Assembly: GCA_964016885.1 (NCBI GenBank) | Contig: OZ024753.1 | Location: 47,120,001 to 47,184,000, forward strand | Direction: 5' to 3' | Length of the DNA stretch: 64,000 nt | DNA from: Eledone cirrhosa | Taxonomy: Eukaryota | Part shown: in pieces, positions 1-64,000 of the stretch | How positions within the stretch are numbered: position 1 is the stretch's first letter | How the letters are laid out: every line of letters begins with the position of its first letter | Translations under genes and position numbers: made by a program | The notes under the pieces: model-generated | Database searches by the model: none | Told to the model about the DNA's origin: nothing | The model's input: only the letters and a program-made list of their open reading frames with translations

Positions 1-545
1 TATATATATATATATATATATATTAGTATATATATACACACATATATATACACACATATATATCAGTGTACATATATATATACATATATATATATATATA
101 AATGAATATTTATTCAATTTAAAGCGCCAATTATCTATATATAACAAGATATGAATTTTTCTAGGGATGGGGGAAATTTTCAGTTTGTTTTTATATTTTC
201 ACTTCATTTTTTACTTTCTATTTAATACAGTCTTTGATCCAATATAATCCTGACAGTATTTGAACCAGTTTACCTCATATATATGTATGCACACACAACA
301 CTCAAGTTTCGCCATCTACTGCTATTTCATTCATATTTATTGTTTAATTAACTCTGGTCTAATTCATCAACTATTGTTAATTATATTATTACGTAGATTT
401 CTTATAAAATCTAGTGCATATATACGTGTATATATACAGGGAGACACTGTAATAGATGTAAAGAGAGTGGGAGATAGAGTTATAGAAGTAAAGAGAGGGG
501 GAGAAATAAGCGGTAGATAGAGTAATAGATGTAAAGAGAGGGTTA

Positions 546-722
546 GAACGTTCAACTTGACAGTCAGTACAATGTTCAGCATGGTAGCCAGTACATATGC
601 CAACTACCCAACCGGCCAGCCAGCCGCATATGCGGTTGACTGGCCAGTTGGGCGGTTGGTATGTGGAACGTTCAACTACGCAGTCAGTACCAAAGTTCAA
701 CATTGTAGCCAGTGCATATGCC
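546..722. repeat. 72-nt inverted repeat (594-665) between two ~55-bp diverged direct repeats; present in every unit
   Basis: 594-627 pairs with 632-665 without bulges (27 WC, 4 G-U, 3 A-C); GAACGTTCAACT..CAGTCAGTAC..GTAGCCAGT.CATATGCC occurs at ~546-601 and ~666-722. Confidence 0.9.
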
Positions 723-768
723 GATCGCCGCGCCCTCTTTGCTCTATTTTAATGACCTGGAACTAAGT

Positions 769-881
769 AAAAAGAGTAGGAGATAACTCGACAAGAGCGG
801 AGAGGGTGAGATTCGAACCATGCAAAGTCGTTGGCTCCTGAAGTTCGTAAGCGGGGCTGCTACTGACTGAGCAGCGCCGGC
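769..881 (-). ncRNA. Candidate Pol III tRNA-like small RNA gene, unit 1 (non-cloverleaf)
   Basis: Minus strand reads GCCGGCGCTGCTCAGTCAGTAGCAGC...GGTTCGAATCTCACCCTCTCCG...TTTTT; A-box-like GCTCAGTCAGTAG in tRNA register, B box GGTTCGAATC (819-810), T5 at 773-769, TATAA 34 nt upstream. Confidence 0.6.
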
Positions 882-909
882 AGCAAGGCAAATCGCGCAT
901 AAAATAACG

Positions 910-916
910 CTTATAT
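910..916 (-). promoter_or_regulatory. TATA-like element upstream of the candidate Pol III gene; conserved in all units
   Basis: ATATAAG on minus strand about 30-35 nt upstream of the tRNA-like 5' end, preceded by a T-rich tract. Confidence 0.4.
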
Positions 917-1186
917 CGACAAAAAAAAAAAAAAAATTTCAATGTTGCACTCTTGTTTGTTGTTCTTTTATTTTACGTAAACATTTCGCTGCTCTAGCCT
1001 CTTATTTCCTATTAGATTACACTTAATTCCATTAAACATTCATTCTTAGTCTCGTGGTAAACTATTTCATCTATATTTATATCGCTGTTACAGCCTTTTA
1101 TTTCTACATCTATCACCTATAGCCACTGTTACGCCGGTAGTATAAGTAGCTTTATAACAAGAAACGATGATATAACTCCACAAAAT

Positions 1187-1235
1187 GTCTTCTTGAGCAA
1201 GACACTTCACTTCATATTGCTCCAGTACACCGAGT
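1187..1235 (+). mobile_element. CORE-SINE body fragment (all units)
   Basis: CTTGAGCAAGACACTTCACTTCATATTGCTCCAGT matches the body of the fuller SINE at 14457-14599. Confidence 0.7.
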
Positions 1236-1662
1236 TACACATAGACAGATACATACATACATACACAGATAGAAATGAGAGGTAGATAGAGTAAAAGATT
1301 TAAAGAGAGTGTGAGAAGTACGAGTTAGATAGTGTAAAAGATTTAAAGAGAGGGTGAGAGTGTGACACACATTTATCTGTCTATCTCTCTCTATTTTAAC
1401 ACCGGTCGTTATAATTAGTTTTATAACACCGCTATATTACCGACATGAAAGAGGTAAATAATTATTTCTTAAATGTTTAGAACATGTTTCTCTTGTCTTC
1501 TTAAATGTATAGAACATGTTTCTTATTTATATTCTTAACATAGCTAGGACCTTATCTCATTTACTGGTCTCTACTTTTAGGGCTTTGCTGGTCCCATGTG
1601 CCCTCCATGAAGACACACTCGCCCCTTCTCTCTCAGTCTCCGTACTAATTACTACACATACG

Positions 1663-3855
1663 TATATATATTTATTTTAAGAAACCTTAATGACAAATAA
1701 TATAAAGTGTTTGTAAAGTGGGGAAGAGTAGTTTTACGGTGGGGTTGTTATATAGATATCGTTTTTGCAGTGGGGTCGTGACTGGCGTATAATAATGAGT
1801 CACTGTTGATGTATATACAAATCATGTTTTGGATATAAGTGAAGTTATTTAAGAGATTTAGTTGTTTTGTATACATTCATAACGGTACGCGATGGGACCC
1901 ACCCACAGCCCCGGCGGACAGAATGGAGAAGGCGTTTCCCCGGAGCACGGCAAGGGAGACGCGCTGGAAAAGCCACTCCAACTCGCGGGGCTCACACCTG
2001 CGGCTGGCCAGCTCAGCGCCTATGGTGGTGAGTAAGGAGGTAGCCCTGGGGCCGAGGACACCAGAAGTCTCCACTTCCAGGGGTACGACCGCAAACCTGT
2101 CGGAGAGTGAACGATATGTGAGGAGTTTGGCCCCCTCAGCCTGACGTGCAGCAGAACCTGGGCCAGTCGCAGACTGCACCAGGTTGCGGCTGCAGAAAGT
2201 GTCGGTGCAAGTGGCATCCCAGACGAGGGGTTTGCCACCGCGGAACGGGAAGATGGTCATGCCATCTAGCCTTTTGCCGTCCCCTCGAGCTGGGAAGGGA
2301 AGCCTGCAGCGTCCAAGCCATGCTTAATGACTTCGTTGAGGGCAGCATGGCGTGGATTGCGGGTGGAGGCCGAAAGAGTCCATGGTGGAACGGCAGCGAC
2401 ATTGGTGTGAGGCCGAGCCTCAGGGAAACGCCGATGCGCAAGCTATTGTTGTCTAGCTGCGTGCGAGTGGAGAAGGAGGGCAGGGCATGGAGCCAGGCCC
2501 CACTGTGGGGTTTGGAGGCTGCACGAAAACAAACAAGGCGGTGCTGGTCGAGCTGGCGCGTGAGCCTGTCTGAGGCCAGGCTGCACTGGATGGCATCCCA
2601 AGTGTGTTGGGGGGGACTTGACGTCAACAGGGGGAGAAGGAGGAGGAACGTCTACTGGGCTAAGTCCCAGCCGGTCCCACGTCTCACAGGCGGCCACGCG
2701 TTCTCTGAACACAGAGGGTTCTGTTGTGTTTTGAAGAACCCTGCTGAGGAGGACGTGGTACGAGGTTACTGACGAAAGATATGCCGGCAAAGCTAGTGAG
2801 ATCGGGGACTGGAGGCGAAGGCCGCCATACCTGACAGGTAAAGTTGCATATCTCATCGGCTGCTGCTCGGATACAAGTTTAGGTGTAGCACAGCGTCTAT
2901 AGAGGAGCTTCGGCATGGCGTAGCAGTTCCTCAGCAGAAAGAGAACTGGGTGGGCATCAATCAAGCCCAGTCGGCTCGTGAGAGTCTGGACTTGATGGAG
3001 GAGCGGATGGCCGGCGGGTGGATCGGTGAGGGCATCCTCTTTGGGGGTCACCTGAACCTGGCGGAGAATGGACCGCACGTCCAAGACGGAGACTGCAAAG
3101 CTTGCAGCATCGAGGCTGACATTCACCACCTCCGACTTGGCTGAGTTGACCTGGAGGTCGATTCCCGCCAGGGCAGGAACCACCGATTGAAGGTCATGGC
3201 AGACCGCCTGTACGGGCCCACCCAAAGTAGCATCATCCAGATACCAAACGTTGAGAGGGGCTGTTATACTCCAGGCGATGTGGTCAATACCAAGGGTGAA
3301 CAGGAGGGGTCCCAAAGGGTTGCCCTGTTGGATCCCAGTAGCCAAGGGTATGACCGTATCAGCAGCATGGCGCATGCTTGGGGCTCCATATGACAGGTAG
3401 GCAGAGGGGGCTCGGCTGAGGCAGGCCTCGAGCAGATGATCCCAGCGTAAAGAGTTGAAGGCATTCCTCATGTCAAACTTGACAATGAGGTGGCTGGAGG
3501 CCCTGGATGCCGGTTCCGAGTGTTACGGACTTGCAGATTACCTTGGCAGCCAGCCTCCGGAAGACATTGCCCACAGCAATGGGGCGTATGCCATCCTCTT
3601 TCTTCCTGCGAGCGGTGAGGCTGGCCGAAAAAAAGAGGCCTCGAGCATAAGAGTCCAGGGCGCCATGGATGAGCCTATTGGTGAGCGCCACAATTGCACT
3701 CAGAAGGCCGCGCCCGGCCTCAGCGGAGAGGGGAGATATCAACTCCTTGAGGAGGCCTGGTCAGAGACCATCAACATCTCCGCAGCTGCTAGCTGGGAAG
3801 GACCTGATGGCGGACATGATGTCTGCATCAGAAGCCACAAGGAGCAAGTGTGGAT
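1663..3855 (-). mobile_element. Decayed 5'-truncated CRE-clade non-LTR retrotransposon (RT + restriction-like endonuclease), unit 1
   Basis: Motifs AIRSFP..DGL*P, GIRPIAVGNVFRRLAAK, NAFNS, GIQQGNPLGPLLF, WYLDD, LPVRYGGL, SGAWL, DGKR(L/P)DGMT..GKPLVWDATCTDT, FQRVSLAVLRGNA; broken by frameshifts, deletions and a stop; 3' UTR ends AATAAA-(TA)n. Confidence 0.9.
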
Positions 3856-3924
3856 TACAATACAAAACCTCTGAGAATGATTTCTAAGATATTTCACCAT
3901 AATTAATTTTCATCAATATATATT

Positions 3925-4225
3925 AATATTATTATTGTTTATTAGGTCAGGTGGATTGGCCAGAACAATTCTACTCTTCTTTTTTAGATGTCACGATTTT
4001 TCATGGCATTCCTGAGATCATTAATCTCCAGCTGGAGATCCAGAGACATCTGATGTATGTAGGTGAACCTCAGTCATCCCACTTGGCTCTTACTATGTTT
4101 AGGTATCCACCACAGGAGCCAGCTCATCAGGTCATCCTACCCTCAGCAGCAATGTCCAGCATCTATTGATTTCCGCTCCCTAGTTATTGTGGTAATCTTC
4201 GATATCTGGGAATATATTTCTTCTG
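3925..4225 (-). mobile_element. Old RTE-clade LINE 3' end (different family), all complete units
   Basis: Degenerate translation KITT..RER..AGHCC..LLWWIPKH..FTYIHQM..LRNAMKNRDI*KRRV resembles an RTE C-terminus; followed by a TAA-rich tail. Confidence 0.65.
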
Positions 4226-4786
4226 CTTAAGGGAGTAATAAATATATAGTTTTAAAAAAAACATATATATACACACACATATATATATGTTGTCATTTAT
4301 AAGAGTTCTCTATCAAAAGCCTTCTCTATGTCCAAAGCTAAGTATAGTGGCTTATTTTTCTCTAAGAACCTCTTTTGTAGTTGTCTCACTAAGAAGAGGG
4401 CATCTGTTGCACTTTTCAGCGGCTTAATTAATTAATGAGGTTTAATTAATGAGGAATTTTGAGGTATTTATAACAATTATTAATTATTTCATTACTGAGA
4501 TATCATTTGAAGGACTTACTAATGTTTTTATTTATTAATTATTTTATTAGTAACTTAACATGTGGTTCTTGTATAAAATTATGTTGGAAGATTTTAGGAA
4601 GATGCTATGTAGCCGGTCGCGGTAAAATAGACGCCCAGGCTATGTAGCCGGTAAGAGTGTCAGACTCCATGTGTTGCGGCCCTTTATGGTCTGAGTTAAG
4701 ACAATTTAAAATCTTTTCCACCATCAATTGTTAAAAAACAAGTTAAAATCATTTTGTCTTCCATTTGTAACGTACGTTACACTTTA

Positions 4787-5510
4787 GTTACATACACATA
4801 TACTATGTTACATACACACATCTACTGTGTTACATACACACACATCAACTGGGTTATATACACACACATCTACTGCGTTACATACACATCTACTGTGTTA
4901 CACACACATCTACTGTGTTACATACACACACATCTACTGAGTTACATACACATACATCTACTGTGTTACATACACACACATCTTCTGTGTTACATACACA
5001 CATCTACTGTGTTACATACACACACCTGTGTTACATACACACACATCTACTGAGTTACATACACACAGATCTACTGTGTTACATACACACACATCTACTG
5101 TGTTACACACATCTTCTATGTTACATACACACAATCTACTGTGTTACATACACACATCTACTGAGTTACATACACACACATCTACTGAGTTACATACACA
5201 CACATGTACTGTGTTACATACACACATCTACTGTGTTACATACATACACATCTACTGTGTTACATACATACACATCTACTGTTACATACACACATCTACC
5301 GTGTTACACACACACATCTACCGTGTTACACACACACATCTACCGTGTTACACACACACATCTACCGTGTTACACACACACATCTACTGAGTTACATACA
5401 CATATACTGAGTTACATGCAAACACACATCTACTCTGTTACATATACACATCTACTGTGTTACATACACATCTACTGTGATACACACACACACATCTACT
5501 CATACATATT
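4787..5510 (+). repeat. Minisatellite, ~20-24-bp unit CATCTACTGTGTTACATACA(CA)n
   Basis: About 30 visible degenerate copies. Confidence 0.95.
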
Positions 5511-6290
5511 CATAAATAGACACACATTATACAAATAATTATTACATACACACACATCTCTGTAATAATTCAGGAAGGAAGGGGCTGGTGAAACGCTATA
5601 GCAATGTGTGTGTGTTGTGTACCTTTCAGGTTTACCGGTTTCGTAGCCTATTTGAAGATTTTATTATAATTATGAACCTTATAATTCAATTAATTATGAA
5701 TAATTTTGAGCTATTTATCACAATTGTTAGTTAATTACTAACATAGTAACTTACCATATGGTTGTTATATAGAATTTTGTTGGAAGACTTTAATTTAGAT
5801 AGGAACCATTTCCATAGTACGAGAACTAATTTTGGCTGGGTTTCTACCAAAAGGGTTAATGAAGAATTTTGAACAATTTACTAAAATTATTAATTATTTC
5901 ATTACTAAGATAATGTGTGAATACACAATTATATGTGTGTATATATATATAAACAGTATATATATATATAGTATATATATATATAAACAGTATATATATA
6001 GTATACAAAAGATGTAGTGGGATAGTGTGTAGTCTTAAGACAAGTCTGTCCAGATAGCTGCGCTGTAACTTACACTTATTGGGACTGTGTGTTGGCAAGC
6101 AGGCCTGTATTTTGGGATCTAGCTGGTCCATTATGAGGGAGGTCTGGTTAGTTGGCAGCACCATGCCTTACTTGTGGTATATGTATGTATAGAAATAAGT
6201 TATTGTATATGCATAACTGTCCATCTATATGTATACATGTATGTTTACTTATATCTTTGCATACATATATACATTTTCAGATGTATACAC

Positions 6291-8214
6291 GTAATGGTCA
6301 CCCGGATAGTAAACCAAGTCATACAGAATGGGGTTGTTCTGAAGGACTGGCGTAGCAGCATCATCATTAACTGTTACAAGGGTAAAGGAGATGCCCTAGA
6401 TAGGAGTAACTATAGAGGCATTAAATTAATCGACCAGGTCATGAAGGTCACGGAAAAAGTAATAGCGCAACTAATCAGAGAGAGAATTGATCTAGATGAA
6501 ATGCAGTTCGGGTTTGTGTCAGGTAAAAGTACCACAGACGCTCTTTTCATTGTACGACAACTACAGGAGAAGTACCTAGTTAAAAGTAAACCCCTATACT
6601 TAGCTTTTGTTGACTTGGAGAAAGCCTTCGACAGAGTCCCCCGTTCCATTATCTGGTGGGCTCTTAGAAAACTAGGTGTTGAGGAATGGCTTGTGAGAGC
6701 TATACGAGCCATGTATAAAGAAACAGTCAGCAAGGTTAGAATTAACAACGAATATAGTGAAGAGTTTAGCGTAAAAGTTGGTGTTCATCAGGGCTCCGTC
6801 CTTAGCCCCCTACTATTTATTATTGCCCTTCAGGCTATAACAGTGGAGTTCAAGACCGGCTGCCCATGGGAACTCCTATACGCAGATGATCTAACGCTCA
6901 TAGCTGAATCAATGGCCGAGCTAGAGAAGAAATTCCAAACATGGAAGCAAGGCCTAGAATCAGAAGGCCTTAAAATTAACCTGGCTAAGACTAAAGTTCT
7001 AGTTTGTAGGAAAGAAAATAAGGCGCCGGTCCCTTCCGGGAAATGGCCATGCTCAGTGTGTAGGAAAGGCGTAGGTAGAAACTCCATTTTATGTCCCAAA
7101 TGCAAAGTATGGGTTCATAAAAGATGTAGTGGGATCACAGGTAAGCTAACTAAGAACATAGATTTTACATGTGGCCGGTGCTCTGGTGCAATAAGTAGCA
7201 GCAAGTGCCCACAAAATACTAGCTCTTTCAATTGCGCAGAGGGTTCTATAGAAATAGTGGACAGCTTCCGTTACCTGGGTGACAAAATCAGCAGTGGGGG
7301 AGGGTGCTCTGAAAGTACAGTAGCTAGAGTCAGAACTGGATGGAAAAAGTTCAGAGAGCTTATACCACTATTAGCCGCTAAAGGGTTCTCCCTAAAAATG
7401 AAAGGCAGGTTGTATGATGCCTGCATATGAACAGCAATGTTGCATGGCAGTGAGACCTGGGCATTGTGTGCAGAGGATATACGCAGACTAGAGAGGAACG
7501 AAGCTTGCATGCTTCGCTGGATGTGTAATAGTAATATATGTGAACGGCAAAGCATAAACGAACTAAGGGAAAAATTAGAAATAAGAGGGATCTGATGTTG
7601 TGTACTCGAGAGAAGACTACGTTGGTATGGTCCACGTGATGCGGATGAAAGACGACAGCTGTATAAAAAAAATGCAGGGCAATAAAGATAGACGGTAGCC
7701 ACGGAGTAGGCAGACCCAGAAAAACCTGGGACGACTTGATAAATTCCGACCTCACACACTTACACCTCTCCAAGACAATGTCACTGGACCGAGATCTTTG
7801 GCGGTACTCAGTAATAGAGAAGACCCGCCTTACCTAGATACAAAGTAAAACCTACTACAGTCAGTAGGCACCTCTAACAAAATACACCCCCACCCCATCC
7901 ACACCGCCCCTTTCAATGTAAAGTTATGTTGGTGCCACAACATCCAGGCCGAAACAAATGAGGTCGTGTAGGTGTCACGACAAAAAAAAAAAAACACAGT
8001 CCACGCAGTAATGTGGCCGTGTAGGTAACACGGTAAAAACCTCCCAGTCCCACACTGTAAATGCGGTTGGTGTTAGGAAGGGCATCCAGCTGTAGAAAAC
8101 CCGCCAGACAGTCCTATGCGAGCAAGACAACCACTCTTGCCTCAAGTGGGAAAATTCCCGTCCAAACCCATGCAAGCGTGGAATATGGACGTTAAACGAT
8201 GATGATGATGATGA

Positions 8215-8218
<4 letters not shown>
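6291..8218 (+). mobile_element. 5'-truncated RTE-clade LINE (RT pseudogene, 3' UTR, (GAT)n tail)
   Basis: QFGF, AFVDLEKAFDRVP, GVHQGSVLSPLLF, YADD, FRYLG, Cys-rich insert; premature TGA at 7428-7430 followed by MLHGSETW..ERRLRWYG; ends GTTAAAC(GAT)n. Confidence 0.95.
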
Positions 8219-8249
<31 letters not shown>

Positions 8250-8252
<3 letters not shown>

Positions 8253-9374
8253 CTTTGACATTTCTTAGAAAAAAAATGAAAAAGTTTTGTGAGAACCCCA
8301 ATGTTTATTTATTTTATTTTATTTTTAAATAAAATTAATAACATTAATTTTATTTTGAAATTAGGTTTATAAATATTAATTATCAGCAGACCGTTGTAGC
8401 AGTCTTGGCGGCTTAGTGGGAAGTACCAGAGATGGTGAGGTCCTTGTCTGTAGGTTCAATCCTGGTCTGGGAGTTCAATCATTGCTGTAATGTGTCCTGT
8501 TAATCTTTTTTTAAATTTTCCTCAGAAAAAACTGAAAATCTTTGGTGAGAACCCCAATGTCTATTTATCTAATATAATTTAATTTATTTTATTTTATTTT
8601 ACTTTAGTTAAATTGTCAAAACCACTGGTGATCTAAAGTTAGAGGAGACAGATAAAATAGACATATTGTCTCCTCAACCTTTAGATCTTCAGTGTTTTCG
8701 ACAATTTAACTAAAATAAAAAATTAAATTCAATATAATTAAATAAATAGGGGTTCTCTTTTTCAAAGAGATATAGAAAGAAAATTATAAAAGATTAACAT
8801 GACACCTTACATGTATCTCATGGACCAGGATTGAACCTGAGTCCCCAATTCAACCCTCAGACCAGGATTGAACACCCAGAACAGGATCTCACCATCTCTG
8901 GTACTTCCCACTAAGCTACCGAGACTGATACAAAGATGTACTGAAATTTAATATTTATAAACCTACTTTCAAAATAAAATTAAAAATAAAATATATATAT
9001 ATATATATTCCTTTGACATTTCTTAGAAAAAAGAACTGAAAAAGTTTTGTGAGAACGCCAATGTCTATTTATTTTATTTTATTTTTAATTAAATTAGTTA
9101 TATTTTGAAAGTAGGTTTATAAATATTAATTTTCAATAGACCTTTGTAGCAGTCTTGGTGGCTTAGTGGGAAGTACCAGAGATGGTGAGATCCTTGTCTG
9201 TAAGTTCAATTCTTGCTTGGAGACATGTCTAATGTGTCCTATTAATCTTTTTTTAATTTTCCTTTTACATCTCTTAGAAATAACTGAAAATCTTTGGTGA
9301 GAACCCCAATGTCTATTTATCTAATATAATTAATTTAATTTAATTTAATTTAATTTTTATTTTAGTGAAACCAC
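8250..9374. repeat. Three copies (+,-,+) of a tRNA-like/SINE-like repeat; first two form a ~640-bp foldback
   Basis: GGCTTAGTGGGAAGTACCAGAGATGGTGAG..GTTCAATCC at ~8409 (+), ~8860-8918 (-) and ~9160 (+); symmetry centre GAGGAGACA(8642-8650)/TGTCTCCTC(8667-8675). Confidence 0.85.
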
Positions 9375-9716
9375 TGTTGTATTCAAGAGACCAGGTGGAG
9401 GGGTGGGTCTGCTAGATTCATCGTGGGTAAAGAACGGTGCTATGAACTTTTCTGGGTGGGAAATGACAATGGGCTGGGTATACACATACCACCCCACCAC
9501 CCCACCGTAAAGTGGTCGTGGAGGCGCCACGGCAAAAAAGCACCCAGCCCGCTCTGTAAAGCTGACGTGGAGGTGCCACGGAAAAAAAAAAAGCACCCAG
9601 CACTCACTGCAAACTGGGTTGGCGTCAGGAAGGGCACCCAGCTGTAGAAACCAATCCAGAATCAGCTCCCACCCCACCCTTGCAAGCATGGAAAAGCGGA
9701 CGTATGATGAAGTTGA
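9375..9716 (+). mobile_element. Truncated copy of the internally deleted RTE (APE fragment + 3' tail)
   Basis: CCIQETRW-type coding remnant followed by the RTE 3' tail; 5' part removed by the cassette junction. Confidence 0.8.
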
Positions 9717-9815
9717 TATATATATATATATATTAGTATATATATACACATACATATGTACACATATACACATACATATATATATATATATACACACACA
9801 TATATATCAGTGTAC

Positions 9816-9859
<44 letters not shown>

Positions 9860-10501
9860 GAATATTTATTCAATTTAAAGCGCCAATTATCTATATATAA
9901 CAAGATATGAATTTTTCTAGGGATGGGGAAATTTTCAGTTTGTTTTTATATTTTCACTTCATTTTTTACTTTCTATTTAATACAGTCTTTGATCCAATAT
10001 AATCCTGACAGTATTTGAACCAGTTTACCTCATATATATGTATGCACACACAACACTCAAGTTTCGCCATCTACTGCTATTTCATTCATATTTATTGTTT
10101 AATTAACTCTGGTCTAATTCATCAACTATTGTTAATTATATTATTACGTAGATTTCTTATAAAATCTAGTGCATATATACGTGTATATATACAGGGAGAC
10201 ACTGTGTAATAGATGTAAAGAGAGTGGGAGATAGAGTTATAGAAGTAAAGAGAGGGAGAGAAATAAGCGGTAGATAGAGCAATAGATGTAAAGAGAGGGT
10301 TAGAACGTTCAACTTGACAGTCAGTACATATGCCAACTACCCAACCGGCCAGCCAGCCGTATTTGCGGTTGACTGGCCAGTTGGGCGGTTGGTATGTGGA
10401 ACGTTCAACTATGCAGTCAGTACCAAAGTTCAACATTGTAGCCAGTGCATATGCCGATCGCCGCGACCTCTTTGCTCTATTTAAATGACCTGGAACTAAG
10501 T

Positions 10502-10614
10502 AAAAAGAGTAGGAGATAACTCGACAAGAGCGGAGAGGGTGAGATTCGAACCATGTAAAGTCGTTGGCTCCTGAACTTCGTAAGCGGGGCTGCTACTGAC
10601 TGATCAACGCCGGC
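10502..10614 (-). ncRNA. Candidate Pol III tRNA-like RNA gene, unit 2 (B variant)
   Basis: As 769-881; 5' variant GCCGGCGTTGATCAG; B box and T5 unchanged. Confidence 0.55.
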
Positions 10615-11381
10615 AGCAAGGCAAATCGCGCATAAAATAACGCTTATATTGAGAAAATAAAACAAAAATTTCAATGTTGCACTCTTGTTTGTTGTTCTTT
10701 TATTTTACGTAAATATTTCGCTGCTCTAGCCTCTTATTTCCTATTAGATTACACTTAATTCCATTAAACATTCATTCTTAGTCTCGTGGTAAACTATTTC
10801 ATCTATATTTATATCGCTGTTACAGCCTTTTATTTCTACATCTATCACCTATAGCCACTGTTACGCCGGTAGTATAAGTAGCTTTATAACAAGAAACGAT
10901 GATATAACTCCACAAAATGTCTTCTTGAGCAAGACACTTCACCTCATATTGCTCCAGTACACCGAGTTACACATAGACAGATACATACATACACATATAT
11001 ATGTACACAGATAGAAATAAGAGGGAGATAGAGTAAAAGATGGAAAGATAGTGTAAAAGATTTAAAGAGAGGGTGAGAGTGTGACACACATTTATCTGTC
11101 TATCTCTCTCTATTTTAACACCGGTCGTTATAATTAGTTTTATAACACCGCTATATTACCGACATGAAAGAGGTAAATAATTATTTCTTAAATGTTTAGA
11201 ACATGTTTCTCTTGTCTTCTTAAATGTATAGAACATGTTTCTTATTTATATTCTTAACATAGCTAGGACCTTATCTCATTTACTGGTCTCTACTTTTAGG
11301 GCTTTGCTGGTCCCATGTGCCCTCCATGAAGACACACTCGCCCCTTCTCTCTCAGTCTCCGTACTAATTACTACACATACG

Positions 11382-13601
11382 TATATATATTTATTTTAAG
11401 AAACCTTAATGACAAATAATATAAAGTGTTTGTAAAGTGGGGAAGAGTAGTTTTACGGTGGGGTTGTTATATAGATATCGTTTTTGCAGTGGGGTCGTGA
11501 CTGGCGTATAATAATGAGTCACTGTTGATGTATATACAAATCATATTTTGGATATAAGTGAAGTTATTTAAGAGATTTAGTTGTTTTGTATACATTCATA
11601 ACGGTACGCGATGGGACCCACCCACAGCCCCGGCGGACAGAATGGAGAAGGCGTTTCCCCGGAGCACGGCAAGGGAGACGCGCTGGAAAAGCCACTCCAA
11701 CTCGCGGGGCTCACACCTGCGGCTGGCCAGCTCAGCGCCTATGGTGGTGAGTAAGGAGGTAGCCCTGGGGCCGAGGACACCAGAAGTCTCCACTTCCAGG
11801 GGTACGACCGCAAACCTGTCCCAGAGTGAACGATATGTGAGCAGTTTGGCCCTCTCAGCCTGACGTGCAGCAGAACCTGGGCCAGTCGCAGACTGCACCA
11901 GGTTGCGGCTGCAGAAAGTGTCGGTGCAAGTGGCATCCCAGACGAGGGGTTTGCCACCGCGGAACGGGAAGATGGTCATGCCATCTGGCCTTTTGCCGTC
12001 CCCTGGAGCTGGGAAGGGAAGCCTGCAGCGTCCAAGCCATGCTTAATGATTTCGTTGAGGGCAGCATGGCGTGGATTGCGGCTGGCACTGTGGCGACAGG
12101 AAAGCGGGTGGAGGCCGAAAGAGTCCATGGTGGAACGGCAGCGACATTGGTGTGAGGCCGAGCCTCAGGGAAACGCCGATGCGCAAGCTATGGTTGTCTA
12201 GCTGCGTGCGAGTGGAGAAGGAGGGCAGGGCATGGAGCCAGGCCCCACTGTGGGGTTTGGAGGCCGCACGAAAACAAACAAGGCGGTGCTGGTCGAGCTG
12301 GCACGTGAGCCTGTCTGAGGCCAGGCTGCACTGGATGGCATCCCAAGTGTGTTGGGGGGGGACTTGACGTCAACAGGGGGAGAAGGAGGAGGAACGTCTA
12401 CTGGGCTAAGTCCCAGCCGGTGCCACGTCTCACAGGCGGCCACGCGTTCTCTGAACACAGAGGGTTCTGTTGTGTTTTGAAGAAACCTGCTGAGGTGGAC
12501 GTGGTACGAGGTTACCGACGAAAGATACGCCGGCAAAGCTAGTGAGATCGGGGACTGGAGGCGAAGGTCGCCATACCTGATAGGTAAAGTTGCATATCTC
12601 ATCGGCTGCTGCTCGGATACAAGTCTGGGTGTAGCACAGAGTGTATAGAGGAGCTTCGGCATGGCGTAGCAGTTCCTCAGCAGAAAGAGAACTGGGTGGC
12701 CATCAATCAAGCCCAGTCGGCTCGTGAGAGTCTGAACTTGATGGTGGAGCGGATGGCCGGCGGGTGGATCGGTGAGGGCATCCTCTTTGGGGGTCACCTG
12801 AACCTGGCGGAGAATGGACCGCACGTCCAAGACGGAGACTGCAAAGCTTGCAGCATCGAGGCTGACATTCACCACCTCCGACTTGGCTGAGTTGACCTGG
12901 AGGTCGATTCCCGCCAGCGCAGGAACCACCGATTGAAGGTCATGGCAGACCGCCTGTACGGGCCCACCCAAAGTAGCATCATCCAGATACCAAACGTTGA
13001 GAGGGGCCGTTATACTCCGGGCGATGTGGTCAATACCAAGGGTGAACAGGAGGGGTCCCAAAGGGTTGCCCTGTTGGATCCCAGTAGCCAAGGGTATGAC
13101 CGCATCAGCAGCATGTCGCATGCTCGGGGCTCCATATGACAGCTAGGCAGAGGGGGCTCGGCTGAGGCAGGCCTCGAGCAGATGATCCCAGCGTAAAGAG
13201 TTGAAGGCATTCCTCATGTCAAACTTGACAATGAGGTGGCTGGAGTCCCTGGATGCCGGTTCCGAGTGTTACGGACTTGCAGGTTACCTTGGCAGCCAGC
13301 CTCCGGAAGACATTGCCCACAGCAATGGGGCGTATGCCACCCTCTTTCTTCCTGAGAGCGGTGAAGCTGGCTGAAAAAAAGAGGCCTCGAGCATAAGAGT
13401 CCAGGGCGCCATGGATGAGCCTATTGGTGAGCGCCACAATTGCACTCAGAAGGCGGCGCCCGGCCTCAGCGGAGAGGGGAGATATCAACTCCTTGAGGAG
13501 GCCTGGTCAGAGACCATCAACATCACCGCAGCTGCTAGCTGGGAAGGACCTGATGGCGGACATGATGTCTGCATCAGAAGCCACAAGGAGCAAGTGTGGA
13601 T
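11382..13601 (-). mobile_element. Decayed CRE-clade retrotransposon, unit 2 (B variant)
   Basis: As unit 1; retains CRC..H..C zinc knuckle and the RPDG motif. Confidence 0.9.
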
Positions 13602-14052
13602 TACAATACAAAACCTCTGAGAATAATTTCTAAGATATTTCACCATAATTAATTTTCATCAATATATATTAATATTATTATTGTTTATTAGGTCAGGTGG
13701 ATTGGCCAGAACAATTCTACTCTTCTTTTTTAGATGTCACGATTTTTCATGGCATTCCTGAGATCATTAATCTCCAGCTGGAGATCCAGAGACATCTGAT
13801 GTATGTAGGTGAACCTCAGTCATCCCACTTGGCTCTTACTATGTTTAGGTATCCACCACAGGAGCCAGCTCATCAGGTCATCCTACCCTCAGCAGCAATG
13901 TCCAGCATCTATTGATTTCCGCTCCCTAGTTATTGTGGTAATCTTCGATATCTGGGAATATATTTCTTCTGCTTAAGGGAGTAATAAATATATAGTTTTA
14001 AAAAAAACATATATATACACACACATATATATATGTTGTCATTTATAAGAGT

Positions 14053-14190
14053 TCTCTATCAAAAGCCTTCTCTATGTCCAAAGCTAAGTATAGTGGCTTA
14101 TTTTTCTCTAAGAACCTCTTTTGTAGTTGTCTCACTAAGAAGAGGGCATCTGTTGCACTTTTCAGCGGCACAAAACCAAACTGCATCTCA
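14053..14190 (-). mobile_element. RTE RT fragment (short units; truncated at 4423/31872 in long units)
   Basis: EMQFGFVPLKSATDALFLVRQLQKRFLEKNKPLYLALDIEKAFDR is homologous to the RT at 6500-6640. Confidence 0.85.
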
Positions 14191-14246
14191 TACACATACA
14201 TACATATACATACATACATACATACATATACACATACATACATACA

Positions 14247-14430
14247 TCATCATCATCATCATCATCATCATTTCGTTTTAAGTCCGCTTTTTCCCTGCTT
14301 GTAAGGGTGGGACGGGAACTGATTCTGGCTTGATTTCTACAGCTGGATGCCCTTCCTAACACCAACCTCATTTACAGTGAGTGCTGAGTGCTTTTTTGCC
14401 GTGGCACCTCCACGACCACTTTGCAGTGGA
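14247..14430 (-). mobile_element. RTE 3' tail with (GAT)n (all short units)
   Basis: Reverse complement of GGTGTTAGGAAGGGCATCCAGCTGTAGAAA..AAAAGCGGAC..AAAC(GAT)n, same tail type as 8070-8218. Confidence 0.85.
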
Positions 14431-14456
14431 ATGATATGGACCCCAGTCCCTATCAT

Positions 14457-14599
14457 CTCATTTCTACAGCTGAGTAAACTGGAGCAATGTGAAATAAAGT
14501 GTCTTGCTCAAGGAAACAACACATCACCCGGTCTGAGAATTGAACTCACAACTTTTCGATTGCCAGGCCAATGCTCGAACCACTAAGCCATGTGCCTCC
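14457..14599 (-). mobile_element. tRNA-derived CORE-type SINE, unit 2
   Basis: A box TGGCTTAGTGG, B box GAGTTCAATTC, CORE-like CCTTGAGCAAGACACTTTATTTCACATTGCTCCAG. Confidence 0.85.
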
Positions 14600-15054
14600 A
14601 TATACATATACATATACATACACATACATATACATACATATATATATACATACATACATATATACACATACATACATACACATATACCTACATATACATA
14701 CATAGATATATATATATACATAATATAAATATACATACATACACATACATAAGCATATACACATAAGTATATATACATATACATACATACATATATACAC
14801 ATACATACATATATACATACATACACACATATATACATATACACATACATACATATACATACATATACACATACATACATATATATATATACATACACAC
14901 ACATATATACATACACACACATATATACAAACACATACATATACACATATATACACATACATACACATACATATACATACATATACACATATACACTCAT
15001 ATATACATATACATACATACACACACATACATACATATATACATATACATACAT
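14600..15054 (+). repeat. Compound (CATA/CA/TA)n microsatellite (all short units)
   Basis: Directly visible. Confidence 0.97.
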
Positions 15055-15603
15055 AAAGACAAATCCACCTCATGGACGAGAATGCAAGGGCTCCTCCTCT
15101 TTGTTTCGGCCGCGGATGGCTAACCCTAACCCCATCCCCGCTCCCCACCGCTCCCAACCTCCAAACGCAATCCAAAACTTCAGAGTTGGTACCATTAATG
15201 TAGGCACCTTATAGGGTGGCTCTAACGAGGTTGTAGAAATGCTTGAACGTAACGAGGTCGATGTTTGTTGTATTCAAGAGACCAGGTGGAGGGGTGGGTC
15301 TGCTAGATTCATCGTGGGTAAAGAACGATGCTATAAGCTTTTCTGTGTGGCAAATGACAATGGGCTGGGTATACACATACCACCCCACCACCCCACCGCA
15401 AAGTGGTCGTGGAGGCGCCGCGGCAAAAAAGCACCCAGCCCACACTGTAAAGCTGACGTGGAGGTGCCACGGAAAAAAAAAAGCACCCAGCACTCACTGC
15501 AAACGGGGTTGGCGTCAGGAAGGGCACCCAGCTGTGGAAACCAATCCAGAATCAGCTCCCACCCCACCCTTGCAAGCATGGAAAAGCGGACGTATGATGA
15601 AGT

Positions 15604-15607
<4 letters not shown>
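15055..15607 (+). mobile_element. Internally deleted (5'+3' bipartite) RTE, unit 2
   Basis: [44 protein letters not shown] (APE N-terminus) joined directly to the RTE 3' UTR and tail. Confidence 0.85.
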
Positions 15608-15648
<41 letters not shown>

Positions 15649-16390
15649 TATATATATACACATATATATATACACACATATATATCAGTGTACATATATA
15701 TATACATATATATATATATATAAATGAATATTTATTCAATTTAAAGCGCCAATTATCTATATATAACAAGATATGAATTTTTCTAGGGATGGGGGAAATT
15801 TTCAGTTTGTTTTTATATTTTCACTTCATTTTTTACTTTCTATTTAATACAGTCTTTGATCCAATATAATCCTGACAGTATTTGAACCAGTTTACCTCAT
15901 ATATATGTATGCACACACAACACTCAAGTTTCGCCATCTACTGCTATTTCATTCATATTTATTGTTTAATTAACTCTGGTCTAATTCATCAACTATTGTT
16001 AATTATATTATTACGTAGATTTCTTATAAAATCTAGTGCATATATACGTGTATATATACAGGGAGACACTGTAATAGATGTAAAGAGAGTGGGAGATAGA
16101 GTTATAGAAGTAAAGAGAGGGGGAGAAATAAGCGGTAGATAGAGTAATAGATGTAAAGAGAGGGTTAGAACGTTCAACTTGACAGTCAGTACAATGTTCA
16201 GCATGGTAGCCAGTACATATGCCAACTACCCAACCGGCCAGCCAGCCGGATATGCGGTTGACTGGCCAGTTGGGCGGTTGGTATGTGGAACGTTCAACTA
16301 CGCAGTCAGTACCAAAGTTCAACATTGTAGCCAGTGCATATGCCGATCGCCGCGCCCTCTTTGCTCTATTTTAATGACCTGGAACTAAGT

Positions 16391-16503
16391 AAAAAGAGTA
16401 GGAGATAACTCGACAAGAGCGGAGAGGTTGAGATTCGAACCATGTAAAGTCGTTGGCTCCTGAAGTTCGTAAGCGGGGCTGCTACTGACTGTGCAGCGCC
16501 GGC
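16391..16503 (-). ncRNA. Candidate Pol III tRNA-like RNA gene, unit 3
   Basis: As 769-881 with private substitutions. Confidence 0.55.
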
Positions 16504-17284
16504 AGCAAGTCAAATCGCGCATAAAATATGGCTTATATCGACAAAAAAAAAAAAAAAATTTCAATGTTGCACTCTTGTTTGTTGTTCTTTTATTTTACGT
16601 AAACATTTCGCTGCTCTAGCCTCTTATTTCCTATTAGATTACACTTAATTCCATTAAACATTCATTCTTAGTCTCGTGGTAAACTATTTCATCTATATTT
16701 ATATCGCTGTTACAGCCTTTTATTTCTACATCTATCACCTATAGCCACTGTTACGCCGGTAGTATAAGTAGCTTTATAACAAGAAACGATGATATAACTC
16801 CACAAAATGTCTTCTTGAGCAAGACACTTCACTTCATATTGTTCCAGTACACCGAGTTACACATAGACAGATACATACATACATACACAGATAGAAATGA
16901 GAGGTAGATAGAGTAAAAGATTTAAAGAGAGTGTGAGAAGTACGAGTTAGATAATGTAAAAGATTTAAAGAGAGGGTGAGAGTGTGACACACATTTATCT
17001 GTCTATCTCTCTCTATTTTAACACCGGTCGTTATAATTAGTTTTATAACACCGCTATATTACCGACATGAAAGAGGTAAATAATTATTTCTTAAATGTTT
17101 AGAACATGTTTCTCTTGTCTTCTTAAATGTATAGAACATGTTTCTTATTTATATTCTTAACATAGCTAGGACCTTATCTCATTTACTGGTCTCTACTTTT
17201 AGGACTTTGCTGGTCCCATGTGCCCTCCATGAAGACACACTCGCCCCTTCTCTCTCAGTCTCCGTACTAATTACTACACATACG

Positions 17285-19478
17285 TATATATATTTATTTT
17301 AAGAAACCTTAATGACAAATAATATAAAGTGTTTGTAAAGTGGGGAAGAGTAGTTTTACGGTGGGGTTGTTATATAGATATCGTTTTTGCAGTGGGGTCG
17401 TGACTGGCGTATAATAATGAGTCACTGTTGATGTATATACAAATCATGTTTTGGATATAAGTGAAGTTATTTAAGAGATTTAGTTGTTTTGTATACATTC
17501 ATAACGGTACGCGATGGGACCCACCCACAGCCCCGGCGGACAGAATGGAGAAGGCGTTTCCCCGGAGCACGGCAAGGGAGACGCGCTGGAAAAGCCACTC
17601 CAACTCGCGGGGCTCACACCTGCGGCTGGCCAGCTCAGCGCCTATGGTGGTGAGTAAGGAGGTAGCCCTGGGGCCGAGGACACCAGAAGTCTCCACTTCC
17701 AGGGGTACGACCGCAAACCTGTCGGAGAGTGAACGATATGTGAGGAGTTTGGCCCCCTCAGCCTGACGTGCAGCAGAACCTGGGCCAGTCGCAGACTGCA
17801 CCAGGTTGCGGCTGCAGAAAGTGTCGGTGCAAGTGGCATCCCAGACGAGGGGTTTGCCACCGCGGAACGGGAAGATGGTCATGCCATCTAGCCTTTTGCC
17901 GTCCCCTCGAGCTGGGAAGGGAAGCCTGCAGCGTCCAAGCCATGCTTAATGACTTCGTTGAGGGCAGCATGGCGTGGATTGCGGGTGGAGGCCGAAAGAG
18001 TCCATGGTGGAACGGCAGCGACATTGGTGTGAGGCCGAGCCTCAGGGAAACGCCGATGCGCAAGCTATTGTTGTCTAGCTGCGTGCGAGTGGAGAAGGAG
18101 GGCAGGGCATGGAGCCAGGCCCCACTGTGGGGTTTGGAGGCTGCACGAAAACAAACAAGGCGGTGCTGGTCGAGCTGGCACGTGAGCCTGTCTGAGGCCA
18201 GGCTGCACTGGATGGCATCCCAAGTGTGTTGGGCGGGACTTGACGTCAACAGGGGGAGAAGGAGGAGGAACGTCTACTGGGCTAAGTCCCAGCCGGTGCC
18301 ACGTCTCACAGGCGGCCAGGCGTTCTCTGAACACAGAGGGTTCTGTTGTGTTTTGAAGAACCCTGCTGAAGAGGACGTGGTACGAGGTTACCGACGAAAG
18401 ATATGCCGGCAAAGCTAGTGAGATCGGGGACTGGAGGCGAAGGCCGCCATACCTGACAGGTAAAGTTGCATATCTCATCGGCTGCTGCTCGGATACAAGT
18501 TTAGGTGTAGCACAGAGTGTATAGAGGAGCTTCGGCATGGCGTAGCAGTTCCTCAGCAGAAAGAGAACTGGGTGGCCATCAATCAAGCCCAGTCGGCTCG
18601 TGAGAGTCTGGACTTGATGGAGGAGCGGATGGCCGGCGGGTGGATCGGTGAGGGCATCCTCTTTGGGGGGTCACCTGAACCTGGCGGAGAATGGACCGCA
18701 CGTCCAAGACGGAGACTGCAAAGCTTGCAGCATCGAGGCTGACATTCACCACCTCCGACTTGGCTGAGTTGACCTGGAGGTCGATTCCCGCCAGGGCAGG
18801 AACCACCGATTGAAGGTCATGGCAGACCGCCTGTACGGGCCCACCCAAAGTAGCATCATCCAGATACCAAACGTTGAGAGGGGCCGTTATACTCCAGGCG
18901 ATGTGGTCAATACCAAGGGTGAACAGGAGGGGTCCCAAAGGGTTGCCCTGTTGGATCCCAGTAGCCAAGGGTATGACCGTATCAGCAGCATGGCGCATGC
19001 TTGGGGCTCCATATGACAGGTAGGCAGAGGGGGCTCGGCTGAGGCAGGCCTCGAGCAGATGATCCCAGCGTAAAGAGTTGAAGGCATTCCTCATGTCAAA
19101 CTTGACAATGAGGTGGCTGGAGGCCCTGGATGCCGGTTCCGAGTGTTACGGACTTGCAGATTACCTTGGCAGCCAGCCTCCGGAAGACATTGCCCACAGC
19201 AATGGGGCGTATGCCATCCTCTTTCTTCCTGAGAGCGGTGAGGCTGGCCGAAAAAAAGAGGCCTCGAGCATAAGAGTCCAGGGCGCCATGGATGAGCCTA
19301 TTGGTGAGCGCCACAATTGCACTCAGAAGGCGGCGCCCGGCCTCAGCGGAGAGGGGAGATATCAACTCCTTGAGGAGGCCTGGTCAGAGACCATCAACAT
19401 CTCCGCAGCTGCTAGCTGGGAAGGACCTGATGGCGGACATGATGTCTGCATCAGAAGCCACAAGGAGCAAGTGTGGAT
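17285..19478 (-). mobile_element. Decayed CRE-clade retrotransposon, unit 3
   Basis: As unit 1 with an extra 1-nt frameshift (G6 run near 18665). Confidence 0.9.
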
Positions 19479-20333
19479 TACAATACAAAACCTCTGAGAA
19501 TGATTTCTAAGATATTTCACCATAATTAATTTTCATCAATATATATTAATATTATTATTGTTTATTAGGTCAGGTGGATTGGCCAGAACAATTCTACTCT
19601 TCTTTTTTAGATGTCACGATTTTTCATGGCATTCCTGAGATCATTAATCTCCAGCTGGAGATCCAGAGACATCTGATGTATGTAGGTGAACCTCAGTCAT
19701 CCCACTTGGCTCTTACTATGTTTAGGTATCCACCACAGGAGCCAGCTCATCAGGTCATCCTACCCTCAGCAGCAATGTCCAGCATCTATTGATTTCCGCT
19801 CCCTAGTTATTGTGGTAATCTTCGATATCTGGGAATATATTTCTTCTGCTTAAGGGAGTAATAAATATATAGTTTTAAAAAAAACATATATATACACACA
19901 CATATATATATGTTGTCATTTATAAGAGTTCTCTATCAAAAGCCTTCTCTATGTCCAAAGCTAAGTATAGTGGCTTATTTTTCTCTAAGAACCTCTTTTG
20001 TAGTTGTCTCACTAAGAAGAGGGCATCTGTTGCACTTTTCAGCGGCACAAAACCAAACTGCATCTCATACACATACATACATATACATACATACATACAT
20101 ACATATACACATACATACATACATCATCATCATCATCATCATCATCATTTCGTTTTAAGTCCGCTTTTTCCCTGCTTGTAAGGGTGGGACGGGAACTGAT
20201 TCTGGCTTGATTTCTACAGCTGGATGCCCTTCCTAACACCAACCTCATTTACAGTGAGTGCTGAGTGCTTTTTTGCCGTGGCACCTCCACGACCACTTTG
20301 CAGTGGAATGATATGGACCCCAGTCCCTATCAT

Positions 20334-20476
20334 CTCATTTCTACAGCTGAGTAAACTGGAGCAATGTGAAATAAAGTGTCTTGCTCAAGGAAACAACACA
20401 TCACCCGGTCTGAGAATTGAACTCACAACTTTTCGATTGCCAGGCCAATGCTCGAACCACTAAGCCATGTGCCTCC
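20334..20476 (-). mobile_element. CORE-type SINE, unit 3
   Basis: As 14457-14599. Confidence 0.85.
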
Positions 20477-20967
20477 ATATACATATACATATACATATAC
20501 ATACACATACATATACATACATATATATATACATACATACATATATACACATACATACATACACATACATACACATATACATACATATACATACATAGAT
20601 ATATATATATACATAATATAAATATACATACATACACATACATAAGCATATACACATAAGTATATATACATATACACACGTATATATACATATACATACA
20701 TACATATATACACATACATACATATATACATACATACACACATATATACATATACACATACATACATATACATACATATACACATACATACATATATATA
20801 TATACATACACACACATATATACATACACACACATATATACAAACACATACATATACACATATATACACATACATACACATACATATACATACATATACA
20901 CATATACACTCATATATACATATACATACATACACACACATACATACATATATACATATACATACAT

Positions 20968-21516
20968 AAAGACAAATCCACCTCATGGACGAGAATGCAA
21001 GGGCTCCTCCTCTTTGTTTCGGCCGCGGATGGCTAACCCTAACCCCATCCCCGCTCCCCACCGCTCCCAACCTCCAAACGCAATCCAAAACTTCAGAGTT
21101 GGTACCATTAATGTAGGCACCTTATAGGGTGGCTCTAACGAGGTTGTAGAAATGCTTGAACGTAAGGAGGTCGATGTTTGTTGTATTCAAGAGACCAGGT
21201 GGAGGGGTGGGTCTGCTAGATTCATCGTGGGTAAAGAACGATGCTATAAGCTTTTCTGTGTGGCAAATGACAATGGGCTGGGTATACACATACCACCCCA
21301 CCATCCCACCGCAAAGTGGTCGTGGAGGCGCCGCGGCAAAAAAGCACCCAGCCCACACTGTAAAGCTGACGTGGAGGTGCCACGGAAAAAAAAAAGCACC
21401 CAGCACTCACTGCAAACGGGGTTGGCGTCAGGAAGGGCACCCAGCTGTGGAAACCAATCCAGAATCAGCTCCCACCCCACCCTTGCAAGCATGGAAAAGC
21501 GGACGTATGATGAAGT

Positions 21517-21520
<4 letters not shown>
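20968..21520 (+). mobile_element. Internally deleted RTE, unit 3
   Basis: As 15055-15607. Confidence 0.85.
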
Positions 21521-21559
<39 letters not shown>

Positions 21560-22301
21560 TATATATATACACATATATATATACACACATATATATCAGT
21601 GTACATATATATATACATATATATATATATATAAATGAATATTTATTCAATTTAAAGCGCCAATTATCTATATATAACAAGATATGAATTTTTCTAGGGA
21701 TGGGGGAAATTTTCAGTTTGTTTTTATATTTTCACTTCATTTTTTACTTTCTATTTAATACAGTCTTTGATCCAATATAATCCTGACAGTATTTGAACCA
21801 GTTTACCTCATATATATGTATGCACACACAACACTCAAGTTTCGCCATCTACTGCTATTTCATTCATATTTATTGTTTAATTAACTCTGGTCTAATTCAT
21901 CAACTATTGTTAATTATATTATTACGTAGATTTCTTATAAAATCTAGTGCATATATACGTGTATATATACAGGGAGACACTGTAATAGATGTAAAGAGAG
22001 TGGGAGATAGAGTTATAGAAGTAAAGAGAGGGGGAGAAATAAGCGGTAGATAGAGTAATAGATGTAAAGAGAGGGTTAGAACGTTCAACTTGACAGTCAG
22101 TACAATGTTCAGCATGGTAGCCAGTACATATGCCAACTACCCAACCGGCCAGCCAGCCGCATATGCGGTTGACTGGCCAGTTGGGCGGTTGGTATGTGGA
22201 ACGTTCAACTACACAGTCAGTACCAAAGTTCAACATTGTAGCCAGTGCATATGCCGATCGCCGCGCCCTCTTTGCTCTATTTTAATGACCTGGAACTAAG
22301 T

Positions 22302-22414
22302 AAAAAGAGTAGGAGATAACTCGACAAGAGCGGAGAGGGTGAGATTCGAACCATGTAAAGTCGTTGGCTCCTGAAGTTCGTAAGCGGGGCTGTTACTGAC
22401 TGAGCAGCGCCGGC
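22302..22414 (-). ncRNA. Candidate Pol III tRNA-like RNA gene, unit 4
   Basis: As 769-881. Confidence 0.55.
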
Positions 22415-23199
22415 AGCAAGGCAAATCGCGCATAAAATAACGCTTATATCGACAAAAAAAAAAAAAAAATTTCAATGTTGCACTCTTGTTTGTTGTTCTT
22501 TTATTTTACGTAAACATTTCGCTGCTCTAGCCTCTTATTTCCTATTAGATTACACTTAATTCCATTAAACATTCATTCTTAGTCTCGTGGTAAACTATTT
22601 CATCTATATTTATATCGCTGTTACAGCCTTTTATTTCTACATCTATCACCTATAGCCACTGTTACGCCGGTAGTATAAGTAGCTTTATAACAAGAAACGA
22701 TGATATAACTCCACAAAATGTCTTCTTGAGCAAGACACTTCACTTCATATTGCTCCAGTACACCGAGTTACACATAGACAGATACATACATACATACATA
22801 CACAGATAGAAATGAGAGGTAGATAGAGTAAAAGATTTAAAGAGAGTGTGAGAAGTACGAGTTAGATAGTGTAAAAGATTTAAAGAGAGGGTGAGAGTGT
22901 GACACACATTTATCTGTCTATCTCTCTCTATTTTAACACCGGTCGTTATAATTAGTTTTATAACACCGCTATATTACCGACATGAAAGAGGTAAATAATT
23001 ATTTCTTAAATGTTTAGAACATGTTTCTCTTGTCTTCTTAAATGTATAGAACATGTTTCTTATTTATATTCTTAACATAGCTAGGACCTTATCTCATTTA
23101 CTGGTCTCTACTTTTAGGGCTTTGCTGGTCCCATGTGCCCTCCATGAAGACACACTCGCCCCTTCTCTCTCAGTCTCCGTACTAATTACTACACATACG

Positions 23200-25393
23200 T
23201 ATATATATTTATTTTAAGAAACCTTAATGACAAATAATATAAAGTGTTTGTAAAGTGGGGAAGAGTAGTTTTACGGTGGGGTTGTTATATAGATATCGTT
23301 TTTGCAGTGGGGTCGTGACTGGCGTATAATAATGAGTCACTGTTGATGTATATACAAATCATGTTTTGGATATAAGTGAAGTTATTTAAGAGATTTAGTT
23401 GTTTTGTATACATTCATAACGGTACGCGATGGGACCCACCCACAGCCCCGGCGGACAGAATGGAGAAGGCGTTTCCCCGGAGCACGGCAAGGGAGACGCG
23501 CTGGAAAAGCCACTCCAACTCGCGGGGCTCACACCTGCGGCTGGCCAGCTCAGCGCCTATGGTGGTGAGTAAGGAGGTAGCCCTGGGGCCGAGGACACCA
23601 GAAGTCTCCACTTCCAGGGGTACGACCGCAAACCTGTCGGAGAGTGAACGATATGTGAGGAGTTTGGCCCCCTCAGCCTGACGTGCAGCAGAACCTGGGC
23701 CAGTCGCAGACTGCACCAGGTTGCGGCTGCAGAAAGTGTCGGTGCAAGTGGCATCCCAGACGAGGGGTTTGCCACCGCGGAACGGGAAGATGGTCATGCC
23801 ATCTAGCCTTTTGCCGTCCCCTCGAGCTGGGAAGGGAAGCCTGCAGCGTCCAAGCCATGCTTAATGACTTCGTTGAGGGCAGCATGGCGTGGATTGCGGG
23901 TGGAGGCCGAAAGAGTCCATGGTGGAACGGCAGCGACATTGGTGTGAGGCCGAGCCTCAGGGAAACGCCGATGCGCAAGCTATTGTTGTCTAGCTGCGTG
24001 CGAGTGGAGAAGGAGGGCAGGGCATGGAGCCAGGCCCCACTGTGGGGTTTGGAGGCTGCACGAAAACAAACAAGGCGGTGCTGGTCGAGCTGGCACGTGA
24101 GCCTGTCTGAGGCCAGGCTGCACTGGATGGCATCCCAAGTGTGTTGGGCGGGACTTGACGTCAACAGGGGGAGAAGGAGGAGGAACGTCTACTGGGCTAA
24201 GTCCCAGCCGGTGCCACGTCTCACAGGCGGCCAGGCGTTCTCTGAACACAGAGGGTTCTGTTGTGTTTTGAAGAACCCTGCTGAAGAGGACGTGGTACGA
24301 GGTTACCGACGAAAGATATGCCGGCAAAGCTAGTGAGATCGGGGACTGGAGGCGAAGGCCGCCATACCTGACAGGTAAAGTTGCATATCTCATCGGCTGC
24401 TGCTCGGATACAAGTTTAGGTGTAGCACAGAGTGTATAGAGGAGCTTCGGCATGGCGTAGCAGTTCCTCAGCAGAAAGAGAACTGGGTGGCCATCAATCA
24501 AGCCCAGTCGGCTCGTGAGAGTCTGGACTTGATGGAGGAGCGGATGGCCGGCGGGTGGATCGGTGAGGGCATCCTCTTTGGGGGGTCACCTGAACCTGGC
24601 GGAGAATGGACCGCACGTCCAAGACGGAGACTGCAAAGCTTGCAGCATCGAGGCTGACATTCACCACCTCCGACTTGGCTGAGTTGACCTGGAGGTCGAT
24701 TCCCGCCAGGGCAGGAACCACCGATTGAAGGTCATGGCAGACCGCCTGTACGGGCCCACCCAAAGTAGCATCATCCAGATACCAAACGTTGAGAGGGGCC
24801 GTTATACTCCAGGCGATGTGGTCAATACCAAGGGTGAACAGGAGGGGTCCCAAAGGGTTGCCCTGTTGGATCCCAGTAGCCAAGGGTATGACCGTATCAG
24901 CAGCATGGCGCATGCTTGGGGCTCCATATGACAGGTAGGCAGAGGGGGCTCGGCTGAGGCAGGCCTCGAGCAGATGATCCCAGCGTAAAGAGTTGAAGGC
25001 ATTCCTCATGTCAAACTTGACAATGAGGTGGCTGGAGGCCCTGGATGCCGGTTCCGAGTGTTACGGACTTGCAGATTACCTTGGCAGCCAGCCTCCGGAA
25101 GACATTGCCCACAGCAATGGGGCGTATGCCATCCTCTTTCTTCCTGAGAGCGGTGAGGCTGGCCGAAAAAAAGAGGCCTCGAGCATAAGAGTCCAGGGCG
25201 CCATGGATGAGCCTATTGGTGAGCGCCACAATTGCACTCAGAAGGCGGCGCCCGGCCTCAGCGGAGAGGGGAGATATCAACTCCTTGAGGAGGCCTGGTC
25301 AGAGACCATCAACATCTCCGCAGCTGCTAGCTGGGAAGGACCTGATGGCGGACATGATGTCTGCATCAGAAGCCACAAGGAGCAAGTGTGGAT
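23200..25393 (-). mobile_element. Decayed CRE-clade retrotransposon, unit 4
   Basis: As unit 3. Confidence 0.9.
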
Positions 25394-26248
25394 TACAATA
25401 CAAAACCTCTGAGAATGATTTCTAAGATATTTCACCATAATTAATTTTCATCAATATATATTAATATTATTATTGTTTATTAGGTCAGGTGGATTGGCCA
25501 GAACAATTCTACTCTTCTTTTTTAGATGTCACGATTTTTCATGGCATTCCTGAGATCATTAATCTCCAGCTGGAGATCCAGAGACATCTGATGTATGTAG
25601 GTGAACCTCAGTCATCCCACTTGGCTCTTACTATGTTTAGGTATCCACCACAGGAGCCAGCTCATCAGGTCATCCTACCCTCAGCAGCAATGTCCAGCAT
25701 CTATTGATTTCCGCTCCCTAGTTATTGTGGTAATCTTCGATATCTGGGAATATATTTCTTCTGCTTAAGGGAGTAATAAATATATAGTTTTAAAAAAAAC
25801 ATATATATACACACACATATATATATGTTGTCATTTATAAGAGTTCTCTATCAAAAGCCTTCTCTATGTCCAAAGCTAAGTATAGTGGCTTATTTTTCTC
25901 TAAGAACCTCTTTTGTAGTTGTCTCACTAAGAAGAGGGCATCTGTTGCACTTTTCAGCGGCACAAAACCAAACTGCATCTCATACACATACATACATATA
26001 CATACATACATACATACATATACACATACATACATACATCATCATCATCATCATCATCATCATTTCGTTTTAAGTCCGCTTTTTCCCTGCTTGTAAGGGT
26101 GGGACGGGAACTGATTCTGGCTTGATTTCTACAGCTGGATGCCCTTCCTAACACCAACCTCATTTACAGTGAGTGCTGAGTGCTTTTTTGCCGTGGCACC
26201 TCCACGACCACTTTGCAGTGGAATGATATGGACCCCAGTCCCTATCAT

Positions 26249-26391
26249 CTCATTTCTACAGCTGAGTAAACTGGAGCAATGTGAAATAAAGTGTCTTGCT
26301 CAAGGAAACAACACATCACCCGGTCTGAGAATTGAACTCACAACTTTTCGATTGCCAGGCCAATGCTCGAACCACTAAGCCATGTGCCTCC
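26249..26391 (-). mobile_element. CORE-type SINE, unit 4
   Basis: As 14457-14599. Confidence 0.85.
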
Positions 26392-26882
26392 ATATACATA
26401 TACATATACATATACATACACATACATATACATACATATATATATACATACATACATATATACACATACATACATACACATACATACACATATACATACA
26501 TATACATACATAGATATATATATATACATAATATAAATATACATACATACACATACATAAGCATATACACATAAGTATATATACATATACACACGTATAT
26601 ATACATATACATACATACATATATACACATACATACATATATACATACATACACACATATATACATATACACATACATACATATACATACATATACACAT
26701 ACATACATATATATATATACATACACACACATATATACATACACACACATATATACAAACACATACATATACACATATATACACATACATACACATACAT
26801 ATACATACATATACACATATACACTCATATATACATATACATACATACACACACATACATACATATATACATATACATACAT

Positions 26883-27431
26883 AAAGACAAATCCACCTCA
26901 TGGACGAGAATGCAAGGGCTCCTCCTCTTTGTTTCGGCCGCGGATGGCTAACCCTAACCCCATCCCCGCTCCCCACCGCTCCCAACCTCCAAACGCAATC
27001 CAAAACTTCAGAGTTGGTACCATTAATGTAGGCACCTTATAGGGTGGCTCTAACGAGGTTGTAGAAATGCTTGAACGTAAGGAGGTCGATGTTTGTTGTA
27101 TTCAAGAGACCAGGTGGAGGGGTGGGTCTGCTAGATTCATCGTGGGTAAAGAACGATGCTATAAGCTTTTCTGTGTGGCAAATGACAATGGGCTGGGTAT
27201 ACACATACCACCCCACCATCCCACCGCAAAGTGGTCGTGGAGGCGCCGCGGCAAAAAAGCACCCAGCCCACACTGTAAAGCTGACGTGGAGGTGCCACGG
27301 AAAAAAAAAAGCACCCAGCACTCACTGCAAACGGGGTTGGCGTCAGGAAGGGCACCCAGCTGTGGAAACCAATCCAGAATCAGCTCCCACCCCACCCTTG
27401 CAAGCATGGAAAAGCGGACGTATGATGAAGT

Positions 27432-27435
<4 letters not shown>
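26883..27435 (+). mobile_element. Internally deleted RTE, unit 4
   Basis: As 15055-15607. Confidence 0.85.
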
Positions 27436-27474
<39 letters not shown>

Positions 27475-28216
27475 TATATATATACACATATATATATACA
27501 CACATATATATCAGTGTACATATATATATACATATATATATATATATAAATGAATATTTATTCAATTTAAAGCGCCAATTATCTATATATAACAAGATAT
27601 GAATTTTTCTAGGGATGGGGGAAATTTTCAGTTTGTTTTTATATTTTCACTTCATTTTTTACTTTCTATTTAATACAGTCTTTGATCCAATATAATCCTG
27701 ACAGTATTTGAACCAGTTTACCTCATATATATGTATGCACACACAACACTCAAGTTTCGCCATCTACTGCTATTTCATTCATATTTATTGTTTAATTAAC
27801 TCTGGTCTAATTCATCAACTATTGTTAATTATATTATTACGTAGATTTCTTATAAAATCTAGTGCATATATACGTGTATATATACAGGGAGACACTGTAA
27901 TAGATGTAAAGAGAGTGGGAGATAGAGTTATAGAAGTAAAGAGAGGGGGAGAAATAAGCGGTAGATAGAGTAATAGATGTAAAGAGAGGGTTAGAACGTT
28001 CAACTTGACAGTCAGTACAATGTTCAGCATGGTAGCCAGTACATATGCCAACTACCCAACCGGCCAGCCAGCCGCATATGCGGTTGACTGGCCAGTTGGG
28101 CGGTTGGTATGTGGAACGTTCAACTACACAGTCAGTACCAAAGTTCAACATTGTAGCCAGTGCATATGCCGATCGCCGCGCCCTCTTTGCTCTATTTTAA
28201 TGACCTGGAACTAAGT

Positions 28217-28329
28217 AAAAAGAGTAGGAGATAACTCGACAAGAGCGGAGAGGGTGAGATTCGAACCATGTAAAGTCGTTGGCTCCTGAAGTTCGTAAGC
28301 GGGGCTGTTACTGACTGAGCAGCGCCGGC
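28217..28329 (-). ncRNA. Candidate Pol III tRNA-like RNA gene, unit 5
   Basis: As 769-881. Confidence 0.55.
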
Positions 28330-29110
28330 AGCAAGGCAAATCGCGCATAAAATAACGCTTATATCGACAAAAAAAAAAAAAAAATTTCAATGTTGCACTC
28401 TTGTTTGTTGTTCTTTTATTTTACGTAAACATTTCGCTGCTCTAGCCTCTTATTTCCTATTAGATTACACTTAATTCCATTAAACATTCATTCTTAGTCT
28501 CGTGGTAAACTATTTCATCTATATTTATATCGCTGTTACAGCCTTTTATTTCTACATCTATCACCTATAGCCACTGTTACGCCGGTAGTATAAGTAGCTT
28601 TATAACAAGAAACGATGATATAACTCCACAAAATGTCTTCTTGAGCAAGACACTTCACTTCATATTGCTCCAGTACACCGAGTTACACATAGACAGATAC
28701 ATACATACATACACAGATAGAAATGAGAGGTAGATAGAGTAAAAGATTTAAAGAGAGTGTGAGAAGTACGAGTTAGATAGTGTAAAAGATTTAAAGAGAG
28801 GGTGAGAGTGTGACACACATTTATCTGTCTATCTCTCTCTATTTTAACACCGGTCGTTATAATTAGTTTTATAACACCGCTATATTACCGACATGAAAGA
28901 GGTAAATAATTATTTCTTAAATGTTTAGAACATGTTTCTCTTGTCTTCTTAAATGTATAGAACATGTTTCTTATTTATATTCTTAACATAGCTAGGACCT
29001 TATCTCATTTACTGGTCTCTACTTTTAGGGCTTTGCTGGTCCCATGTGCCCTCCATGAAGACACACTCGCCCCTTCTCTCTCAGTCTCCGTACTAATTAC
29101 TACACATACG

Positions 29111-31304
29111 TATATATATTTATTTTAAGAAACCTTAATGACAAATAATATAAAGTGTTTGTAAAGTGGGGAAGAGTAGTTTTACGGTGGGGTTGTTATA
29201 TAGATATCGTTTTTGCAGTGGGGTCGTGACTGGCGTATAATAATGAGTCACTGTTGATGTATATACAAATCATGTTTTGGATATAAGTGAAGTTATTTAA
29301 GAGATTTAGTTGTTTTGTATACATTCATAACGGTACGCGATGGGACCCACCCACAGCCCCGGCGGACAGAATGGAGAAGGCGTTTCCCCGGAGCACGGCA
29401 AGGGAGACGCGCTGGAAAAGCCACTCCAACTCGCGGGGCTCACACCTGCGGCTGGCCAGCTCAGCGCCTATGGTGGTGAGTAAGGAGGTAGCCCTGGGGC
29501 CGAGGACACCAGAAGTCTCCACTTCCAGGGGTACGACCGCAAACCTGTCGGAGAGTGAACGATATGTGAGGAGTTTGGCCCCCTCAGCCTGACGTGCAGC
29601 AGAACCTGGGCCAGTCGCAGACTGCACCAGGTTGCGGCTGCAGAAAGTGTCGGTGCAAGTGGCATCCCAGACGAGGGGTTTGCCACCGCGGAACGGGAAG
29701 ATGGTCATGCCATCTAGCCTTTTGCCGTCCCCTCGAGCTGGGAAGGGAAGCCTGCAGCGTCCAAGCCATGCTTAATGACTTCGTTGAGGGCAGCATGGCG
29801 TGGATTGCGGGTGGAGGCCGAAAGAGTCCATGGTGGAACGGCAGCGACATTGGTGTGAGGCCGAGCCTCAGGGAAACGCCGATGCGCAAGCTATTGTTGT
29901 CTAGCTGCGTGCGAGTGGAGAAGGAGGGCAGGGCATGGAGCCAGGCCCCACTGTGGGGTTTGGAGGCTGCACGAAAACAAACAAGGCGGTGCTGGTCGAG
30001 CTGGCACGTGAGCCTGTCTGAGGCCAGGCTGCACTGGATGGCATCCCAAGTGTGTTGGGGGGGACTTGACGTCAACAGGGGGAGAAGGAGGAGGAACGTC
30101 TACTGGGCTAAGTCCCAGCCGGTGCCACGTCTCACAGGCGGCCACGCGTTCTCTGAACACAGAGGGTTCTGTTGTGTTTTGAAGAACCCTGCTGAAGAGG
30201 ACGTGGTACGAGGTTACCGACGAAAGATATGCCGGCAAAGCTAGTGAGATCGGGGACTGGAGGCGAAGGCCGCCATACCTGACAGGTAAAGTTGCATATC
30301 TCATCGGCTGCTGCTCGGATACAAGTTTAGGTGTAGCACAGAGTGTATAGAGGAGCTTCGGCATGGCGTAGCAGTTCCTCAGCAGAAAGAGAACTGGGTG
30401 GCCATCAATCAAGCCCAGTCGGCTCGTGAGAGTCTGGACTTGATGGAGGAGCGGATGGCCGGCGGGTGGATCGGTGAGGGCATCCTCTTTGGGGGGTCAC
30501 CTGAACCTGGCGGAGAATGGACCGCACGTCCAAGACGGAGACTGCAAAGCTTGCAGCATCGAGGCTGACATTCACCACCTCCGACTTGGCTGAGTTGACC
30601 TGGAGGTCGATTCCCGCCAGGGCAGGAACCACCGATTGAAGGTCATGGCAGACCGCCTGTACGGGCCCACCCAAAGTAGCATCATCCAGATACCAAACGT
30701 TGAGAGGGGCCGTTATACTCCAGGCGATGTGGTCAATACCAAGGGTGAACAGGAGGGGTCCCAAAGGGTTGCCCTGTTGGATCCCAGTAGCCAAGGGTAT
30801 GACCGTATCAGCAGCATGGCGCATGCTTGGGGCTCCATATGACAGGTAGGCAGAGGGGGCTCGGCTGAGGCAGGCCTCGAGCAGATGATCCCAGCGTAAA
30901 GAGTTGAAGGCATTCCTCATGTCAAACTTGACAATGAGGTGGCTGGAGGCCCTGGATGCCGGTTCCGAGTGTTACGGACTTGCAGATTACCTTGGCAGCC
31001 AGCCTCCGGAAGACATTGCCCACAGCAATGGGGCGTATGCCATCCTCTTTCTTCCTGAGAGCGGTGAGGCTGGCCGAAAAAAAGAGGCCTCGAGCATAAG
31101 AGTCCAGGGCGCCATGGATGAGCCTATTGGTGAGCGCCACAATTGCACTCAGAAGGCGGCGCCCGGCCTCAGCGGAGAGGGGAGATATCAACTCCTTGAG
31201 GAGGCCTGGTCAGAGACCATCAACATCTCCGCAGCTGCTAGCTGGGAAGGACCTGATGGCGGACATGATGTCTGCATCAGAAGCCACAAGGAGCAAGTGT
31301 GGAT
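29111..31304 (-). mobile_element. Decayed CRE-clade retrotransposon, unit 5
   Basis: As unit 3. Confidence 0.9.
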
Positions 31305-32235
31305 TACAATACAAAACCTCTGAGAATGATTTCTAAGATATTTCACCATAATTAATTTTCATCAATATATATTAATATTATTATTGTTTATTAGGTCAGG
31401 TGGATTGGCCAGAACAATTCTACTCTTCTTTTTTAGATGTCACGATTTTTCATGGCATTCCTGAGATCATTAATCTCCAGCTGGAGATCCAGAGACATCT
31501 GATGTATGTAGGTGAACCTCAGTCATCCCACTTGGCTCTTACTATGTTTAGGTATCCACCACAGGAGCCAGCTCATCAGGTCATCCTACCCTCAGCAGCA
31601 ATGTCCAGCATCTATTGATTTCCGCTCCCTAGTTATTGTGGTAATCTTCGATATCTGGGAATATATTTCTTCTGCTTAAGGGAGTAATAAATATATAGTT
31701 TTAAAAAAAACATATATATACACACACATATATATATGTTGTCATTTATAAGAGTTCTCTATCAAAAGCCTTCTCTATGTCCAAAGCTAAGTATAGTGGC
31801 TTATTTTTCTCTAAGAACCTCTTTTGTAGTTGTCTCACTAAGAAGAGGGCATCTGTTGCACTTTTCAGCGGCTTAATTAATTAATGAGGTTTAATTAATG
31901 AGGAATTTTGAGGTATTTATAACAATTATTAATTATTTCATTACTGAGATATCATTTGAAGGACTTACTAATGTTTTTATTTATTAATTATTTTATTAGT
32001 AACTTAACATGTGGTTCTTGTATAAAATTATGTTGGAAGATTTTAGGAAGATGCTATGTAGCCGGTCGCGGTAAAATAGACGCCCAGGCTATGTAGCCGG
32101 TAAGAGTGTCAGACTCCATGTGTTGCGGCCCTTTATGGTCTGAGTTAAGACAATTTAAAATCTTTTCCACCATCAATTGTTAAAAAACAAGTTAAAATCA
32201 TTTTGTCGTCCATTTGTAACGTACGTTACACTTTA

Positions 32236-32981
32236 GTTACATACACATATACTATGTTACATACACACATCTACTGTGTTACATACACACACATCAACTG
32301 GGTTATATACACACACATCTACTGCGTTACATACACATCTACTGTGTTACACACACATCTACTGTGTTACATACACACACATCTACTGAGTTACATACAC
32401 ACACATCTACTGTGTTACATACACACACATCTTCTGTGTTACATACACACATCTACTATGTTACATACACACATCTACTGTGTTACATACACACACCTGT
32501 GTTACATACACACACATCTACTGAGTTACATACACACAGATCTACTGTGTTACATACACACACATCTACTGTGTTACACACATCTTCTATGTTACATACA
32601 CACAATCTACTGTGTTACATACACACATCTACTGAGTTACATACACACACATCTACTGAGTTACATACACACACATGTACTGTGTTACATACACACATCT
32701 ACTGTGTTACATACATACACATCTACTGTGTTACATACATACACATCTACTGTTACATACACACATCTACCGTGTTACACACACACATCTACCGTGTTAC
32801 ACACACACATCTACCGTGTTACACACACACATCTACCGTGTTACACACACACATCTACTGAGTTACATACACATATACTGAGTTACATGCAAACACACAT
32901 CTACTCTGTTACATATACACATCTACTGTGTTACATACACATCTACTGTGATACACACACACACATCTACTCATACATATT
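32236..32981 (+). repeat. Minisatellite, second copy (about one repeat longer)
   Basis: As 4787-5510. Confidence 0.95.
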
Positions 32982-33761
32982 CATAAATAGACACACATTA
33001 TACAAATAATTATTACATACACACACATCTCTGTAATAATTCAGGAAGGAAGGGGCTGGTGAAACGCTATAGCAATGTGTGTGTGTTGTGTACCTTTCAG
33101 GTTTACCGGTTTCGTAGCCTATTTGAAGATTTTATTATAATTATGAACCTTATAATTCAATTAATTATGAATAATTTTGAGCTATTTATCACAATTGTTA
33201 GTTAATTACTAACATAGTAACTTACCATATGGTTGTTATATAGAATTTTGTTGGAAGACTTTAATTTAGATAGGAACCATTTCCATAGTACGAGAACTAA
33301 TTTTGGCTGGGTTTCTACCAAAAGGGTTAATGAAGAATTTTGAACAATTTACTAAAATTATTAATTATTTCATTACTAAGATAATGTGTGAATACACAAT
33401 TATATGTGTGTATATATATATAAACAGTATATATATATATAGTATATATATATATAAACAGTATATATATAGTATACAAAAGATGTAGTGGGATAGTGTG
33501 TAGTCTTAAGACAAGTCTGTCCAGATAGCTGCGCTGTAACTTACACTTATTGGGACTGTGTGTTGGCAAGCAGGCCTGTATTTTGGGATCTAGCTGGTCC
33601 ATTATGAGGGAGGTCTGGTTAGTTGGCAGCACCATGCCTTACTTGTGGTATATGTATGTATAGAAATAAGTTATTGTATATGCATAACTGTCCATCTATA
33701 TGTATACATGTATGTTTACTTATATCTTTGCATACATATATACATTTTCAGATGTATACAC

Positions 33762-35691
33762 GTAATGGTCACCCGGATAGTAAACCAAGTCATACAGAAT
33801 GGGGTTGTTCTGAAGGACTGGCGTAGCAGCATCATCATTAACTGTTACAAGGGTAAAGGAGATGCCCTAGATAGGAGTAACTATAGAGGCATTAAATTAA
33901 TCGACCAGGTCATGAAGGTCACGGAAAAAGTAATAGCGCAACTAATCAGAGAGAGCATTGATCTAGATGAAATGCAGTTCGGGTTTGTGTCAGGTAAAAG
34001 TACCACAGACGCTCTTTTCATTGTACGACAACTACAGGAGAAGTACCTAGTTAAAAGTAAACCCCTATACTTAGCTTTTGTTGACTTGGAGAAAGCCTTC
34101 GACAGAGTCCCCCGTTCCATTATCTGGTGGGCTCTTAGAAAACTAGGTGTTGAGGAATGGCTTGTGAGAGCTATACGAGCCATGTATAAAGAAACAGTCA
34201 GCAAGGTTAGAATTAACAACGAATATAGTGAAGAGTTTAGCGTAAAAGTTGGTGTTCATCAGGGCTCCGTCCTTAGCCCCCTACTATTTATTATTGCCCT
34301 TCAGGCTATAACAGTGGAGTTCAAGACCGGCTGCCCATGGGAACTCCTATACGCAGATGATCTAACGCTCATAGCTGAATCAATGGCCGAGCTAGAGAAG
34401 AAATTCCAAACATGGAAGCAAGGCCTAGAATCAGAAGGCCTTAAAATTAACCTGGCTAAGACTAAAGTTCTAGTTTGTAGGAAAGAAAATAAGGCGCCGG
34501 TCCCTTCCGGGAAATGGCCATGCTCAGTGTGTAGGAAAGGCGTAGGTAGAAACTCCATTTTATGTCCCAAATGCAAAGTATGGGTTCATAAAAGATGTAG
34601 TGGGATCACAGGTAAGCTAACTAAGAACATAGATTTTACATGTGGCCGGTGCTCTGGTGCAATAAGTAGCAGCAAGTGCCCACAAAATACTAGCTCTTTC
34701 AATTGCGCAGAGGGTTCTATAGAAATAGTGGACAGCTTCCGTTACCTGGGTGACAAAATCAGCAGTGGGGGAGGGTGCTCTGAAAGTACAGTAACTAGAG
34801 TCAGAACTGGATGGAAAAAGTTCAGAGAGCTTATACCACTATTAGCCGCTAAAGGGTTCTCCCTAAAAATGAAAGGCAGGTTGTATGATGCCTGCATATG
34901 AACAGCAATGTTGCATGGCAGTGAGACCTGGGCATTGTGTGCAGAGGATATACGCAGACTAGAGAGGAACGAAGCTTGCATGCTTCGCTGGATGTGTAAT
35001 AGTAATATATGTGAACGGCAAAGCATAAACGAACTAAGGGAAAAATTAGAAATAAGAGGGATCAGATGTTGTGTACTCGAGAGAAGACTACGTTGGTATG
35101 GTCCACGTGATGCGGATGAAAGACGACAGCTGTATAAAAAAAATGCAGGGCAATAAAGATAGACGGTAGCCACGGAGTAGGCAGACCCAGAAAAACCTGG
35201 GACGACTTGATAAATTCCGACCTCACACACTTACACCTCTCCAAGACAATGTCACTGGACCGAGATCTTTGGCGGTACTCAGTAATAGAGAAGACCCGCC
35301 TTACCTAGATACAAAGTAAAACCTACTACAGTCAGTAGGCACCTCTAACAAAATACACCCCCACCCCATCCACACCGCCCCTTTCAATGTAAAGTTATGT
35401 TGGTGCCACAACATCCAGGCCGAAACAAATGAGGTCGTGTAGGTGTCACGACAAAAAAAAAAAACACAGTCCACGCAGTAATGTGGCCGTGTAGGTAACA
35501 CGGTAAAAACCTCCCAGTCCCACACTGTAAATGCGGTTGGTGTTAGGAAGGGCATCCAGCTGTAGAAAACCCGCCAGACAGTCCTATGCGAGCAAGACAA
35601 CCACTCTTGCCTCAAGTGGGAAAATTCCCGTCCAAACCCATGCAAGCGTGGAATATGGACGTTAAACGATGATGATGATGATGATGATGAT
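33762..35691 (+). mobile_element. 5'-truncated RTE-clade LINE, second copy
   Basis: As 6291-8218; shares the first premature stop but has AGA where copy 1 has a second TGA. Confidence 0.95.
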
Positions 35692-35716
35692 ATATATATA
35701 TATATATATATATATA

Positions 35717-36841
35717 TTCCTTTGACATTTCTTAGAAAAAAAATGAAAAAGTTTTGTGAGAACCCCAATGTTTATTTATTTTATTTTATTTTTAAATAAA
35801 ATTAATAACATTAATTTTATTTTGAAATTAGGTTTATAAATATTAATTATCAGCAGACCGTTGTAGCAGTCTTGGCGGCTTAGTGGGAAGTACCAGAGAT
35901 GGTGAGGTCCTTGTCTGTAGGTTCAATCCTGGTCTGGGAGTTCAATCATTGCTGTAATGTGTCCTGTTAATCTTTTTTTAAATTTTCCTCAGAAAAAACT
36001 GAAAATCTTTGGTGAGAACCCCAATGTCTATTTATCTAATATAATTTAATTTATTTTATTTTATTTTACTTTAGTTAAATTGTCAAAACCACTGGTGATC
36101 TAAAGTTAGAGGAGACAGATAAAATAGACATATTGTCTCCTCAACCTTTAGATCTTCAGTGTTTTCGACAATTTAACTAAAATAAAAAATTAAATTCAAT
36201 ATAATTAAATAAATAGGGGTTCTCTTTTTCAAAGAGATATAGAAAGAAAATTATAAAAGATTAACATGACACCTTACATGTATCTCATGGACCAGGATTG
36301 AACCTGAGTCCCCAATTCAACCCTCAGACCAGGATTGAACACCCAGAACAGGATCTCACCATCTCTGGTACTTCCCACTAAGCTACCGAGACTGATACAA
36401 AGATGTACTGAAATTTAATATTTATAAACCTACTTTCAAAATAAAATTAAAAATAAAATATATATATATATATATTCCTTTGACATTTCTTAGAAAAAAG
36501 AACTGAAAAAGTTTTGTGAGAACGCCAATGTCTATTTATTTTATTTTATTTTTAATTAAATTAGTTATATTTTAAAAGTAGGTTTATAAATATTAATTTT
36601 CAATAGACCTTTGTAGCAGTCTTGGTGGCTTAGTGGGAAGTACCAGAGATGGTGAGATCCTTGTCTGTAAGTTCAATTCTTGCTTGGAGACATGTCTAAT
36701 GTGTCCTATTAATCTTTTTTTAATTTTCCTTTTACATCTCTTAGAAATAACTGAAAATCTTTGGTGAGAACCCCAATGTCTATTTATCTAATATAATTAA
36801 TTTAATTTAATTTAATTTAATTTTTATTTTAGTGAAACCAC
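35717..36841. repeat. Foldback tRNA-like repeats, second copy
   Basis: As 8250-9374. Confidence 0.85.
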
Positions 36842-37282
36842 TGTTGTATTCAAGAGACCAGGTGGAGGGGTGGGTCTGCTAGATTCATCGTGGGTAAAGA
36901 ACGGTGCTATGAACTTTTCTGGGTGGGAAATGACAATGGGCTGGGTATACACATACCACCCCACCACCCCACCGTAAAGTGGTCGTGGAGGCGCCACGGC
37001 AAAAAAGCACCCAGCCCGCTCTGTAAAGCTGACGTGGAGGTGCCACGGAAAAAAAAAAAGCACCCAGCACTCACTGCAAACTGGGTTGGCGTCAGGAAGG
37101 GCACCCAGCTGTAGAAACCAATCCAGAATCAGCTCCCACCCCACCCTTGCAAGCATGGAAAAGCGGACGTATGATGAAGTTGATATATATATATATATAT
37201 TAGTATATATATACACATACATATGTACACATATACACATACATATATATATATATATACACACACATATATATCAGTGTAC

Positions 37283-37317
<35 letters not shown>

Positions 37318-37962
37318 AATGAATATTTATTCAATTTAAAGCGCCAATTATCTATATATAACAAGATATGAATTTTTCTAGGGATGGGGAAATTTTCAGT
37401 TTGTTTTTATATTTTCACTTCATTTTTTACTTTCTATTTAATACAGTCTTTGATCCAATATAATCCTGACAGTATTTGAACCAGTTTACCTCATATATAT
37501 GTATGCACACACAACACTCAAGTTTCGCCATCTACTGCTATTTCATTCATATTTATTGTTTAATTAACTCTGGTCTAATTCATCAACTATTGTTAATTAT
37601 ATTATTACGTAGATTTCTTATAAAATCTAGTGCATATATACGTGTATATATACAGGGAGACACTGTGTAATAGATGTAAAGAGAGTGGGAGATAGAGTTA
37701 TAGAAGTAAAGAGAGGGAGAGAAATAAGCGGTAGATAGAGCAATAGATGTAAAGAGAGGGTTAGAACGTTCAACTTGACAGTCAGTACATATGCCAACTA
37801 CCCAACCGGCCAGCCAGCCGTATTTGCGGTTGACTGGCCAGTTGGGCGGTTGGTATGTGGAACGTTCAACTATGCAGTCAGTACCAAAGTTCAACATTGT
37901 AGCCAGTGCATATGCCGATCGCCGCGACCTCTTTGCTCTATTTAAATGACCTGGAACTAAGT

Positions 37963-38075
37963 AAAAAGAGTAGGAGATAACTCGACAAGAGCGGAGAGGG
38001 TGAGATTCGAACCATGTAAAGTCGTTGGCTCCTGAACTTCGTAAGCGGGGCTGCTACTGACTGATCAACGCCGGC
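37963..38075 (-). ncRNA. Candidate Pol III tRNA-like RNA gene, unit 6 (B variant)
   Basis: As 10502-10614. Confidence 0.55.
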
Positions 38076-38847
38076 AGCAAGGCAAATCGCGCATAAAATA
38101 ACGCTTATATCGAGAAAATAAAACAAAAATTTCAATGTTGCACTCTTGTTTGTTGTTCTTTTATTTTACATAAACATTTCGCTGCTCTAGCCTCTTATTT
38201 CCTATTAGATTACACTTAATTCCATTAAACATTCATTCTTAGTCTCGTGGTAAACTATTTCATCTATATTTATATCGCTGTTACAGCCTTTTATTTCTAC
38301 ATCTATCACCTATAGCCACTGTTACGCCGGTAGTATAAGTAGCTTTATAACAAGAAACGATGATATAACTCCACAAAATGTCTTCTTGAGCAAGACACTT
38401 CACCTCATATTGCTCCAGTACACTGAGTTACACATAGACAGATACATACATACACATAGAAATGTACACAGATAGAAATAAGAGGGAGATAGAGTAAAAG
38501 ATGTACGAGTTAGATAGTGTAAAAGATTTAAAGAGAGGGTGAGAGTATGACACACATTTATCTGTCTATCTCTCTCTATTTTAACACCGGTCGTTATAAT
38601 TAGTTTTATAACACCGCTATATTACCGACATGAAAGAGGTAAATAATTATTTCTTAAATGTTTAGAACATGTTTCTCTTGTCTTCTTAAATGTATAGAAC
38701 ATGTTTCTTATTTATATTCTTAACATAGCTAGGACCTTATCTCATTTACTGGTCTCTACTTTTAGGGCTTTGCTGGTCCCATGTGCCCTCCATGAAGACA
38801 CACTCGCCCCTTCTCTCTCAGTCTCCGTACTAATTACTACACATACG

Positions 38848-41101
38848 TATATATATTTATTTTAAGAAACCTTAATGACAAATAATATAAAGTGTTTGTA
38901 AAGTGGGGAAGAGTAGTTTTACGGTGGGGTTGTTATATAGATATCGTTTTTGCAGTGGGGTCGTGACTGGCGTATAATAATGAGTAACTGTTGATGTATA
39001 TACAAATCATATTTTGGATATAAGTGAAGTTATTTAAGAGATTTAGTTGTTTTGTATACATTCCAGTTGTTGTCTCCCTGTTTCTTCTTCAACAACTATA
39101 ACGGTACGCGATGGGGCCCACCCACAGCCCCGGCGGACAGAATGGAGAAGGCGTTTCCCCGGAGCACGGCAAGGGAGACGCGCTGGAAAAGCCACTCCAA
39201 CTCGCGGGGCTCACACCTGCGACTGGCCAGCTCAGCGCCTATGGTGGTGAGTAAGGAGGTAGCCCTGGGGTCGAGGACACCAGAAGTCTCCACTTCCAGG
39301 GGTACGACCGCAAACCTGTCGGAGAGTGAACGATATGTGAGCAGTTTGGCCCTCTCAGCCTGACGTGCAGCAGAACCTGGGCCAGTCGCAGACTGCACCA
39401 GGTTGCGGCTGCAGAAAGTGTCGGTGCAAGTGGCATCCCAGACGAGGGGTTTGCCACCGCGGAACGGGAAGATGGTCATGCCATCTGGCCTTTTGCCGTC
39501 CCCTGGAGCTGGGAAGGGAAGCCTGCAGCGTCCAAGCCATGCTTAATGATTTCGCTGAGGGCAGCATGGCGTGGATTGCGGCTGGCACTGTGGCGACAGG
39601 AAAGCGGGTGGAGGCCGAAAAAGTCCATGGTGGAACGGCAGCGACATTGGTGTGAGGCCGAGCCTCAGGGAAACGCCAATGCGCAAGCTATGGTTGTCTA
39701 GCTGCGTGCGAGTGGAGAAGGAGGGCAGGGCATGGAGCCAGGCCCCACTGTGGGGTTTGGAGGCCGCACGAAAACAAACAAGGCGGTGCTGGTCGAGCTG
39801 GCACGTGAGCCTGTCTGAAGCCAGGCTGCACTGGATGGCATCCCAAGTGTGTTGGGGGGGGACTTGACGTCAACAGGGGGAGAAGGAGGAGGAACGTCTA
39901 CTGGGCTAAGTCCCAGCCGGTGCCACGTCTCACAGGCGGCCACGCGTTCTCTGAACACAGAGGGTTCTGTTGTGTTTTGAAGAACCCTGCTGAGATGGAC
40001 GTGGTACGAGGTTACCGACGAAAGATACGCTGGCAAAGCTAGTGAGATCGGGGACTGGAGGCGAAGGTCGCCATACCTGATAGGTAAAGTTGCATATCTC
40101 ATCGGCTGCTGCTCGGATACAAGTCTGGGTGTAGCACAGAGTGTATAGAGGAGCTTCGGCATGGCGTAGCAGTTCCTCAGCAGAAAGAGAACTGGGTGGC
40201 CATCAATCAAGCCCAGTCGGCTCGTGAGAGTCTGAACTTGATGGTGGAGCGGATGGCCGGCGGGTGGATCGGTGAGGGCATCCTCTTTGGGGGTCACCTG
40301 AACCTGGCGGAGAATGGACCGCACGTCCAAGACGGCGACTGCAAAGCTTGCAGCATCGAGGCTGACATTCACCACCTCCGACTTGGCTGAGTTGACCTGG
40401 AGGTCGATTCCCGCCAGGGCAGGAACCACCGATTGAAGGTCATGGCAGACCGCCTGTACGGGCCCACCCAAAGTAGCATCATCCAGATACCAAACGTTGA
40501 GAGGGGCCGTTATACTCCGGGCGATGTGGTCAATACCAAGGGTGAACAGGAGGGGTCCCAAAGGGTTGCCCTGTTGGATCCCAGTAGCCAAGGGTATGAC
40601 CGTATCAGCAGCATGTCGCATGCTCGGGGCTCCATATGACAGCTAGGCAGAGGGGGCTCGGCTGAGGCAGGCCTCGAGCAGATGATCCCAGCGTAAAGAG
40701 TTGAAGGCATTCCTCATGTCAAACTTGACAATGAGGTGGCTGGAGTCCCTGGATGCCGGTTCCGAGTGTTACGGACTTGCAGGTTACCTTGGCAGCCAGC
40801 CTCCGGAAGACATTGCCCACAGCAATGGGGCGTATGCCACCCTCTTTCTTCCTGAGAGCGGTGAAGCTGGCTGAAAAAAAGAGGCCTCGAGCATAAGAGT
40901 CCAGGGCGCCATGGATGAGCCTATTGGTGAGCGCCACAATTGCACTCAGAAGGCGGCGCCCGGCCTCAGCGGAGAGGGGAGATGTCAACTCCTTGAGGAG
41001 GCCTGGTCAGAGACCATCAACATCACCGCAGCTGCTAGCTGGGAAGGACCTGATGGCGGACATGATGTCTGCATCAGAAGCCACAACGAGCAAGTGTGGA
41101 T
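38848..41101 (-). mobile_element. Decayed CRE-clade retrotransposon, unit 6 (B variant, most complete copy)
   Basis: Retains zinc knuckle and RPDG, plus a 34-nt segment (39064-39097) missing from all other copies. Confidence 0.9.
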
Positions 41102-41952
41102 TACAATACAAAACCTCTGAGAATGATTTCTAAGATATTTCACCATAATTAATTTTCATCAATATATATTAATATTATTATTGTTTATTAGGTCAGGTGG
41201 ATTGGCCAGAACAATTCTACTCTTCTTTTTTAGATGTCACGATTTTTCATGGCATTCCTGAGATCATTAATCTCCAGCTGGAGATCCAGAGACATCTGAT
41301 GTATGTAGGTGAACCTCAGTCATCCCACTAGGGTCTTACTATGTTTAGGTATCCACCACAGGAGCCAGCTCATCAGGTCATCCTACCCTCAGCAGCAATG
41401 TCCAGCATCTATTGATTTCCGCTCCCTAGTTATTGTGGTAATCTTCGATATCTGGGAATATATTTCTTCTGCTTAAGGGAGTAATAAATATATAGTTTTA
41501 AAAAAAACATATATATACACACACATATATATATGTTGTCATTTATAAGAGTTCTCTATCAAAAGCCTTCTCTATGTCCAAAGCTAAGTATAGTGGCTTA
41601 TTTTTCTCTAAGAACCTCTTTTGTAGTTGTCTCACTAAGAAGAGGGCATCTGTTGCACTTTTCAGCGGCACAAAACCAAACTGCATCTCATACACATACA
41701 TACATATACATACATACATACATATACACATACATACATACATCATCATCATCATCATCATCATCATTTCGTTTTAAGTCCGCTTTTTCCCTGCTTGCAA
41801 GGGTGGGACGGGAACTGATTCTGGCTTGATTTCTACAGCTGGATGCCCTTCCTAACACCAACCTCATTTACAGTGAGTGCTGAGTGCTTTTTTGCCGTGG
41901 CACCTCCACGACCACTTTGCAGTGGAATGATATGGACCCCAGTCCCTATCAT

Positions 41953-42095
41953 CTCATTTCTACAGCTGAGTAAACTGGAGCAATGTGAAATAAAGTGTCT
42001 TGCTCAAGGAAACAACACATCACCCAGTCTGAGAATTGAACTCACAACCTTTCGATTGCCAGGCCAATGCTCGAACCACTAAGCCATGTGCCTCC
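41953..42095 (-). mobile_element. CORE-type SINE, unit 6
   Basis: As 14457-14599. Confidence 0.85.
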
Positions 42096-42811
42096 ATATA
42101 CATATACATATACATACACATACATATACATACATATATATATACATACATACATATATACACATACATACATACACATACATACACATATACATACATA
42201 TACATACATAGATATATATATATACATAATATAAATATACATACATACACATACATAAGCATATACACATAAGTATATATACATATACACACGTATATAT
42301 ACATATACATACATACATATATACACATACATACATATATACATACATACACACATATATACATATACACATACATACATATACATACATACACATATAC
42401 ATACATATATATACATACATACACATACATAGATATATATATATACATAATATAAATATACACACATACACATACATAAGCATATACACATAAGTATATA
42501 TACATATACACACGTATATATACATATACATACATACATATATACACATACATACATATATACATACATACACACATATACATACATATATACATATACA
42601 CATACATACATATACATACATATACACATACATACATATATATATATACATACACACACATATATACATACACACACATATATACAAACACATACATATA
42701 CACATATATACACATACATACACATACATATACATACATATACACATATACACTCATATATACATATACATACATACACACACATACATACATATATACA
42801 TATACATACAT

Positions 42812-43362
42812 AAAGACAAATCCACCTCATGGACGAGAATGCAAGGGCTCCTCCTCTTTGTTTCGGCCGCGGATGGCTAACCCTAACCCCATCCCCGCTC
42901 CCCACTGCTCCCAACCTCCAAACGCAATCCAAAACTTCAGAGTTGGTACCATTAATGTAGGCACCTTATAGGGTGGCTCTAACGAGGTTGTAGAAATGCT
43001 TGAACGTAAGGAGGTCGATGTTTGTTGTATTCAAGAGACCAGGTGGAGGGGTGGGTCTGCTAGATTCATCGTGGGTAAAGAACGATGCTATACGCTTTTC
43101 TGTGTGGCAAATGACAATGGGCTGGGTATACACATACCACCCCACCGCCCCACCGCAAAGTGGTCGTGGAGGGGCCGCGGCCAAAAAGCACCCAGCCCAC
43201 ACTGTAAAGCTGACGTGGAGGTGCCACGGAAAAAAAAAACACCCAGCACTCACTGCAACGGGGTTGGCGTCAGGAAGGGCACCCAGCTGTAGAAACCAAT
43301 CCAGAATCAGCTCCCACCCCACCCTTGCAAGCATGGAAAAGCGGACGTATGATGAAGTTGAT
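42812..43362 (+). mobile_element. Internally deleted RTE, unit 6
   Basis: As 15055-15607. Confidence 0.85.
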
Positions 43363-44124
43363 ATATATATATATATATATTAGTATATATATACACATAT
43401 ATATATACACACATATATATCAGTGTACATATATATATACATATATATATATATATAAATGAATATTTATTCAATTTAAAGCGCCAATTATCTATATATA
43501 ACAAGATATGAATTTTTCTAGGGATGGGGAAATTTTCAGTTTGTTTTTATATTTTCACTTCATTTTTTACTTTCTATTTAATACAGTCTTTGATCCAATA
43601 TAATCCTGACAGTATTTGAACCAGTTTACCTCATATATATGTATGCACACACAACACTCAAGTTTCGCCATCTACTGCTATTTCATTCATATTTATTGTT
43701 TAATTAACTCTGGTCTAATTCATCAACTATTGTTAATTATATTATTACGTAGATTTCTTATAAAATCTAGTGCATATATACGTGTATATATACAGGGAGA
43801 CACTGTAATAGATGTAAAGAGAGTGGGAGATAGAGTTATAGAAGTAAAGAGAGGGGGAGAAATAAGCGGTAGATAGAGTAATAGATGTAAAGAGAGGGTT
43901 AGAACGTTCAACTTGACAGTCAGTACAATGTTCAGCATGGTAGCCAGTACATATGCCAACTACCCAACCGGCCAGCCAGCCGCATATGCGGTTGACTGGC
44001 CAGTTGGGCGGTTGGTATGTGGAACGTTCAACTACGCAGTCAGTACCAAAGTTCAACATTGTAGCCAGTGCATATGCCGATCGCCGCGCCCTCTTTGCTC
44101 TATTTTAATGACCTGGAACTAAGT

Positions 44125-44237
44125 AAAAAGAGTAGGAGATAACTCGACAAGAGCGGAGAGGGTGAGATTCGAACCATGTAAAGTCGTTGGCTCCTGAAGT
44201 TCGTAAGCGGTGCTGCTACTGACTAAGCAGCGCCGGA
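44125..44237 (-). ncRNA. Candidate Pol III tRNA-like RNA gene, unit 7
   Basis: As 769-881 with three private substitutions near the 5' end. Confidence 0.55.
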
Positions 44238-45016
44238 AGCAAGGCAAATCGCGCATAAAATAACGCTTATATCGACAAAAAAAAAAAAAATTTCAATGTT
44301 GCACTCTTGTTTGTTGTTCTTTTATTTTACGTAAACATTTCGCTGCTCTAGCCTCTTATTTCCTATTAGATTACACTTAATTCCATTAAACATTCATTCT
44401 TAGTCTCGTGGTAAACTATTTCATCTATATTTATATCGCTGTTACAGCCTTTTATTTCTACATCTATCACCTATAGCCACTGTTACGCCGGTAGTATAAG
44501 TAGCTTTATAACAAGAAACGATGATATAACTACACAAAATGTCTTCTTGAGCAAGACACTTCACTTCATATTGCTCCAGTACACCGAGTTACACATAGAC
44601 AGATACATACATACATACACAGATAGAAATGAGAGGTAGATAGAGTAAAAGATTTAAAGAGAGTGTGAGAAGTACGAGTTAGATAGTGTAAAAGATTTAA
44701 AGAGAGGGTGAGAGTGTGACACACATTTATCTGTCTATCTCTCTCTATTTTAACACCGGTCGTTATAATTAGTTTTATAACACCGCTATATTACCGACAT
44801 GAAAGAGGTAAATAATTATTTCTTAAATGTTTAGAACATGTTTCTCTTGTCTTCTTAAATGTATAGAACATGTTTCTTATTTATATTCTTAACATAGCTA
44901 GGACCTTATCTCATTTACTGGTCTCTACTTTTAGGACTTTGCTGGTCCCATGTGCCCTCCATGAAGACACACTCGCCCCTTCTCTCTCAGTCTCCGTACT
45001 AATTACTACACATACG

Positions 45017-47210
45017 TATATATATTTATTTTAAGAAACCTTAATGACAAATAATATAAAGTGTTTGTAAAGTGGGGAAGAGTAGTTTTACGGTGGGGTT
45101 GTTATATAGATATCGTTTTTGCAGTGGGGTCGTGACTGGCGTATAATAATGAGTCACTGTTGATGTATATACAAATCATGTTTTGGATATAAGTGAAGTT
45201 ATTTAAGAGATTTAGTTGTTTTGTATACATTCATAACGGTACGCGATGGGACCCACCCACAGCCCCGGCGGTCAGAATGGAGAAGGCGTTTCCCCGGAGC
45301 ACGGCAAGGGAGACGCGCTGGAAAAGCCACTCCAACTCGCGGGGCTCACACCTGCGGCTGGCCAGCTCAGCGCCTATGGTGGTGAGTAAGGAGGTAGCCC
45401 TGGGGCCGAGGACACCAGAAGTCTCCACTTCCAGGGGTACGACCGCAAACCTGTCGGAGAGTGAACGATATGTGAGGAGTTTGGCCCCCTCAGCCTGACG
45501 TGCAGCAGAACCTGGGCCAGTCGCAGACTGCACCAGGTTGCGGCTGCAGAAAGTGTCGGTGCAAGTGGCATCCCAGACGAGGGGTTTGCCACCGCGGAAC
45601 GGGAAGATGGTCATGCCATCTAGCCTTTTGCCGTCCCCTCGAGCTGGGAAGGGAAGCCTGCAGCGTCCAAGCCATGCTTAATGACTTCGTTGAGGGCAGC
45701 ATGGCGTGGATTGCGGGTGGAGGCCGAAAGAGTCCATGGTGGAACGGCAGCGACATTGGTGTGAGGCCGAGCCTCAGGGAAACGCCGATGCGCAAGCTAT
45801 TGTTGTCTAGCTGCGTGCGAGTGGAGAAGGAGGGCAGGGCATGGAGCCAGGCCCCACTGTGGGGTTTGGAGGCTGCACGAAAACAAACAAGGCGGTGCTG
45901 GTCGAGCTGGCACGTGAGCCTGTCTGAGGCCAGGCTGCACTGGATGGCATCCCAAGTGTGTTGGGGGGGACTTGACGTCAACAGGGGGAGAAGGAGGAGG
46001 AACGTCTACTGGGCTAAGTCCCAGCCGGTGCCACGTCTCACAGGCGGCCACGCGTTCTCTGAACACAGAGGGTTCTGTTGTGTTTTGAAGAACCCTGCTG
46101 AAGAGGACGTGGTACGAGGTTACCGACGAAAGATATGCCGGCAAAGCTAGTGAGATCGGGGACTGGAGGCGAAGGCCGCCATACCTGACAGGTAAAGTTG
46201 CATATCTCATCGGCTGCTGCTCGGATACAAGTTTAGGTGTAGCACAGAGTGTATAGAGGAGCTTCGGCATGGCGTAGCAGTTCCTCAGCAGAAAGAGAAC
46301 TGGGTGGCCATCAATCAAGCCCAGTCGGCTCGTGAGAGTCTGGACTTGATGGAGGAGCGGATGGCCGGCGGGTGGATCGGTGAGGGCATCCTCTTTGGGG
46401 GGTCACCTGAACCTGGCGGAGAATGGACCGCACGTCCAAGACGGAGACTGCAAAGCTTGCAGCATCGAGGCTGACATTCACCACCTCCGACTTGGCTGAG
46501 TTGACCTGGAGGTCGATTCCCGCCAGGGCAGGAACCACCGATTGAAGGTCATGGCAGACCGCCTGTACGGGCCCACCCAAAGTAGCATCATCCAGATACC
46601 AAACGTTGAGAGGGGCCGTTATACTCCAGGCGATGTGGTCAATACCAAGGGTGAACAGGAGGGGTCCCAAAGGGTTGCCCTGTTGGATCCCAGTAGCCAA
46701 GGGTATGACCGTATCAGCAGCATGGCGCATGCTTGGGGCTCCATATGACAGGTAGGCAGAGGGGGCTCGGCTGAGGCAGGCCTCGAGCAGATGATCCCAG
46801 CTTAAAGAGTTGAAGGCATTCCTCATGTCAAACTTGACAATGAGGTGGCTGGAGGCCCTGGATGCCGGTTCCGAGTGTTACGGACTTGCAGATTACCTTG
46901 GCAGCCAGCCTCCGGAAGACATTGCCCACAGCAATGGGGCGTATGCCATCCTCTTTCTTCCTGAGAGCGGTGAGGCTGGCCGAAAAAAAGAGGCCTCGAG
47001 CATAAGAGTCCAGGGCGCCATGGATGAGCCTATTGGTGAGCGCCACAATTGCACTCAGAAGGCGGCGCCCGGCCTCAGCGGAGAGGGGAGATATCAACTC
47101 CTTGAGGAGGCCTGGTCAGAGACCATCAACATCTCCGCAGCTGCTAGCTGGGAAGGACCTGATGGCGGACATGATGTCTGCATCAGAAGCCACAAGGAGC
47201 AAGTGTGGAT
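45017..47210 (-). mobile_element. Decayed CRE-clade retrotransposon, unit 7
   Basis: As unit 3. Confidence 0.9.
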
Positions 47211-48068
47211 TACAATACAAAACCTCTGAGAATGATTTCTAAGATATTTCACCATAATTAATTTTCATCAATATATATTAATATTATTATTGTTTATTAG
47301 GTCAGGTGGATTGGCCAGAACAATTCTACTCTTCTTTTTTAGATGTCACGATTTTTCATGGCATTCCTGAGATCATTAATCTCCAGCTGGAGATCCAGAG
47401 ACATCTGATGTATGTAGGTGAACCTCAGTCATCCCACTTGGCTCTTACTATGTTTAGGTATCCACCACAGGAGCCAGCTCATCAGGTCATCCTACCCTCA
47501 GCAGCAATGTCCAGCATCTATTGATTTCCGCTCCCTAGTTATTGTGGTAATCTTCGATATCTGGGAATATATTTCTTCTGCTTAAGGGAGTAATAAATAT
47601 ATAGTTTTAAAAAAAACATATATATACACACACATATATATATGTTGTCATTTATAAGAGTTCTCTATCAAAAGCCTTCTCTATGTCCAAAGCTAAGTAT
47701 AGTGGCTTATTTTTCTCTAAGAACCTCTTTTGTAGTTGTCTCACTAAGAAGAGGGCATCTGTTGCACTTTTCAGCGGCACAAAACCAAACTGCATCTCAT
47801 ACACATACATACATATACATACATACATACATACATATACACATACATACATACATCATCATCATCATCATCATCATCATCATTTCGTTTTAAGTCCGCT
47901 TTTTCCCTGCTTGTAAGGGTGGGACGGGAACTGATTCTGGCTTGATTTCTACAGCTGGATGCCCTTCCTAACACCAACCTCATTTACAGTGAGTGCTGAG
48001 TGCTTTTTTGCCGTGGCACCTCCACGACCACTTTGCAGTGGAATGATATGGACCCCAGTCCCTATCAT

Positions 48069-48211
48069 CTCATTTCTACAGCTGAGTAAACTGGAGCAAT
48101 GTGAAATAAAGTGTCTTGCTCAAGGAAACAACACATCACCCGGTCTGAGAATTGAACTCACAACTTTTCGATTGCCAGGCCAATGCTCGAACCACTAAGC
48201 CATGTGCCTCC
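48069..48211 (-). mobile_element. CORE-type SINE, unit 7
   Basis: As 14457-14599. Confidence 0.85.
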
Positions 48212-48702
48212 ATATACATATACATATACATATACATACACATACATATACATACATATATATATACATACATACATATATACACATACATACATACACA
48301 TACATACACACATACATACATATACATACATAGATATATATATATACATAATATAAATATACATACATACACATACATAAGCATATACACATAAGTATAT
48401 ATACATATACACACGTATATATACATATACATACATACATATATACACATACATACATATATACATACATACACACATATATACATATACACATACATAC
48501 ATATACATACATACACACATACATACATATATATATATACATACACACACATATATACATACACACACATATATACAAACACATACATATACACATATAT
48601 ACACATACATACACATACATATACATACATATACACATATACACTCATATATACATATACATACATACACACACATACATACATATATACATATACATAC
48701 AT

Positions 48703-49251
48703 AAAGACAAATCCACCTCATGGACGAGAATGCAAGGGCTCCTCCTCTTTGTTTCGGCCGCGGATGGCTAACCCTAACCCCATCCCCGCTCCCCACCGCT
48801 CCCAACCTCCAAACGCAATCCAAAACTTCAGAGTTGGTACCATTAATGTAGGCACCTTATAGGGTGGCTCTAACGAGGTTGTAGAAATGCTTGAACGTAA
48901 GGAGGTCGATGTTTGTTGTATTCAAGAGACCAGGTGGAGGGGTGGGTCTGCTAGATTCATCGTGGGTAAAGAACGATGCTATAAGCTTTTCTGTGTGGCA
49001 AATGACAATGGGCTGGGTATACACATACCACCCCACCACCCCACCGCAAAGTGGTCGTGGAGGCGCCGCGGCAAAAAAGCACCCAGCCCACACTGTAAAG
49101 CTGACGTGGAGGTGCCACGGAAAAAAAAAAGCACCCAGCACTCACTGCAAACGGGGTTGGCGTCGGGAAGGGCACCCAGCTGTAGAAACCAATCCAGAAT
49201 CAGCTCCCACCCCACCCTTGCAAGCATGGAAAAGCGGACGTATGATGAAGT

Positions 49252-49255
<4 letters not shown>
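48703..49255 (+). mobile_element. Internally deleted RTE, unit 7
   Basis: As 15055-15607. Confidence 0.85.
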
Positions 49256-49306
<51 letters not shown>

Positions 49307-49351
49307 TATATATATACACATATATATATACACACATATATATCAGTGTAC

Positions 49352-49382
<31 letters not shown>

Positions 49383-50049
49383 AATGAATATTTATTCAAT
49401 TTAAACCGCCAATTATCTATATATAACAAGATATGAATTTTTCTAGGGATGGGGAAATTTTCAGTTTGTTTTTATATTTTCACTTCATTTTTTACTTTCT
49501 ATTTAATACAGTCTTTGATCCAATATAATCCTGACAGTATTTGAACCAGTTTACCTCATATATATGTATGCACACACAACACTCAAGTTTCGCCATCTAC
49601 TGCTATTTCATTCATATTTATTGTTTAATTAACTCTGGTCTAATTCATCAACTATTGTTAATTATATTATTACGTAGATTTCTTATAAAATCTAGTGCAT
49701 ATATACGTGTATATATACAGGGAGACACTGTAATAGATGTAAAGAGAGTGGGAGATAGAGTTATAGAAGTAAAGAGAGGGGGAGAAATAAGCGGTAGATA
49801 GAGTAATAGATGTAAAGAGAGGGTTAGAACGTTCAACTTGACAGTCAGTACAATGTTCAGCATGGTAGCCAGTACATATGCCAACTACCCAACCGGCCAG
49901 CCAGCCGCATATGCGGTTGACTGGCCAGTTGGGCGGTTGGTATGTGGAACGTTCAACTACGCAGTCAGTACCAAAGTTCAACATTGTAGCCAGTGCATAT
50001 GCCGATCGCCGCGCCCTCTTTGCTCTATTTTAATGACCTGGAACTAAGT

Positions 50050-50162
50050 AAAAAGAGTAGGAGATAACTCGACAAGAGCGGAGAGGGTGAGATTCGAACC
50101 ATGTAAAGTCGTTGGCTCCTGAAGTTCGTAAGCGGGGCTGCTACTGACTGAGCAGCGCCGGC
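50050..50162 (-). ncRNA. Candidate Pol III tRNA-like RNA gene, unit 8
   Basis: Consensus copy. Confidence 0.55.
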
Positions 50163-50943
50163 AGCAAGGCAAATCGCGCATAAAATAACGCTTATATCGA
50201 CAAAAAAAAAAAAAAAATTTCAATGTTGCACTCTTGTTTGTTGTTCTTTTATTTTACGTAAACATTTCGCTGCTCTAGCCTCTTATTTCCTATTAGATTA
50301 CACTTAATTCCATTAAACATTCATTCTTAGTCTCGTGGTAAACTATTTCATCTATATTTATATCGCTGTTACAGCCTTTTATTTCTACATCTATCACCTA
50401 TAGCCACTGTTACGCCGGTAGTATAAGTAGCTTTATAACAAGAAACGATGATATAACTCCACAAAATGTCTTCTTGAGCAAGACACTTCACTTCATATTG
50501 CTCCAGTACACCGAGTTACACATAGACAGATACATACATACATACACAGATAGAAATGAGAGGTAGATAGAGTAAAAGATTTAAAGAGAGTGTGAGAAGT
50601 ACGAGTTAGATAGTGTAAAAGATTTAAAGAGAGGGTGAGAGTGTGACACACATTTATCTGTCTATCTCTCTCTATTTTAACACCGGTCGTTATAATTAGT
50701 TTTATAACACCGCTATATTACCGACATGAAAGAGGTAAATAATTATTTCTTAAATGTTTAGAACATGTTTCTCTTGTCTTCTTAAATGTATAGAACATGT
50801 TTCTTATTTATATTCTTAACATAGCTAGGACCTTATCTCATTTACTGGTCTCTACTTTTAGGACTTTGCTGGTCCCATGTGCCCTCCATGAAGACACACT
50901 CGCCCCTTCTCTCTCAGTCTCCGTACTAATTACTACACATACG

Positions 50944-53137
50944 TATATATATTTATTTTAAGAAACCTTAATGACAAATAATATAAAGTGTTTGTAAAGT
51001 GGGGAAGAGTAGTTTTACGGTGGGGTTGTTATATAGATATCGTTTTTGCAGTGGGGTCGTGACTGGCGTATAATAATGAGTCACTGTTGATGTATATACA
51101 AATCATGTTTTGGATATAAGTGAAGTTATTTAAGAGATTTAGTTGTTTTGTATACATTCATAACGGTACGCGATGGGACCCACCCACAGCCCCGGCGGAC
51201 AGAATGGAGAAGGCGTTTCCCCGGAGCACGGCAAGGGAGACGCGCTGGAAAAGCCACTCCAACTCGCGGGGCTCACACCTGCGGCTGGCCAGCTCAGCGC
51301 CTATGGTGGTGAGTAAGGAGGTAGCCCTGGGGCCGAGGACACCAGAAGTCTCCACTTCCAGGGGTACGACCGCAAACCTGTCGGAGAGTGAACGATATGT
51401 GAGGAGTTTGGCCCCCTCAGCCTGACGTGCAGCAGAACCTGGGCCAGTCGCAGACTGCACCAGGTTGCGGCTGCAGAAAGTGTCGGTGCAAGTGGCATCC
51501 CAGACGAGGGGTTTGCCACCGCGGAACGGGAAGATGGTCATGCCATCTAGCCTTTTGCCGTCCCCTCGAGCTGGGAAGGGAAGCCTGCAGCGTCCAAGCC
51601 ATGCTTAATGACTTCGTTGAGGGCAGCATGGCGTGGATTGCGGGTGGAGGCCGAAAGAGTCCATGGTGGAACGGCAGCGACATTGGTGTGAGGCCGAGCC
51701 TCAGGGAAACGCCGATGCGCAAGCTATTGTTGTCTAGCTGCGTGCGAGTGGAGAAGGAGGGCAGGGCATGGAGCCAGGCCCCACTGTGGGGTTTGGAGGC
51801 TGCACGAAAACAAACAAGGCGGTGCTGGTCGAGCTGGCACGTGAGCCTGTCTGAGGCCAGGCTGCACTGGATGGCATCCCAAGTGTGTTGGGGGGGACTT
51901 GACGTCAACAGGGGGAGAAGGAGGAGGAACGTCTACTGGGCTAAGTCCCAGCCGGTGCCACGTCTCACAGGCGGCCACGCGTTCTCTGAACACAGAGGGT
52001 TCTGTTGTGTTTTGAAGGACCCTGCTGAAGAGGACGTGGTACGAGGTTACCGACGAAAGATATGCCGGCAAAGCTAGTGAGATCGGGGACTGGAGGCGAA
52101 GGCCGCCATACCTGACAGGTAAAGTTGCATATCTCATCGGCTGCTGCTCGGATACAAGTTTAGGTGTAGCACAGAGTGTATAGAGGAGCTTCGGCATGGC
52201 GTAGCAGTTCCTCAGCAGAAAGAGAACTGGGTGGCCATCAATCAAGCCCAGTCGGCTCGTGAGAGTCTGGACTTGATGGAGGAGCGGATGGCCGGCGGGT
52301 GGATCGGTGAGGGCATCCTCTTTGGGGGGTCACCTGAACCTGGCGGAGAATGGACCGCACGTCCAAGACGGAGACTGCAAAGCTTGCAGCATCGAGGCTG
52401 ACATTCACCACCTCCGACTTGGCTGAGTTGACCTGGAGGTCGATTCCCGCCAGGGCAGGAACCACCGATTGAAGGTCATGGCAGACCGCCTGTACGGGCC
52501 CACCCAAAGTAGCATCATCCAGATACCAAACGTTGAGAGGGGCCGTTATACTCCAGGCGATGTGGTCAATACCAAGGGTGAACAGGAGGGGTCCCAAAGG
52601 GTTGCCCTGTTGGATCCCAGTAGCCAAGGGTATGACCGTATCAGCAGCATGGCGCATGCTTGGGGCTCCATATGACAGGTAGGCAGAGGGGGCTCGGCTG
52701 AGGCAGGCCTCGAGCAGATGATCCCAGCGTAAAGAGTTGAAGGCATTCCTCATGTCAAACTTGACAATGAGGTGGCTGGAGGCCCTGGATGCCGGTTCCG
52801 AGTGTTACGGACTTGCAGATTACCTTGGCAGCCAGCCTCCGGAAGACATTGCCCACAGCAATGGGGCGTATGCCATCCTCTTTCTTCCTGAGAGCGGTGA
52901 GGCTGGCCGAAAAAAAGAGGCCTCGAGCATAAGAGTCCAGGGCGCCATGGATGAGCCTATTGGTGAGCGCCACAATTGCACTCAGAAGGCGGCGCCCGGC
53001 CTCAGCGGAGAGGGGAGATATCAACTCCTTGAGGAGGCCTGGTCAGAGACCATCAACATCTCCGCAGCTGCTAGCTGGGAAGGACCTGATGGCGGACATG
53101 ATGTCTGCATCAGAAGCCACAAGGAGCAAGTGTGGAT
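50944..53137 (-). mobile_element. Decayed CRE-clade retrotransposon, unit 8
   Basis: As unit 3. Confidence 0.9.
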
Positions 53138-53992
53138 TACAATACAAAACCTCTGAGAATGATTTCTAAGATATTTCACCATAATTAATTTTCATCAATA
53201 TATATTAATATTATTATTGTTTATTAGGTCAGGTGGATTGGCCAGAACAATTCTACTCTTCTTTTTTAGATGTCACGATTTTTCATGGCATTCCTGAGAT
53301 CATTAATCTCCAGCTGGAGATCCAGAGACATCTGATGTATGTAGGTGAACCTCAGTCATCCCACTTGGCTCTTACTATGTTTAGGTATCCACCACAGGAG
53401 CCAGCTCATCAGGTCATCCTACCCTCAGCAGCAATGTCCAGCATCTATTGATTTCCGCTCCCTAGTTATTGTGGTAATCTTCGATATCTGGGAATATATT
53501 TCTTCTGCTTAAGGGAGTAATAAATATATAGTTTTAAAAAAAACATATATATACACACACATATATATATGTTGTCATTTATAAGAGTTCTCTATCAAAA
53601 GCCTTCTCTATGTCCAAAGCTAAGTATAGTGGCTTATTTTTCTCTAAGAACCTCTTTTGTAGTTGTCTCACTAAGAAGAGGGCATCTGTTGCACTTTTCA
53701 GCGGCACAAAACCAAACTGCATCTCATACACATACATACATATACATACATACATACATACATATACACATACATACATACATCATCATCATCATCATCA
53801 TCATCATTTCGTTTTAAGTCCGCTTTTTCCCTGCTTGTAAGGGTGGGACGGGAACTGATTCTGGCTTGATTTCTACAGCTGGATGCCCTTCCTAACACCA
53901 ACCTCATTTACAGTGAGTGCTGAGTGCTTTTTTGCCGTGGCACCTCCACGACCACTTTGCAGTGGAATGATATGGACCCCAGTCCCTATCAT

Positions 53993-54135
53993 CTCATTTC
54001 TACAGCTGAGTAAACTGGAGCAATGTGAAATAAAGTGTCTTGCTCAAGGAAACAACACATCACCCGGTCTGAGAATTGAACTCACAACTTTTCGATTGCC
54101 AGGCCAATGCTCGAACCACTAAGCCATGTGCCTCC
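53993..54135 (-). mobile_element. CORE-type SINE, unit 8
   Basis: As 14457-14599. Confidence 0.85.
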
Positions 54136-54626
54136 ATATACATATACATATACATATACATACACATACATATACATACATATATATATACATACATACA
54201 TATATACACATACATACATACACATACATACACATATACATACATATACATACATAGATATATATATATACATAATATAAATATACATACATACACATAC
54301 ATAAGCATATACACATAAGTATATATACATATACACACGTATATATACATATACATACATACATATATACACATACATACATATATACATACATACACAC
54401 ATATATACATATACACATACATACATATACATACATATACACATACATACATATATATATATACATACACACACATATATACATACACACACATATATAC
54501 AAACACATACATATACACATATATACACATACATACACATACATATACATACATATACACATATACACTCATATATACATATACATACATACACACACAT
54601 ACATACATATATACATATACATACAT

Positions 54627-55175
54627 AAAGACAAATCCACCTCATGGACGAGAATGCAAGGGCTCCTCCTCTTTGTTTCGGCCGCGGATGGCTAACCCTA
54701 ACCCCATCCCCGCTCCCCACCGCTCCCAACCTCCAAACGCAATCCAAAACTTCAGAGTTGGTACCATTAATGTAGGCACCTTATAGGGTGGCTCTAACGA
54801 GGTTGTAGAAATGCTTGAACGTAACGAGGTCGATGTTTGTTGTATTCAAGAGACCAGGTGGAGGGGTGGGTCTGCTAGATTCATCGTGGGTAAAGAACGA
54901 TGCTATAAGCTTTTCTGTGTGGCAAATGACAATGGGCTGGGTATACACATACCACCCCACCACCCCACCGCAAAGTGGTCGTGGAGGCGCCGCGGCAAAA
55001 AAGCACCCAGCCCACACTGTAAAGCTGAAGTGGAGGTGCCACGGAAAAAAAAAAGCACCCAGCACTCACTGCAAACGGGGTTGGCGTCGGGAAGGGCACC
55101 CAGCTGTAGAAACCAATCCAGAATCAGCTCCCACCCCACCCTTGCAAGCATGGAAAAGCGGACGTATGATGAAGT

Positions 55176-55179
<4 letters not shown>
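54627..55179 (+). mobile_element. Internally deleted RTE, unit 8
   Basis: As 15055-15607. Confidence 0.85.
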
Positions 55180-55230
<51 letters not shown>

Positions 55231-55275
55231 TATATATATACACATATATATATACACACATATATATCAGTGTAC

Positions 55276-55306
<31 letters not shown>

Positions 55307-55973
55307 AATGAATATTTATTCAATTTAAACCGCCAATTATCTATATATAACAAGATATGAATTTTTCTAGGGATGGGGAAATTTTCAGTTTGTTTTTATA
55401 TTTTCACTTCATTTTTTACTTTCTATTTAATACAGTCTTTGATCCAATATAATCCTGACAGTATTTGAACCAGTTTACCTCATATATATGTATGCACACA
55501 CAACACTCAAGTTTCGCCATCTACTGCTATTTCATTCATATTTATTGTTTAATTAACTCTGGTCTAATTCATCAACTATTGTTAATTATATTATTACGTA
55601 GATTTCTTATAAAATCTAGTGCATATATACGTGTATATATACAGGGAGACACTGTAATAGATGTAAAGAGAGTGGGAGATAGAGTTATAGAAGTAAAGAG
55701 AGGGGGAGAAATAAGCGGTAGATAGAGTAATAGATGTAAAGAGAGGGTTAGAACGTTCAACTTGACAGTCAGTACAATGTTCAGCATGGTAGCCAGTACA
55801 TATGCCAACTACCCAACCGGCCAGCCAGCCGCATATGCGGTTGACTGGCCAGTTGGGCGGTTGGTATGTGGAACGTTCAACTACGCAGTCAGTACCAAAG
55901 TTCAACATTGTAGCCAGTGCATATGCCGATCGCCGCGCCCTCTTTGCTCTATTTTAATGACCTGGAACTAAGT

Positions 55974-56086
55974 AAAAAGAGTAGGAGATAACTCGACAAG
56001 AGCGGAGAGGGTGAGATTCGAACCATGTAAAGTCGTTGGCTCCTGAAGTTCGTAAGCGGGGCTGCTACTGACTGAGCAGCGCCGGC
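55974..56086 (-). ncRNA. Candidate Pol III tRNA-like RNA gene, unit 9
   Basis: Consensus copy. Confidence 0.55.
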
Positions 56087-56867
56087 AGCAAGGCAAATCG
56101 CGCATAAAATAACGCTTATATCGACAAAAAAAAAAAAAAAATTTCAATGTTGCACTCTTGTTTGTTGTTCTTTTATTTTACGTAAACATTTCGCTGCTCT
56201 AGCCTCTTATTTCCTATTAGATTACACTTAATTCCATTAAACATTCATTCTTAGTCTCGTGGTAAACTATTTCATCTATATTTATATCGCTGTTACAGCC
56301 TTTTATTTCTACATCTATCACCTATAGCCACTGTTACGCCGGTAGTATAAGTAGCTTTATAACAAGAAACGATGATATAACTCCACAAAATGTCTTCTTG
56401 AGCAAGACACTTCACTTCATATTGCTCCAGTACACCGAGTTACACATAGACAGATACATACATACATACACAGATAGAAATGAGAGGTAGATAGAGTAAA
56501 AGATTTAAAGAGAGTGTGAGAAGTACGAGTTAGATAGTGTAAAAGATTTAAAGAGAGGGTGAGAGTGTGACACACATTTATCTGTCTATCTCTCTCTATT
56601 TTAACACCGGTCGTTATAATTAGTTTTATAACACCGCTATATTACCGACATGAAAGAGGTAAATAATTATTTCTTAAATGTTTAGAACATGTTTCTCTTG
56701 TCTTCTTAAATGTATAGAACATGTTTCTTATTTATATTCTTAACATAGCTAGGACCTTATCTCATTTACTGGTCTCTACTTTTAGGACTTTGCTGGTCCC
56801 ATGTGCCCTCCATGAAGACACACTCGCCCCTTCTCTCTCAGTCTCCGTACTAATTACTACACATACG

Positions 56868-59061
56868 TATATATATTTATTTTAAGAAACCTTAATGACA
56901 AATAATATAAAGTGTTTGTAAAGTGGGGAAGAGTAGTTTTACGGTGGGGTTGTTATATAGATATCGTTTTTGCAGTGGGGTCGTGACTGGCGTATAATAA
57001 TGAGTCACTGTTGATGTATATACAAATCATGTTTTGGATATAAGTGAAGTTATTTAAGAGATTTAGTTGTTTTGTATACATTCATAACGGTACGCGATGG
57101 GACCCACCCACAGCCCCGGCGGACAGAATGGAGAAGGCGTTTCCCCGGAGCACGGCAAGGGAGACGCGCTGGAAAAGCCACTCCAACTCGCGGGGCTCAC
57201 ACCTGCGGCTGGCCAGCTCAGCGCCTATGGTGGTGAGTAAGGAGGTAGCCCTGGGGCCGAGGACACCAGAAGTCTCCACTTCCAGGGGTACGACCGCAAA
57301 CCTGTCGGAGAGTGAACGATATGTGAGGAGTTTGGCCCCCTCAGCCTGACGTGCAGCAGAACCTGGGCCAGTCGCAGACTGCACCAGGTTGCGGCTGCAG
57401 AAAGTGTCGGTGCAAGTGGCATCCCAGACGAGGGGTTTGCCACCGCGGAACGGGAAGATGGTCATGCCATCTAGCCTTTTGCCGTCCCCTCGAGCTGGGA
57501 AGGGAAGCCTGCAGCGTCCAAGCCATGCTTAATGACTTCGTTGAGGGCAGCATGGCGTGGATTGCGGGTGGAGGCCGAAAGAGTCCATGGTGGAACGGCA
57601 GCGACATTGGTGTGAGGCCGAGCCTCAGGGAAACGCCGATGCGCAAGCTATTGTTGTCTAGCTGCGTGCGAGTGGAGAAGGAGGGCAGGGCATGGAGCCA
57701 GGCCCCACTGTGGGGTTTGGAGGCTGCACGAAAACAAACAAGGCGGTGCTGGTCGAGCTGGCACGTGAGCCTGTCTGAGGCCAGGCTGCACTGGATGGCA
57801 TCCCAAGTGTGTTGGGGGGGACTTGACGTCAACAGGGGGAGAAGGAGGAGGAACGTCTACTGGGCTAAGTCCCAGCCGGTGCCACGTCTCACAGGCGGCC
57901 ACGCGTTCTCTGAACACAGAGGGTTCTGTTGTGTTTTGAAGGACCCTGCTGAAGAGGACGTGGTACGAGGTTACCGACGAAAGATATGCCGGCAAAGCTA
58001 GTGAGATCGGGGACTGGAGGCGAAGGCCGCCATACCTGACAGGTAAAGTTGCATATCTCATCGGCTGCTGCTCGGATACAAGTTTAGGTGTAGCACAGAG
58101 TGTATAGAGGAGCTTCGGCATGGCGTAGCAGTTCCTCAGCAGAAAGAGAACTGGGTGGCCATCAATCAAGCCCAGTCGGCTCGTGAGAGTCTGGACTTGA
58201 TGGAGGAGCGGATGGCCGGCGGGTGGATCGGTGAGGGCATCCTCTTTGGGGGGTCACCTGAACCTGGCGGAGAATGGACCGCACGTCCAAGACGGAGACT
58301 GCAAAGCTTGCAGCATCGAGGCTGACATTCACCACCTCCGACTTGGCTGAGTTGACCTGGAGGTCGATTCCCGCCAGGGCAGGAACCACCGATTGAAGGT
58401 CATGGCAGACCGCCTGTACGGGCCCACCCAAAGTAGCATCATCCAGATACCAAACGTTGAGAGGGGCCGTTATACTCCAGGCGATGTGGTCAATACCAAG
58501 GGTGAACAGGAGGGGTCCCAAAGGGTTGCCCTGTTGGATCCCAGTAGCCAAGGGTATGACCGTATCAGCAGCATGGCGCATGCTTGGGGCTCCATATGAC
58601 AGGTAGGCAGAGGGGGCTCGGCTGAGGCAGGCCTCGAGCAGATGATCCCAGCGTAAAGAGTTGAAGGCATTCCTCATGTCAAACTTGACAATGAGGTGGC
58701 TGGAGGCCCTGGATGCCGGTTCCGAGTGTTACGGACTTGCAGATTACCTTGGCAGCCAGCCTCCGGAAGACATTGCCCACAGCAATGGGGCGTATGCCAT
58801 CCTCTTTCTTCCTGAGAGCGGTGAGGCTGGCCGAAAAAAAGAGGCCTCGAGCATAAGAGTCCAGGGCGCCATGGATGAGCCTATTGGTGAGCGCCACAAT
58901 TGCACTCAGAAGGCGGCGCCCGGCCTCAGCGGAGAGGGGAGATATCAACTCCTTGAGGAGGCCTGGTCAGAGACCATCAACATCTCCGCAGCTGCTAGCT
59001 GGGAAGGACCTGATGGCGGACATGATGTCTGCATCAGAAGCCACAAGGAGCAAGTGTGGAT
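56868..59061 (-). mobile_element. Decayed CRE-clade retrotransposon, unit 9
   Basis: As unit 3. Confidence 0.9.
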
Positions 59062-59916
59062 TACAATACAAAACCTCTGAGAATGATTTCTAAGATATTT
59101 CACCATAATTAATTTTCATCAATATATATTAATATTATTATTGTTTATTAGGTCAGGTGGATTGGCCAGAACAATTCTACTCTTCTTTTTTAGATGTCAC
59201 GATTTTTCATGGCATTCCTGAGATCATTAATCTCCAGCTGGAGATCCAGAGACATCTGATGTATGTAGGTGAACCTCAGTCATCCCACTTGGCTCTTACT
59301 ATGTTTAGGTATCCACCACAGGAGCCAGCTCATCAGGTCATCCTACCCTCAGCAGCAATGTCCAGCATCTATTGATTTCCGCTCCCTAGTTATTGTGGTA
59401 ATCTTCGATATCTGGGAATATATTTCTTCTGCTTAAGGGAGTAATAAATATATAGTTTTAAAAAAAACATATATATACACACACATATATATATGTTGTC
59501 ATTTATAAGAGTTCTCTATCAAAAGCCTTCTCTATGTCCAAAGCTAAGTATAGTGGCTTATTTTTCTCTAAGAACCTCTTTTGTAGTTGTCTCACTAAGA
59601 AGAGGGCATCTGTTGCACTTTTCAGCGGCACAAAACCAAACTGCATCTCATACACATACATACATATACATACATACATACATACATATACACATACATA
59701 CATACATCATCATCATCATCATCATCATCATTTCGTTTTAAGTCCGCTTTTTCCCTGCTTGTAAGGGTGGGACGGGAACTGATTCTGGCTTGATTTCTAC
59801 AGCTGGATGCCCTTCCTAACACCAACCTCATTTACAGTGAGTGCTGAGTGCTTTTTTGCCGTGGCACCTCCACGACCACTTTGCAGTGGAATGATATGGA
59901 CCCCAGTCCCTATCAT

Positions 59917-60059
59917 CTCATTTCTACAGCTGAGTAAACTGGAGCAATGTGAAATAAAGTGTCTTGCTCAAGGAAACAACACATCACCCGGTCTGAGAAT
60001 TGAACTCACAACTTTTCGATTGCCAGGCCAATGCTCGAACCACTAAGCCATGTGCCTCC
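59917..60059 (-). mobile_element. CORE-type SINE, unit 9
   Basis: As 14457-14599. Confidence 0.85.
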
Positions 60060-60550
60060 ATATACATATACATATACATATACATACACATACATATACA
60101 TACATATATATATACATACATACATATATACACATACATACATACACATACATACACATATACATACATATACATACATAGATATATATATATACATAAT
60201 ATAAATATACATACATACACATACATAAGCATATACACATAAGTATATATACATATACACACGTATATATACATATACATACATACATATATACACATAC
60301 ATACATATATACATACATACACACATATATACATATACACATACATACATATACATACATATACACATACATACATATATATATATACATACACACACAT
60401 ATATACATACACACACATATATACAAACACATACATATACACATATATACACATACATACACATACATATACATACATATACACATATACACTCATATAT
60501 ACATATACATACATACACACACATACATACATATATACATATACATACAT

Positions 60551-61099
60551 AAAGACAAATCCACCTCATGGACGAGAATGCAAGGGCTCCTCCTCTTTGT
60601 TTCGGCCGCGGATGGCTAACCCTAACCCCATCCCCGCTCCCCACCGCTCCCAACCTCCAAACGCAATCCAAAACTTCAGAGTTGGTACCATTAATGTAGG
60701 CACCTTATAGGGTGGCTCTAACGAGGTTGTAGAAATGCTTGAACGTAACGAGGTCGATGTTTGTTGTATTCAAGAGACCAGGTGGAGGGGTGGGTCTGCT
60801 AGATTCATCGTGGGTAAAGAACGATGCTATAAGCTTTTCTGTGTGGCAAATGACAATGGGCTGGGTATACACATACCACCCCACCACCCCACCGCAAAGT
60901 GGTCGTGGAGGCGCCGCGGCAAAAAAGCACCCAGCCCACACTGTAAAGCTGAAGTGGAGGTGCCACGGAAAAAAAAAAGCACCCAGCACTCACTGCAAAC
61001 GGGGTTGGCGTCGGGAAGGGCACCCAGCTGTAGAAACCAATCCAGAATCAGCTCCCACCCCACCCTTGCAAGCATGGAAAAGCGGACGTATGATGAAGT

Positions 61100-61103
<4 letters not shown>
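60551..61103 (+). mobile_element. Internally deleted RTE, unit 9
   Basis: As 15055-15607. Confidence 0.85.
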
Positions 61104-61152
<49 letters not shown>

Positions 61153-61894
61153 TATATATATACACATATATATATACACACATATATATCAGTGTACATA
61201 TATATATACATATATATATATATATAAATGAATATTTATTCAATTTAAAGCGCCAATTATCTATATATAACAAGATATGAATTTTTCTAGGGATGGGGGA
61301 AATTTTCAGTTTGTTTTTATATTTTCACTTCATTTTTTACTTTCTATTTAATACAGTCTTTGATCCAATATAATCCTGACAGTATTTGAACCAGTTTACC
61401 TCATATATATGTATGCACACACAACACTCAAGTTTCGCCATCTACTGCTATTTCATTCATATTTATTGTTTAATTAACTCTGGTCTAATTCATCAACTAT
61501 TGTTAATTATATTATTACGTAGATTTCTTATAAAATCTAGTGCATATATACGTGTATATATACAGGGAGACACTGTAATAGATGTAAAGAGAGTGGGAGA
61601 TAGAGTTATAGAAGTAAAGAGAGGGGGAGAAATAAGCGGTAGATAGAGTAATAGATGTAAAGAGAGGGTTAGAACGTTCAACTTGACAGTCAGTACAATG
61701 TTCAGCATGGTAGCCAGTACATATGCCAACTACCCAACCGGCCAGCCAGCCGCATATGCGGTTGACTGGCCAGTTGGGCGGTTGGTATGTGGAACGTTCA
61801 ACTACGCAGTCAGTACCAAAGTTCAACATTGTAGCCAGTGCATATGCCGATCGCCGCGCCCTCTTTGCTCTATTTTAATGACCTGGAACTAAGT

Positions 61895-62007
61895 AAAAAG
61901 AGTAGGAGATAACTCGACAAGAGCGGAGAGGGTGAGATTCGAACCATGTAAAGTCGTTGGCTCCTGAAGTTCGTAAGCGGGGCTGCTACTGACTGAGCAG
62001 CGCCGGC
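61895..62007 (-). ncRNA. Candidate Pol III tRNA-like RNA gene, unit 10
   Basis: Consensus copy. Confidence 0.55.
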
Positions 62008-62792
62008 AGCAAGGCAAATCGCGCATAAAATAACGCTTATATCGACAAAAAAAAAAAAAAAATTTCAATGTTGCACTCTTGTTTGTTGTTCTTTTATTTT
62101 ACGTAAACATTTCGCTGCTCTAGCCTCTTATTTCCTATTAGATTACACTTAATTCCATTAAACATTCATTCTTAGTCTCGTGGTAAACTATTTCATCTAT
62201 ATTTATATCGCTGTTACAGCCTTTTATTTCTACATCTATCACCTATAGCCACTGTTACGCCGGTAGTATAAGTAGCTTTATAACAAGAAACGATGATATA
62301 ACTCCACAAAATGTCTTCTTGAGCAAGACACTTCACTTCATATTGCTCCAGTACACCGAGTTACACATAGACAGATACATACATACATACATACACAGAT
62401 AGAAATGAGAGGTAGATAGAGTAAAAGATTTAAAGAGAGTGTGAGAAGTACGAGTTAGATAGTGTAAAAGATTTAAAGAGAGGGTGAGAGTGTGACACAC
62501 ATTTATCTGTCTATCTCTCTCTATTTTAACACCGGTCGTTATAATTAGTTTTATAACACCGCTATATTACCGACATGAAAGAGGTAAATAATTATTTCTT
62601 AAATGTTTAGAACATGTTTCTCTTGTCTTCTTAAATGTATAGAACATGTTTCTTATTTATATTCTTAACATAGCTAGGACCTTATCTCATTTACTGGTCT
62701 CTACTTTTAGGACTTTGCTGGTCCCATGTGCCCTCCATGAAGACACACTCGCCCCTTCTCTCTCAGTCTCCGTACTAATTACTACACATACG

Positions 62793-64000
62793 TATATATA
62801 TTTATTTTAAGAAACCTTAATGACAAATAATATAAAGTGTTTGTAAAGTGGGGAAGAGTAGTTTTACGGTGGGGTTGTTATATAGATATCGTTTTTGCAG
62901 TGGGGTCGTGACTGGCGTATAATAATGAGTCACTGTTGATGTATATACAAATCATGTTTTGGATATAAGTGAAGTTATTTAAGAGATTTAGTTGTTTTGT
63001 ATACATTCATAACGGTACGCGATGGGACCCACCCACAGCCCCGGCGGACAGAATGGAGAAGGCGTTTCCCCGGAGCACGGCAAGGGAGACGCGCTGGAAA
63101 AGCCACTCCAACTCGCGGGGCTCACACCTGCGGCTGGCCAGCTCAGCGCCTATGGTGGTGAGTAAGGAGGTAGCCCTGGGGCCGAGGACACCAGAAGTCT
63201 CCACTTCCAGGGGTACGACCGCAAACCTGTCGGAGAGTGAACGATATGTGAGGAGTTTGGCCCCCTCAGCCTGACGTGCAGCAGAACCTGGGCCAGTCGC
63301 AGACTGCACCAGGTTGCGGCTGCAGAAAGTGTCGGTGCAAGTGGCATCCCAGACGAGGGGTTTGCCACCGCGGAACGGGAAGATGGTCATGCCATCTAGC
63401 CTTTTGCCGTCCCCTCGAGCTGGGAAGGGAAGCCTGCAGCGTCCAAGGCATGCTTAATGACTTCGTTGAGGGCAGCATGGCGTGGATTGCGGGTGGAGGC
63501 CGAAAGAGTCCATGGTGGAACGGCAGCGACATTGGTGTGAGGCCGAGCCTCAGGGAAACGCCGATGCGCAAGCTATTGTTGTCTAGCTGCGTGCGAGTGG
63601 AGAAGGAGGGCAGGGCATGGAGCCAGGCCCCACTGTGGGGTTTGGAGGCTGCACGAAAACAAACAAGGCGGTGCTGGTCGAGCTGGCACGTGAGCCTGTC
63701 TGAGGCCAGGCTGCACTGGATGGCATCCCAAGTGTGTTGGGGGGGACTTGACGTCAACAGGGGGAGAAGGAGGAGGAACGTCTACTGGGCTAAGTCCCAG
63801 CCGGTGCCACGTCTCACAGGCGGCCAGGCGTTCTCTGAACACAGAGGGTTCTGTTGTGTTTTGAAGAACCCTGCTGAAGAGGACGTGGTACGAGGTTACC
63901 GACGAAAGATATGCCGGCAAAGCTAGTGAGATCGGGGACTGGAGGCGAAGGCCGCCATACCTGACAGGTAAAGTTGCATATCTCATCGGCTGCTGCTCGG
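62793..64000 (-). mobile_element. Decayed CRE-clade retrotransposon, unit 10 (runs off window)
   Basis: RLE region as in other units. Confidence 0.9.

What the first reader, a model, noticed from the sequence alone, without database searches (positions are those of the whole stretch)
769..916. Tandemly arrayed, unclassified Pol III-type small RNA gene: possible reason for the array
Seen: once per unit on the minus strand there is a T-rich tract, TATAAG, then about 30 nt later GCCGGCGCTGCTCAGTCAGTAGCAGCCCCGCTTACGAACTTCAGGAGCCAACGACTTTACATGGTTCGAATCTCACCCTCTCCGCTCTTGTCGAGTTATCTCCTACTCTTTTT (~113 nt). Positions 10-22 are in exact tRNA D-arm register (GCTCAGTC.GTAG) but lack U8 and G18. Acceptor, anticodon and T stems do not pair. 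It can form other stems instead: GCTGCT/AGCAGC and GAGCCA/TGGTTC. TATA, B box and T5 are identical in all 10 copies. Known: A/B boxes plus upstream TATA and an oligo-T terminator describe Pol III genes such as vault RNAs and SINE source genes, and kb-scale tandem arrays are typical of 5S, snRNA, SL and tRNA genes. Inference: with the adjacent hairpin, this is the only part of the unit that looks functional rather than transposon debris, so the macrosatellite may be a gene array for a lineage-specific ncRNA. It has no SINE body or tail.
Basis: partly seen in the sequence, partly recalled or inferred. Interest (0 to 1): 0.75.

Follow-up and report, generated by a model that had tools for sequence, protein, structure and literature searches.

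The report
tRNA-derived small RNA gene near telomeres
This is one copy of a family of short genes, likely descended from a serine transfer-RNA gene and likely once transcribed, that sits in hundreds of repeats near the chromosome ends of what is probably an octopus; the repeats most likely carry a decaying copy along rather than existing for it.

Summary
The element is real: TATA, B box and T5 are in 10 of 10 window copies, and 0 of 500 shuffles give the arrangement. It is no Rfam family and no SINE head. It is one unit of an older genome-wide cassette family with 1-4 diverged A/B-box units about 160 nt apart; the older units resemble the genome's tRNA-Ser(GCT). Six solo copies with unrelated flanks end at or near the T run, five start at the A box, and three are fused to SINE sequence. 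They look like retrocopies, so the family was likely transcribed in the germ line. Two non-promoter motifs evolve slowly; covariation is not significant. The window's version has about 330 copies in a subtelomeric duplication shared by several chromosome ends. It changed as fast as its flanks, has a decayed A box and a weakened 5' hairpin, and gave no retrocopy. A gene-less array next door is amplified likewise. The gene is therefore probably a passenger, not the reason for the array. Closest analogues: primate snaR and rodent 4.5SH/4.5SI genes. Expression and conservation in other species remain untested. The scan had not noted this sequence before.

The parts
769..881 (-). Predicted Pol III transcription unit, 113 nt, tRNA-derived (type-B member of the family)
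   Evidence: a family model that contained no array copy scores all 10 window copies at E 4e-13 to 2e-11
910..915 (-). TATA-like box about 30 nt upstream of the predicted start
   Evidence: 10 of 10 copies; a TATA-like motif at the same place in lineages A, C and E
863..874 (-). A box, decayed: C at position 8 in 8 of 10 window copies; the other 2 have T8 but A11
810..819 (-). B box
   Evidence: 10 of 10 copies
844..852 (-). Slow-evolving non-promoter motif (family form GCTTACTAA); 3' strand of the family's 5' hairpin, at the place of the tRNA anticodon loop
782..789 (-). Slow-evolving 3' motif GAGTTATC (small hairpin in gene-1 units)
769..773 (-). T5 terminator
   Evidence: 10 of 10 copies; solo copies end here
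917..1159 (-). AT-rich upstream block shared by all five cassette lineages (64-77% identity)
548..722 (.). Direct repeat plus 60-nt palindrome (600-659), specific to the array lineage and not part of the gene
   Evidence: absent downstream of the older type-B copies L098-L100
1399..1621 (-). Remnant of the end of a Helitron RepHel(-PHD) reading frame and its 3' region, 82% identical to type-A loci
1880..3850 (-). Dead, 5'-truncated non-LTR retrotransposon (RT plus restriction-like end; the CRE-clade label is recalled, not tested)
   Evidence: RVT_1, E 2e-10
1..64000 (.). Subtelomeric macrosatellite of 5.92-kb and 9.74-kb units; 10 gene copies, with the query's 5' end at 916, 10649, 16538, 22449, 28364, 38110, 44272, 50197, 56121 and 62042

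Best explanation
The element is one unit of a multi-lineage cassette family of short genes, likely derived from tRNA-Ser and likely once transcribed by RNA polymerase III, and the window's copy is probably a decaying passenger of a subtelomeric duplication. Steps: (1) Shown: the family exists as cassettes of 1-4 diverged units with a period of about 160 nt behind a shared upstream block, in at least five lineages with different outer flanks. (2) Inferred: a type II tRNA gene, best match tRNA-Ser(GCT), lost its cloverleaf, kept its A/B boxes and duplicated in tandem. (3) Inferred from established Pol III biology: TFIIIC binds the boxes, TFIIIB loads at the TATA box, and Pol III makes a 110-125-nt RNA ending in U4-5. 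In older members this RNA is predicted to fold into one long 5' hairpin; if it has a job, the likeliest is a protein-binding decoy RNA, as for snaR. (4) Inferred: the RNA was present in germ cells, where LINE machinery copied it by template switching and left solo and SINE-fused copies. (5) Shown: one single-gene derivative lies in a unit of transposon debris inside a subtelomeric block shared by several chromosome ends. Inferred: unequal and ectopic exchange amplified it to about 330 copies without selection on the gene.
For: Family and cassette structure. Parent: the middle unit at C19 aligns to tRNA-Ser(GCT) at z 8.1 against z of 1.0 or less for three other tRNAs, and the A-to-B spacing matches. 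Transcription: 6 solo copies with unrelated flanks; 5 begin 0-3 nt 5' of A-box position 8 and 1 is 5'-truncated; 5 end at or just before the T run and 1 about 40 nt beyond; 3 are followed directly by SINE or SINE-tail sequence. This matches the U6-LINE/SINE chimeras of PMC4476161 (passages). Constraint in older members: two non-promoter motifs have relative rates 0.54 and 0.51 against 1.18 for other columns (best-window shuffle P about 0.014), and the 5' hairpin has z -4.0, -3.9 and -2.9 in E1a, E1b and D1. Passenger status: gene pi 0.020 against 0.019 for the dead retrotransposon. Older type B against the array: 12-14 of 103 gene sites differ, against 36/336, 12/125, 18/111 and 3-5/49 in flanks. 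Hairpin z is -0.6 in the array form. No array-type solo copy was found. Telomere tracts lie about 80-100 kb away and flanks are shared at 97-99.8% between chromosome ends. The distal 3.65-kb array has no B box or family hit yet is 98% identical across three ends.
Against: Covariation is not significant (2 pairs with a change on both sides; 76 of 500 shuffles reach this), so a conserved structure is not proven. No clean target-site duplication flanks any solo copy: two have offset 8-nt matches and the rest are uninformative. Only 4 tRNAs were compared, and the window copy itself scores best with a different one (z 5.5 for the 'Ala' gene against 3.4 for Ser). Between lineages the A-to-B region is only 1-11 points more identical than the upstream block (8 of 8 pairs, not independent). 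Array copies are too young (about 2% diversity) to show weak selection. TATA, B box and T5 are intact, so the array could still be transcribed. Several separately amplified duplicons share only this core, which fits a driver as well as a passenger.
Confidence: 0.57

Rival explanations
1. The array is a selected gene array that supplies a high dose of a functional small RNA, as the 4-5-kb tandem repeats do for rodent 4.5SH RNA.
For: One gene per unit, with intact TATA, B box and T5 in 10 of 10 copies. The family shows signs of past transcription and slow motifs. The cassette core recurs in independently amplified segments: type A duplicons, type D duplicons and a 4.4-kb type E tandem. 4.5SH and snaR are precedents.
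Against: No lower diversity or divergence than flanks. A box and hairpin decayed on the branch to the array. No array-type solo copy. A gene-less neighbouring array is amplified likewise. The loci were found by searching with the gene, so their sharing it is partly ascertainment.
Confidence: 0.17
2. The cassette works at the DNA level. TFIIIC or Pol III bound at the B boxes would form a chromatin boundary about 80-100 kb inside the telomere, or would pause replication forks and make the segment recombinogenic, so that it acts as a core duplicon.
For: The B box is invariant in the window while the A box decays. In the listed terminal arrays the gene points away from the telomere (C8 and C9 starts on +; C5, C6, C10 and C13 ends on -). 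Repeated amplification and many deletions occur around the core. The tDNA boundary and fork-pausing roles are recalled, not from a call.
Against: The shared orientation follows from the shared block. Type D downstream units carry a changed B box, and many type-A duplicons lost the cassette yet were amplified.
Confidence: 0.13
3. The cassette is the internal ~160-nt repeat of a non-autonomous rolling-circle element (HINE/pearl-like), or cargo of a Helitron, and the array is a rolling-circle product.
For: Type A and B cassettes lie about 700-800 nt behind a Helitron RepHel end on the same strand, and 12 of 12 fetched helicase hits continue into the same downstream sequence. The unit period of about 160 nt, the 1-4 units, a flanking 106-nt inverted repeat and a minisatellite resemble pearl/HINE architecture (PMC7492417 passages).
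Against: Types C, D and E show no match to this Helitron within the 5-15 kb held on each side. No Helitron terminus or clean insertion site was found. Copies share kilobases of unrelated transposon debris, which marks duplicons rather than insertions. Units within a cassette are diverged, not homogenised.
Confidence: 0.09
4. It is a plain tRNA pseudogene or SINE-head fragment that never had a life as a gene of its own.
For: No significant covariation and many degenerate copies.
Against: Its own TATA, terminator and 3' motif are kept across five lineages. Solo copies are cut to transcript size. No SINE body follows the source copies, and copy numbers are low.
Confidence: 0.04

Closest known systems
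Rodent 4.5SH RNA genes (PMC10137851, passages read)
   Same: A and B boxes plus a TATA-like box near -30; hundreds of copies, each in a 4-5-kb tandem unit; lineage-restricted.
   Different: 4.5SH derives from 7SL/B1 and has proven expression and a function. This one is tRNA-derived, its array is subtelomeric, expression is untested and the arrayed copy looks neutral.
Rodent 4.5SI RNA genes (PMC10137851, passages read)
   Same: tRNA-derived short Pol III RNA with a TATA-like box.
   Different: Three genes 4-40 kb apart, related to the B2 SINE. Here 1-4 units lie about 160 nt apart in a cassette, and no related high-copy SINE was found.
Primate snaR genes (PMC3045588, passages read)
   Same: Short Pol III genes spread by segmental duplication into tandem arrays, embedded in a core sequence; relatives spread by retrotransposition.
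   Different: Alu-derived, about 30 genes, shown to be expressed and to bind NF90; no sequence relation was tested or is expected.
U6-LINE and U6-SINE chimeric pseudogenes (PMC4476161, passages read)
   Same: A Pol III RNA copy followed directly by full or 5'-truncated retroposon sequence, also with RTE and L2 clades, sometimes without a clear target-site duplication.
   Different: This describes the solo copies elsewhere in the genome, not the window copy.
tRNA-Ser(GCT) of this genome (L162)
   Same: A-to-B spacing, D-region and T-region sequence, most clearly in the older units.
   Different: No cloverleaf, a changed anticodon region, and a 25-40-nt 3' extension with its own motif.
Pearl / Cg_HINE non-autonomous Helentrons of bivalves (PMC7492417, passages read)
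   Same: A few ~160-bp internal repeats; inverted repeats and simple repeats nearby.
   Different: No termini or independent insertion sites were found here, and the units are diverged paralogues with promoters.

Membership tests
Type 2 Pol III gene | B box inside the transcribed region | tested here: met
   10 of 10 window copies
Type 2 Pol III gene | A box 30-60 nt upstream of the B box | tested here: inconclusive
   Present but off-consensus in all 10 window copies; closer to the recalled consensus in types A, D and E and in solo copies
Type 2 Pol III gene | T4 or longer terminator | tested here: met
   T5 in 10 of 10; solo copies end there
Type 2 Pol III gene | Pol III occupancy and a discrete transcript | not testable with these tools
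   Only indirect evidence, from solo copies of other lineages
tRNA | Cloverleaf with paired acceptor, anticodon and T stems | tested here: not met
   ARAGORN 0 genes and Rfam tRNA no hit on the element
Vault RNA | Match to the Rfam Vault model | tested here: not met
   No hit at E up to 10
Vault RNA | Terminal stem pairing the 5' and 3' ends (recalled feature) | tested here: not met
   Absent from the consensus folds
SINE | Body and LINE-derived or A-rich tail behind the tRNA head | tested here: not met
   Cassette copies end in T5 followed by spacer; 3 solo copies are one-off fusions
SINE | High number of dispersed copies with target-site duplications | tested here: not met
   332, 36 and 32 pattern matches, mostly in arrays or duplicons; 6 solo copies, no clean duplication
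TRIMp3 (Helenus) | tRNA-like sequence inside two LTRs bounding each monomer | tested here: not met
   Single-unit loci carry one gene and are bounded by microsatellite or transposon debris (paper passages)
Non-autonomous Helitron/Helentron | Common 5' and 3' termini with a 3' hairpin, and unique flanks per copy | tested here: inconclusive
   None found in the copies inspected; flanks shared over kilobases
Subtelomeric segmental duplication | Block near telomere tracts, shared at over 90% identity between chromosome ends | tested here: met
   Telomere tracts at 4 of 6 contig ends inspected; flanks 97-99.8% identical
4.5SH/snaR-like selected gene array | Gene more conserved than the rest of the unit | tested here: not met
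   power is low within the young array

The most novel reading that the evidence does not exclude
An octopod-specific, functional small-RNA system: tandem cassettes of 2-4 diverged tRNA-Ser-derived Pol III genes (like viral VA/EBER pairs, a recalled analogy) that make hairpin decoy RNAs in the germ line. The cassette would be a core duplicon amplified several times independently, most recently into about 330 subtelomeric copies kept for RNA dose or as a TFIIIC boundary at chromosome ends.
Probability: 0.2. Interest if true: 0.8.

Novelty: new member of a known kind. Interest (0 to 1): 0.5.

Why it matters
The best-known lineage-specific Pol III RNAs of this kind are mammalian (4.5SH, 4.5SI, snaR). 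A tRNA-Ser-derived family in a cephalopod, with retrocopies as a fossil record of germ-line expression, would extend the class to molluscs and give defined targets for a northern blot. It also describes a subtelomere layout: telomere, 3.65-kb array, spacer, 5.9-kb array. Even as a passenger, it shows how a small Pol III gene reaches hundreds of copies without visible selection, which cautions against reading an array as proof of function.

Tried and rejected
Rfam and ARAGORN found no family on the window, one unit, the element and a type-A cassette. Sequencing runs: no RNA holder listed; this says nothing about expression. Four runs were laid. A run with one organism label holds 130-1931 in one contig with 6 differences spread over gene and flanks. 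A run with another label holds the whole unit at high depth, plus a depth-7 contig diverged over 753-985. Two further runs give single depth-2 contigs, which are no evidence of conservation because the runs were picked through this stretch. The Helitron-cargo reading was first favoured and lowered when types C, D and E lacked the Helitron. tRNA-Tyr, Thr and Sec parents were considered; Tyr and Thr scored lower than Ser for 5 of 7 units tested, and Sec was judged by eye only. The first chance test used a pattern that the real copies did not match and was redone. Covariation test negative. Search for array-type solo copies negative; it needs an exact 18-mer and by my estimate would catch about 70% of such copies. 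A genome-wide model search could not be run, so more distant founders may be missed. Nothing describing this family was seen in the listings of paper searches; subscription papers, Repbase/Dfam and supplements were not seen and could hold it as an unnamed repeat. Earlier scan notes: none by sequence.

Full report
Observation. The element is at 916-769 on the minus strand as described. The window holds ten copies in a 5.92-kb unit with a 9.74-kb variant. TATAAG, the B box and T5 are identical in 10 of 10. The arrangement occurs in 0 of 500 shuffles of the unit (an earlier pattern that missed the real copies was discarded). ARAGORN and Rfam find nothing. The 113 nt fold no better than shuffles (z -0.7 and -1.2).

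Where the array lies. The window is at 47.12-47.18 Mb of a 47.29-Mb contig in a 3.0-Gb genome. An octopus is likely, but this rests on recalled SINE and genome features and on unchecked scan notes. A 29-mer of the gene has 233 exact matches and a B-box 23-mer has 332 matches with up to 2 mismatches; controls had 0 (only the first 100 places of each were listed). Arrays lie near the ends of C6, C8, C9, C10 and C13 and inside C11, with one or two units on C1-C5 and C7. TTAGGG tracts were found at 4 of 6 ends inspected (C5, C6, C9, C13), about 80-100 kb from the array. Distal and proximal flanks are shared between ends at 97-99.8%. A second array of about 3.65 kb lies between the gene array and the contig end on C6, C8 and C13. 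It is 98% identical between ends and has no B box, tRNA or family hit; Rfam was run on one of the three loci. The array is therefore part of a subtelomeric segmental duplication in which another array grew without this gene.

The family. A gapped A/B-box pattern found a diverged copy on C3 whose homology covers only the A box to the T run. Searches from it and from later finds revealed cassettes of units about 160 nt apart behind a shared AT-rich upstream block. Type A has two units and lies about 770 nt behind a Helitron helicase remnant (Pif1_2B, E 1e-14). Type B, in the window, has one unit and keeps the last codons of that Helitron frame. Type C has three units inside a 106-nt inverted repeat. 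Type D has two to four units in dispersed duplicons. Type E has two units, three times in a 4.4-kb tandem plus two other loci. Types C, D and E show no match to the Helitron. Exact patterns count 36 type-A-like first units and 32 second units. These are lower bounds, and I fetched only part of the hits (26 of 40; about 30 loci from the 48 matches). A sequence-only model from 13 units, none from the array, scores all ten window copies at E of 2e-11 or better and none of the real tRNAs in the four tRNA loci given to it.

Origin. The middle unit of type C aligns to the genome's tRNA-Ser(GCT) at z 8.1, against 1.0 or less for the Tyr, Thr and 'Ala' genes. Five of seven units tested score best with Ser, and the A-to-B spacing matches this type II tRNA. 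The window copy and the type-A first unit score better with other tRNAs because their A box has drifted. Only four tRNAs were compared.

Evidence of transcription. Six copies have flanks unrelated to any cassette: L051/L059, L069, L070, L080/L121, L124 and L125. Five begin 0-3 nt before A-box position 8 and one is 5'-truncated. Five stop at or just before the T run and one about 40 nt past a mutated terminator. Two are followed by a complete SINE and one by a SINE/LINE 3' tail (family names recalled). This is the structure of U6-LINE/SINE chimeras made by template switching, which also occur with RTE and L2 elements (PMC4476161, passages). No clean target-site duplication was found. All six are of older types; a pattern for array-type solo copies gave 0.

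Evidence of constraint. Of 72 distinct motif hits (one a false hit, many near-identical array copies), I aligned 19 first units, 9 later units and 21 for a tree. Both consensus folds give a short 5' helix closing a 6-nt loop. For the extended hairpin, 85% of cells pair, but covariation is not above shuffles (76 of 500). Relative rates are A box 0.92, B box 0.72, the helix motif 0.54, the 3' motif 0.51 and other columns 1.18; the best-window shuffle gives P of about 0.014 (rough). The 5' domain is strongly structured in E1 and D1 (z -4.0, -3.9, -2.9), moderately in A (-0.4 to -1.8) and weakly in array forms (-0.6, -1.2). Between lineages the A-to-B region is 67-82% identical against 64-77% for the upstream block. 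The signal is modest: the family may have had an RNA-level function, but this is not shown.

The array copy looks neutral. Across 26 copies from many contigs the gene has pi 0.020, the dead retrotransposon 0.019, and 53% of 113-nt windows vary less than the gene. Against three older type-B copies, 12-14 of 103 gene sites differ, against 6-16% in flanks. T8 was lost in the amplified form: 8 of 10 window copies have C8 and the other two have a change at position 11. Related duplicons were amplified with the first unit's A box deleted, with the cassette missing behind the helicase, or, in type D, with the TATA-to-A-box spacer deleted and B boxes changed. The palindrome beside the gene is specific to the array lineage. 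Its five mismatches show no strand preference (3 G-U pairs on one strand, 2 on the other), and it is cut by deletions in some copies.

Mechanism. Shown: anatomy, family, location and neutral-looking divergence of the array form. Inferred: tRNA-Ser origin, Pol III transcription of older members, retrocopying by LINE machinery, and amplification by subtelomeric exchange. A selected gene array (0.17), a DNA-level boundary or recombination role (0.13), a rolling-circle element (0.09) and a mere pseudogene (0.04) remain as rivals. The strongest point for the first two is that several separately amplified segments share only this core, though they were found through it.

Comparison and novelty. It works most like the snaR and 4.5SH/4.5SI genes (PMC3045588 and PMC10137851, passages) but is not a member of these mammalian families. 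It fails the tests for tRNA, vault RNA, SINE and Helenus (PMC10886601, passages). Passages of PMC7492417, PMC4758252 and PMC3747384 were also read; none described it. No description was seen in the listings of searches; repeat libraries and supplements were not seen. Verdict: a new member of a known kind, interest 0.5. Expression and cross-species conservation are the open tests.

Noticed in passing
G000:C1:49.30-49.40 Mb (L054): Tandem array of intron-containing tRNA genes (they read as Tyr; ARAGORN's bacterial mode calls them Leu), two per unit of about 4.98 kb, over 30 copies.
   Followed up: no
G000:C4:316.09-316.13 Mb (L163, L164): Dense cluster of tRNA-Ser genes with several anticodons; six tRNA calls in 3 kb.
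   Followed up: no
L094, L101, L061:330-1150: The Helitron RepHel remnant appears to continue through a proline-rich linker into a C-terminal PHD-like finger (PF00628, E 0.02, below cut-off).
   Followed up: partly
L032, L038, L043 (C8, C13, C6): Second subtelomeric tandem array of about 3.3-3.65 kb made of transposon debris, between the contig end and the gene array, 98% identical across ends.
   Followed up: partly
window 4424-9374 and about 31873-36841: The long unit variant carries a minisatellite, an RT-bearing LINE piece and a nested inverted-repeat structure (8233-9356), repeating as a higher-order pattern.
   Followed up: no
window 548-722: Two 55-nt direct repeats around a 60-nt palindrome whose five mismatches are all transitions; 24-nt deletion in 2 of 10 copies.
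   Followed up: partly
L183, L186 (type D cassettes): A SINE inserted at the TATA box with a duplication of about 20 nt that restores the TATA box behind it.
   Followed up: no
L150, L178, L185 (type D) and L117 (type C): The cassette is flanked by an inverted copy of its upstream block, and in type D also by an inverted MITE-like piece.
   Followed up: partly
L110-L115 (C25:26.8-28.8 Mb): Helitron-end duplicons in which a minisatellite and a retrotransposon end stand where the cassette would be.
   Followed up: partly
run X3 laid on window 753-985: A depth-7 contig with 26 substitutions covering the gene and upstream region only; probably a type-A or older type-B locus, not matched to a genome place.
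   Followed up: no
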